Assembly (NCBI RefSeq): GCF_001949145.1
Contig: NW_019091357.1
Location: forward strand, 1,182,671 to 1,246,670
Length of the DNA: 64,000 nt
Source: Acanthaster planci
Taxonomy: Eukaryota
Direction of reading: 5' to 3'
In this document: piece by piece, positions 1 through 64,000 of the stretch
Layout: every line of letters begins with the position of its first letter
Numbering within the stretch: the first letter of the stretch is position 1
The notes under the pieces: generated by a model
Told to the model about the DNA's origin: nothing
What the model saw: the letters and a program-made list of their open reading frames with translations, nothing else
Database searches by the model: none
Program-made: the position numbers and the translations under genes

Positions 1-870
1 GTTGCTATTCTTGGTGACACTTCTTGAGAAGGCTTTTGTCCCCACTCCTGAGGTTCCATCTTTCAGATGCACCTCACCCTCCGTGGAGTGCTGTACTCTC
101 GACATTTCGGAGTCGAGAACGGTCACAAAGTGCCTCCTCAACTTCAAGAGTTGCCGGAGCACCACCGAGTTCGCGATATAAGTGATAACAAGGATGCCCA
201 ACCCCAGCGTGAAAAATATGACGTTAAAACTGAAATCGAAGGCCGTGGCTTTGAATTGGAGGTCACCGGGTGCCAAGCAGTGGTACTCTCCTTGGATGTA
301 AATGTTGTACGCTCCGAATCCAAACACAGGCAGTAGGCTCAAGACCCCCGCCAATAGAAGAGACAACGTTAGCGTGAGGTACGTTTTACTGCGCGTAACG
401 TGCACGTGGTAGAAGAAAGGGGCGCCCAGCGCCAGGCACCTGTCGCAGCTCATCAATAAATTCACCAGCCCGGACGCCCAGGAGAAAAAAAGGTTGCTGG
501 CTAGGTCCAAGTTGCACTGTATCCAAGTGTCCCGGTATAGGGTCAAACAACAGCCTCGGATGAAGAAGAAAACTGTTGCGCTCGTGTCTGTAGCCAGCAG
601 GGCCCTCACCAGTATGCCAGGGATAGTTAGTTTGTGTTCTTTATTTTCCTTGGCACACTTGGCGGTTATGAAGACGGCCAAAGCATTGGCTAGGAGTCCG
701 ACGAAGAGCGTAATCACAATGACAGGTACGAAGATGCGTTCAGTAGCGGGCGACAGATCGAACTCGTCAGGGATATACATCTTTGTGGTACTGGGGAGGT
801 GTTGGATCGGTGTTGTTGTGAGGTTCAAGTGGACAGGTGCGATAGTCGATAGAACCGTGTCATTACCCAT
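1..870 (-). CDS. Rhodopsin-class GPCR, prostanoid (EP-type) receptor-like; N-terminus to ICL3, truncated at the window edge
   Basis: Open frame from ATG at 870 to base 1 (absent from the ORF track because it has no stop in the window): MGNDTVLS...VIVITLFVGLLANALAVFI...VRALLATD...LLMSCDRCLALGAPFFY...LSLLPVFGFGAY...ITYIANSVVLRQLLKLRRHF. Five TM segments; the DRC, PFFY, LPxxGFGxY and NxxV motifs resemble prostanoid receptors. Confidence 0.8.
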   Translation of the reverse strand, partial: MGNDTVLSTIAPVHLNLTTTPIQHLPSTTKMYIPDEFDLSPATERIFVPVIVITLFVGLLANALAVFITAKCAKENKEHKLTIPGILVRALLATDTSATVFFFIRGCCLTLYRDTWIQCNLDLASNLFFSWASGLVNLLMSCDRCLALGAPFFYHVHVTRSKTYLTLTLSLLLAGVLSLLPVFGFGAYNIYIQGEYHCLAPGDLQFKATAFDFSFNVIFFTLGLGILVITYIANSVVLRQLLKLRRHFVTVLDSEMSRVQHSTEGEVHLKDGTSGVGTKAFSRSVTKNSN

Positions 871-3800
871 GTCGTACCCACCTATACACCTGAGGATTAG
901 CACTTAAGATTCGGCACTGGCACCGTCAAACCTGAGCGCTGCGTGGTTTACCTCAACAGTCAAGTCATGGTCTTTACATCTCGTCGGAATGACGGAGTGC
1001 GGGTCGGGAGAAAAAACTGGAGTGTTCCCAGCCGGTTGGCGCTCCAGCTCTCTAGTGTTGATTCTCTGGGGTAATGATTAACGAGCATACATTTGAATAT
1101 GAGGATACATTTAACATTATTGACTAAGGTAAACTCGAGGGATATTACATTGTGCTTAACCAGTCTAGTGTAACGATTAAAAATATATATATATATGCTG
1201 GTGCATTATTAATGATTGAGGAAATATTTTTGCGAAACGTGCCTGCCGTGTTAGTCTGTGGTCGCGTACCCACAGCGGACTAGGAACATAACAAGCAACA
1301 GGCTTCGCGGGCCAGTAAAGGCTTTTATTCCGAGTAACGGAAAAATGAGCTGTACACCGCCAAAACGTGGAAAAAAAATCGGCTTTGTTTACAACAGACT
1401 TCACTTTAGGGTCAGTAAAAATTGAATTGTTACAAATCAACGTTAGATGCTAAGAAACAGATCAGCCTCCGTCCGCCAAAATAAATACCTCTCACGGATA
1501 GTTGAAATGGGGTGGAATTTGCTTTTCGAATAGTGCTAAAAAGTCTGAAGTAGTGACAAGAGACTTACCCGAAGCAGCCTGTGGCCCAAATGTTTGTGAT
1601 GTTGCCTTTCTACCTTTGATATTCTCAGGTTTTACCCGGTCGGTTGTTGATCCCCGACTGGAGGTTATCGTTTTGCTTCCTCTTCCAATCATTTAGTTTC
1701 CTTCTATCAGTCGGTGTGTTCACCCAAACTATACCGACAAAGGAGAAAGTCTAGCTTCGTCGAATTCTCATTTCCAGGCAAGATTTGAGGCCGTTAATAG
1801 TCCGTAACGCAAGCTGCTTGTAGTTCTTCACCAAAACCATCCAGATTTGTTTGCCCAATGCGGTGTCAGGTTTATCTTCGCTGCGCTAATTTTCCCGCGG
1901 TCTATATTGACAACCAGCCCGGGCCAAGTATTCTACAAACTGCACGCTGATTTATCGCCAAGACACCGTACACGCGTGTTGCATTACCGCAACAACTCTG
2001 ACCAATCAGAAGCTTTCTGAGTGCATAGCTGCATCGTTACCGTGTATAGGTTTGCAAACAGCCGTCGAAGACCATTGATTCCCGTTTTGTTTTTTACTGG
2101 CGCGCGAACGTCGGGTGTGAGCCCTTTTACATTTTTTTGAAAAGAAAAGTTAGTTGTGAAAGCCTGAAATTATTTCAATTGCAAGTCTATCTTGCGTTTG
2201 TTCTCACACCAAGTTTATTGTCAACCTGTGAAGGAAAACTCACTTAACTGAAGGTCTGTAATATTTTTTTTACAAAGTCGAACCACAAAACTCGGTAAAA
2301 AGCCTGCCCCATTCTGATAGAGTCCACCTCTCTAAAGAAGCGCCGCCGGCCGATGGGCCGACAACGAAGTCCTGCTGCATGTGCGTCACAGCGACGTCAC
2401 GCCAACCAACCCTGCTAACACAAAGACAGTTTGCTTGTGAACAATTAATTTCAATTTACCCTTTGGATTTTTGTTTTGCGCTGTTTGAGCTCCCTGTGTA
2501 AACTTTTACGCACAAAGCTAATCAAATTAGCTTTGCCGACTTATCACAAGGGATAGAGGAAGACGAAAGGGACGTAAGGAATAATGGACGATATTTATTC
2601 CTAGGTCCCTCTGCTCACAAAGTGACCTTTCTCGGAGCGATGCCGGACGGAAAGGTCTCTTTAAACTTAATTCATATTTATCTAAATCAACTTTTTGAAA
2701 TCCCTTGAAAATTCCCGCGCTTGCTTCATTTTTATTGATCTGATTAGCGTCAAAATGTTGCCAGCAAAATTACACGCCGGTCTTGTAGTCAAGTGACTAC
2801 AATGCGTGCCTGCTATAACCAAAACTCGGTGTATAGTAATCTAGCATTTACCGCGTTGTATATGAACTGGTTGGCTGGATCAGAAACGAGGGCATGTTTG
2901 GAACAACAGCGCGCGATGATATCGATCATATCCTGAAATTTACTGGATTGTTGAAAAAAGACCATTTGTGACTTGATGCTTTGTGCAGATCCGTCTAATG
3001 ACGGAGTAGGTGGTTGAGCGCTCGTATTGCTGAATAGAATACGTTCCTCGGTATGCTAACGCGTTATAAGTTCGTGTACACCAAGCGTTTGAGCATTTAC
3101 ATCATCGGTGTAATATTTTGAATGCTGTAACACTACCATTGCAGCGCCGTTTACGTTGTGCCGCAAGATGTGTGATTCTAACTACGAAAACGCTGCAAGC
3201 AAATCATTGCCACTATTGCATGTATTTTTCCCGAGTAGCTTGGCCGCCTCTTAATTCGATAGTCCGCGGTAGAGAGAGCTTGGGCGAGGTCGAAGCTGTT
3301 AACTGTGTGTTAAATTGGCTTTCGCTTCAAAACTGTAAGTCTGCAATAGGGCGCAGCGTGTTTGAGCATAGCACTGCGCGTGAATTTCGTTGAAGGAAAA
3401 GTATGGGCCGACTTGCTTAATGATGAAAACGCCAAAAGGATTTTGAACAAAAATGAGGGAATTTTGACTTAACAGTGTGACAGGTGTAAGTCCTGCGGCT
3501 CTCTCGAAAAACGTAGGAATCATAATTTCAAGATCAATGAAGAGGTTGGCCTATTGCTTTCAGAGCTTGAAAAAAATCCATTCTAAAGTTTCGATTTATA
3601 AATGCGGAAATATAACAGAATCAGTTCTAAGAAGTTTCATATTTCTCCCGAGAGCATTGCATTGCTTGAAGCTTACTCGTCGTGTCGTATTCGCCATGAC
3701 GAGATGTTTTTCCACTTAATTCCTAAAACAAATTCCACCGATGTTAGAGGTGACCTTTTAAAAGCCTTATCCAAAACAAATACTAAAAAATAAGTCTCCG

Positions 3801-4448
3801 GAAATTTAAGTGTTAAAAATTGCTTGCAAAGTAGGTCTGCAGCTTGTGCCGCGTCATTCTCCCTTTTTTATCGCTGTCGCAATCACATGTAACACTCTTC
3901 AACCGCAGTGATTAACGACAACAAGTAAGACATTTCGATTCAAAACCATTTCTGATTTCAGAGTGGAGACTCCGTTCTGGCTAGAAAAAAGTCATTATGT
4001 TAATTCAGGCTTGCCGCTACTAGGTAGGACTTTGGAACACAAGTTTTTTATAATATGCGTGTCGACGTGTATGTCTCGGTTCAACCGGTAGGCCTAGTCT
4101 GTTTGGGAACATCGGGCCATTTTGGTACCATAGAAAAAGAAAATCAGTATTATTCTGTTTGACTTGAAAAGTTTATCATACTTGTCATCAGAAAATGGAA
4201 TTAAGAGTTTACTTGGTCTGGAAAAAGCAAATGAAGTTCATGGGCAACATTATTTCTCCAGAGATATCGACCGAAAACTTGATGGGAAGTATACGAGCTG
4301 GCATAGGCATTGGTTGGTATATTGGTATCCACTCAATCAATGAACACTTTGATGCAGAAGAGCGCATGCGCGCTGACTTAAACAATTTTGCGCTTCTATT
4401 GAGGTCGAATATTTATATATTACTTCCAAACACCACTAAGTAAGGAGA

Positions 4449-5037
4449 GCGCGTTGGCCTAGTGGTAAGGCAGTCTGACGCTCAAGCCGAAGGTGCTGGG
4501 TTCGAATCCCAGACCTGCCGTGTAGGGTGGGAGTTTTGCTTTTGCAGGGGTTTTTAAACCTCTAAAAAAAGAGTAAAATTCCATTTTATTTTATTTTATT
4601 TTATCTAGTTAGCTAGACGACCGCCACGGATCTCCGACCGAAGGCCGGTTCCCTCCACCGGGCATCTCTGCCCGGGGCGGGACTCGAACCTGGGTCGTTT
4701 CGTTCCACAGCCGAGACCTCTACCGGCTACCCAATCTGGGTCCCCAGAAAGAAACGCTGTTTTCATATATTTATCTAAAAGACTGTGTTAAATGATCGAA
4801 AAGCAAAAACGTTGACTTGCCCCGGATTCGAACTCAGCTCCGTTGAACAGAAACTCCGCACCTTACCTCCAGGCCACCGGCATGTCTGAGAATGACTCTC
4901 AAACTTTATATATATCAGGTATAGATCTGTTGTTAGTATTAAACCCCAAGATAAAACCTCGGGGACGTCTGCCTCGGACTCGAACACGCAATCTTTGGGT
5001 TTCAGAGCATCTACGAAGAGGTTACTCATAGCCCACA
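4449..5037. repeat. Cluster of four degenerate tRNA-like (Pol III A/B box) modules
   Basis: On +: TGGCCTAGTGG (4455) with GGTTCGAATCC (4499). On -: B boxes at 4680-4690, 4824-4835 and 4976-4987. Acceptor stems are poor, so these are not called functional tRNAs. Confidence 0.6.
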
Positions 5038-6063
5038 GATGATTATACAGTCTGATCTTAGGGAAGTAAAAACCGAGATAAGGCGCTAGCACAGTACTGC
5101 CCACGGTGCAAGGAGGTTTACCGCCTTTTGATCCAGTGGAAGCAAATACACGACAGAAGAATAACCTTTCTATCCTGTTAACAGTTTTTAGGTATTTGGA
5201 AAAGCAGCAATAAAAAGCAATAAAAATCTGAAATATTCCGGATCGATGAGAGACTTTATATACCATGGGTTCTCGTCTTCATCCTACTGTCTATTTACGT
5301 TTGTAAATCTTACGGTTTCACTTTGATTGTAAATATGTTCGATTTCTTCTTGAACGGTATGAGTTTCCTTTTTGGTGAGTTCCATTTTTTTAATGGGGTT
5401 TGAATCTTTTGCTTTTCAAATTCCAGCCCCATAGAAAAGTTCAGATTTTTATCAGCTAGAATGAACAAACGATTATTTCCGTTGATGAAATTTCCTTCTT
5501 TTTCTTAAGTGTTTTTGTCCGCAGGGCCCAAAGATTGATGTCTCAAATACAGTAACACTTCCAACAAGACTGTTCAATTTTAGATCTATCATTTACAAAC
5601 ATCAGGCATCCAAATTAGCCGTAAGTGGGCCCGCAACAGCAACACGTTTTTAAATAGATTCAGTGTCAACTGCATTACAGGTCAAATCTATAGGCCGTGT
5701 TGGTAGGAGGGCAGGTGGATGAGAAATCGGTATCTCCACCGTAGGGTTTCAGCTTGGTTACTATCTTGGACGGATCAGCTCTATTTGAGCTCCACATCGC
5801 AGGAAAGTGGCATCGAAGTCCTACACCGTCAAGGATTCAGACAAAAGACTGCGATTTAACACAAAGACAACAACCGCTAGATAAATCTTGGGACAAGAAT
5901 TCACCTTAAGGTCACTCGATTCATCTGTCGCGTTGGCTACCCCAGAATCAGGGTAACGTAATTACTGAATAACCCATCGGACAAAAAAATTTTCATTAAT
6001 GATTTTCGATTGCTGTTGGTAAACATACGACCATAATTCACACTGTCCCAAGCCGCGTAATTA

Positions 6064-6403
6064 GGCTAATGAAATTAGATCTATTGTTTCTCGTCAGTGC
6101 CCGCATGTGATTTTGGCCCCTTACCAAAAATTTTCGTTATTCATATTTGAGAAAAAAAAAGACGAAACTTGACGGAAAATTTAACTCCAAACAATGGAAA
6201 GTTACGTTCCGGCAATCCCAGACTTCAGAACACAAAAAAATCTGGAGCCCGACTGCCCGTGGGCACGTTGCTATTTATGCATGCGAAATGGTATTATTTT
6301 TCCCATGACAGAAAAATAAGGAATAATGAGTAATTAAAAAAGAAATCGCATCTACATCTGAAAAAAAACCGGACGAGGAACAATAAATCAAATTTCATTG
6401 GCC
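6064..6403. mobile_element. MITE, possibly PIF/Harbinger-like
   Basis: ~30-bp imperfect TIRs GGCTAATGAAATTAGATCTATTGTTTCTCGTC / GACGAGGAACAATAAATCAAATTTCATTGGCC, flanked by TTA and TCA. Confidence 0.65.
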
Positions 6404-8399
6404 TCATGTGGGGAGAATCAATTAATGCAAGGTTTCTAGTCTACCGTGGTACCGTTCTCAAAGTGTCCTTTTATCCCTATCATGGCAATAGCATGGACCC
6501 AGCACTGCTAACTGGGCAAGGCCCTGTAATTATGGTCCACTTACTGCTAGGTAATTCTGTCCTTCTATTGGAAATTGACTGGCATCACATTGACGTCATG
6601 TCAGGTATTTTCATGTAATCTTCAGGCCTTGCTATGGCAATGTAGGGAGACACGTTCCACCGAGCCCCCATACAGAAAGCGTACAACAAAAGCACCAACT
6701 CATGTTTAAGGTTGGCTTCGTAAATGAATTAAGAGTAGAGGAAATGGAGTGCCTTCAGGACAAAAAAATCCATTTTTCAAACATTTTCCACCAATGTTAT
6801 TTCAAGTTTTCAACAATTCCTCAAAGCTGAACTTTTTTGTAAGTCTTTCTCAAATACTGCTAAAATTTCCACCTACATTTTTTTCTGACATAATTCAGTT
6901 CTGTTGCTTGTGTTTTCATAATACCAACCTCGAAAAACAGACTTTAAGGAAATGCTCCTTTTGGCATTCAGCAAATCCTCCCGTCAGGATGACCTACGAC
7001 CCTCAACTGACAGCCTTATTTTTGTATCCATTACACATGTACCTACATGTAAATCCTTTCACATTTTACCTTTCTCTGTTTGCGGATTTGAAGAAGTAAC
7101 CCAAACCCAACAAAAATGGCCAGTCTTAAGCCTGTTAGTTTATCTTTTACAAAATTTGAAGCATATTGGGGTATGAGTATGGACATTCATTCAAAGTTAC
7201 ATCAACAACTATTTACATTCAGGTGGACAGTAAACATAAACACGTGCATAACTTAACATATAGCTTGGGTAGTAACTCGGAGACGTAACTGTCGTAAGAG
7301 TGAAAATAAATGAAAAAACACCACAATTCAAATATGAATTAAACAGAAGACAAAAAGTGACGCTTCCATTTGTGAATGCTTTGGGAAAAATTAAATCCAA
7401 AGCAAGTTGTTTTTGAACTTGGGAAATTTTTTATTTGGGTCATGAAAACAAAAAATGTTGGCCACATGTTTTTAAGAAATTCCACAAAGTTTTGAGTCTA
7501 GTCCATGCAATCCCTACTCCAAGTTCCGACTCCTTGACGAGCTCAAGCAATTTATGACACCTTTATGGATTTGTATGAATTCCTCTTCATCGTGAACAAC
7601 TGGGCTGAGAAAATTCAGCAGAAAATATGCCATCTCATACTTTCTGAAGAGAACGAACTAACAAGGGGGCAGGGAGATTTCTCTCTGTGTTCAGCCTTGG
7701 TTTATAGTTTATAAATCAGGATTTCACCAAATCATTATTTGGTCCTCATGTTGATAAGACTCACAGATTCAGGAATGATAAGAAGCATTTATGACAAGGA
7801 ATTCTGTTCGAAATTTGGGGGTTTTTTTCAGAGTGGGGGGGTGTCAGCTGTTTTTTCCCAGTCATTACCAAGTCCATTGCTTCCTGAGAGGCTATGTCAG
7901 CCGGACTAATTACTGTTCGGCTTTGGTTCAAATCACAAGTTTGACGTGTCTGTTGTGCAATTTCTCTTAATAAAACAAAGGACCTGTCATGAAATGTCTA
8001 ATTGCCAAGCTGACTTGGCAAGTTTGGATTTCACTGCTTTGCGCTTTGTCCATGACAGTTACCAACAAGGATGCTGCAGATACATCGCAGCAATGATTAA
8101 TACCATCTTGCATGAAGAAAGGAACACCCACTTCCCTCATCTGACCTCCTTTGACCTACCCCCCCCCAAATTACCTCAATATTAAAACCTTTCTTCTGCT
8201 CCCTGTCTCCTGCTGTCAGTCTCTCAGAGAGAACTTGCTGGAAAGTCTTGAAGAACTAAAAAAAAAACAGAAGATTAAGACGGACAGTCGGTGCTGAGAA
8301 TCTCCATGGCTGTCGGTGATGGCAATTACCACGGGAACACATCCTCCTGGCTGCCATGGTAACCAAGGGTTGTAATGTCAGGCAGTGGATTTTGCCAGT

Positions 8400-11300
8400 T
8401 TATCTCTTCCTGTTCCTGGGCCGTAGCTCCTCCATGGCATGCCCTCTCAGGAAGATGTAGTTCTTTTTCTGAGGATTGTAGAATTCATGGCCCTGAAAGT
8501 GGAGAGGAATCAAGCGAAAACTTACAAGTTGATGAGTCTCTCTGTTGTGAGGTTCTCAGAACAAAACCGCAGTGTTACTTATTTTCTGGTAAGGTTGTAG
8601 ACCGACAACTTAAAGATGGTTCAAAGTACCTTTTCAACAGTACCAATTTTTTTGGGGGGGTCCTATATATTTTAGTATTCGTTGTCAAAATTGGAACACA
8701 AAACAACAATACATGTACAGCTCTTTAATAAATCATACAATCATCAAAAGCAACTTGGTAGGGATAAATTTTTACCTATGAACAAGAGAGGGCGCCCTGT
8801 AACATAACAATGACTGCATCTCACTGGGCACAGACCACTTTTCCTGCTGTCACAAATGATTTCATGCATGGACATCTAAAGTGAAGCAACGTGATTCATT
8901 TTGTTTCATATTCACGGCAGTCAATATCTGCATACTGACCTTTGACCAGTCGTAGCTGACTGCGTAGGCAAATATATTGCCCTTGGCGTCAAATGTGCAG
9001 GCAGTGATGGGGTTCTCCATTTCTTCTGACGTCTTCAGCTTTGTCCGGGCGTCCTTGTCCCAGAAACTGAACTTGCCGTTGGAGCCAGCAGTGGCAAGCG
9101 TGCCATGCTCCGGGTGAAAGGCTATGGAGTTGACCTGGGAATGGGGTCAAAGGGCACAGAGGTAGGAGAGTTTTCAAGGTACACATGCCACAACCAACCA
9201 CCCTAGCCCATTATCCAAATCTTGACTTTGTCTTCATCGCTGCCTTCGATTTCAGAAATCCAGTCCCCTGATTTGCAGTGATACAGATCAATGCAGCTGC
9301 CATTTCCTCCTGGCAAAACATCCAGTCACCAAACATTAGGCTAAGTGGCAGAGGTCAGGGTACCAGTCTACAAAAGCATTAGACTGGATACCCTGTCCCG
9401 GTGGGATAGACTAACGGCACGAGCAGCGTTAGCAGCAGCTGTAGAAGATAGCAGAATCAGTTGGCTTCATAGAGATCACAAGTAGAACTAGAGGTCTGAC
9501 CTGCGAGAATGGAGGTTGGAACCTGGCAAACGCCTATGCATACATATGAAATGTTCACAATCACAGTGGGTCGTGATACATATCTGAAAAGCTTCATGCG
9601 CCTAGACGACTGTGGCCTAGACTACATCAGTGCATAAAGGCTTGCGAGCAATTGCACAACATCGCCCTGTTCTGGGAACAACTTCACCCGTCACCGCTAG
9701 CTGACACCGTTATTACCTCTATGGATGGCTCAGTAGAGCACTAACAGCGCCCTCTGTTGCCTAGAATCTCGGGTCTACAGGCACACGATACACCATTTCA
9801 CACAGGGACATCACAAAAAGATCAGTGCAACTTACAGCGTAGATGTCTTGATAGGAAGAGTAAGAGGAGGTGCCGTTGGATCGGTGGCACTTGAATGTGA
9901 AGTTGTCTTTGCTGCAAAATACAACCAATAGGGCTGTGCCAAATATCTGAATATTCCATCAATTGTTGAATATTCAAATATTATTTTCTGAATTTGAATA
10001 TTCGAAGGGAACATTTCCTTTTGCTTTAAATGAAAAAACGTGACCACGGAGGCTTGTTTCAAGGAGATTTAAATGAAAGTGACAGAAATCTATCAACGAT
10101 TCAAAAAGTAAATTATTCATTCAACAATTTAAATGGAATAGAAATTTTCAACTGGACAAGAAGTATTGTTCATCTCTTAAAATCTTGCTAAATCGTGGCT
10201 GGGGATACCCCTAGATATGAGAAGCTACTATATTGATCATTATGTACAATTGTGTGTGTTATTGCAACTGATTTTGTACATGGTTTGTTCATTAACAATC
10301 TGCTGGTCAGTACAACCGAATATTCGGATATTCGATGGAATTGAAGGTCAAATATTCGAATAGTGAATTATTCGAACTGACTTAGCCCTAACAACCAAAA
10401 GTTTTACGATGATGATCTCCAAACTTCTAAGCATTTTTCAATATCTTAAAATTTTTCCTTGAAAAGTCACAGAATGTACCACAAATACAAACATTTCCTA
10501 CAAATCATGTTGTCGAGAAGAAAAAGCTTTGTTTTCTATCTAGAGCTGCGACTCATCAGAAGGGCCTCTATAAACTTCTGTTTGAAAATCCTGACTTACG
10601 GAGTTGCAGCGGGTTCAAACTGGATGGCGCATCGGCCTTCTATGCTCCCTAAGGCATAGCCAGCTGGACCAGTCTTCTTGGTGTCTTGAAATATTGCTAC
10701 ACATCGATGCTGAGATCAGAGAAACAAATAAAACAATTTCAGCGATGCTCAGTAACAAAAAGATATATCATATCAGGGTTCCCATGGCCAGGAAAAGTCC
10801 AGTCAGGGAAATTTGGTTTTGTTTTCCCGGCCTGGAAAAGTCAAAAATTCTGTAAAAATGACTCTAAAGTCATGGAAAACTCATGGAATTTTTCAAACAT
10901 TGTATGTGACTTCCATTATCAGATATAAGTGCATAAAATGCGTGTTTTTATTCGCAACTTTAACAGTTAAAATAGTGCAAAAAAATTACGTTTTGGGGTC
11001 ACGGATTTTTATAATTTGGTCATGGGAAAAGTCACGGAATTATCCAACATTTGTCCTTTAGATGCACGAACTCTTTCATATCCAAATCAAGTTTTTTCCA
11101 TTTTGAAATTATTCAAGTGCTCTGCAGTTGGAGTTATTTCCTACCTGGAATTTCAGCGGAGAGTCCTGATTTATTTTCACCTCCTGTGGACCGCTTTCCA
11201 GTCGATATAAGTTGATCTTCTTGCCGGCAAGGCCGACCACAGCCAAAGGGTAGACCTATCAGAAGTAAGTTTATTTGGCAGATCGTCACTCTCCAGGTAT

Positions 11301-13475
11301 GTTATCTTAGCACCCTTTGAATCTACCAATATCCTACAATGTGCAGGCACCTAGTAGAGCCTTCTGCTTCGGCCTGCTGTGTATTTCTCCATTTATCTTA
11401 ACCCTACAAAATCTAGCAGATTTTAAACACAAAATAGGTGTCTGCAAAATAGCAGACACCTTTCCCAAAATACCAATGCTCACTTTTTATTCTCAGACGA
11501 TTTCGACGACAAAGTTTCTCCAGATTATTGCTGTTTTGCTCATGAACATGCAAAGTTATATAAGCATTAAAAAAAACCAAGTCCGTGAGAAAACATTGCC
11601 GTGGTAGTGGAAAAACTGCAACTGAAGTCAACTGGATAAAATACTCCTGAGTAACGACTCACCACATCAGCACAGTAGCATCGCTCACTGAGCTGGATAT
11701 TTGCCATCGGGGTTGACGATCTGGTGTCCCAAAACTGCAGAGAAATGGTACCATAACGCTCATGCATCATTGTGGAAACAAAAATCAGTCAGGCCTGAAA
11801 GGAGCGAGAATGGAGTTTTGAAGTCAAGCTTCACAGATTTGTTTCTGCTGAATATACAAGCAGCCTGTTCCGTGGATTTCTTTGATGGGCCATTCTGGGA
11901 CAGTGCTGTCAACTAATTTGCTCGTTCCTTAAAACTTTTCAACTTCGTCTGGCCAAAATACAGGCTAGTTGCTGTGTTTAACTGTTAACCTTGGTAATCC
12001 ACACGTTGTATCTCAGTACCACACACACAAGTTTCTCAGGGGAACACAGCCCGTGTTTAATCCAAGGTAACCTGTCATTCTACAGCATTTCATGGCAATA
12101 TCTCTTCCTAAAGCAGTGATGGTCAACGTCTCCCACCACTTTAGAAACAAGACAGAGTCTTGACTTTACCTTGAGTGTTCTATCCCAGCTTCCAGTCATA
12201 ATGCAGGAATAGTTAGGGGACTTGATGTAGTGGATTGTCTTGATGGGTGCATCATGCTACAAAGACACAGCAGAGACAAACCCTTTCACATTGCTTATGA
12301 TTGCCAAATCACTACTACAACGTGTTAACTGCTCCTTGACAACGAATAGAAATGTTATGAGCAAATGTTTCCACCGACCTGCGCGACTTGGATGGCCTGG
12401 TTACTGTTTAAATCCCACATCTTCGCTGTTTTGTCACAAGATGCCGAAAAGACCTTTGTCCCGTCCTAAAATAGAAGAACATTAAAATGCCCTTATTTCT
12501 TTTCATGGGTTGGTCAAAGAGCGCCCTCTATCATTCCTGCACAAAGTCTATAGACATGTACATACATCATTCCAGCAGACATCCAGAACCGGTCCCTGGT
12601 GGGTCTGCTGTGCCTTGGGTACGGTGGCCCCAGTACTCTGAACCTCCCAACACCGCACCTGCAAACAAATGATGGCGTAAATAAACCAAACAGATAGTTA
12701 GGCCATTTCCAAATCTTGCGTCTGGGGCTGAATCAACATGAAAGTCTACACTGGTCATAGACACACGGGACACATACCGACAATTGATGGAATTGCAGTT
12801 CTGAGTGCCTCGGTCCAAATAGAACCTCACTTAGTCACCTTACAGTACATGTACATGTACAACCACATTTAAGACTGCTTCACGCAATGAGGGATGATTT
12901 TCATAGTAGGTGAGGATCAGCTGTGAGACCATCAGACATTGATGGACTGATCCACTAAGCCCCACCCCATTGTGTTCTGACCAAGATTCAGGCATTCCCC
13001 CCCCCCAAAGTCAAAAAGTAGGGGGCTACTGGCCCCTGCCCCTCCACTTCTGATGCCAGTGGCTTCATCTCTCTGACGACATGCACAAGGTATTGCTTAA
13101 CAGAGAAATTTGTAAACCCTGTATGCTGTGAACCAAAGAGTCTGCCTGATAATTTCAGTCCAGACGAAGACCAGCAATTGGACAGGGGCAGTGTGATCAC
13201 TGACTGGCTCAATGCATTAAAATGGCGAAGGATAGTTGGACAATAGGCTTGCAATCCAAGGTCCTACTCACGTTGTTGTCCCACGACCCAGCAATCAGAA
13301 ATGTTGTGGGTAGGGTGTCCGGACTGAAGGCCAGTGAGCTGATGCTGTCGTCAGGTGGACTGGTGACCTCAAAGTCTTTCATGGGATTGTGGGAACCGCC
13401 CGGCGCCCCCGTGGTTTGACCGAATAAGCCCGAGCCACCGGTGGCCCCACCCAATCCTGCGCTTGTTCCGAACAT
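8400..13475 (-). CDS. RAE1: mRNA export factor RAE1 (WD40), 10 coding exons, ~375 aa
   Basis: Exons 13475-13272, 12658-12566, 12465-12379, 12256-12170, 11734-11663, 11255-11145, 10709-10600, 9911-9836, 9134-8940, 8492-8400, all GT-AG and in phase. Motifs [58 protein letters not shown]. Confidence 0.97.
9929..10390. mobile_element. hAT-type MITE in a RAE1 intron
   Basis: Ends TAGGGCT / AGCCCTA, perfect 8-bp TSD ACAACCAA (9921-9928 and 10391-10398), subterminal GAATATTCG repeats. Confidence 0.85.
10774..11075. mobile_element. Degenerate CAGGGTTC-type MITE in a RAE1 intron
   Basis: Ends CAGGGTTC / GAACTCT, repeated GTCA(T/C)GGAA units, imperfect flanking duplication (TA)TCATAT. Confidence 0.5.
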
Positions 13476-15507
13476 GCTTCAACCTAGCGAAGTTTGGAGG
13501 CCTGCTGTAAAGAACGTGCTGCAGTGCGCAATCAACTCCAGATTGATTTCTGTTACAAAAATTGGAAAAATTACGTGTTGAACTTAAATCACAATTTCAT
13601 GTACTGAAACTTACATGTACAAAGAGATCTACATGGAAATATCCAGCATTACAGACTCATGTTATGAAGACTCGTCATTAGGCTCTAACAGTGGATATAT
13701 CCATCTTTTCCAAGATCTGGCCGACTGGAATTAACTCTTCCTAGTCTTGCTAGAGAGAAACCAGGAAAATAACAGACTGTCACCTTGTTACATTGTTGTT
13801 TACCTTGTAACTTAACGTGGTTGACAAGGTAATTTACATCATGTAGCTACCTCGCTTGGAAAGAGTTCCATTTACGGGTAACACTTGATACCCCTGTGTA
13901 CAAACCTAAGAGACTTGTCTGAAAAAAACTGTTTTCTAATTAAATGCTTTGGAATTTTCTTAGCTAAATTTCACTTTTGAGGACATGTTATCACTTTCTG
14001 ACGGCTGTTAAGTGTTACTGTTATACTTAGAACATTTCCAAGGGAAACTTAGTCATGTTAGTGTTGTCCATATAAGGAACTCTTCTCTTCGCTTATAAAA
14101 ACCATATCTGATAAAACAGTTTCATAATCTCACTTCCACCACATCCCACCCCCCCTTTCTTAGCTACTCCTTTCCCCTGATAACCCGCCCAATTTCGCGT
14201 GCCCAGGCCGGCCAAGACGTCCGGCGCGGCATGTCCGACCCGAACAGCGCCACACCGCGCCTATCCACAAAAACATTTTCACCATTTTCTTCTTACAGGC
14301 CAAGGAAAAACTCTACTGCCCGTTTACATAACAATATTCAGAAAAGACAAGCATGAATTCTCAAAGTATACTGCTACACTAATTCATTTATCTCAGGTAA
14401 ATTTGTTTCGATAATGAAAACAAAACACAGAAACTTCAGAGCAAAACTCACACGACACTCGCCTCTTGATTTGCTTGAATTCGCGCATGAAGTTTGAGTA
14501 GGGCGCCCTCTACGTTCACTGGAATCATTTAGTCTGGTAACTTAACCTATGATGTGACATCGAATGCAAACGCACAAGGACTCTGACCTGCCATGTGAAA
14601 ACGAAAAAATCGTGTGCAAACATATGCCAGTTGCATCATCTCTGCTGTTGACTTCGATTTTCTGGGTAATATCAGTAGTTTTTTCCGTTCGTAAGAAACC
14701 ATTCACAGATATTGTTGTGGTGAAAATAGTTTTTCCGTTAGATAGTGTTTTTAATACTTTCATTTTTTATATTTTAGGCCTTCAGACTGATAGCCTGAAG
14801 ATGCTGAATTAAGTGAATTTGGCGGTCTGTCCACATGGTGTCACAGACAGAGCAGTGACACTGCGCAACACAGTGTCACTGTGATGCTTGTGGTAGTGTG
14901 TACACATTATATGTAGGCCTATCATGCCTATATAGTATATACATTCATGTGGTATACTTACCGGTATGTTGGTCGGTTAGGCATGCTAGACTAAACATGC
15001 TACATGACCAATGCCAATCATCAGGCCGTTCGTGCCTAGATGCCAGTCGTTACATCATGTGAAGTTTGTGACAGTCTTTGTCACTATTTTTATCTAGTAT
15101 TTGTCCAGGCTAGGGGAAGGGTTTTCTACCCGTCTGTGTATACAGATGCCCCCCATGACCACACCATCTTTTGACCATTTGATCATAGCCTAGTCATTTT
15201 GGCGTAAATCATTTATGTGGATCATTTTGGAGAAAACCAAGGAAATTTGGAAATGGACATCTTCAGATCTTGGCCAAAGTCACAGAAAGTGTGTTAGTCA
15301 GTTAGCATTGTTAGGTTCTGTCATTGTGTCTGTGTGTTTACGTGTTGAGACATTCAGACTAATTTTTTGTGATGATTTCTGCACAAACTGCTAACTACTG
15401 ACCGGAGCATTTGTCAAGATTATAATTTAAATGTCTCTTTTCCCCTCCATATCTTCTTCATACAGACAGAAGTGTAGTTCTCACACAAGCAACACCGGAA
15501 CTAAATC

Positions 15508-18500
15508 ATGCCGTTGTCTTGTCGATTCTACGAGCAACACTACCCAGAAGTGGAAGATGTGGTTATGGTCAATATCCGCTCCATCGCCGAGATGGGAGCC
15601 TACGTCAACTTGCTGGAGTACAAGAACATCGAGGGCATGATCATGCTGAGTGAATTGTCGAGACGACGTATCCGATCCATCAACAAGCTGATTAGGGTCG
15701 GCAGGAATGAGTGTGTGGTGGTCATCCGAGTGGACAAGGACAAAGGTAGGTCACCTCATTGAAGTACCGCTGTGATTTATTTTCTGCCGTTGAAAAAGTC
15801 CCTCAATTTCCCTTCTTATGTTTGTTCATAAGTTAGAATTCTGTGCAGAGGATAAGGTTGAAAAATTGTCCTTTTTCAAAAGTATTCAGTTGGGTAGGTG
15901 GAAAATTTGGCCCGTCCTGAATTGATAGGTTTGCTAATGTGGTATTCAGACAAGCATTTTTGTCACATATTGATAATAAATAGCATTAAATTTCCTATTT
16001 TCAAACTGATACAATCCAATTTTCCACATAAAAGTAAGATTGTGTTTTGATATCCTGAAAATCACTTTGATAGATACTTTGTACACCATAACCTGATCTT
16101 GAATCAGCAAGTGTGATTATTAAAAACCAATAAAATTCAGTCTTTGAGAACTGAAATGTACTCCGCCTGCTTTGTTTGCATGAAAAAGGTTACATTGATT
16201 TATCCAAGAGAAGAGTGTCGACAGAAGAGATTGCAAAGTGTGAGGAGAAATATGCAAAAGCCAAAACAGTAAGTGAAAAAAAAGGTTTACTTGGAATGGT
16301 CAGTAATTCTGAATTGAAAAGCTGTGGGTAACGTAGGCCTGTCAAAAATCACTATAAAAGAAAAGAAATACCTTTAGATTTCTAGGCCAATACATGTAGC
16401 ATGTCCAAACCTTTTCCAGGTGAGACACAAGGTAGTTCTTTCCTTTTGGTTCTTTCTTGTGTTAAAAACCTATTGCACTGTATTTGAGAAATAGAAATTT
16501 GTACCTGTCCAGTGCCCCTTTGAGATTCCAAAGCGAAACTGATTCATTAGATGTTTTATGTACCTGCCAGTGTTCTATTCGAGTCCATCACAAGTCCTTT
16601 CACAAGTCCTTTCACAAGTTCCTTCACAATTCCAGTCCCAAGTCCCTTCATCAGTCCAGCCATAAGTAACACGATGAACAATGACAAAGGAATGCTTTTG
16701 TCACAGCACATTTGCATAGCCTGAACTGGCTAAAGACAGAATGATATAGGAACTTGCAGGAACTTGCCATGGACTTGAATACAATAATACTACTACTAAG
16801 ACTTATAACGCGCGTTTTCGCAAGTTACAATGCACAGCAAGGACAACTCCAGAAAATAAGTTACGATAAGCTAATGTCAGGAGAACAGATGAGCTTTCAG
16901 TCTAGCCCTAAATTGGTCAAAGGAACTGATGTTATAGATGTTACTTGGTAAGGAGTTCCAGCATCGGGGACCAGACACTGAAAAGGCCCTGTCCCCTGCC
17001 TTTTTGAATGTGTGTGGAACTCTCAGATTGTTAGAAGAGCGAAGGCCACTATGGCTAGGTGCATTAAGGTCATACAACTCTAGTACCTACCCTGTGCTGA
17101 TTCAATGTGAACCTTTGAACTTTTCCCCTCAGGTCAACAGCATCTTGCGGCACGTCGGCGAAATCCTGCACTATGAAAGTGACAGCCAACTTGAAGAGTT
17201 GTACCAGAAGACGGCATGGCACTTTGACCACAAATACCACAGTCCTGGTTATGGCGCTTACGAAGCATTCAAGACCTCAGTCAGGTAAAATGAAACCTCT
17301 GAGTTAGACAACTGCCCCGCGTATGGCAGTACGAAATCTTGTGATGCCCTTCAAGGGTTACACATATGAACCTTTATTGCAACTCATATTGCACCTATCG
17401 GTTAGGGTCACGAAAGTTCGCTCACCTTCTGCTTACAGACTAAGCAGCGCCCTCAAGCAGTCTTGCACAGACTTCAATGAGGCTCCAACTTTTGTTGCAG
17501 TAACACCAACTACGGCTTTCATATTTTCATCACCCTTGACCCACAGTGACCCCTCGATACTGGACGAGTGCCAGCTAGATGAACAAACAAGGAAAGTACT
17601 CATGGAGAACATCCACAGACGGTTAACGCCTCAAGCCGTCAAAATCAGGGCAGGTGATTACCACAAGTCATATGCTATTCTTACAAGTCGTCGACAGTCC
17701 ACCAGTAATGTATTGAGTCCATCAAAAGTCTTTTTACAAGTCCCTTCACAAGTCCAGTCACAAGTCCAGTCACAAGTCCCTTCACAAGGCCAGAATGCTT
17801 TTGTCACAGCTCATTTGAATAGTTTGTGAATTAGCTTAAAACTGAATGACTTGTGATTGACTCGAATGCAACACTGCAGTCCACTTCAACTGTTTCCCAC
17901 AAAATTTCACTCTCAAAGTACATGTCATTAGATGTTACTGTATTTACCTGTATCTTGACACAGAGCACGGTTCTCACAGTGATATGGAAATCTCAGTGTT
18001 TCTTAAACTTCAAAGTTTGACCTGAGAATTGGTCTTACGAGTCTGTAGATGTTTGGTTTTTGTCCCAATCAAGCTGTTGGTATATCTACCTCTTTTCAGA
18101 CATTGAGGTTGCCTGTTATGGCTATGATGGTATTGATGCTGTGAAGGATGCATTGTTCAAAGGCTTGGACCTATCAACCGAAGAAATGCCCATCAAGGTA
18201 TTGGATTACATTTCATTTCTTCCATGTCTTTCAAGAATATCCACCTTCTTTATTATTTGATCATTATATAAATTAACAGATTGGTTCACTGATCATTTGC
18301 TGATGTATTAATTGACAAGTGCAAGGATTTGCCGTGTAATTTTCTGATAAAGTCATGAATTGATTCGTAGGATGAGTTGCTTTATGAACACCTGATGCCT
18401 TCGTTTGTAGTTGACTGTTTTACGTCTTGTTTTAGATCAACCTGATTGCCCCGCCCCAGTATGTCGTGACAACACAGACGCTGGAGCGAGTAGAAGGCCT

Positions 18501-18814
18501 CAAGAAGCTGAACACTGCCATCGAACTCATTAGGAACTCCATCCGAGCGAGTGGAGGAGTCTTCAACGTAGTCATGGCAGTGAGTTTCCCTCCCCTCCCC
18601 ACCATAAACCAAACCGTTACTGTCACAAGTAGTCGTTGCGGGAATTGGAACTATTTTGTTTTCTTTTTTTGGCCTACAGCCCAAGGTTGTCACAGACACA
18701 GAGGAGATGGAATTAGCCAAACATCTGGAGAAATTAGAACAGGCCAACGCGGAGGTTGCTGGAGACGATGATAACGAGGAGGAAATCACCGGTATGGGAA
18801 ATGACGCTGAATAA
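15508..18814 (+). CDS. EIF2S1: Translation initiation factor eIF2-alpha, 7 coding exons, ~317 aa
   Basis: Exons 15508-15745, 16189-16268, 17133-17284, 17547-17653, 18100-18197, 18436-18579, 18680-18814. Ser51 loop [36 protein letters not shown]. Confidence 0.98.
16568..17082. mobile_element. hAT-type MITE with 12-bp CACAAGTCC(C/A)TT subrepeats, right TIR interrupted by an L2 fragment
   Basis: Left end CAGTGTTCTATTCGAGTC; 8-bp TSD GTACCTGC (16560) / GTACCTAC (17083). Same family as 17703-17876 and 59352-59492. Confidence 0.75.
16785..17071 (-). mobile_element. 5'-truncated L2/CR1-clade LINE 3' end
   Basis: ORF2 C-terminus ...[17 protein letters not shown]...[10 protein letters not shown], 3' UTR ending in a (TAG)n/(TAT)n tail, flanked by an ATACAA duplication. 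Confidence 0.8.
17703..17876. mobile_element. hAT-type MITE (12-bp subrepeat family) in an EIF2S1 intron
   Basis: Imperfect TIRs CAGTAATGTATTGAGTC / GACTCGAATGCAACACTG; perfect 8-bp TSD CAGTCCAC (17695 and 17877). Confidence 0.85.
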
Positions 18815-21800
18815 TCTTTCTCAGATGAGACTATATATGGTAGATCTCCATAGCGACACTGTTGCCCGGTTACTATGAATGTCTCAATCAGGTCGTGCTT
18901 CAAGACCTATACTTTTTGCTTAGTGCTGAAAGCAAAAACAAGTCAATGTTTTTTTTTGTTTTTATGTTAGAAAACCATGACTGAATCATAAACCACAGGC
19001 ATTAAAGACCCTGGATGACCTTTGACCCCTAACACCATCTTTCATCAAACTTCCTTATTAAGTAAGAAATGGATCACACCTCAGGAAGTTGGGGCCGTGT
19101 TTGTAAACTCAATAACATATATGCTTAAGAAAAACTGGGGTTTTTTTATTTGAGGTGCATTACACTCTTTAGATGCAAGAAGCAACTTTGTACATACGAG
19201 GGATATATCCAGCACGTTACATGAACTTGATCTTATCAATTCATTTCCCAGTTAATGGGAAATGTGGAATGAGGATACTCTGCTTTCCAACTTTCTTGGG
19301 GGCGATGAAAATTTGTGTCTGCGCCGACAAACCAAATAAACCAAATCAGAGAATTTTAAGCATCATTTCTTCCTTTCTGTGATCAGAATGAGCCCAAAGT
19401 TTGAATTTCATTGCAATTAGGCATAAATTAACAGATGCATGTGGGGCCTTTCATACAATTTATTATCAACACAAGTTCTGTGGTGCTTAGTGCATACTAA
19501 AATATACATTTTCAATACATTCACCATGATTTCTAATCATCTTTGGAAAAATAAAACATTTTTCAGTTTTCTACATTCCATGCGATCTACTATTGCTATG
19601 CACTATTACTGTTGCACTGCATCTTAAACTACGTGAAACTCCTTCCCGAAGGTACAGTCTCTTCTATTTGCATATGTCTGAATACTTATTCAAAGCAGCT
19701 GCATTATTCATATTTCAAAAATATGACAGTCTTCCTAGTTTGTCGTCTACATCTGCTCCAGAGCCAACAGACATTGACATTAATAAATTCATAATTTTGC
19801 ACGCATGTGCACGAATGGCCTTGGTAGCAAGAAGTGTAAGCGGACCACTGAAAAGGACTTTTCACTTGTGATTTTTCTTGTGCGCACAAGATTGCCGTAT
19901 CTAAGCAGGTCTCCTTTCATGCTGCTTCATAGCAAAAACCAATCTGAAGAAAAGGAACTTAGAGCCAGAAAACCCGAGAGAAAATGATGAAAGTCGCGCC
20001 CTTGCACATTTTCAATGGCCGGCTCACACTTCTCGCTGCCAAGGCCATTTGTGCGCATGCTTGCACATTTATGAATTAATTAGTGAAGAGAACTATGGGC
20101 TTCCTACTTTACATCTTATTTGCATATGCAAAGTAGTCACGTTCATCAGTATATACATAAATTCAAAATTTGCCATTACATTTGATATTCTTTTATGCAG
20201 ATGATTATTACTACAGATAAAATTAAGCACTACGATACTCAAACATTTCAACACGTTTTCAAATCATTTTTAAAATCACCTTTGGCAAATTACTCTGTTA
20301 CTTAAATAGTTGTTGACTACAAAAAAAAATAAAGGATAGATTTACATGTATTCTTTCCTGCAATTTATTTTTGGCTCTGATCATATCAAGCACTATGACA
20401 TTCAATAAACACCCAGTTCACATTCCAATACCATCATTTCAATTATTCATTATTTATATAAATCATGGCGCGTCCAACTTTGTGATGAAGTCACTTACAA
20501 ACCGGATAAAATAAAATAAGGACTAATATCCATCTGAAAGCATTAGAACTTAAAATCTATGTAGCAATATGTTCTACAGCTATTGGCCCTTCTATATTTG
20601 CATGCATTTGCATATTCAAGCAACCTAATTATATATGCTTAATCAACAGCAAACCATATCTTCTTCCTGGTGTATTCTCTTAACACCTGTTCCAGGGCCT
20701 ACTGCCCTCCTTATTTACAAACATTTGCATATGCAAAGCAGTTTCACTATTCATCAGGTTTCATAAGCAGTACAGTCTTACCCCTGGCGTGTCCTTTTCG
20801 TACATGTTCCAGGGCCTCGTTGCAATCTTCCATATTGAACACTTTCTCCACAATCGGCTTGATCTGAAAATTGTTTCGAAAAAATCATGGTTATGTTCAA
20901 ACGTTAAAATGCAGCAAGTTGCCACAGGTCCATTTTGGAAGTAGAATCTGTCCATTTTTTCCACCCACTAGGCATTCCAATTCATCAAAATGACAGTGTC
21001 ACATATTAAAGGGAAACACTAGACTTGTTCTTTGTATTAATGCAAATTGACAATAAGTAAACGCATCTCTTTGGAAGTCATTGTACAAGACCTTGTCCAT
21101 GGGGTCATTCCTGACAGAACTGACACTATGGCTCTTGGAAATATGTCAATCAGGAGAATTTCAAAGACTAATTATTGCCATCAAATCTTGAACCATTTTT
21201 ACTCTCAAACCCCCTCAAAAATCAACAATCAAGCTTCCGCCTCACTGTTCTATCAGCCCAGGCTGAAACATGGTTCCAACTCTAAGCATACCTTGTCTTG
21301 TTCCACCAAACCAGCAACAACATCCAAACCTTCAGCACTCGGAGCCAAAAAGCCGTACTTGAAAGTTCTCCCGTGGAACAACTTCTGTTTACCATAAAAA
21401 CAGAGAGAATCACAAAACTACTTATCCCGTAACACTGCACAAGTCAAACGCAACCGTCCCCACTAAATGCCAAACTATTTTTTGACGGCTTAAAATACCT
21501 ATATGATTTCATTTTGCCAAAGTAGCTTGGGTATGCTGGAAAACCAAAAAGTAAATCAATACACAGGCTGCGTCCTGTGTCCAGTAATGTCTTGTAAGAC
21601 ATGAGAAGATGTGACCACTGACCTGTGGGATGCTGATGCGGTACAGGTCATACATGATCTTAGGGGTGCCCAGCAGAAGGCCATACTTGTCCAAAGTCAT
21701 CATGGGGGGTGAGATCAAAGTGACCATACAGCCTCCTCGCTTGCAGAGATTCAGACAGGTCTGGTAGGAGCGCGGACCGAGGCTATCTAGGACCACATCA

Positions 21801-22475
21801 AACCTGCAACATCCAAGGAATCCGAGTAATTGAAAAAAACTGAACAGCGCCCCCCCAGCTTAACTATCAATTTCTTAATCAGTCGCGTGACATAGGACTG
21901 ACTGCATCCAGCCACTTGCCTCGGCTTGTCTTTGAGGGCGCTCTCCAGATCTGTCTTCGAATAATCCACAACCTCATCTGCTCCCAGCTTCTTCACAAAC
22001 TCTTGACCACTGGTGCTGCAGCTGGTGGTCACATGACCTCCCCAGGCCTTCACTAATTGGATGGCGAAGGAACCGACACCCCCAGTGCCAGCGAGAACAA
22101 GAACACTGTAAAAGAAGAGAATGTTTGAAAATAAAAGTGGATAGATAATCCATGGCAACACAACTCCAGAATCAAAATATTCTAACACCCCAAGTAATCT
22201 TTCCTCAGACAGCTTACCGTTTACCGGCAGTATTTCCTGAGGACAGACCAGCAGCTCTCACCAGTGCTCCCCAGGTTGTCATGGCAGCGAAGGTTAAGGC
22301 CGCTGACTGGACATGAGTAAGTGAGCTAGGCTTCTGGGTTACAAGTCCTTCCTTGACGAGGACATACTCCGCAAAGGTGCCAGGTAGTGGGACAATAGAC
22401 AGGACTCCCCACACCTGAGTTCAGAACAAACAATGTCCATGATCCAGTGGCTGAAATGGTATTATTTCCTACATA

Positions 22476-22947
22476 CAGTGGAACGCTGCTATAACGACCA
22501 CGACGGGGTCCACGCTAAATGTTCAGTACAGCGGTCATTCGGTATAGCGAAATCAACTGCCGAACGTTTCATTGCCATGTTGACTAGTGCCCTCTCTTGT
22601 CTAACTGAAGTGCGCCCTCTTACGATACAAATGTACTATGATTCGCTGTTTTCGTGATGTTTTGCCATTGCATTCACATTTTTCTAGGTTTCTAGAAATG
22701 TATCTGAATTCTTTTTGTTTTTTTATTCAATCTTGAGTTACAAAATTGCTATTTAGTTTATCCTAAAAGTCGTGAAGCTACCGCTCACGATCGACCTCTG
22801 ATGCATGCTGTGGCGAATCTCGTTTGATTTGCTAAGTTCTACATAATGTTCGGTAGGTTTTGTACACAAAATATTGGGAACCAAGCACGATATTTGGTAC
22901 AGCCGAATGTACGGTATAGCAGTGTTCGGTATAGTGACATTGCACTG
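22476..22947. mobile_element. Tc1/mariner (pogo/Tigger-like) MITE in a copy A intron
   Basis: TA|CAGTGGAACGCTGCTATAACG ... CGGTATAGTGACATTGCACTG|TA; absent from the homologous intron of copy B (~39140). Confidence 0.8.
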
Positions 22948-24235
22948 TATTGACATTTCAAACATCAAATTTTTGTGGCGCCACAGATCAACGTTTATAC
23001 ACGGCATTCACATATAGCCAATGGCACTGAACATCTTCCTACAAATATGGTGTCCTACGAGAGATCTATATGATCAACATAATCCTGATGCTACAACTCT
23101 GTGGTCACAGAACTAGGAACCAATGAGATATGATCACTGAGATGGAATCCTTTTGTGAAGCAGTTCCTGCATTCTTGCATGTTTCCAAACCAATTTTGCC
23201 AGCGTGCCTTCTAGCCCAGAATTCAATTGAGATTGAAGCAAACTGGTTGAGCCTTTGCACTGTTGATAAGACTGCGTGTACCCTATAAGTCACATGAAAT
23301 GGTATTTACCTCGTCACCTACTTTGACCTTTGACACGGACTTCCCCACTGCCTCCACAACACCGGAGAAATCTTTGCCAAAAATCAGAGGAAACTCTTGC
23401 CATCGCCAGCGGCTATCTACAGTTATTTTTTTTTACAAAAGGTAAAAAGCATCAATTAATTCAAACTGCTTTGAATAAAAGCCAAAATTTTGATGTGGCA
23501 GAATCGCATCCTGATTCCCAACTGTGACAGGTGCCTCGGGGAAACTGCATACTTGAAAACATGAACATTTGAAAAGCATTATTTTGATGTTAAGAATACA
23601 GAACTTTGATGAATCATCAAGTCTCTGCAGTTTACAAGTAAAATGGATTCCCCATTAGTAAAATAATTTTGTATGCCCACAGCACATTAAAAAATAGATA
23701 CCTAGCAAATTGGAAACAGAAATACCTTCAGCTTTCTGCGGAGAAAGTTTAATATTCTCTTTCCAAATCCTTCCCTCATCTTGATGTCAATGGGATTGAT
23801 GGTTGTTGCATGGACTCTCACTAGCACATCGTGTGGTAAGACCACCTCAGGCCTGGGGTGTGTCTCGCACACCATCGGCACATCACTCCCATATGACTTG
23901 GTCAAGAGCGCCCTCATGCTGTGGCTCCCAGAATAGTAGACCGCTTTGGTGGCTGCATGGATTTCCTTGTACCAGACACACAGCGCGCCCACCCAGAGTG
24001 CCACCAGACCAGCGTTCAACGTGGCAGATGACACTGTAAATGATGTTGCAAAACATTGACAAAATGACAAGTTTGAAAACCCGAGGCATTCGCAAGCGAT
24101 CTTTAGATACCTCTGTTGAAACGGTTCGTAAGGTTTACTGCTGATAAAAGGACATCTCAAAACTTGAAACATTCTTATCGCTTACCATAAAAGTAGAACC
24201 TTACTGAATGTCCCATTGGGAATTTGGCTCATATT

Positions 24236-24382
24236 CAGGGGGGAGATTGACCAATGATAAAAACAAAGAAGCTGAACTGTGAAAATCTCCTCTACTTTTG
24301 TACACAGCCTGTGAGGAAAAAAGCTGAAATCTAGAACAAAAAAAGCTGAAATCATCTAAAAAGCTGAGAAATCTCACCCCTG
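24236..24382. mobile_element. MITE with CAGGGG termini and a 6-bp TSD
   Basis: CAGGGGGGAGATT / AATCTCACCCCTG, TSD CATATT on both sides, internal AAAGCTGAAA repeats; second copy at 63662-63830. Confidence 0.75.
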
Positions 24383-26672
24383 CATATTTTTCGTAAGTTG
24401 ATTTCTTGTATGTGGAGGAACGTTGCATTTCTGATGATATGAACCTCAAGCAAGTGCTGCTAAAATTATATCCTGAATTGAACTAAAATTAGGCCTACAA
24501 GACGGAGTTCCTTTAAAGGAACCAGGAAATAGAAAGATTTTTATAAATTTTACTAAAAACCCTTGAAATTGCCTCTTTGGGTTTCAACTAACCTATTTCA
24601 AATTTTAGTTTTGCAATTTTAACCGACATTTTTATGCTTTTAAGGTTTTATGCTAATGATATTTGCATATTTATGAGCAGAACTATGATGTCATCCAAGG
24701 CACTGAATCTCAATGTTGCACTGATTTGTGCACAGAAAATTTCTAGATTTTTTAAACCACTGCTATGGCAGATTTTATTTTCTTTGGCAATTTATTGCTA
24801 TGTAAGTTTATGGCAATCATCCAGCAAAAATCCTTTTCACTCACAGAAAAGCTCCCAGATAGCAAATTTGGGGTTCACACTTTGAACATGAAAACATGCA
24901 ACCCGAACCATGTCTTCCCGGATTTCATCAAAGCAAAAGTGCCCTCACTTGTCCAGAAATGCTTGGTCAATCTTCAATGTTTGAAAAAGTGCACCATTCA
25001 GTTCATGTAACTCATCAAAAAAGATGTCGAACAGTCTTCATAGGTTTTAAAAATTGTCCAGAGGGAAATCCGGCTGGATGTTCATTATCTCGTGGACTTA
25101 GGATTCCCAAGTGAGTGAACAAATAATGTCTCCAGTCTAGGGTTATCCCAACATTATGACACTCGCAGCGGGGGGGGGGGTCATGACAAGTGCTCTTGCC
25201 GTCTTGCCTTAACAGCATTTTTCCAGGGCCAAGAGCAATCGGTATATTTACCTTAAATCTGCCTCTTGGAAGTTGGAAAATGAAACACTGTGGATTCGTG
25301 GGGGAATAAACTTCATCGAACAGTAAAGTTAATGCAGTCAGCTTGTGTTCGCGACGTGACATACAGAGTGCATGCAGTGACGTGACTGGGCGAGTACGGC
25401 CACCTCCATGGTGGTACGGCTGTGCACGTGCGTGCGTAATTCTGCTCCATGTCCACACTTTCACATCTGAGTTTACATGTCAGTTGAAGTCCAAAATCCA
25501 TTCTCAGCTTACTAATTAATAATTATGGGTACAGAGAAATACTATCTGGAAACGTGGGCGGTCTTATTGCTGGAAATCGTAGTTTTTGTTGACGAAAATC
25601 CTCTCAGCTGCTCAGTGCTCACTTCGATCTAAACAGCCGCCATGTTCCGGTTTGAACCAAAGATAGTATCAAAGACAGTATAAAAATATAGCGCCGCCTG
25701 GCGGCGCCGCGCAGCTATGGCGCACTGAAGCAATTCAAGCTCCATTGAAAATAGCATAAAATCAACCAGGTTTGGAGCCCCATGCATGGCAGGCAACTGA
25801 AGTCCCTGAGGCCTCTCAAACAAAAAACAATGTGTTGTTTGGTCCTTCAGATTTCATTTGATTTTCAATTTTTAGGAGGTTAACCTATGAATTTTTTAAT
25901 TATCCGCCAAAAACAATTTCACCCCCCCAAAAAGTCAATGTTCCAAAGTCTTCTCAGCGGCCATTTTTCAAATGACATCCCTCACCTTTCGGGGCTCTTC
26001 TGACAAATTTTCAGTCACATTTTTGTCTGCTTTACCCCCAGATGGGTGCCCCTGAATCTACAGAGATGATTCCGGGCCACACTGGCACAATCCCACCATT
26101 TCTTGGCCCAAACAGACCCCTCTTTTTGAAAGAATCTTTGGGGGGGGGGTACTTTTTATGCGCCTCATCCAGGCGGAGAATTTTCCTCGAATTGGGTCAC
26201 TGCACCCCATACTATCTTTGGTTTGGACTATACCATTAGGCTTCGGGGTAATTGGGTTGGCAAAAGTTTTGCGTTAAGAAAATCTCTTTTCGTAGATAAA
26301 TTTTGATTTCAAATTTATCCAGTATCTCTCATTTTTATATTATACTTATTTTCCTGTTGTTTCAGTTTTAATGCGTGATGTGAACTTCAACCGTTTTTTT
26401 TTTTTTTTTGGTTACTTCTACATTAGGGCCCATCCGTTTTCTACACACACACTACACATAAATTCGGCTCACTGTTTCCGGATGCGCTCTTTTAAAACGA
26501 AACTTCAACAAAATAGACAAAATTTCTGTATCCTCGAAAACTGCAGCATTCAGAATATGGGTACAAATGTTCAACAAATTGACTGAGGCTGTTGGTTTCT
26601 TTCTTTCACAAAATCTTTAAAAAGAATATTCGGCAGTCCCGGGAACATTTATGTAACCGTAACTTAGGGTTA

Positions 26673-27023
26673 GGGTAAGGGCAAAACCCGTTATATAAAT
26701 TAAAATCCCCAACGCAAAAATACATCTTGAAAATAGTTCGCGGTACCCGCTGCTTCACCTGACTCGGACCGGCCAGCCAATCCCGGCAAGCTTGGTGGTC
26801 GAGTGGTTAAGACGTCTGCACTAGTAAGCAGGGGGGTCGTGGGTTCGAGTCCCACCCGAGTAAGCTTGTGACTTTTCTGCAAACTCTCGGACAAGCACTG
26901 AGCATACAGTGTTTATTAATATACATGTTGGGTAAGGGCGTAACCCGTTATAGAAATTAACATCTCCCCAACGCAAAAATACCTCTTGAAAATAGTTCGC
27001 GGTCCCCACTGCTTCACCTGACT
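26673..27023 (+). repeat. tRNA-Thr(AGT)-like module (26790-26862) between ~90-bp direct repeats
   Basis: TGGTCGAGTGG A box, CTGCA-CTAGTAA-GCAG anticodon arm, GTGGGTTCGAGTCCCAC T arm; direct repeats at 26673-26764 and 26931-27023. Confidence 0.7.
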
Positions 27024-27320
27024 ATGTGTAGGCTACATAGGCCAAAGGCTCGAGATTTACGGCTTGGCCTTGTTAGAGTTACTGAGAAACTTACCTCCTG
27101 TGACAACTGTTAGGGATTCATACGGCAGGAGACTGAAACACACAGGGAGCAAGACAGACAGTGAGACCACGTACCACGGAGGAACGAAAATTAACAGGAG
27201 CTCAAGGCCAGTGCTTGTGAAGTCCAAAGACATTGTGACCACTAGCTGTGTGACAGATTCGCCACCGTGACGGACCGCGACAATCAACGTTATGTGCTAG
27301 CTGTGGTGAATGCAGCCCAA

Positions 27321-27328
27321 TTTTTATA
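27321..27328 (-). promoter_or_regulatory. Candidate TATA box for copy A
   Basis: TATAAAAA on the - strand ~90 bp upstream of ATG 27233. Confidence 0.35.
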
Positions 27329-27488
27329 ACTATAGGTCTGTGATTGTGACGAAACATGAACGCACTTTGATCCCTACCCGGATATACCGGATTCCAAGGC
27401 TTCCCTGCCATCAAGCGCCCCCGGGGTGCACCCATCATGTATGTGTTAATCCCATTCGCCAATGTTTCGTTTCAACGGAAAATGATTA

Positions 27489-28050
27489 ACTGCGCATGTC
27501 CCATTTTAGGGTCATTTGCATCCGTATGAGGACCATGAGAAAAGTAGCCTGCGGAGCACTGATCGGAAATGTAGGGGAAAAGTAAGAAAAAACAGTGCAT
27601 GGTCACCGGTTTGCTCAGATGCTGAATTTTCGGCCACACTGGGCCTTCATCGGAGCTATGGGGGAACTGGTAGTTTGAATGCAGAAAAGTCTACCACTTC
27701 TCTGCATTCAAACCACCAGTCCCCCCACAGCACCTGAGCAAACCGGTGAGCACTGTTTTTTCTTCCTTAGGACCATGAGAATTCGTGCCAGGCAAGCAAC
27801 TGCTTCATTTCATTCTTTGTTCCACAAATATCACTGGTTTTGACCACTCGGATACTATTTCTCGATTTTATTTTCACAAAACACGTTAGGTAAAGGCCTT
27901 ACTATGAAAATATTCTCGGGCACGGTATTTTTATTTTCCAAAAGTGAAAATAAGAGTTAAATTTCATGAAATGCAGCTGCTTGTGCCTGGCACGAATTCT
28001 TATGGCCTTCATTACGTATGCAAATGATCCTAAAAATGGAACATGCGCAG
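27489..28050. mobile_element. Nested inverted-repeat (MITE/foldback) complex
   Basis: Outer IR ~27489-27541 / 27997-28050, inner IR ~27585-27765, third IR ~27769-28008. Confidence 0.65.
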
Positions 28051-28080
28051 CTTATAATTTCCCCTCTGAAACATACGTGC

Positions 28081-28255
28081 TATCCGGTTCGAAGTGATTC
28101 GTCACAAAGGCGGACGCGCCACGATTTGCATGCGCTAAAGTTCATGGTTCCATGTAAGCGGCGATCAATGCATGTTACTCTATGTGCATGTGGTGCAGTG
28201 CACGTGCAGTGGGCGTGATTGAAGCTGAAGTGATGTCACACTTACGAACCGGATA
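28081..28255. mobile_element. MITE with TATCCGGTTCG termini
   Basis: TATCCGGTTCGAAGTG / CACTTACGAACCGGATA; a right-end fragment recurs at ~32400-32450. Confidence 0.65.
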
Positions 28256-31065
28256 GGGTCTACCCTTTTGGTGGATTCATGTTTATCATCACACCGTAGA
28301 CATGAAAGAGTCCTCCAGGTCTATACTGGAAAAACTGTAGTTGGCCGTCGGTGCAAAAGTAAAAAGTGTTAAATATCCCCCGCAACTATTAATAACAAAT
28401 TATAACACGCCGTAATAATAAATACTAAACGGAAATTTATACAACCCTATTTAACAAAATTAACTGGACAAATGTCAATTTTGAACGAAAAAACAAAAAG
28501 TGATATTGCTGCAAAAATGAGACGCCCATACAAGTTAATGTAGGCAAATGAGAGTGGTCTATAGGCCAAATATCTATCCGCCGAGTACATTTATAAAAGT
28601 TACACACTCAAGATATTCTATATTAGACAGTTTTAAGAGCCATCATGAATATGGAATTGGGGAATCAAAGGCATTTTCCACTGAACCTCTGGCCTGGACT
28701 TTGGGCTTCTAATTCTGAGCACTTTGGGTGCATTCGGGTCCGAAGGTGGTTCTAGGCTATTTGGCCGTTTTGTATGGCTACTTTCCCAGTTTACTTGGGG
28801 AAATATTTTTCGTTTTAGGGGTGGTCTGCTTTGGGTGAGAATTTCTCAAAAGGCCATTAGTGAACCCACCAAAAATTGAAGGAAATTAAAAGACATGTTG
28901 ATCATCATTTTCAGTGCAGCCTGAGAGTTGTACTTTTAAAGAATTTTGAAGTGTAGGGAATTATCACAGGTGTTTGTGGGACTTAAATAACCGGGGTGTA
29001 CAGCTCTATGGGCCCAGTCTACTTCCTTGACATCGTTCATGGTGTACGGTATGTTCCCCGGCCTGAGCACAATGGAAGTGTATTTCGTGAAATTACCCAC
29101 CCATAAATCTTTGCGACAGAGATCAGTAGGTCACACAGAATTGGGATCTTGCGGGGGGTTTTTTTCGGGGCATGCACGTCATGTCATTCAGAGTAAACGC
29201 ATGTAGGTGCACATGTAGGGGTCATCTCAAATCTCGTCCGGGACAAGTTGCAGTAAAATTGTGGGGAGAGTGAATCCTTTATTTCCCCGCAAGTAGCTAT
29301 GCATTTATTGAGGGGAATTTGTGGAAGAATTTCGCATCAGTAGGTTACTGTGAAGGACTGTGTACATTACCAATTGCCTTGTACTAGATGGTCAGTATTT
29401 TAAGTGATTTTTGGTTTCCAGAGACTGATCTTGAGTCACTCAACATGACTTTCTCTACGGTCATGTGTTCAGTGTTGAAGGCTGAATCAGATGGGTGTTG
29501 GGGCGGTCGGCCGCTCTGCTTATTTTGCTCCATTCGCTCGTTAAAGGTACATGTACAAGCTGTCCCCTTCTTAAAGTTATACCTCCATATCCATTCAGTT
29601 CTGAATTCAAAACTGGAAGTATTTACTTTGATATTTTTGAAAGGTTCCCTTGCCAGAATTGTTCAATCATGATTGTAATAACAGATCTTCAGTATTTCAC
29701 ATCAAGAGATAACAAAATGCAAAACAACGATATGCTTTAACCTTCCGTATATATGCCATGATTTTTTGGCTAATAAAAAAAAAGATATTGCAGCAAAATT
29801 GTTTGGGATGCAGGGCATGTACGGGATTTCTTCTTGCTAATGTTCTTTTGTGCAGTAAAATTGCCAGATTAACCCCAACACTCTTCAATCCTTCACCTGT
29901 TGGAGGATTGAGGAGTGTTAGGGTTAAATACAAATAAAGTTGTATTTGCCTGAAGTAAGACGGTAGCTTTCCAGAAGGAGAAAAAACCTGAAGAAGCTTT
30001 GAGATAACTTCTGAGGTTTTTGCGCAGGGCGTGAAAGAAACTATAAACTGTAGCCAGAAAATAATGGAATTGCATCAGAGACCTACTGCCATGTAAAACG
30101 GCATCATCGTCGCATCGTCGCATAGTAATAAAAGTCCCAATGTCAAAAAGTCGCATCATAATATTACGTAATCCCCCCTTTCACTCCAACTGACCAATTA
30201 GAAACAGTATTTGGCCTCAATTGCGTGGAGGAAATATATTGATTTGGGATTAGGCAGTTTATTTTTTATAGCTATTTTTAAAAAGTGCAAGCAAATATAG
30301 GACTCCGTGAAATGTGGAATGGTCACCCTTTAATTGCTGTGGAAAGACTCTGGGGGGCGCACCGCAAACTAATATCACGGTTTTGGAGTATTCATGGAAC
30401 TGAATTAGATATGATTTGAACATTACAATGTTTTGTTAAGAAATTCAGTAGGGGCCAACAAATACAGAAAATCAATATCAATCGAGAAATTTGAAGCAGG
30501 TTCTTCCTCCAGTTAAGAGTGCAAATGACATCCCGTGTTCTACATGCGTTGCGTACCGTCAAACTTCAGCGGGACCAGAAGGGATCAACGACGTCACGGT
30601 GCAAACAGTACAACCGGACATGTCCTGTTCAGTTAGAAGGAAGGCCGGAATTCCGCGCCGTTTCCAACTAATCGGATTGTGAATGCACATATACGCAAGG
30701 CCATAGGTCTTGTGTACATGCATCCGTTCCCGTTGCTACAAACCTTCCACAGCCAGAGCCACCACTTTATTACACGGTACATACGACAGGAATTATACCG
30801 TGTGTGATATGGGGCCGATGGGTACCCCCCCCCCACATGTCCAATCCCTGTACACAATCTAGACTATTGTGACCTAACACATCCCCCCTAAAAAGTCTGT
30901 AAAGAATTCCTGAGATTCTGATCAAACAATGACCAACACAAAGGCGGGGGGGAGGTCTCTCCGCACAATGTATTGCATCATATGACAAGAATAACTTCCT
31001 TAAAATACATGCGCTAGTGCAGAGCGTATACACGCTATGTACAAAACCACGATAAGCGTATAAGA

Positions 31066-31177
31066 ACGGTGAAATTCCAACTGAACGGAAAGGTGTTAGC
31101 GCAAGGTAGCTAACTTTTAGGACGGTGAAATTCCAACTGAACGGAAAGGTGTTAGCGCAAGGTAGCTAACTTTTAGG
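31066..31177. repeat. Perfect 56-bp tandem duplication
   Basis: ACGGTGAAATTCC...AACTTTTAGG occurs twice, identical. Confidence 0.9.
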
Positions 31178-31696
31178 ATAAAGATCGCTCAAAGTCCAAG
31201 AAAGCTCCTTTTTTATCTGATAACATGGCATCCCCATTGCGTCATTACATCCCCTTTTAAAATGCCAAACTTTATAACTGCATCATCAGATAGCAGATAA
31301 GACGAGCTAGACTGCGTGCTGTCGTTCGACACTATGCCTGAAAAAACACGACACTTGTGTGCAGTAACCGTATGAACTTATTTCCATGCAAGCACAAAAC
31401 AAAACCAACGGGGTTACAGAGCGTCAACTATTTCAAAATGGATCAAACAGGCCTTTTAGTGACACACAACAATTATCAATCTTCAAAAATGACTAAGATC
31501 TTAAAAGTACACTGTGTTAAGCACGCCGAGGTAAATTATTATTAAAGAAAATCACAATTACCAGACAATAAAGTAAGTAATTCAAAGTATATGAATAAAT
31601 TAAATGGCAACAGACGAAATAACTCAAGATTAAAATAAAGCAGAATTAACAAATTGTGCATTTGATTTTTACAAGAGAACATGAAAAACTCGAACA

Positions 31697-32918
31697 CAGG
31701 GTGTTTAAAAAAGGATAATCCAACTTTAAGGGGTTAATACGACCATACCATATACCCTTCCGCAAGGAGCATGGTATCACTTTAAAGTAGAGATCCTAAG
31801 CCTTAAAATGGCACAAAGGTTTCTTGTCCAGGGTCATGCATGATTGAGCACCGTCATCCGGAATTTAGGGTGCAAAAATGTGGTTGGTTCACTTCCATGT
31901 GAAACAAATCAACACAAATTCTCAGTTAGTGAAAAATTTGTTATTCATTTAGCACACATTTATCAACAGGTTTCAACATTCCCATCATCTGCCAGCCGAT
32001 TTCTAAATCCTCTTACTGGCTAACACCTTCCACGTGGCCACCACCAAACAAAGTCCATATCGACGGCGCATGTCTCCAACTGCTTCTCCGACAGTATCCG
32101 GCCACGGATCCGGCTTTGCTCTCGAATAGAGGGATCCCAATACGACGCTTTTAGCGTCGATCTGCGCACTTCCGCGTTTGAAAACGAGGCTGTATGTGTC
32201 GGCTTCAACTCTTAATACGATCAGACGATTGAAAGTAAGGAGTTAAGACACAAAATACATAAAGGTATGTTAAATTCAGACTTTTCAGGCTGCAAATTTT
32301 TGTTGAAGAGTCTTTCAGAATGACTCGACACGTGAAATCAAAAGAAAAACAAAAGCAATTTACCGCGAACTAACGTACCTGCGATGGCTGTGCATCTTGT
32401 GCAGTGGGCGTGGTTTAAACTGAAGTGGTATCACACTTACGAACCGGATACTGCATGTACTGTGTCGACTCCGCGGGCGCGCGAGGAAGTTCAACACAGA
32501 GAGCCTCGGTTTCGATGCGGATATGCTCAGAGGGCGCTAATGTGAAATCCATCTAGGTCCACCTCCCTCCGAAGCCGGTTTCGTAAATCCTGCATGTTAC
32601 GTAGGCGTGGTGTACACATGCCAGGCCGTTTGATTTAAACCATTGCATAACCAGGCAAGACATTATTCACAATCAAGATGTGGCAGTTGGTCAAGTGAAA
32701 TGCAACGAGGCTCGATAAGTGAACCCAGTGCCGTTTTGGTGCCGTGATTTCAATCCATTGGTATTCACTTATGCAATAACACGATTAGGCAAAAAGCTGT
32801 CATTCGAAAGCTATTATCTTCAATTTGACTGTTGTGGCCCTCGAAATGCTGTACGAGATGCCACATAGCTATATTAACCCCTTCAAGTTAATTGCATTGC
32901 CTTTTTTGAAACACCCAG
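31697..32918. mobile_element. Non-autonomous Tc1/mariner-like element
   Basis: ~45-bp TIRs CAGGGTGTTTAAAAAAGG...AAGGGGTTAATA / TATTAACCCCTT...CCTTTTTTGAAACACCCAG|TA; no transposase ORF seen. Confidence 0.65.
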
Positions 32919-32949
32919 TACAACAAAAGAACAACTTCACGACAGGAAA

Positions 32950-34140
32950 CTATCATACGCAAAGGGAGATAATATGTTGCTTACAGTCACATCTGAAGTT
33001 GCTCACAGGCTTTGTTTTTAAGGTGGCGTCTAAGCTGTTCCAAAGACGAGGACCATGAAAACGAAGAGTTTCCATTGAAAAAGATGTGCGAGCGTATGGG
33101 ACATTAAGATTAAAACGAGCGTTGTATTCATGCATGTCGCGCACAGAGTTGAAATAGGTTGAAAATACGTGAGGAAGAATTTTTTTTTTTTTACTATACT
33201 TGAACATGAAGATCCCGGTTTGGAGTTTGTTGATATCTTTGGGAGTTAACATGTAGAATTTCGCAAAAAGAAGTGCAGAATTATTTTGTGGTTGTGAAAA
33301 AGTGCAAATCCTGTTGGCCCGCTTCTGTATTTCACTGAGTTATGAGGGAAGTTGGTTAGTACTGGGTTGTGCCTATGTTGCGGTAACTTAGATACGGATG
33401 AAGTGTATTTATTGTAACGGGTGAAAAGGGAAGTTCGTGAAAGAAGGTGCCAAGCATTTGGTAATTGAAGAAATGTGGTCACTCCAAGTAAGGCAATCAA
33501 ATTGCAATAAGCACAACGCCCAAGAATTGAGTAAAAGAAAATAGTACTGCGGGCACTCGATACTGCAGTGCCGTCAATTTAAATAGATCGCAGAGCATCT
33601 AAAGAGCTTGCAACTCTACTAAAGAATAAACAGTCTTCCTGGTAAAGACAGTTTGTTGACTCTGAACTGAGAAACTTTAATAAGTTCACTGTCGAGAATA
33701 AGAATCACACACTGGAAATTCGGATTCGAACAGATAATAGTCGTATCAACTCCGAACAACAGAAAAGAAATGTTGGGAGAGGAGTTACTCAGAACATTAA
33801 TGTACAGCAGAAAAAAGAAGGGGCCTAGTATAGACCCTTGGGGCACACCGGCCAAGTAATTGGGGCACTCCGTGCGTGATGTTACTTCTGCCAGAAGACA
33901 ACGGTTAATTGTTTTCTTGTCTGTCAAGTAGCTCTCAAACCAATTTGGGCATGTCCTCTGATTCCATAGTGGTCAAGTTTAGAAAGGAGTATGTTGGACA
34001 TGTGATCAATCCTGTCAAATGCCTCAGAGAGATCGATGAAAATACCTACAATAGAGAGTTTGTGGACATGAAATTGGAGATGAGGTGTGTGAGACGAATA
34101 AGAGCCATGTCTGTGGAAATGATGTGAGCAAAAACCGAAC
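32950..34140 (-). mobile_element. Decayed CR1-clade LINE reverse transcriptase fragment
   Basis: Frameshifted motifs STDMAL, VGIFIDLSEAFD, LDHYGIRG, GVPQGSILGP..LLYIN, degenerate FADDT (FGVDTT), FHGPRLWNSL. Confidence 0.85.
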
Positions 34141-34872
34141 TGTTGATTGAAAAGAATATTAGAAGACGGATGCAGGTCACTTAATAAGAAAATCCTCGTA
34201 GAAATGTACTTGCTGGAAAAAAAATGCTGGACTGCCCATAGGGTCTTCCTATTGCCTTTTCCTGGGCTTGATCTCCACCCATATCCCTGTCGACGTACTT
34301 TTTACATTTTTCACTCGTTTTTCTAAAAGCAAAGAGATCTTTGAGCAAATGAGCACTGCAATCTGGAGTGATCCTTCCACAGTTCATGAAGTCCTATGTT
34401 TGTTTGAACCCTAAAAATAGTCATTATCTCCCGCTTAATCCCAACACAATACAACCATAGACCTGAAGGAGAAAGTAGCTATATAATTCCCTCCACAGTC
34501 CATCCACATGACATATTCTGTACCTATGAAGCGAGATACGAGACAGAGGGAACCCCCCTGCTTTGTGTTGGTCATTGTTTCATTGGAATCTGAAGAATTC
34601 TTTTCAGACATGGGGGGGGGTATGCGTTTGATAACAATAGTCTAAAGCACGTACAGCGATTGGCCATGTTGGGGGGGTTACCCCTCGGACTCATTCTTGC
34701 TGGATGTACATGATGCGAATAACGCAAAATACTGACTTCTAATTGGTCAATTGAGGTAAAAGGGGGGCGGTGCTTTACCCATAATGCCGTACAGCACTAC
34801 TTCGTACCGTCTAACATGAGGTCAAAGTATACCCACTTTTGCTTTAAGTTAACGCATTCAGTAAGGGCGAAT

Positions 34873-34908
34873 TATAAAAGTGAAATTCTTAGGCCTACCT
34901 GTTCAGTT
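34873..34908 (+). promoter_or_regulatory. TATA box plus initiator core promoter
   Basis: TATAAAAG at 34873; TCAGTT initiator with its A at 34905 (canonical ~-32 spacing). Confidence 0.45.
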
Positions 34909-37522
34909 GCACTGCAGCTACAGTACAGGTCTTTCTTAATAAATATTCACGGTACCTGAAAACAAGGCGGTCGGGAACTCGCGTGTCAATGTGGCTCTGA
35001 ACGTAAGGGATCTTTTCGTGGTTCCCGAGCCTACCTTCGGTTTGTGGAGCCTAGGCTCCAAAACAGTGGAGAGCAACGAATTGGTGTAGGCTTCAAGTAT
35101 TTTTCAGAAGCCCACATTCATAAGGTGAAGGGAAAGCAGTTTACTAACAGGATTTTATCTTGGACCTTGTGTTGACGCTGCATGCATGCACCGTTTGTGG
35201 ACCTAATGTAAACAGCCGATTGTCGCCACGATCGAGCAGTTTGAACTTTTGAAGACTTGTTTGTCGTTCAGCGGGTTATCTTTGATGACTGGGCTGTTTC
35301 CTTTCTAAGTTCGGGGGCAATCAATCACGGAAGAAGAAAAAAACTCGATCAATCGAAATGCAACTATGTGCAATAATGTGTACTGTGTAGAGCCAGTGAT
35401 TACGAAATTTCATACGAACATCTCAAAATTAAGTGCCCAAAGAAGACGTTTCAAAGACAAAATCTACCCTGAATAGCGGCCCCCCGTCTCGTTTGATCTT
35501 AACAATCCACTTTTTCGGCAGGATCCTGTTTTTTGGAAATGAATGTTAATTTCTGGCGGTGATCTTCGTTGTTTTTGCTACAACACGGCACTGTTAATGC
35601 TTCGTCATGTAGTTCGCCGACAGCGCAGAGTCCCCTACAGCCTCGTTTTCAGTCGCCGCGACTAAAGTTTGCATAAATATTAAGAAAGGCCTATAACTGC
35701 AGACTAACAAGGTAGCTGGAACCATGGTGCTAGCTATTAAACTCAATTTGAAGTGTCAGGAACGTATAATGCACGAGTCAGTTCTATTTCCAAAAGTCAA
35801 GGACGTAGCGCGTGCGCAGTGGGAAGCCACATTGCTACCGTTTGGCTTGGGCATGCTACATGGACATCATATCACCGTCGACACCTTTGTGCACAAGCCC
35901 TAGAAAGCACAATGAAAAAACTGGTATATCAACCGTGGACAGCTTTTGGAAATGTTGCAGGTGCACAGAAGGCGACTACTGGCAAGTGCAGCTTAAATGT
36001 GCTCAAGAATATAAGAGCAGAGATTTTTGTGCATAAGGGTGTACCACTAGAAATAAAAATAAAAAAGTAGTGATAAATTCAGTTCAATTTTTTTCGTCGC
36101 TGCCATTGACAGAAGTTGGACCAAGACTGTGAGGGGGAAGCAATTTGCAATTTCGAAGAAAATGACCACTGCTGACCATTACGTGCAGGTAAGCAGTGTC
36201 CAAATTAGTATGAACATAATTTATGACACTAGGTCCAGATATATGATTGACCAAGTTTGATAATAATTGGACCAGGATTGGGGAAGAAGGAGGAATTTGT
36301 AATTTTGAAGAAAATGACCACATGTGACCACTGGCCAAACATGCTAGTCACTACACATGAGACTCTGGCCAAGTTAGATAATATTTAAATTTCGCTGAAA
36401 TGAATTTGGAAGATATTGCATTTTTTGTGAGCATTTGACCGAAGAAAGAAAGTAAGTCGACGATTACAATTATATCAGCACATTTCGCACAGCTGATGTA
36501 ATTCTAAGCAGGCCTCAGCCTACTATGTGAATCCACTGATAAATATTTTCCATGCCAAATTTGACTTTTCAGAGGCTTATAAACCCCTACAAGGGAAAGT
36601 ATAAAGTGATACCCGGGTATGGAACTCTTGCCAAAAAATTCCATACTGATTAAAAGGTGGATTGAAGTTGAAATCACAATTGTAAGCCACGTTAACTTTT
36701 TACAAATATCTGAACATTGTACATGTACGTGCATTGAAAAAGGGCAAAACTCAATAACTTGTGCCAAAGAAGAACTGATTTTTTTTCTAATTCATTTGAG
36801 CTGCATTACACTCTTTAGTTGTAAAAAGAAACATTGTACATAAGGGGGATACATCCAGCATGTTAAATTAACCTGAATTTTTTTGCTTTTATTTCCAAAT
36901 TAATGGGAAATGTCGCCTAACAATACCATGGTTCCCAACTTTCTTGAAGTAATGAAAATTTGTATCTGTGCTGACAAACAGAATACACCCAAAACAGAAT
37001 TTCCAAGCCTCATTTGTTTCTGTCTGTGGAAAGAATTGGCAAAAACTGTATCTACTTCAAAAATTAAAGTTTGAATTTCATTGCAATTAGGCATAAATTA
37101 AGATGCATTCTTTCAAGCAATTTAAAATCAACGCTGATCCTTAAGTACAATTTATTTCTAACATTGATCATTAAGGACTGTGAGATTCAATTACATGATT
37201 ACATGATTTCGAATCATTTTTATAATCACCTAGGGCAAAATACAATGACAATGAAAATGTGGCCGACTACAAGAATCCAGGACAGTCACAAGACGTGAGA
37301 ACGCCCTTTTTGTTATAATTCAATAACATGTCCTTTTTCATGCTTGATGTCCATTTTAAAGTATTACATCTTAAACTCTGTGTAGCAAACGTTCTAGATC
37401 TAAACATCCTATTTCCATTTCATAAGCAGCAGAGTTGTCTTCCTGGTGTATTCTCTTTACACCTGTTCCAGGGCCTATGGCCCTCCGAATTTACAAACAT
37501 TTGCACATGCAAAGCAGTTTCA

Positions 37523-40500
37523 CTATTCATCAGGTTTCATAACCAGTACAGTCTTACCCCTGGCGTGTCCTTTTCGTACATGTTCCAGGGCCTCGTTGCC
37601 ATCTTCCATATTGTAGACCTTCTCCACAACCGGCTTGATCTAAAAATTGTTTTGAAAAAAAACACGGTTATGTTCAAAGGTTAAAATGCAGCAAGTTGCC
37701 ACAGGTCCATTTTGGAAGTAGAATCTGTCCATTTTTTCCACCCACTAGGCATTCCAATTCATCAAAATGACAAAGTGTCACATATTAAAGGGAAACACTA
37801 GACTTGTGCTTTGTATTAATGCAATTGACAAGTGAAAACATCTCTTTGGAACTTATCGTTCAGGAAAATTTCAGTTTCAAAGACTAACTACTACTGCTCG
37901 AACCATTCTCCCTCTCGTTCTCCTCTCCCCCAAAAAATATCCACTCAACCTCCTGCCTACAAACCTTGTCTTGTTCCACCAGACCAGCAACAACATCCAA
38001 AGCATCAGAACTCGGAGCCACAAAGCCATACTTGAAACTTCTTCCGTGAAACAACTTCTGTTCACAAGAAAAAAAAGGGAGAATCACAAAAACTACTTAT
38101 TCTGTAACACTGCATGGGTCAAACGCAACCATTCCTACAATGTTTTAAATTTTGCCTACAATGACATTGCTTGCCAGAAGAAATTATTATAGTATGTTGG
38201 ATGTAAAATGCGAACATTGGTAATTGTCCAGTGTACCATCATGTCTTGTAAAACAAGAGAAGATGTGACCACTGACCTGTGGGATGCTGATCCGGCACAG
38301 GTCATATATGGCCTTAGGGATGCCCAGCAGAAGGCCGTGCTTGTCCAGAGCCAGCAGGGCGGGCGAGTCCACAGTGACCACACAGCCTCCTCGCTTGCAG
38401 AGATTCAGACAGGTCTGGTAGGAGGCCGGACCGAGGCTATCTAGGACCACATCAAACCTGCAACATCATAGGAATCAGAGAATTTAGAAAAATGGAATAG
38501 CCCCCTCCCCCGGAGGGCTAAACCATCAATTTCTTAATCATTTGTATGTCACATGATCAACTGCGTCCAACCACTTGCCTTGGCTTGTCCTTGAGGGCAC
38601 TCTCCAGATCTATCTTCGTATAGTCCACCACCTCATCCGCTCCCAGCTTCTCCACCAACTCTCGACCACTGGTGCTGCAGCTGGTGGTCACATGACCTCC
38701 CCAGGCCTTCACTAATTGGATGGCGAAGGAACCGACACCCCCAGTGCCAGCGAGAACAAGAACACTGTAACAGAAGAGAATGTTTGAAAATAACAGTGGA
38801 TAGATAATCCATGGCAACGCAACTCCAGAATCAAAATATTCTAACACCCTAAGTAATCTTTCCTCAGACAGCTTACCGTTTACCGGCAGTATTTTCTGAG
38901 GACAGACCAGCAGCTCTCACCAGTGCTCCCCAGGTTGTCATGGCAACATAGCTTAAGGCAGCTTGCTGGACATGAGTAAGAGAGCTAGGCTTCTGGGTTA
39001 CAAGTCCTTCCTTGACTAGGACATACTCCGCAAATGTGCCAGGTAGTGGGACAAATGACAAGGCACCCCAAACCTAAATTTAAAATAAAGGAAACAGTAA
39101 AATCATCCAATCTGTCTGTCTCAAATGACGTTATTTCCCACAGATTGCCACATGCACCAGCATTTTTTACATCAAATTTTTTCTGACATGCATCAGTTAC
39201 GCCATATTTCGAAGATGTTTAGATCAACATGCACATGTGTATTGACCATTTGCATGATGCATCCACATGTTGCCAATGGCATTGACCATGCACCTGTAAT
39301 TTTCCTACAAATATGGTGTCCTAAGAGAGAGTTCAATATGGTCCTTATGTTACACTTGCATATGGACGTAAATAAAAACAACTGTATGGTTACAGAACTA
39401 GGAACCAATGAGATATGATCACTGAGCTGGCAGTCCTTTTGTGAAGCAGTTCCTGCATACTTGGAGGTTGGTTTCCAAATTTTGCCAGCATGCCTTCTGG
39501 CCCAGAATTCAATTGAGATTGAAACAAACTGGTTGAGCCTTTGCACTGTTGATAAGACTTGGTGGTTCCACTGCCTGTACCCTTTCGGGGAGTTTAAGTC
39601 ACATGAAATGGTATTTACCTCGTCACCTACTTTGACCTTTGACACGGACTCCCCCACTGCCTCCACAACACCGGAGAAATCTTTGCCAAGAATCAGAGGA
39701 AACTCTCTGCCATCACCAGCAGCCATCTGCAGGCAAATAAATAAAAAACTATAAACATCACTGAACTGAAGCTGCTTTCAGTAAAAAGCTGAATTTTAAT
39801 GAGGAAGAACTACATCCAAATTCCAAAATGTGATGAGTGTTTGAGGGAAAGTGGATGCTTAAAAACATCAACATTTGAAAAGTTTGATGCTGGGAATACT
39901 CACATTTTCCAAATCTATTAATCATTCATAGATTCACCAAGTCTTAGCAATATATGGTGAAAAGTTATCTACTGAAAGGTTTCTCTATACTCAAAGCGCA
40001 ATAAAAAATTTAATATATTAGCATAATGAAAATCCAAATACCTTCAGCTTTCTGCGGAGAAAGTTTAATGCTGTCTTTCCATATCCTTCCTCCATCTTGA
40101 AGTCAATTGGATTGATGGAGGCGGCATGGACTCTCACTAGCACATCATCTGGTAAAACCACCTTAGGCCTGGGGTGTGTCTCGCACACCATCGGCACCTC
40201 ACTCCCATATGACTTGGTCAAGAGCGCCCTCATGCTGTGGATCCCAGAAAAGTAGACCGATTTGGTGGCTGTACGGGCCTTCTTGTAGCATGAGTATAGA
40301 GCGCCCAACCAGAGTGCTACCAGACCAGTGTTCAACGCGGCAGATGACACTGTAAATGATGTTGCCAAACACTGGTTGCTAAGTTTGAAAACATGAAGCT
40401 TTCCAGAGCAGTCTCTACAAAAAAATTTACCTTGCAAACAAACAGGTTGTAAGGTTTAGTGTTGATAAAAAGACACCTCCAAACTTGAAACTTACCTCCT

Positions 40501-43500
40501 GTGGCAGCTGTTATGGACGCATACGACAGGAGACTGGAACTCACGAGGAGTATGACAGACAGTGCAACAGACGGAGCCCAATTGGGCTTGACTTCCCTCT
40601 CAAAACAGCTGACGCTGTTGCCTAGGAACTCCTGGATGTCTGAGAGAGTGGACAATCAGACCATGTCAGGATGCCATGATTACAGCTGGAAGTATAGGTG
40701 GCCAGGGAAGACATTAGTAGCAGCTAGTGGGGTGAGGTTGGGTGGGATGTAGTGGAACAGGGTTTAATGGGGTAAAGTGGGCCTAGGCTGAGTTGGGTTG
40801 GTTTGGGTTGAGTTGGCTTGGGTCTAGGTGGGTGAGTTGGGTAGGGTTGGATTGGCTTGGGTTGGATTGGGTTGGGTTGGGCTGGGTTGGCTTGGCTTGT
40901 GTTGGGTTAGGTTGGTTTGGGTTGGGTTGGGCTGGCTTAAGTTGGGTTGAGGTGGGATGGGTTGAGTTGGGTTGGGCTTGGGCTTGGCTTGGGCTAGCTT
41001 GGCTTGGCTTGGGTTGAAGCAGGGTGGAGAGAGGTGGAGCGGGGTGGGGTGGTGTTGTGTGGAGTGGGGTGAAAGATGATTATGTTACATAGGGTGGGAT
41101 GTTGTGTGCATGTGCGTGACATACCAGTGTGACATGGTAAGGCCTCAAACGTACAAACTTTAAGAGATTATCTATTGTAAATGGGATAGGCACTGTTGGT
41201 TAACTTACAGTTCTTGATGGCCAAAACAGGTTTGAGAGGAACACTGCTGTACGAAATCACTCCCCTCTGAAAAGCCTCATCTTGGAACAGCCTCTTGTAC
41301 CAAGCACGTACGGCCGGGTACCGGCCCATTGGGAACCCTAACATGTACTCTTCCATGCAGCAATAGACATTGGGCCCCCAGCAGTAATCGGCCAATGAGA
41401 TCTGGTCACCAACTAGCCAGTCGTGGTCTGCAAGGCGAGCTTCCAGCTTTTGCAGGGCACTTCAGAAAACCCAAAGGAAAAAGTTCAAATTAGGAAAATG
41501 CAGCCATGCATGGAAGTTCAAAACGTCGTCCAATGCAACTTGATTTCGACCAAGTTGATCATGTAAGCCACACAGCTCTTTGCCCTGCACATGTTCCAGA
41601 AAATCCCCACTTTTAAATGCAAGGGTGGGAATTTATGTTTAATTGGAAAAAATGTTCAGAAAACTTTCCCATACTGTTTAAAAGTTTGGCCAAAACTTTA
41701 CACAAAAACCGCTGCTGCTTACCTCGGTGTTTTCATATGTATGTATGCACAATTATAAAGTTCAACAGTGTGCATGGTCCAACCAATGTAAAAATGTAGA
41801 TTGATGTTTGTGGCATTTAAAACAAGCAATGTTTATTGTTTTAGAATCCCCATTTTTCTCAAAAAGTACATGGATGCCAAAAGGGAAAAATGTTCCGAAC
41901 TTCAGATTACACTTTAGAGGCATAGTTTGTAATAACACTGAATGCCAGATTACGACAATTAAAATGTCAAACCTTTAAAAGGGGCGGTTCTGTTTAAATG
42001 TTTGGGAAAATCTGCAAACGGATTTGAAACGAACTTGTTTTGTTTAAACATTGAAACATATAAATGTCACACCCACAACTGTCCCACAACTCTAGCTTAA
42101 TACCACATTCCCTTCTTGAATTTTGACTCACTCATGAATTGTCTCAATAGCTGCTTTCACATTGCAATCATTCAATACCCCTTCCTGCACCATTCTGTGA
42201 AAAGTGTAGCCTTCGGGATTCCTCTCTCTATGGCCGGCAAGGCCAGCAAGCCTCTGATCTATCTCCATGTGCCCAGCGAAGGGACCACAGGGGAACCTAT
42301 AGGTCAGAAACTTCATGGGTCTCTGGACNGGTTTGCTCCAGGTCCAGCCAGCATTGGACAGCTTCTTTGTCTTTCCTGCCAAAGATACAAGACTGTTCAC
42401 TGGTGTCCTCTGTAAATTGTCTCATTTGTGACGTGATATGCGAAAACCCTTGCTTTGTCATATGGGTGCATATAAACTTCAAATTAATATAGACACACTC
42501 TTTTTTCAGATTTTACAGTATTAAATTAATGATTCTAGGTTGGCTACAACATGAATCTAGGTTGTCTAGAATGGGTAATATTCCTAGGTATTTAGAAATG
42601 ATTTCCTACCAACTCTCTGAACAGAAAAATAGACCTATCAATATTTTAAAAACTGAGCATACTGCAAAGGTGCTGGACAGATACACAGCTGATAATCAGC
42701 TGGAGAAAGACAAAACCATTCTTGTCAGAGAGTAAAAATAGATAATTAGTTGTAGGTTCACTTATATCTGATGCCTTACTCTGAAGTAGGCCAGAGAGGT
42801 ATTTCAGGGAAAGCTTCATCGAGATAGGCCATGATGTCAGCTGATTCAATGTGAGTGACGCCGTCATGTACCAGTGCAGGGACCGTGCCTTGGGGATGGA
42901 TGGCAGAGTACCAGTCGGACTCCATTTCCCTCAACGATACAATCCTGCTACGCCATTTGAGCTTTTTGGCTTCCAGGCAGGCTCGTACCTGGACCCAAAT
43001 GAGAAAAGTCCAAAGTAATTTGGCTTGGTTCCAATCGTCAACAAGGCACATGCAGTGCAAGGGTTTAGTGAGAGATGCATACACACTTTTCCAGTTTAGC
43101 TTGAAAACTGAGCACGGGCTTAAGTATTTCAAGAAATACAAACAAACATGTCACAAAAACGTTATTTTTGAGCTCAGTCGAAATTCCCTCCGCCCCTTAT
43201 TTAATCTAAAATAACTGCAGCTTCCTCTGCACACATATAAAAAAAACAGCTCAAACCATCCTCCCTGTTTCAGAGAAGTTTGAGGGTTTTCGGTCGGCAG
43301 GGTCTCGCGGAATCACAAACTTGTACCAAAATGTTTCTTAAGACAATATCTCTCCAAAATCACTTCAAAAACAAAACAGAACAAAATACTTGAAAAATGT
43401 TAGCCTCCCTTTCATCATCTGATCATGGTGATGATGTACTCCACATATACCCCCAAACATGCCAGAACTGAAGGACTGTAAATTTGGGGACCCAGTTCCT

Positions 43501-44144
43501 ATAACAGAAGGCCGGGAGAGCTAGAAATTTTAACTTTTGAATTCACCTTAGACGACTGTGACATATCATGCTCAATGACTACAGAGTTTATGTTGTCAAA
43601 AGAAGGGGAGGGTTTTGAGTTTTGAGGGAAATTATGAGGGGAAACTGTGAGTGTTTTGACACGTATACCTGTAACATATGACACATATGTGGATTCGAAT
43701 TTGCAAATTTGATCAGTAAGAAAGTCACATTTTCTCACAATTTACAGTTTGAAATTCCAAAAAATGGGGTCAGTGCGGTAATTAAGGAGAGTGTTTCCTT
43801 TGTTTTTTGTGGGGATTTAACAGTTTTGCAAGATTAAAATGACTACAAAATGGGGTCCCCAAGTATGCAATCCCCAAGAACTGTGGGGTTCGCGGCCGCA
43901 CTTCCTGACTACGCCCAGAACTGTGTATGATTGAATTGACTGGGAGTAGTCCGCGTCCAGGAGGGCGGCAGACGGTACCCCAGGGGTCGACCGGTCCTCC
44001 ATCCATACGCGCGCATGGACCATGCCATGTTGACCATAATGTAAACCAACAATTTACCTTTTGCGAGGCGATTGACGGGCCAAAGTGGAAAAGACACAGC
44101 CCTTTAATCTTTTTGGTGTCCTCGGTTCCATCAACTACTACCAT
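37523..44144 (-). CDS. Fusion protein: glutathione S-transferase (GST-N + GST-C) - two hydrophobic helices - RTN4IP1-like MDR oxidoreductase (copy B), 12 exons, ~707 aa
   Basis: Exons 44144-44058, 42988-42780, 42375-42132 (N at 42329 treated as an extra base), 41459-41209, 40639-40496, 40349-40042, 39726-39619, 39073-38877, 38764-38579, 38457-38277, 38057-37965, 37639-37523; all phases match. GST motifs SQKVR, GTVPALVHDG..HIESADI, LEARL...WLVGDQISLAD. MDR motifs AASINPID, EFPLILGKDFSG, GTGGVG, GHARGKTV. Confidence 0.8.
40790..41075. repeat. Degenerate (GGGTT/GGCTT)n pentamer repeat in intron 4 of the fusion gene
   Basis: Direct inspection; G-rich on the + strand. Confidence 0.85.
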
Positions 44145-45352
44145 CGTTGATTCACAAAATGAGGGGAGGACTTCGAAAATTCGAAGGAGCTCGTCGAGTC
44201 CACGATCCAAAAAATGCTGACACCTGCGCGCAGAACAGAGCACGTGACTCATTTCAAGCTGGCAAATACATTAAATGAGCGCACTCAAGAGGTTTACTTA
44301 GTATTTATCGCGAAACACTACCTCCAAAGCTTGGCTTCCCTCCATGCCATCGACTGAGCTGAGCCGCCGGCCAGCCCATCGAGGATGGGAGTTCTCCAAA
44401 GATATTTTTTTTAAATTTAGATTATTTTAATTTAGCCTTGAGCCATGATGCAGCGAAAACGGGAACAACATATTAAGTTGGGTATGCATTGTTAATGAAG
44501 GGGACTGCGCTTTTATAGTTTAGGAAGCTTTCATCTCGTGTGATGATCAAAGTTATTTCTGCAGAACATAATGCATGGAGCAGTGCGTCTCTTTACTTAA
44601 TTTAAACGCTTCCACGGTTCTCTATCTAATCAACACGTGGTAACTGCCCTCCGGGCCGAAGGTACAAAGGTTAACCACGGTGTTGCATTACAAACAGTCT
44701 GTCCGTGATCTCAGTGGATATTACTGCATGCCGGATCGCTGAACAAATTCCAAATATTCCAAATTACGTTTATTTTTAGGCTGTCCTTCCTCCATAGCAG
44801 GCTGTCTCTCGTTCCGAGCTTGAAAGTAGAAGACATCAGTAGGTGAGTGTTTTTTCCCTATTGCAGCGGAATCGGATGATCCTGCCGGGTGACTCGATCG
44901 TTTCTCGGAGGCTTGTGACATGATGCTTGAAGATGTCGATCAGTCGAATTCGAAGTACATGTACTATAGACATACATTACATACCCATGGTAGCGTACAT
45001 GTACATGGCGGTCTGCTGCACATGCACGTCGATTTTCTTGGTCTCGTAGCAGTGGCTATCCACCCATTCAGAGCATGCTCAGAGCAATGGCAGCCGGGTG
45101 TGCCTTGCTCTGTTCTTAGAGTAGGCGTAGGCCTAGGTGACAAGATCACAGCAAATATGCACAAAAAATTTGATTTGAGAATATTTCTTGATTTAAGAAT
45201 TCAAAGCTTATACATGATGTATATATGTTTATGATCACATTTCCATGGAAACGTATATCTTTTTTCCCGGCCAGGTGCAATTGAGTACAGAGGAGACTCG
45301 AGGGACTCAGACGGTTGTCAAGACAGGAGCTATTACAATCCAGCCTGCCAAC

Positions 45353-48300
45353 ATGTGGATAATACCACTTATCTTTCTGGGATGCGCAATCATGTCTTAC
45401 ATTTATCTGCCGACTGAAACAGTTTTCCAGCTGAGCGAGCTTCCAGGTACTATAGTCAATCTCAGGGTAGTTTATCAGTGATTCAAACGAAGTCAGACGT
45501 CACGACGAAAAAGAAATTGGCTCAACGCATATCATTTCATAAAATTAGCGAAATAATATTTAAATCTGTAATCACACATTCGAAGCATTTGAAAAATAGT
45601 TTCTTTACGTGAAACAAAATTACTTAATTAATATTTGCTCGCCTGTTTTTTTATCTGTCGTCGGCCGTTTACGCTGAGCTGCTGAACAAAAACGCAAGCT
45701 TCAAACAACATTCCAAAAGGTTTTTTTTTTACTATTGAAGTTGTTCTTTTCATACCCTGCCAGTTAACAACAAAAGCCTCTGCATACTGTTCTCCATCCT
45801 ATCCACCGTCACCTTCATCAGAGATTTCCTAGACAGCCGCAAACGTATCCGAGCGCGAGAAAATGTTACTCCCACGTCAGCGCCCCACACCTCACCAAAC
45901 CTCAAACCTCACGCAATGACTATGAGAGGCGTCATCATTGAACGTTACGGTGAGGATAGCGTCACAGTGAGTGACGTGGTGCCTCGTCCAGAGCTGAATT
46001 ACGTCGATGAGGTATTGGTTAGAGTTCGTGCGGCTTCAGTGAACCCAGTGGATATCCAAATAAGTAATGGGAAAGGACAGGCTCTGTGTAATAGCATGAG
46101 ATCCATGCGGGGTGTAAGTTTGTGTTAACTTTTCCGTAACACAATTTGTGTGATTTATTTTCCTGTAAATGTCTATGTTGGTGTTTAATTTCATCAACGA
46201 TATACTGTATTTACTTTTCCAACTAAAATTTAGGAAACATTTGCTTCAAAGACACACTATAATCTCATTTTACTATGTAATCAATGGTATCCGCGGATCT
46301 CATTTTCTTCACCAGATGCCTGCCGGTGGAGGTAAGGAATTCCCCGTCATTCTTGGACGGGATTTTTCCGGCGTCGTCGAGAGGGTAGGGTCGAAGGTTA
46401 CGAAGGTGAAGGTTGGTGATGAGGTGCGTCCATTGGCCTGTCATGAATTGTGTTGAAGAACGATTCAGTTCACCTGGATAAAAATATGAAAAATTCAGAA
46501 AAGAATTGGGATTTGTCAACGAAGTCAACGATATACAATGCCGTATATTTTGAATATCCCATCCTACCGCTGCAGTGTATTTTTGTTCCAAGGAGCAACA
46601 AAACCTCTCTGATGTTTATAACCCCTTGTATAGGTGTGGGCGGCAATCCCTTTCTATCATAGAGGAGGGGCCATGGGTGAGTATGTCTTGGTCACGGAGG
46701 CTGACATTGCTAAGAAGCCCCAGGGTATCAGCCATCAGGATGCTGCCACCTTGCCCTTCGTGGCTTGCACCGTGTGGTGCTCGCTGGTGCGTACCGCGGT
46801 CGTCGGCTCCAAGAGAACGAAACAACAGAGGTAAATCCTCGAGACTTGGCGGCCGTCTGCACATGTCTTTTCCAAATTAAGCTTTTCCGTCTGCGCTGAA
46901 ATTCCAAATACGACTTCTGATCTTTTACTTTCAGAGTTTTAACCGGTCGGGCACATTCTGTTACTTAATATCATCGATGTCTTGGATTCACAGTAATCAG
47001 AGCTTGTTAACCCTCAACAGAGTTCTTATCACCGGGGGAACAGGTGGCATAGGGACCTTTGCCACTCAACTCATCAAGGCATGGGGAGGTCACGTGACAG
47101 CTACCTGTCGAGACAGTTACGGGGCAAGAATGCTGAAAAATCTCAGGGTAGACGAGGTGGTGAATGTCTCCGAAGTCGACTTGGAGAGTGCTCTGATCGA
47201 TAAGCCTAAGTGAGTTGATGTGTAAAGCTCAACCATGAAAAGCAAAAGCAGATTCATGTAGACTATTTACCGAAAACGGTGATAAAAATCAGGAAACGAT
47301 AAGCATAGTAATGATTACTAGATAAGGATGACACAGAATCCAACTCTGTCTACCCAGGTTTGATGTCATTATCGACACAGTCGGTTCGTCGGTTAGACAA
47401 GCCTGCTTCAAACTCTGCACCCGGGGCAGCTACTTAGTGAGCTTCGTCACGCCTGTGATGGACGATGCAGAGAAATACGGAATGATGATCGGATCCTTCG
47501 TGTCGAACGTCTCAAAGATGAAACTGGTACGTGCATCATCCAGCTAGAAGGGCGTCATTTGGGAATTTTGGTTGTACGAGTGCAGCATAATAGGGATGGG
47601 AAAGGATATTGGTGGGCCATTGGGTGTGGTTGGTATTTCTTTAGCATGCATGGAGCAACTTATCTCGGAAACTTTTGTCGACCTCCACTGTGCTAGTTCA
47701 GCCAGCATAGCCCATGCACTACTTTTCACCACAATCTAGCACAAAAAAATTGGAAAGACATGAGGAAAACCCGATTGACCCAGAATTAGTAAATTTATTC
47801 AAGCAGTCGGGGAGGCTGTAGGGAAGTTGTCCGCACTGTCGGGAGAGTTGGATAAGGATCTAAGCCATCCAGACGGATTTGGCTAAATAATGTGACTGCC
47901 AAAGTAGACTACCGAAACGAGCGGCTGGGCCCAAGATTCGAGATGACATTGTTCTAACTAGTATCTGTCATTTAAAATCGAACCCTTCCCCTTGACAGGC
48001 TTGGCAGAGCGGCTTAAACTTCAGTTGGTCTTTCTGTCTACCTGAGGGGAAAATTCTTGACAGCGTAACCAAGTACGTGGAGGCCAAAAAGGTAGGAAAC
48101 GAAGTTGAACAATTATTCCTTTAACGGTGATCAACTGAAGCGATCGTCAATCCAATCTTTTGTCTAATTCTTCACTCAATCATAGATAATTCGAAGTTAA
48201 AGTCCCAGTGTGATCATCATTTGGGGGGCTTTCACGATCTCCAATTTAAATTTCAGATAAGGCCAGTCGTTGACCAGATCTACAGATTGGAGGAGACCAA

Positions 48301-48376
48301 GAAGGCCTTTAAACATGTAGCAGAAGGGCATCCGAAAGGAAAGGTGGTCATAACATTTGATGGAGGCCGGAAGTGA
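45353..48376 (+). CDS. RTN4IP1-like MDR oxidoreductase copy C with N-terminal hydrophobic pair, 8 coding exons
   Basis: Exons 45353-45446, 45764-46113, 46316-46423, 46634-46830, 47021-47209, 47358-47526, 47999-48091, 48257-48376. Motifs AASVNPVD, EFPVILGRDFSG, GGTGGIGTFATQLIKAWG, GHPKGKVV; same intron positions as copies A and B. Confidence 0.9.
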
Positions 48377-49260
48377 CTGTTAATGTGTCACTGGAAGACG
48401 AGATGGATGGGTATCCAGGAAAAGGACGGACCACACCCACAGACGTTTCATAAGAGCTGGGAGGACTGTGTGCTCGTGGAATCCCTATTTTTTGAAAGAA
48501 GAGCTATGAGATCAGTGTACCTTCTGGAAACTTGCAAATGACTACATTTAGAGAAGACTAGACATACGATTCCAAAATGCCACGGGAGGGCGATATATTG
48601 GGTAGTCTTGGCCTAATACGTTAGTGATCCAGAGTGATGATTGCATTCTCTTCCGACACCATGCTCACACTGTCTTAGGAATATTGCATCAATGAGGGTG
48701 TAGCCTCTCTTCGTCAATTTGACCATTGGTGTAAATATTTTTAAACAAGTGGCAGCTTTCCATTATTTTGATACAGACGGTTCAGTATGGTTTATCACTG
48801 TGTTGCCGATCTAACAAGCCTGCTTGATTACCACACTTGACACTTAAGTTGAAGTGTGCCGACTCTCGAGACAAAGCTGAAAAATGGGGACAGATGACGC
48901 TCTGGGTGGCATCTCGTCTCATTTGAAAGAGCTATGTCTGAGAAGACAGCCAACTAGGGAAGGGCTAAACAGTTTACCAAGAGTAGTAAGTGCAAGATTG
49001 CAAAGTTTCAGCAACAATCAGCCTTTTGGAACACGCACGGAATGACAACAGAAAATAAATGACATGTAACAATACAATTTGTCTCTCGAGACTAAACAAC
49101 TTTTATTAGAACTTTCCAATCAGCATTTTAGCAATGCAAAGAAAAATTTACGCCATCCCCTTGACCCCCTATGGGTCCTGGCTCTAGGCGGTGTGCTGCT
49201 GTAGATTGTCTCCCCCTCCCAATGCGAATTGGTGTCCCGTTGAACATTGCACCCCCAGTC

Positions 49261-52200
49261 TTACAGATTCCACTCGGGGAATTCAAAGAGGACATCTTTG
49301 CCGGTCAGCTTCTTGTACACGGCGCTGAAGGTGTCCGTCTGTGCGAAACGAAGGAAACAAAAATCTAATGTTTAGTTTTACAACATTCCCCCAGTCAGCA
49401 ATAAAGCAACACCTGTCCAGGAACACCAAAAAACACTTGCGCATTGTTTAACCCAGCCATAGTATACAGGAACAATTTAATCCCTTTTACTTTTTAGGGC
49501 ATCGAATCCCTACTTATAACAAAGTGAAAGCTCAACAGGGTTGGACATGGTGTTGGAGTTACTACTGCGTCTTGGTAACAAACAGGAAAGGGTAAAGATC
49601 CACGTTGCCAAAGTAATGTTTTCAAGAAACCAATCAGGGGCCTACCTTGTAGTCCACCTGGATCTGCTGACTCTTGTCCAGTTGCACCTTGATGATTTTG
49701 GTTCCGTCCAGCTTGACCCGGATCCTCTTGCCGACGATCTCGGCAGGGAACACCAGGTCCTCCAAGATGGTGTCGTGAACGGCTGTAAGAGTCCGGCTGC
49801 GAGGGCGCTTCTGGGTGTTCTTCGTTCGGGATTTGCGTGTGGGCTTGGGGAGGATGCGTCTCTGCACAAACAGAAACCAGGCAACTGATCTTTTATCTGT
49901 TATGCTGTGTTAAACGTGAGCTGTTGGGGGAGCTATAACCGACTTTCTGACAGCTTTAAAACCTTTCCCAAAGGAATATCAAGTTTAATTAGGCATTAAT
50001 CTAACCATGACCACACAAAGCTATGAGGAGTACTTGATAACCACTCTGCCATTTTCATTAGAAAATCATCGACCAACTTGTGGCAAAGCTATATGAATCT
50101 AACAGCATATTCTCAGTCATGGGGGCATGGCCAAGTACAAGCTTAGGCTGCACCCAATCATCTTCTTTTTGCCGTACACACCGTAGTGTCTAAAAGCTGT
50201 TCATTATCTAAAAGAATAACTAGAGACAAATCAAATCAAAGATAGACCAAAACGTTGGTTTTACCCTCTGCACATTCGATTTGACTGAACTTAGGACTTA
50301 TATCTGAGAGCAGTCAATGGCAAGAATCAATAAGTTAACAAGGTAATGGCTTAGCCAAAACAGGTAAGCAGTTCAGCCGCCATGCACACCCACATTTCTT
50401 TTGGCTGCTTCTTAGCAGATATAATGAGAAGACCAAACACTTTTTATTCTTACTCTTTCCCTGACTACCCCATTTAGACGGGAGCAATCCATTTTTTGAG
50501 GGGGGTAGGAGTTGGGGAAAATGTGGAATTGGAAAAAGATGTCCTCAGGTTAGTTTTAATTCGGTCATACACGTTTATCAGGCTTTCGTGCAGGCAACCA
50601 GCACTCTTTAACGTTCACTTCATTTAAAACCAATTCTACCTGACTTCTCTTGCTGTACTCAGCTGCTAATTGGATCAGTATACAACAAGCACTCCCCAAT
50701 AAACCCATTTCAACCCAACCCTCTTTTCCCAAACTATATACATATAGTAATAGGAAGCAGAACTGGTTTTGTTTGGCCTCGGCAGCCTATCATTCTTTGA
50801 GCCAGCTCTTTGGACATGGGTCCAACTTTGTTGATACCTGAGCAACGAAGACGACATGCTTGCCGCTGAATTTCTTCTCCAGTTCTCGGACCAGTCTGCT
50901 CTGGACTCTCTGGAAGCCCCTGAGCTGTGGAACAGGCACGAAGATGACAGCTGCCTTCTTGTTCCCACCTACGTCGATTTCCTGAAGACCAATTCCCCAA
51001 AATTACTTTAAAATAACATTCTTCAATCTTTTTGGTTATATACAAGTCAAAGCATTCAAAGTGAACAAATTAATTAATCACTGCATGTACATAAATAACT
51101 GCAGTTAAATAAAACATTAAAAAACTGTCAATTTAAATAAAGTGGTCTTAAAGTGATATGACACTTTAGAAGCAATTTCAAGAAATTAATTTTGTTCCAT
51201 GTTGGTGCTTGTGTGAAAGACAGAAATCATGTCAGCATTTATCTGCTTGTCACAAGATTATTATGAATGTCAAATGACAAGTGCAGAGGAATGCCCTGCT
51301 TGATGTGGTCCATCAGCGAATCTCAAGATCTGTTGGGTTTCACAGCTTCTGAGAATTAGTAAATGGACAAAGCCCAGGAATAGGGTCGGGAAGCTGACCT
51401 TGCAGCGGCATTTTAGCTAGCAAGTCGTGCAGCCGTGTTTTGCACGGCCAGTTTTATGAAATCACGGCCCATTATTTCAAGCACGGCCTGGCGGTGCAAA
51501 TCAAGCCGTGCACTACTCAACTCAAGGCTTGTGTAGTCTAGATCCCCCAAAAATGTGAAAATAAAATCTGAGCTAAAATTCAGTCATACAGTTTGATTAC
51601 ACTGTATGTAACAACAATTGCACACAGTTTTACAATTCTATTTTTTTTCTTATTGCTGTTTTGTTTTTTTGTTCGAAAACGCAAAACTCTCTGAAAAAAA
51701 TGTCTGAAATTTGTCAGAGACCACCAGAGAGCATCTAAAATAGGCAGAACTTCCAGGGCCCTTACGCAGGCCCTGGATCCCGGCCGTAAGGGACTTTGCG
51801 CTGCATGCTAGTGTTGCATGCTTCAAGTTCACACACAAATTTTGGACCCTAACAAGATTAAACTCCCTGGTTTTCATTCTGCACTCCCACTTCTCAAATC
51901 CTAGCTAGAACACTGCCTTGCAGGGCATGACCTTATGACTACTGACCTTTGCCCCTGTGATGAAGAGCTCCTTCAGTTGACTCTTGAGCTCGGAGTTGAT
52001 CTCCAATTCCAAAAGGGCCTAAACATGACAAGCGTTTGTACAAAATTACCATAGCAACACATTTTAGAAATGCACATCTGTAAATATATAGCCAGTTTTC
52101 ACTAAAGTTGTGCAACATTTAAGTCATTCTAGCACTGGCCAGTGGAAACTTAATTAGAATCCTTTCCAGAAAGTGTATGTTTTTTACCTGTGAGATGGAG

Positions 52201-52268
52201 AGTTCAAATTCGTCAGCTTTCTCGCCTGATGGCTTCATGATCTTGGCTCCAGCGCTAAACACCGCCAT
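49261..52268 (-). CDS. RPS7: 40S ribosomal protein S7 (eS7), 5 coding exons, ~196 aa
   Basis: Exons 52268-52188, 52018-51947, 50981-50838, 49861-49646, 49338-49261. Motifs [51 protein letters not shown]. Confidence 0.98.
51227..51370 (-). ncRNA. Candidate intronic box H/ACA snoRNA in RPS7
   Basis: Hairpin (GUCCAU/AUGGAC lower stem, internal pocket), H box ACAUCA 14 nt below the pocket top, second hairpin (GCAUU/AAUGC, CUUGUCA/UGACAAG), then ACA; ~144 nt. Confidence 0.55.
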
Positions 52269-52579
52269 CTTGGACCACTGCTGAAAGGGAAACAAACAAC
52301 ACTGGATGCAATCACAATGCCATCTTGAAAGGGTTTGCTTGAGTACTGGGCAAAATGATAAATGTTACCCAGTGTGCATGGAAAAACTACACGTCGACAA
52401 AGTTCAAAGCCACAATCTGTTCTTTGCCACAGGAATACACCACCACAATACCAGGGACACTAGCACAAACAATGTCAATGATAAAAAGAAAATGTTGAGA
52501 AATTGTTCTCGAGTTCCTGATGTTATATAAACATGACAAAGCAGTAATAAATTGCACGCATCAGGTCTTGATGTACATA

Positions 52580-52760
52580 AAGTGTAATTCGACCACCAGA
52601 ATTAGAAGCCATTACTGTGGTGGCGCAAGGCGTGTGGACAGGTGGTACGCGCGCATTACATGCCTCTATAGGGTGTTGTGATTTGCCAAATGCACGTGCG
52701 CATCAAGCTGCGAGATGTGCATGTGAGTGTGGTGCCACTGCAGTTATGGAGTCTATTATG
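52580..52760. repeat. Dispersed ~180-bp repeat with subterminal inverted repeat; opposite-orientation copy at ~60105-60285
   Basis: Shared GACCACCAGAATTAGAAGCCATTACTG(T/C)GGTGGC ... GCCAC(T/C)GCAGTTA. Confidence 0.75.
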
Positions 52761-53473
52761 CCCCGCCAAACCGAGTAACATTCATAGCAGACCCTACTGA
52801 AACCGATTTATTCCTGTTCATCGCATGCAGCATTTCCCGCTGCTACATGCATATCATAAATTATTCATTAGCTTGAAGAACAAGAAGAAAAATTATCTAA
52901 CCCTTGATGTTTGTTTTGTTTTTTTAGGTTTTACTTTTCCCCAACCATAGCAAATTGTCTGTGTCGTTTTTAACTTTTCACATGTTAAAACTTCAACAGA
53001 AACATGTAACACACCCATGTCAACATCTTCCAATTAGGCCCGATCATGTTCATCAAGCATTCATACTAAGACGATCATCAATCATTCATGCAAGTCATGA
53101 TGAAACTTTTCACGTTTTGAAAGGACACTAATTCGAAAATCATGGCTTTTACTGATTTTAAAAGAAATATAAAGCAGTTACATGGCAGTTATTTCTTGTA
53201 ACAATTCAAACATTCGCATGATTTGTGCTGCGCAAGCAGCCGGCCGTATTGAAAACATAAGGTGAATCATGGGCACTGGGTATGCATTCACTCGCTCTTT
53301 TTTCTATCGATTGCCATCATGTGCGTCATGAGTTACTAACTTGAACTTTTACAATCAATGGGAACACGGATTTATACTCTTTGATTTAAATCTATTATTT
53401 CTGAATTTTTTTCAGTAAATCAGGTTGAGTATTCTCATCTAAAATTCCGCTTCAGGAGTTATTTCTCACTCAC

Positions 53474-53496
53474 ATAAGAACTGCGGCCGAAAAAGG
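53474..53496 (-). promoter_or_regulatory. RPS7 TCT initiator / 5'TOP and short non-coding first exon
   Basis: - strand CCTTTTTCGGCCGCAGTTCTTAT|GTGAGT, typical of ribosomal-protein genes. Confidence 0.7.
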
Positions 53497-53933
53497 TCGA
53501 AGTTCACGAAAGTATCTCGTAGTTGGACGTAATACGCGAGAATCTGCGAGATGTTTACCTCTGTGATTACACTTAAATTCTCCTTTTGAACAAATCTAAA
53601 CTTTTGTATCAAAAATGAAATTCTAAGCGTTAAGACACCAAGAATTAGTTCTCGTTTTGATTTTTTTCGAAATTATGATAAGTTTAGGGAGCAAATTTTT
53701 CACTTTCAAGTTGAAATAACCTTTGACCTATATTTCGTAGTCTGGTTGCTTCATCAAGCATGTACAAAATCGTCGAGAGAAAACCGAACTGTCTTAAAAC
53801 TGCCGTAAACCATAAATCGAAACCATGTAAATCACTTTAGTGTGGACGTGCGTGTTTATGTGTTATTGGACCGCAAACTTCGAAACAAGTTGAGGCTTGT
53901 TGTGACAGACTAGGACTAGGCCCTAGGTCGTGA

Positions 53934-56900
53934 ATGAGCATCCGTCGAGTGTATTGGGCGATAAGTTTATTCGTAGAAACCATGCCCAAGTTTTACTACG
54001 CAGTGAGGAGTGGACGAAGCGTCGGAGTCTTTGATTCGTGGTAGGGCTATGCCGTGCGCCTGCCGGCCGACACGAGCGCGCTGGCCATGCTAGCGATAGG
54101 ATAGCTGCCCTTGCAATGCTCAATGCTTGTGTTTACGGTTTACGTATTAGTCATGTTAGTACTAGTACTAGGCCCTATTATTGACGATCATGGATGGGGT
54201 GCCTAAGCCTGTCAGTATGCTAGTCAGCTAATCGTCTTGCCATCATTCATTTAGTGCTGATTTCATGGATTTAGTGGCATGGTGATCAGATGATGACATG
54301 ATGAGGCAAGAAGAGCTGTTCCGCCCCCCGGTCATGATTGTTACATCCCAACTTAACTATTGCATCAGTCCTAACTATAGTTAGGACAGTATAAGTGCTA
54401 TAGTTTGGCCGGCCCAACTACAGCACAGAGGTCCAGTGTGCATGTGCTCGGCATTTGCCAAAGTCGTATTATTTTCAATGTCATGTCATAGATGAAAAAG
54501 TGCCAAATTTTAGATGAATTGTCATGATTGTGTCAAGCGTGAGATGCATTCACTTGGAGAAAGTTGAGGAATTTCCTCTAAAAACTGGTCAACAATAGTT
54601 GAGCCAGCCCGCCTGCAGCACTACATGTACGGTTGGGACTGTAGTTGGGACTGATGATATATTTGGGGCGTAACAATATCATACCCACAGAGCTGGTCTG
54701 TCCAATTTGTTGTCCACATGGGAGTGCCGCAGACAATGAACCCCAGAGTTGTGGGGGGTAGGCGCCATGAATTCACCACCAACAAATTCCATGACAAGTC
54801 TGTTCAGAATTCACCATGTTCGGCTTGCACGGCTTGGGAAAAACTGTCTGAGGGAAGAGTTCCATATACAGTACAGTGGCCTACTAACCATCACAAAGCA
54901 AAAACATGTCTGGAAAAGTTCAATTTTGGAAGGATATACCAAGTCGTTTACTTAGAATACACTTGGAATTTTTCAGACCAGTCTCATAAGGTTTGTGCAC
55001 AGGGTGTTAAGCGCCGTTCGTATAGCTCTCCTGTTCTGAAAGAATATAAAGAAAAGTAGAATTCATTGGTTTAGCCTTTGGCTTAGTTTTCATGCATTTA
55101 AAACTTGTCAAGTGTTGAGGCCATTTAGGCCTAAAATTCTTTTTAGATTCACATCATCGCCTGCCCCGATTTGCACACTCACTTGATTATTTTATTGTTT
55201 GTTCATTTTTCACAGAAATGTATTTTCCAGACAACATTCTCACCCGATCAACAGGCACAGTCATTGTTGACTTCAGTCACTCCTGTTTAGTAACTTGCTC
55301 CATGGTCACACTACAAAATGTCATTAGGGAAATCACTGAAATAAGATACGATTTTTCTAAATAATAATAAAATTATTTTACATAATAAAACTGAAAAAAG
55401 GAGACAAGCAAGAAAAAAAGAAAGCAGGCAGGAGCAAGAAACTACTTTATTTTGTTACTTGGCCAAATACAGAATGAACTTCGGAGAGCAATGATAGGAC
55501 AAGCAAGCATTAAAGTGCTGTAAAGATAGTTCTTATGATCCAAGCGTCATCTCATCGGGAAATCGTGCTGACCTTAGATCATCCATGCACTTCCACCAGC
55601 ACACTGTTTAATTTCAATTCTCCTCTTTCTGGTCACCAGGGACGACTGTAAGGCCCAGGTTTATGGCTGCCAAGGTGCCCGCCACAAGAAGTTCAAGACA
55701 CCAGAGGAGGCCTGGGAGTTTGTGAATGCTAAACAAGATCCCAATCCTCATTTCCGGAAATACTGTCAGTCAGCGAGGCAGTCCAAAAAGGAGACTTCAT
55801 GTACAACATTTCCATACCAAAGCGCAGTCTCATCGCTGAGCTATGTGCCAGCATCACTGAGCTCTGGTAAAACACCAGAAGTCTATTGTCAGACTTTTTT
55901 TTATTAAAGGCAGGATGAATGTTATTGCATAAAAACACTTAAATCCAGTGTTCAAGTCATCCATTTTGAAGTGGTCTGATACACATTATGAGTTGATCAC
56001 TTGACACTGCATGTAAGTCTGGGATTTTACTCCTCTGGCATTTTTGCATAGCATCTTCCTGTATCCTCACAAACCTTTTCCACTCTGCCGGAAACCTATG
56101 ACGTGTCCCTTGTCCTGTAACCCTCACAGAGCCTCAAGGCCTGTGAATGGAAACAGTCCAGTAAAGCACTCCCAAACCTGGTGCATTTTTGAAAGATTTG
56201 GAAGGATGCATTGTGTATTTTTATTTTGAAAATGTCCTGTAATGCCCCAGTTAAACCAAACAGGTGCTCAGCTCTGTATGTCAGGGAGAATCATTAAGAT
56301 ATCGAAGGAATAGCACGTCAAAGACTTCAGTTGAAGAGGTGCATAAACTTTATAACTACAGCTGCCTCTTCAAATGTACTAAAAACAAATTACTGCTCCA
56401 TATCTTACAGTTGTCTAAAGGTCGATGTTTAGTGTTGTATATGGAGGGTTAAAATCCCTTATTCATTTGTAATTTTAATTGAAACCTAATTCTTGTTTTT
56501 CTTTCACATTTCAGACTATTTCTTATCACCAGAGCCGTTGCCAGTTTTCAAGCCGGAATATACCCACCCAATGGGCCACTCCAGCAAGAGAAAGCACGAG
56601 CCCACACCTGAGGAAACTTACGACAGCTCTTACAAGAAGACGAGACATGACAGCACTTGCTCTGCCTCATCTTATGGCACGCTACCATTATCAGTGCCGT
56701 CATCGACCTCATCCGAGGAGAAGGTGGCCGGAAACGGTACCATTTGAATGATAAATAGCTTCCTCTCCCATGTGGGTGTCACTAGACTATTTTATATGGG
56801 GGGGGGGTGAGTTACTGTCATGAGTGTAATGCTAGTCAGGTTCCCCAACCTGACACTAGCATGAACTCTCCCTTCACTGTCCTTGCCCCCAGCACCATGA

Positions 56901-58251
56901 TTTTGCCCACAAAGCTGTCCAATAGGGTGGATATGACACCCCCACAACCACCCTTCCCCCAAGCGACACCAACGCCCTTCCAGTCACTCCAGGAAATGTC
57001 TCCAATTCAGATTACAAAAACGATAATGTCATGCTTTATCAGCGATCACATATTTGTCAACAGGTCGAGCAGTTGTGTACACGGACGGAGCCTGTGAAAG
57101 CAACGGGCGACGGGGTGCGCGCGCCGGCGTGGGCGTGTACTGGGGGGACAATAACCCATACAACACCAGCGAGAGACTGCAGGGCAGACAGACGAATCAG
57201 AGAGCTGAAATCACGGTGATCATATCCCTTCATGATTCTCGTTAGGCTCTGTAGGGGAGGGGGACCATCCAGTGAGTAATGTTGTCCAGTGAAAAGTCTG
57301 CGATGCCTGATATCGGCATAAACAAGATATCAGTCCAACTGAGCAATCCAGTCTTTCTATTACTTTTTTCCATCTGGGAATCCTATGATTTGATCAAGTG
57401 ATATGTTACTATATTCTGTTTCAAACAGGCCGCAATACGTGCCCTTCAAACTGCCAAGGCGAGAAATATCAAGGAGCTTACATTGTACACAGATAGCAAA
57501 TACACAATTAATGGTGAGTGAAATCGCCCTTCATGTCTTTTTCATCCATCAAGGCTAAGGCGTAGAATAAAGGTCATGACCTCTGCTGGTAAGACTACCA
57601 GCTAGAGGAATAAATGCTATACATGTAGATAGCTGGTAACCATGTCCTGAAAAGGGCACAACTAATAAGTGGAATGCCAAAGAGATTTTGCTTTAAAAAT
57701 CAGTTTTGCTGTAAGACCAGTATTATGATAATAAAGTTCCTCAGGGTAACAGAAACTTTATGTGCCTGAGCCTGCCACAGTGAGTGTGAAGGCCTCTTTG
57801 TTTGCCAATAGCCATGGGGGATTGGATACATCGCTGGAAAGTGAACGGATGGAAGACAGTTGGCAACAAAGATGTCGTGAACAAGGAGGAACTGGAGACT
57901 CTGGACAGCCTCTGCCAACAAGTGAACGTGGACTGGGTGAGTAGCATCAGTGGACAAAACACAGAGCCAAGACTTGGGTAAATAGTGCCCACTTTTGTTC
58001 ATGCATAGAGGGAATAGCTTTTGAATCACTCTCGTGGCTCTGCTGTGGCACAAAGTCGTCTGGTGTCAAAATCTTTGCAGTGATCCTTCAGCAGGAACAT
58101 CGCATCAGCCCAAACTGGTTTTTACGATGTGTCAGATTATGTTCCATTTCTTCTTTGCCCTCAGAAATATGTACCTGGTCACACCAACATCAAGGGTAAT
58201 GAAGCCGCAGACTCGTTAGCAAGAGCTGGTGCTAGAATGCCATCTCACTGA
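53934..58251 (+). CDS. RNASEH1: Ribonuclease H1, 7 coding exons, two in-frame starts (53934 and 53982)
   Basis: Exons 53934-54040, 55640-55866, 56515-56736, 57064-57215, 57429-57513, 57812-57936, 58165-58251. Hybrid-binding domain [18 protein letters not shown]...HKKF; catalytic YTDGA, TNQRAE, YTDS, VPGH..GNEAAD. Confidence 0.95.
54364..54655. mobile_element. Putative MITE in RNASEH1 intron 1
   Basis: Imperfect IR ATCAGTCCTAACTATAGT / ACTGTAGTTGGGACTGAT. Confidence 0.5.
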
Positions 58252-59351
58252 AGGACGACAGTGTAGCCGATGTAACCTGAGGCTTAAACATTCTGTGGTT
58301 CCACTTTAAGACACAATTATCCACCTGATAAGAGACTGCATGAAATGTCATTGTTTGCAAGTTGACTTCACTTACAAGTTAAACATTTGTGACTATGGGT
58401 GCTGATTTTTCCCCAGGGGGAGGGCAGGATAGGGCAAAGCACTTTTTTCAAGGGGGAATTTCGGGGGGGGGGAGGCAATCAGCAATCAACTGATAAACCA
58501 TTGACAGTGGAAAGGGGGCCAACTGTGAGTCCCTTTTCAGGCAAATTGGTGATTTCATTCTTGATAATTTTGTTTTGCTTATTTTCCTTTTGCCGTTCGA
58601 TCTTCCAGCCCTCCCCTGCCACGTCCATCTATGTGACATCGAGCTCTGCTGCTGTAACATGCTTATTAGTGGGCTTTGCGGTTAAGTTATAGACAGGGAT
58701 ATGTAAATATGAAAGTTTGTGTAGGAAATCTGCATTACATTTTGAAGGAGATATATCTTGCCACACTGAGAAAATACAAGTGACGAGCAGGTGACCAGCA
58801 GGTTTGCCAAAAAACTCAAGAGAGGATGCATTGATTTGATTGACAGAGGTGTGTTGTGGGTTGTAGTGAGGCACAGAACACACTTATTTGGAATCTTTCC
58901 TTGTAGTGTAGCTCATGAAGAAACAGACCAGAAACTTCCCTGAAAACTCCTTCATAGAAGCAAACATTGAGGCTGCTTCCATATCAGTGCGCAGAGCCAC
59001 TTTCGTTTCTTCGTGATATTTATCTGTAATTGAAGAGACTTGACTTCCGGTAGGATTTGCTGTTTTTGAGGTTAGGATGGACGTCCGGAACACAAAAGAT
59101 GAGTCTCAATAGAAATGTAATAAAGGAAATCATATTTGTACAGTGTTAATTTATGTTTCATTGAGGCATTTTTCTCTAGGTTCCATTTTCCCATTGTCGA
59201 TCATGGACGTGAGAAAGTAACAAGTCTGACAATCTCAATTCTTTTTTTTTTCTAACCGAAGTCACACTTTACTACAACATTTTATTTGCATATCAAAGAA
59301 ATCACAACCGCTTGTTTTCTTTTTCAAGAAATCTGTATTTCCAGGCATGAA

Positions 59352-59492
59352 CAGTATTATAGTCAAGTCCATCACAAGTCTTCTCAAACAACAGTCAAAG
59401 GATCAACTCCGACAAAGGAATGCTTTGTCATAGTTTATTTGAAATTGCTTGTGACTTGGTTGGCAACTTGTGATAGACTTGACTACAACATG
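59352..59492. mobile_element. Third, degenerate copy of the 12-bp-subrepeat hAT MITE
   Basis: AGTCAAGTCCATCACAAGT ... ACTTGTGATAGACTTGACT, with the shared core GACAAAGGAATGCTTTGTCA. Confidence 0.65.
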
Positions 59493-60104
59493 GATAAAGA
59501 CTTTATAAAATAATGTGCGGTACAATGTATCTTGTGTAATTTAAAGGTTTAACATTAAAAACAGACTTAGTGGTCACAAAGCTGGTTCGCAGTGAAATAT
59601 AGGCACAGGAAAACTAATTGAACAGATTAAAACTTTATTTTGCTTCCAACATGTCTGGTAATTGAAGAGGTGACACATTAGTGTACATTTATCCAAAGTA
59701 GCAGTCAACTCTAGTCACAGAAGTGATTCTCTTTTATTTTTTCATGTGAGATTCTGAACGTCCTGGTGTTTCAGTCAGGTTGACGGATTGATATTCTCTG
59801 GGACGTGTAGTTTGAAGAAAATTGCAGGGGTCATATTAAAAACAATATAAACTGGACATTATAATAATTATGTTTACCATCACAATAAGCTGTACACAGG
59901 TTCAAATTAATAAACAAAACAGAAAACAATATCGGGAAAACAAGCATAACAAAAGCAAAGGAAATGCTGCCATAGTTTTGTCGACATTATGCTCCAGTAT
60001 GGATATTGGGAGAAAAAACCGGGACATCCTTTATACCTTACAAATTTCAACCTTTAAAATTGTATTGTAATTTTTTTTGGGACTATTGTTATAGACTAAT
60101 CTGA

Positions 60105-60285
60105 TTATACACCCTAACTGCGGTGGCGCCGCACTCACACGCACATTCTTCAGCTTGACGCGCATTTGGCAAATCACGACACCCTGTTGGTCGAAGAGGC
60201 ATGTAACGCGCGCGTACCACCAGTCCATGAGCATTGTGCCACCGCAGTAATGGCTTCTAATTCTGGTGGTCAAATTACACTATAG
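60105..60285. repeat. Second copy of the ~180-bp dispersed repeat
   Basis: Reverse-complement match to 52580-52760. Confidence 0.75.
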
Positions 60286-60730
60286 CATGAATATGCTACA
60301 ATTCACAAGAGCTGGTAAGATAGAGAAGAAGCACATCAGGAAAGGCTGTCACTTGGAGGAATTAATTACAAAATACCCAGGCCAGTAAAGAAATAACACG
60401 GGCTTCTCTATTTAAATACATTACTACAGTGGTACGTGTTACATATGGGAGGCAAATACATGCAAAAGACCTCCAAGGGTTACAGAAAACTTGGTCTGAT
60501 TTTGTGAAGTCAAAACATTTCATTGTAATACTAAAATAAGAACATTGTTAATGTGTAATCTGCAAACAACAGAGGTCTTCTTAAACACTGCTTTTTTTCC
60601 CCCTTTATCAATAACCATAAAATTTGCCCGGCGGGAGAAATGGGTTGATTATTGGCCATAACTAACTGGGGCGTTAACTGCTCCGACAATATCGGAGAGA
60701 GAAGCGATGAATGTCCTGAAGCTTTTCCCA

Positions 60731-61556
<826 letters not shown>

Positions 61557-63661
61557 GACAGTGCTGCTGGCGTTGTTACTGTCAACAAACCGCGCCAATG
61601 CACAGCCAATTAATTTTTTCAAAAACCTTGTAAAGGAAGAAAATTGAAATGCTAATTGAATTCTAGAGTTTACGACACAATCAAGGGAGTAGCATCAGGC
61701 GTATCAGGATATAACATGACAAATGTAACATGTATTGCAAATACTGCTTTGATGATTTTACACAATGGCTAAAAAAAATTGCCGGAACAGAAAAGGATCA
61801 AATATCAAACCTTTTTTCATTCCAATACTGTGCTTTAATTGTTCAAAATCCCTCAAGCATGTCAAGTCCTATGACACCATATATGCTGAGGTATGAAAAT
61901 CTGTTCTTGTTCATTATGTTACCGTGTACATGTATATGTATGTTATAAATCTGCAAATTGTTAGGCCCGAGGCCTAAGGCCCTAGGCCTACACGTTCAGT
62001 GAATTGGGGAACATACTCCGATCCCCACTTGCCCTATCCCCAGAAGTGGGGTCCGACGTCCACCCCGCAGGGCGGATGTTGGACCTCACAGTTCTGGGGG
62101 GTACACTTGCCCCACGTCCCTTATTTTGCCACTTACTGTAAAAACCAATTCAGACTTGACGATGGGAGGCAAAATATAATTAATACAGTCACAGACGTTT
62201 CAGGCCTAGGCCCCTATGTTTGGATAAAAAGTACATGGTCACAAGATCTAGGCCCTATCAACATGATCATGCTATCTGGCTGAAGCCTAATTTGTAGGCT
62301 AAAACCAGTATTTAAAGTGACAAAACAATGTGTGATTTAAAACTGCTCTAGCTTTCCTGTCATGCTTGTCTCGTCCTTCAAGCGTCATGCAGGAACAGTA
62401 GCACTAGCAATAGTAGGCCTAGCATTTTTATCATGAAAGCAATCATGACAATTACCACGGAGGTAGCACACAATAACAATAACGTTAATCATGGAGAAAT
62501 AAGAACACGACATATCATGAGCGAGCATTTGCAGGATGAGTAACAAATGTCCGGAAACTGGGCGGATATTTGTTGTAAATATTCAATGATTTCGTGCAAT
62601 TGCAAGAGATCAACGTACTTGGTTACCTGACAAAAGAAAACGTTGCTGAATATTCTCGCCTGAATTCCGACTCCTCAGCTCGATCCAATTCACGACATGT
62701 AGGCCCCTATGACTGAGACGGAAGTTCACACCAGACCTCCATGCTCTATCGCAACATATGTCGTGCACGTACAATGTATATGACGAATTTTTCGGATCGT
62801 GTTACTTTGCTTAACAACATGAATTTTGCACGAGTATGGATGCTACGGTTGGAAGATCCGATATTTGTCATTCAAACACGTATGAACACGATGCGCTAGC
62901 AGCGCTGGGGTTGCACTCACAGTAATTTGCACTACACCAAATACGCGCCCATAGAAAACAGTGCAAAATCAGACCGAAAGAGCGCCGCCTGTCGACTCTC
63001 GAGAAGAGGGTGGCCTCTGTTTTTTCATTGGAAATTCAAGATCATGGCCAGAAGATCACTTTTCGTTTCAGTTTTTTTAGGGGTTAGCTACGAATTTTTT
63101 TTTATTTGCCTTTCCCCGGAGACACCCCGAAAATAGTTGTAAAACTATGCGCTCAGCTCTGAATGTAACCGCCCGCCTCCGTCCAAAATAGGCCCACTTT
63201 TGGGGGGCTTTTTGTGAAAGAAATACCCCGAACTAGAAACTATCAGTCCCAAATTCGGGATTCATAGAAATATTTCTATGATCCCTCCTGATTATGGCAT
63301 GTTTTATTGTAAAAACCCCGTAGGATAACCAAATAATGAGCTAGCGCGTAGAAATCCAACGACACGGTGCGACGTTGGCGTGTCTGGCCCGCCGCACAGA
63401 AGCGAGGGCGCCATCAATAAGGCCTTTTGCTTGTCGTAAATAAACCGTGCCGGATACGTAGCTCCTTTGTTAGATATGATGCTAGTGTTTTAGACGCTTT
63501 TTAACATGGACAATAAAGGCTCTTGCACGAGGCTCATATTTGAATAAATTCTGATAAACTGTTGTAAAACAACCGTATTTTGGACTAAATGGACGCACAA
63601 AACCATAGTTATGAATCCTCTTGTGACTGAATTTACCCCCAATATGATTTTCAACCAAAAA

Positions 63662-63830
63662 CAGGGGGGCGATTGCCCAACGATAAAGATTGCTGAAAAC
63701 AGCTGAAAAAGGCATAAAGAAGCTGAACTGTGAAAATCAAAACTTTTGTACACAGCCAGTGAGGGGAAAAGCTGAAATCCAAAACAAAAAAAGCTGAAAA
63801 CAGCCCAAAAGCTGAAAAATCTCACCTCCG
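63662..63830. mobile_element. Second copy of the CAGGGG / 6-bp-TSD MITE
   Basis: Matches 24236-24382; flanks CAAAAA and CAAAAG. Confidence 0.7.
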
Positions 63831-64000
63831 CAAAAGGAAAAAAAATTCATTTGTGGGACATGTACAGAATTGTTTAACATGATTAACTAAAGATACGCCT
63901 GTCCACTCAGCATAAAAAGAATGTCCTTGACAACACCGTTTTACCTCTAAGAAAATTATCACTCGGCTAACAGATCTGGAATCATCCAAACCTTCATACA

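Follow-up and report, generated by a model that had tools for sequence, protein, structure and literature searches.

Gene structure and transcription of the fusion gene

On the reverse strand of the 64,000-nucleotide stretch of Acanthaster planci DNA analysed here (the window), GST exons are followed by exons of an RTN4IP1-like oxidoreductase, which raises the question of whether these are two neighbouring genes or a single gene for a fusion enzyme, and of what such an enzyme might do. The original prediction was of one gene, in which the fourth GST exon runs without a stop codon to a GT donor (41209) and a 144-nt phase-1/1 exon (40639-40496) leads to the exon at 40349 that opens the reductase. 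The coordinates, phase and peptide of the donor and the linking exon were as predicted, and the fusion is one spliced gene with one frame, not two neighbours. It occupies 37523..44144 (-), and, with one spurious N removed, its 12 exons encode 707 residues in a single frame. As to function, we give about even chances to a membrane-bound detoxifying enzyme that would use NAD(P)H to reduce fat-soluble quinones and would also add glutathione to them.

Exon 1 (44058..44144, (-) strand, as are all exons of this gene) carries the start codon and the GST active-site loop and ends in ...SIASQK; its joint to exon 2 was found in reads, and its start position is the same in one Patiria isoform, in Ptychodera and in bacterial relatives. 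An upstream in-frame ATG and the beginning of Patiria's 46-residue longer isoform do not resemble each other, and neither was adopted as the start. Exon 2 (42780..42988), with joints in reads, encodes the GST N-terminal domain with the cis-Pro loop and Glu-Ser pair (Pfam GST_N_3, E 3.8e-14), exon 3 (42132..42375) a long helical GST insertion, and exon 4 (41209..41459) the GST C-terminal domain (Pfam GST_C, E 2.9e-10), ending at its phase-1 donor. The linker and first hydrophobic helix are encoded by exon 5 (40496..40639), which has read joints on both sides, and the second hydrophobic helix, a basic stretch and the start of the reductase, including the equivalent of human RTN4IP1 Arg103, by exon 6 (40042..40349). 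Reductase sequence continues through exon 7 (39619..39726; GroES-like domain, Pfam ADH_N, E 1.1e-7), exon 8 (38877..39073), exon 9 (38579..38764; NAD(P)H-binding glycine loop with the human Gly215 equivalent, Pfam ADH_zinc_N, E 2e-10), exon 10 (38277..38457), exon 11 (37965..38057) and exon 12 (37523..37639), which holds the C-terminus and the stop. The intron that follows exon 9 (38578-38458) has a GC donor.

All 11 introns were recovered as joints in RNA reads. The joint between exons 4 and 5 (40639-41209) was crossed by 11, 1 and 15 reads in three RNA runs from three studies, and that between exons 5 and 6 (40349-40496) by 8, 2 and 10 reads in the same runs and by 15, 8 and 5 reads in three further runs; among the joints listed for the further runs, 40639-41209 was present only as a two-letter variant (3 and 6 reads). 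Read-through of GST transcripts to a TAA beyond the exon 4 donor, which the original prediction had named as evidence against itself, was not seen: in 80-base bins, depth was 0 at 41129-41208, the stretch with this TAA, in three of three RNA runs, and 12.8, 12.5 and 5.6 at 41209-41288.

In the window as written, the frame is broken within exon 3 by one N, at position 42329 (25 stops). One letter is omitted at 42328/42329 in 4/4, 7/7 and 40/40 reads, and likewise in one intron-bearing contig, and the N is therefore an assembly error. One short contig joins exons 4, 5 and 6. That the annotation merely merged two adjacent genes, or that read-through splicing occasionally links them, is extremely improbable and already largely refuted, since this frameshift, the small joint counts (1 to 15 per run) and a transcript structure pieced from short reads must be set against the lack of reads beyond the exon 4 donor, linking joints about as frequent as those inside the GST part, and the same fusion in independent gene models of three other species.

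Distribution of the architecture

Those species are Patiria, Ptychodera and Saccoglossus, in each of which RefSeq records a GST, hairpin and reductase protein that is machine-annotated only and uncharacterised. The Acanthaster protein is 74.6% identical to the Patiria orthologue (XP_038057611.1) over 708 columns, 40.7% identical to that of Ptychodera (XP_070549308.1) over 707 columns, and 38.2% identical to the partial Saccoglossus protein (XP_006815530.1) over 490 columns. The linker is colinear in all of them, with 65%, 30% and 29% identity, respectively. Because acorn worms have the same fusion as sea stars, it is likely ancient.

The original prediction named no precedent for the architecture, which agrees with the literature searched but not with the databases, given these RefSeq entries. 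Our search of openly accessible papers found no publication on the GST-hairpin-reductase fusion or on the orthologue accessions; one starfish paper, in the portion available, reports GST family expansion and nothing more on point. The architecture is thus supported by transcripts, present in two phyla and without a description in the literature searched. Among 20 long reductase-matching proteins scanned for domains, 3 combined GST and reductase, and the rest were double reductases, flavin hydroxylase fusions, START-fold or other fusions, or reductase only. Atlas matches to the whole Patiria protein were to generic reductase clusters (<0.9) and were uninformative on novelty.

The reductase half is related to RTN4IP1

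The reductase half has the MDR fold, with GroES-like and Rossmann domains. When modelled (pLDDT 91.6), the Patiria protein superimposed on human RTN4IP1 (PDB 2VN8) with Z 51.2 and rmsd 1.4 over 351 residues. Zinc ligands are absent, with ASINPID and G-K/R-D at the positions that we take to hold the ligands of zinc enzymes (Cys; Gly-His-Glu), and the AGTGGVG cofactor loop is intact. Alignment showed that the equivalents of Gly215 and Arg103 of human RTN4IP1 are kept (human numbering from PMC10830421); in the available text of that paper, mutants of these residues lose activity, and RTN4IP1 reduces quinones and passes the hydroquinone to a partner transferase. The fusion reductase is a candidate NAD(P)H-dependent quinone or enone reductase.

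The predicted kinship with RTN4IP1 held for the zinc-free fold but not for identity with RTN4IP1 itself. Although the two are alike in fold, in the lack of zinc ligands and in Gly215 and Arg103, at about 40% identity, RTN4IP1/OPA10 is a stand-alone mitochondrial matrix protein, whereas the fusion reductase belongs to a hairpin clade and has a GST in front. No RTN4IP1-type presequence is present, the N-terminus being the GST domain and a hydrophobic hairpin lying ahead of the reductase. In a FastTree analysis of 121 sequences, which left out human RTN4IP1, the hairpin clade had support of 0.996 and was sister (0.855) to a clade with the Anneissia protein P0033, which represents a separate RTN4IP1 clade of echinoderms with basic, non-hydrophobic N-termini. 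These sequence comparisons make the fusion reductase a paralogue of RTN4IP1 with a hairpin anchor, not its orthologue.

The hairpin as part of the reductase module

Two hydrophobic helices had been predicted between GST and reductase, and this domain order stood, with two amendments. First, helix 1 (residues 288-306) has a Kyte-Doolittle value of 2.0, whereas helix 2 is only moderately hydrophobic in sea stars (1.3-1.4) and has the lowest confidence in the model; the high pTM of the full Patiria model (0.84) was not taken as a sign of a domain-domain interface. Second, hairpin and reductase occur without GST in urchin, sea cucumber, crinoid and amphioxus, and twice in the window itself, and because the hairpin of the fusion aligns with the N-terminal hairpin of these GST-less reductases, it belongs to the reductase module. 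We rejected the tail of GDAP1 as its source on the same alignment. The urchin and sea cucumber proteins group with the sea-star fusion reductase (support 0.976).

Of the two GST-less copies in the window, gene B (20747..27233, (-) strand) is a tandem hairpin and reductase copy, one exon of which (23416-23310) is one base short in the assembly. It has more reads than the fusion gene at shared exons, and its reads show as loose ends at 40271 in the RNA alignment of the fusion gene. Gene C (45353..48376, (+) strand), head to head with the fusion gene, is an older paralogue of 439 residues and 8 exons that groups with Asterias proteins (support 1.0).

Ancestry and active site of the GST half

The GST half, to judge from its relatives, is not of a standard animal class and belongs to a marine bacterial LigF/dehalogenase-like family; the fusion adds this bacterial-type class to animals. 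All nine organism-named GST matches among the 120 listed were bacterial, the nearest relatives were marine, and the best stand-alone relatives were 44-46% identical to the Ptychodera GST domain. The features of the GST fold are kept (thioredoxin-like N domain, helical C domain, cis-Pro loop and Glu-Ser glutamyl anchor), and the nearest solved fold to the GST half of the Patiria model was LigF of Sphingobium SYK-6 (PDB 4XT0; Z 26.4, rmsd 2.1, 233 residues), with which it has the long helical insertion, the Glu-Ser pair and the Ser14 position in common. However, LigF is soluble and unfused, and its Asn13 is replaced by Ala (sea stars) or Cys (Ptychodera), so that the Asn13-Ser14 pair of LigF/BaeA beta-etherases is absent, and identity to LigF (26-27%) is below the threshold of about 40% for that class.

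The highest-scoring characterised relatives that we found were aromatic dehalogenases. Against the Saccoglossus GST domain, Aminobacter pBAM2 GSTs scored 78.5 and 72.9 bits, versus 43.8 for LigF and 46.3 for GDAP1; gene layout and the accessible part of PMC8460812 identify the repeated pBAM2 GST adjoining a glutathione reductase as dehalogenase BbdI (Aminobacter MSH1). BbdI has an S-x-C-S-Q-K-V-R motif, the same as in Ptychodera, where the Cys is retained (S-N-C-S); the Saccoglossus model lacks that region, and Acanthaster and Patiria have Ala in place of this Cys, which is found in at least 90% of 93 aligned family members. As identity of the fusion GST to the dehalogenases is only 27-32%, their function is not transferable to it. 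Partner reductases of aromatic dehalogenases are separate proteins of the PDR/VanB type, whereas the fusion reductase is an MDR. A plasmid GST of Sphingobium MI1205 was rejected as a functional guide, being a weaker, shorter match that pointed to no function.

PcpC, which acts after a quinone reductase, is likened to the fusion by analogy only. The family Cys acts in conjugate release in PcpC, and without this residue the sea-star GST half may be limited to conjugation or binding. A GST half that does no catalysis but binds or senses, capturing a lipophilic ligand at the membrane and either passing it to the reductase or regulating the reductase, is a rather unlikely reading that draws on this Cys to Ala change in both sea stars, on differences at several LigF glutathione contacts (Asn13, Gln39, His40 and Gln52), on the long sea-star GST branch (1.11) and on GDAP1. 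The last is the second-best solved family for the fusion GST by profile, and according to the available part of PMC7873046 it shows no activity towards classical GST substrates and binds fatty acid rather than glutathione. It is alike in its GST fold, in a long insertion followed by hydrophobic segments, in an S-Q-K-V-R motif and in being a bacteria-like GST in an animal. In GDAP1, however, the hydrophobic domain and tail anchor are C-terminal, whereas the hydrophobic segments of the fusion are internal, with a whole enzyme after them. The Saccoglossus protein scored 46.3 bits to GDAP1 versus 169.8 to a bacterial relative (P0185), and GDAP1 was not among the best 50 structural matches to the model, a result that does not speak against kinship. 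Arguing against a purely binding role are the retention of Ser24, the cis-Pro, the Glu-Ser pair and the equivalent of LigF Ser14 in the sea-star GST, the full S-N-C-S motif in Ptychodera, and a model for which LigF is the nearest of the solved GSTs.

Only 32% of bootstrap trees grouped the four animal GSTs in a single clade (FastTree 0.64).

Gene neighbourhoods of the bacterial relatives

Bacterial members of the GST family sit among aromatic-breakdown genes. At the 80 loci analysed, their neighbours included SDR proteins (22/80 loci), aldehyde dehydrogenases (18/80), CurA-type NADPH reductases (6/80) and hydroxyphenylpropionate-type hydroxylases (5/80), these counts having no chance control and coming from loci that are not independent. 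At one locus (L052) the order is hydrolase, dioxygenase-fold protein, GST, MDR reductase and flavin hydroxylase. The MDR reductases adjoining bacterial GSTs are of another subfamily than the fusion reductase, for which tblastn found no match beside the GST at any of the 80 loci, and arrival of GST and reductase together as an operon therefore has no support.

This absence, together with the commonness of GST-less hairpin reductases, including genes B and C, would suit an enzyme whose halves are both active but on unrelated substrates, the fusion serving only to anchor the GST in the membrane and to have both halves expressed together. We consider this quite unlikely, as the fusion and its colinear linker were kept in two phyla, and as both the like fusion of related RTN4IP1-like reductases with flavin aromatic hydroxylases and the other MDR reductase next to the GST family at 6/80 loci point to aromatic or quinone chemistry.

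Proposed function and origin

In the detoxifying enzyme that we favour, both predicted helices would lie in one membrane, so that the GST and reductase domains would both face the cytosol. The reductase would convert quinone to hydroquinone by two-electron transfer, and glutathione would attack the quinone or a halogenated hydroquinone in the GST. In acorn worms, where the Cys is kept, the GST could carry reductive dehalogenation through to the end; sea stars, with Ala at this position, would get no further than the glutathione conjugate. Among the points in favour of this proposal are the accumulation of halogenated aromatics by acorn worms (in the accessible text of PMC6315191) and the chain of hydroxylase, quinone reductase and GST dehalogenase through which pentachlorophenol breakdown proceeds (in the available part of PMC3318906). 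Counted against it were the missing sea-star Cys, the differing LigF positions, the low identity to the dehalogenases, the GST-less reductases of urchin, sea cucumber and gene B, the 0/80 loci with the same reductase, the 32% bootstrap value, the moderately hydrophobic helix 2 and the inactivity of GDAP1 on classical substrates.

As to origin, a bacterial GST gene may have been acquired by an echinoderm-hemichordate ancestor and joined ahead of an existing hairpin-reductase gene, making this a candidate horizontal gene transfer turned domain fusion. It is unlikely, on our estimate, that this ancestor thereby made an animal aryl dehalogenase for sea-floor brominated aromatics, by fusing a marine-bacterial GST of the aromatic-dehalogenase type to its own membrane quinone reductase. 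Such an enzyme would unite in one polypeptide the step of reduction followed by dehalogenation that bacteria use in breaking down halophenols. Should the detoxifying mechanism hold true, it identifies a concrete enzyme by which deuterostomes of the sea bottom, among them the coral-eating crown-of-thorns starfish, deal with quinones and halogenated aromatics. Its function is directly testable, because nature supplies both a Cys/Ala contrast between acorn worms and sea stars and a neighbouring copy that has no GST.

A biosynthetic enzyme that makes or tailors the animal's own quinone or halogenated aromatic, with the reductase feeding the attached transferase, is very unlikely, even with the RTN4IP1-COQ3 coupling (PMC10830421, as far as available) as a parallel, the existence of flavin hydroxylase-reductase fusions, and the accumulation of halogenated aromatics by acorn worms (in the accessible text of PMC6315191), because echinoderms have their separate RTN4IP1 clade, with the basic, non-hydrophobic N-termini seen in Anneissia P0033, and the bacterial GST relatives are located in breakdown clusters.

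GST and reductase exons form a single transcript

The fusion gene comprises 12 exons on the minus strand (44144-37523), with a single N at 42329 that breaks the frame as written and whose removal yields 707 residues and one stop. The original prediction that GST and reductase exons are spliced into one gene was confirmed by raw RNA reads from three studies, in which all 11 introns (ten GT-AG, one GC-AG) were present as joints, including both linking joints. In approximately one-fifth of each of the runs X12, X15 and X16, the GST-linker joint (40639-41209) was found in 11, 1 and 15 reads and the linker-reductase joint (40349-40496) in 8, 2 and 10, as compared to 3, 5 and 19 for the GST-internal joint of exons 3 and 4. 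GST transcripts reading through to the TAA at 41168, the competing outcome considered originally, did not appear: in three further RNA runs (80-base bins), depth was 0 in 41129-41208, whereas the neighbouring bin inside the exon reached 12.8, 12.5 and 5.6; transcripts therefore do not continue to this stop. An artefactual GST-reductase junction is extremely improbable.

The run X8, whose contigs contain introns, showed no spliced joint, lacked the extra letter at 42329, and differed by a base inside the TAA at 41168. RNA reads contained two haplotypes of exon 5 (40503-40627), the divergent one departing from the window at roughly twelve letters and by a 3-base gap that keeps the frame. A contig with this divergent form was also joined to exon 4, and at three haplotype sites inspected by eye the reads agreed with gene B, the GST-less tandem copy; the divergent form may be allelic or come from a second copy of the fusion. 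The intron between GST and linker exon contains a five-base microsatellite of about 45 copies (40792-41016), and intron 3 a high-copy repeat (41600-42100) where contig depth is very high and loose ends are numerous.

The fusion is shared with a sea star and hemichordates

With exon 4 as the query, longer proteins yielded a single match in 127 candidates: the 705-residue Patiria miniata XP_038057611.1, which carries the Pfam families of both GST and reductase. An exhaustive search with that protein added Ptychodera flava XP_070549308.1 and the partial Saccoglossus kowalevskii XP_006815530.1. The original observation knew of no such architecture; these proteins were already in RefSeq, unnamed. 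Both domains are of known kinds, and the open literature that was searched yielded no description of their fusion. Compared with the window protein, identity was 74.6% (Patiria), 40.7% (Ptychodera) and 38.2% (Saccoglossus, partial model), with GST, linker and reductase colinear. A Ptychodera isoform is missing only what exon 7 encodes, and exon edges of the fusion gene are where the Saccoglossus model starts and diverges; this comparison, made on proteins rather than DNA, suggests that the three genes have introns in common.

Echinoderms and hemichordates separated more than 500 million years ago. A single origin of the fusion is the simplest reading, although tree support falls short of proof, with the four animal GSTs forming one clade at 0.64 (FastTree, 120 sequences) and in 32% of bootstrap trees (IQ-TREE, 33 sequences, including 29 hand-picked members of the bacterial set). 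Reductases of urchin and sea cucumber that lack a GST clustered with the sea-star fusion, which under one origin requires later GST loss or incomplete models.

The reductase half resembles RTN4IP1 but is not its orthologue

The Patiria protein model (pLDDT 91.6) had human RTN4IP1 as its best match in sequence (E 1.4e-74) and structure (Foldseek TM 0.95 on target; VIA-align Z 51.2, next best 38.9). RTN4IP1 mutants of Gly215 and Arg103 lose quinone reductase activity, according to an excerpt of PMC10830421, and the equivalents of both residues are kept in the reductase half, which would work like RTN4IP1. The predicted RTN4IP1-like identity held in these respects but not in descent: in a 121-sequence tree the fusion grouped at 0.996 with amphioxus, hemichordate, echinoderm and arthropod proteins whose N-termini are hydrophobic, and a presequence-type crinoid protein stood in a separate clade. 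By this placement the fusion is not an RTN4IP1 orthologue.

A similar hydrophobic linker joins flavin aromatic hydroxylases to RTN4IP1-like reductases of a different clade, a parallel architecture seen in protein records of 800-1030 residues (P0043, P0047, P0052, P0061, P0099, P0116 and P0003). Other RTN4IP1-like reductases (P0038, P0093 and P0139) carry an N-terminal polyketide cyclase/START-fold domain.

The linker is a predicted membrane hairpin

Model helices lie at 283-304 and 313-336, with hydropathy peaks of 2.0/1.4 in the window protein, 1.9/1.3 in Patiria, 2.0/2.3 in Ptychodera and 2.5/1.7 in Saccoglossus, and basic residues come after them. The N-terminus is the GST domain, and no hydrophobic peak precedes residue 288. 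We infer a hairpin that likely leaves both domains on the cytosolic face, and that may span the bilayer or just dip into it.

The GST half is of a bacterial kind

Among the 120 matches listed (345 of 486 candidates passed), the closest stand-alone relatives of the Ptychodera GST domain were 44-46% identical over nearly the full length. All nine organism-named matches among those 120 were bacterial, as were all Atlas clusters shown, and a genome scan found 80 prokaryotic loci, many in marine Proteobacteria; as these searches were word-limited or confined to prokaryotes, relatives in other animals may exist. Among solved structures, profile search ranked LigF, a Sphingobium beta-etherase, before GDAP1, and structure comparison also placed LigF first (Z 26.4; next 24.1). 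On one scale, the Saccoglossus protein scored 169.8 bits against the bacterial GST P0185, 78.5 and 72.9 against two GSTs of an Aminobacter chlorobenzoate plasmid, 46.3 against GDAP1 and 43.8 against LigF. One of the plasmid GSTs occurs repeatedly beside glutathione reductase and was therefore identified as BbdI, a thiolytic dehalogenase (PMC8460812, in part). The family motif S-x-C-S was found in 53 of the 67 loci with a frame and in 89 of 116 proteins, and is kept in Ptychodera; in both sea stars Ala replaces its Cys, at the position of the thiol-contacting Asn13 of LigF.

Neighbours of the GST in the 80 loci, labelled by a single representative or a few of each cluster and counted across related loci without a chance control, included second GSTs (32), SDRs (22), aldehyde dehydrogenases (18), the fumarylacetoacetate hydrolase family (6), CurA-type MDR reductases (6) and hydroxyphenylpropionate-type hydroxylases (5). 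An MDR gene directly follows the GST on the same strand in two loci, L052 and L060; an RTN4IP1-like reductase matched in none of the 80. Hydrolase, GST and CurA-type MDR reductase stand in a row at L052:1999-7349 and L060:3089-5543, the former also with a flavin hydroxylase and a gene of dioxygenase fold. The pentachlorophenol pathway, in the excerpted account of PMC3318906, runs in the order hydroxylase, quinone reductase, GST dehalogenase.

A possible role in handling aromatic electrophiles

The likeliest role, to which we give about even odds, is that the fusion protein handles lipophilic aromatic electrophiles at the membrane by coupled quinone reduction and glutathione attack. Gene structure, domain identity and kinships are established by the data, and the topology, both activities, the substrate and the coupling are proposed on that basis. 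The reductase half would reduce a quinone by two-electron transfer and the GST half would attack with glutathione; where the Cys is kept, dehalogenation would be the end step, and where it is absent, a glutathione conjugate would be the end product. A GST half that binds only, without catalysis, is a serious rival if an unlikely one, since GDAP1, which is closer to bacterial GSTs (PMC10104300, in part), does not turn over classical GST substrates (PMC7873046, likewise in part). Less probable still are halves with unrelated activities, and a biosynthetic enzyme we consider rather improbable.

Neighbouring genes

Gene B (27233-20747, minus strand) is a recent GST-less tandem duplicate of the fusion gene, with introns alignable at 76-92% and C-terminal exons that translate letter for letter to Acanthaster planci XP_022092550.1, a match by which the window would come from the crown-of-thorns starfish. 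The GST has been lost, and the first exon is new, its last 78 bases matching exon 5; the gene reuses this 3' part of exon 5 after a new start and a TATA-like box. Its third exon (23416-23310) is one base short in the assembly, a shortfall that probably accounts for the 213 residues of the RefSeq model; because B-type reads cross-map to this exon with no deletion listed, the expressed gene is probably intact. A tRNA-like element (26789-26863) lies between 94-base direct repeats in its first intron.

Gene C (45353-48376, plus strand), an older hairpin and reductase paralogue of 439 residues, is head to head with the fusion gene, its start 1.2 kb away, and has an intron in the same phase between its two hydrophobic segments. 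Two frames at 32956-34301 (minus strand) resemble, by eye, LINE reverse transcriptase remnants, with no Pfam match. The window also contains a rhodopsin-family receptor frame (1-903, minus strand), a tRNA-Glu (4448-4520) and an eIF2-alpha exon (17308-17826, plus strand).
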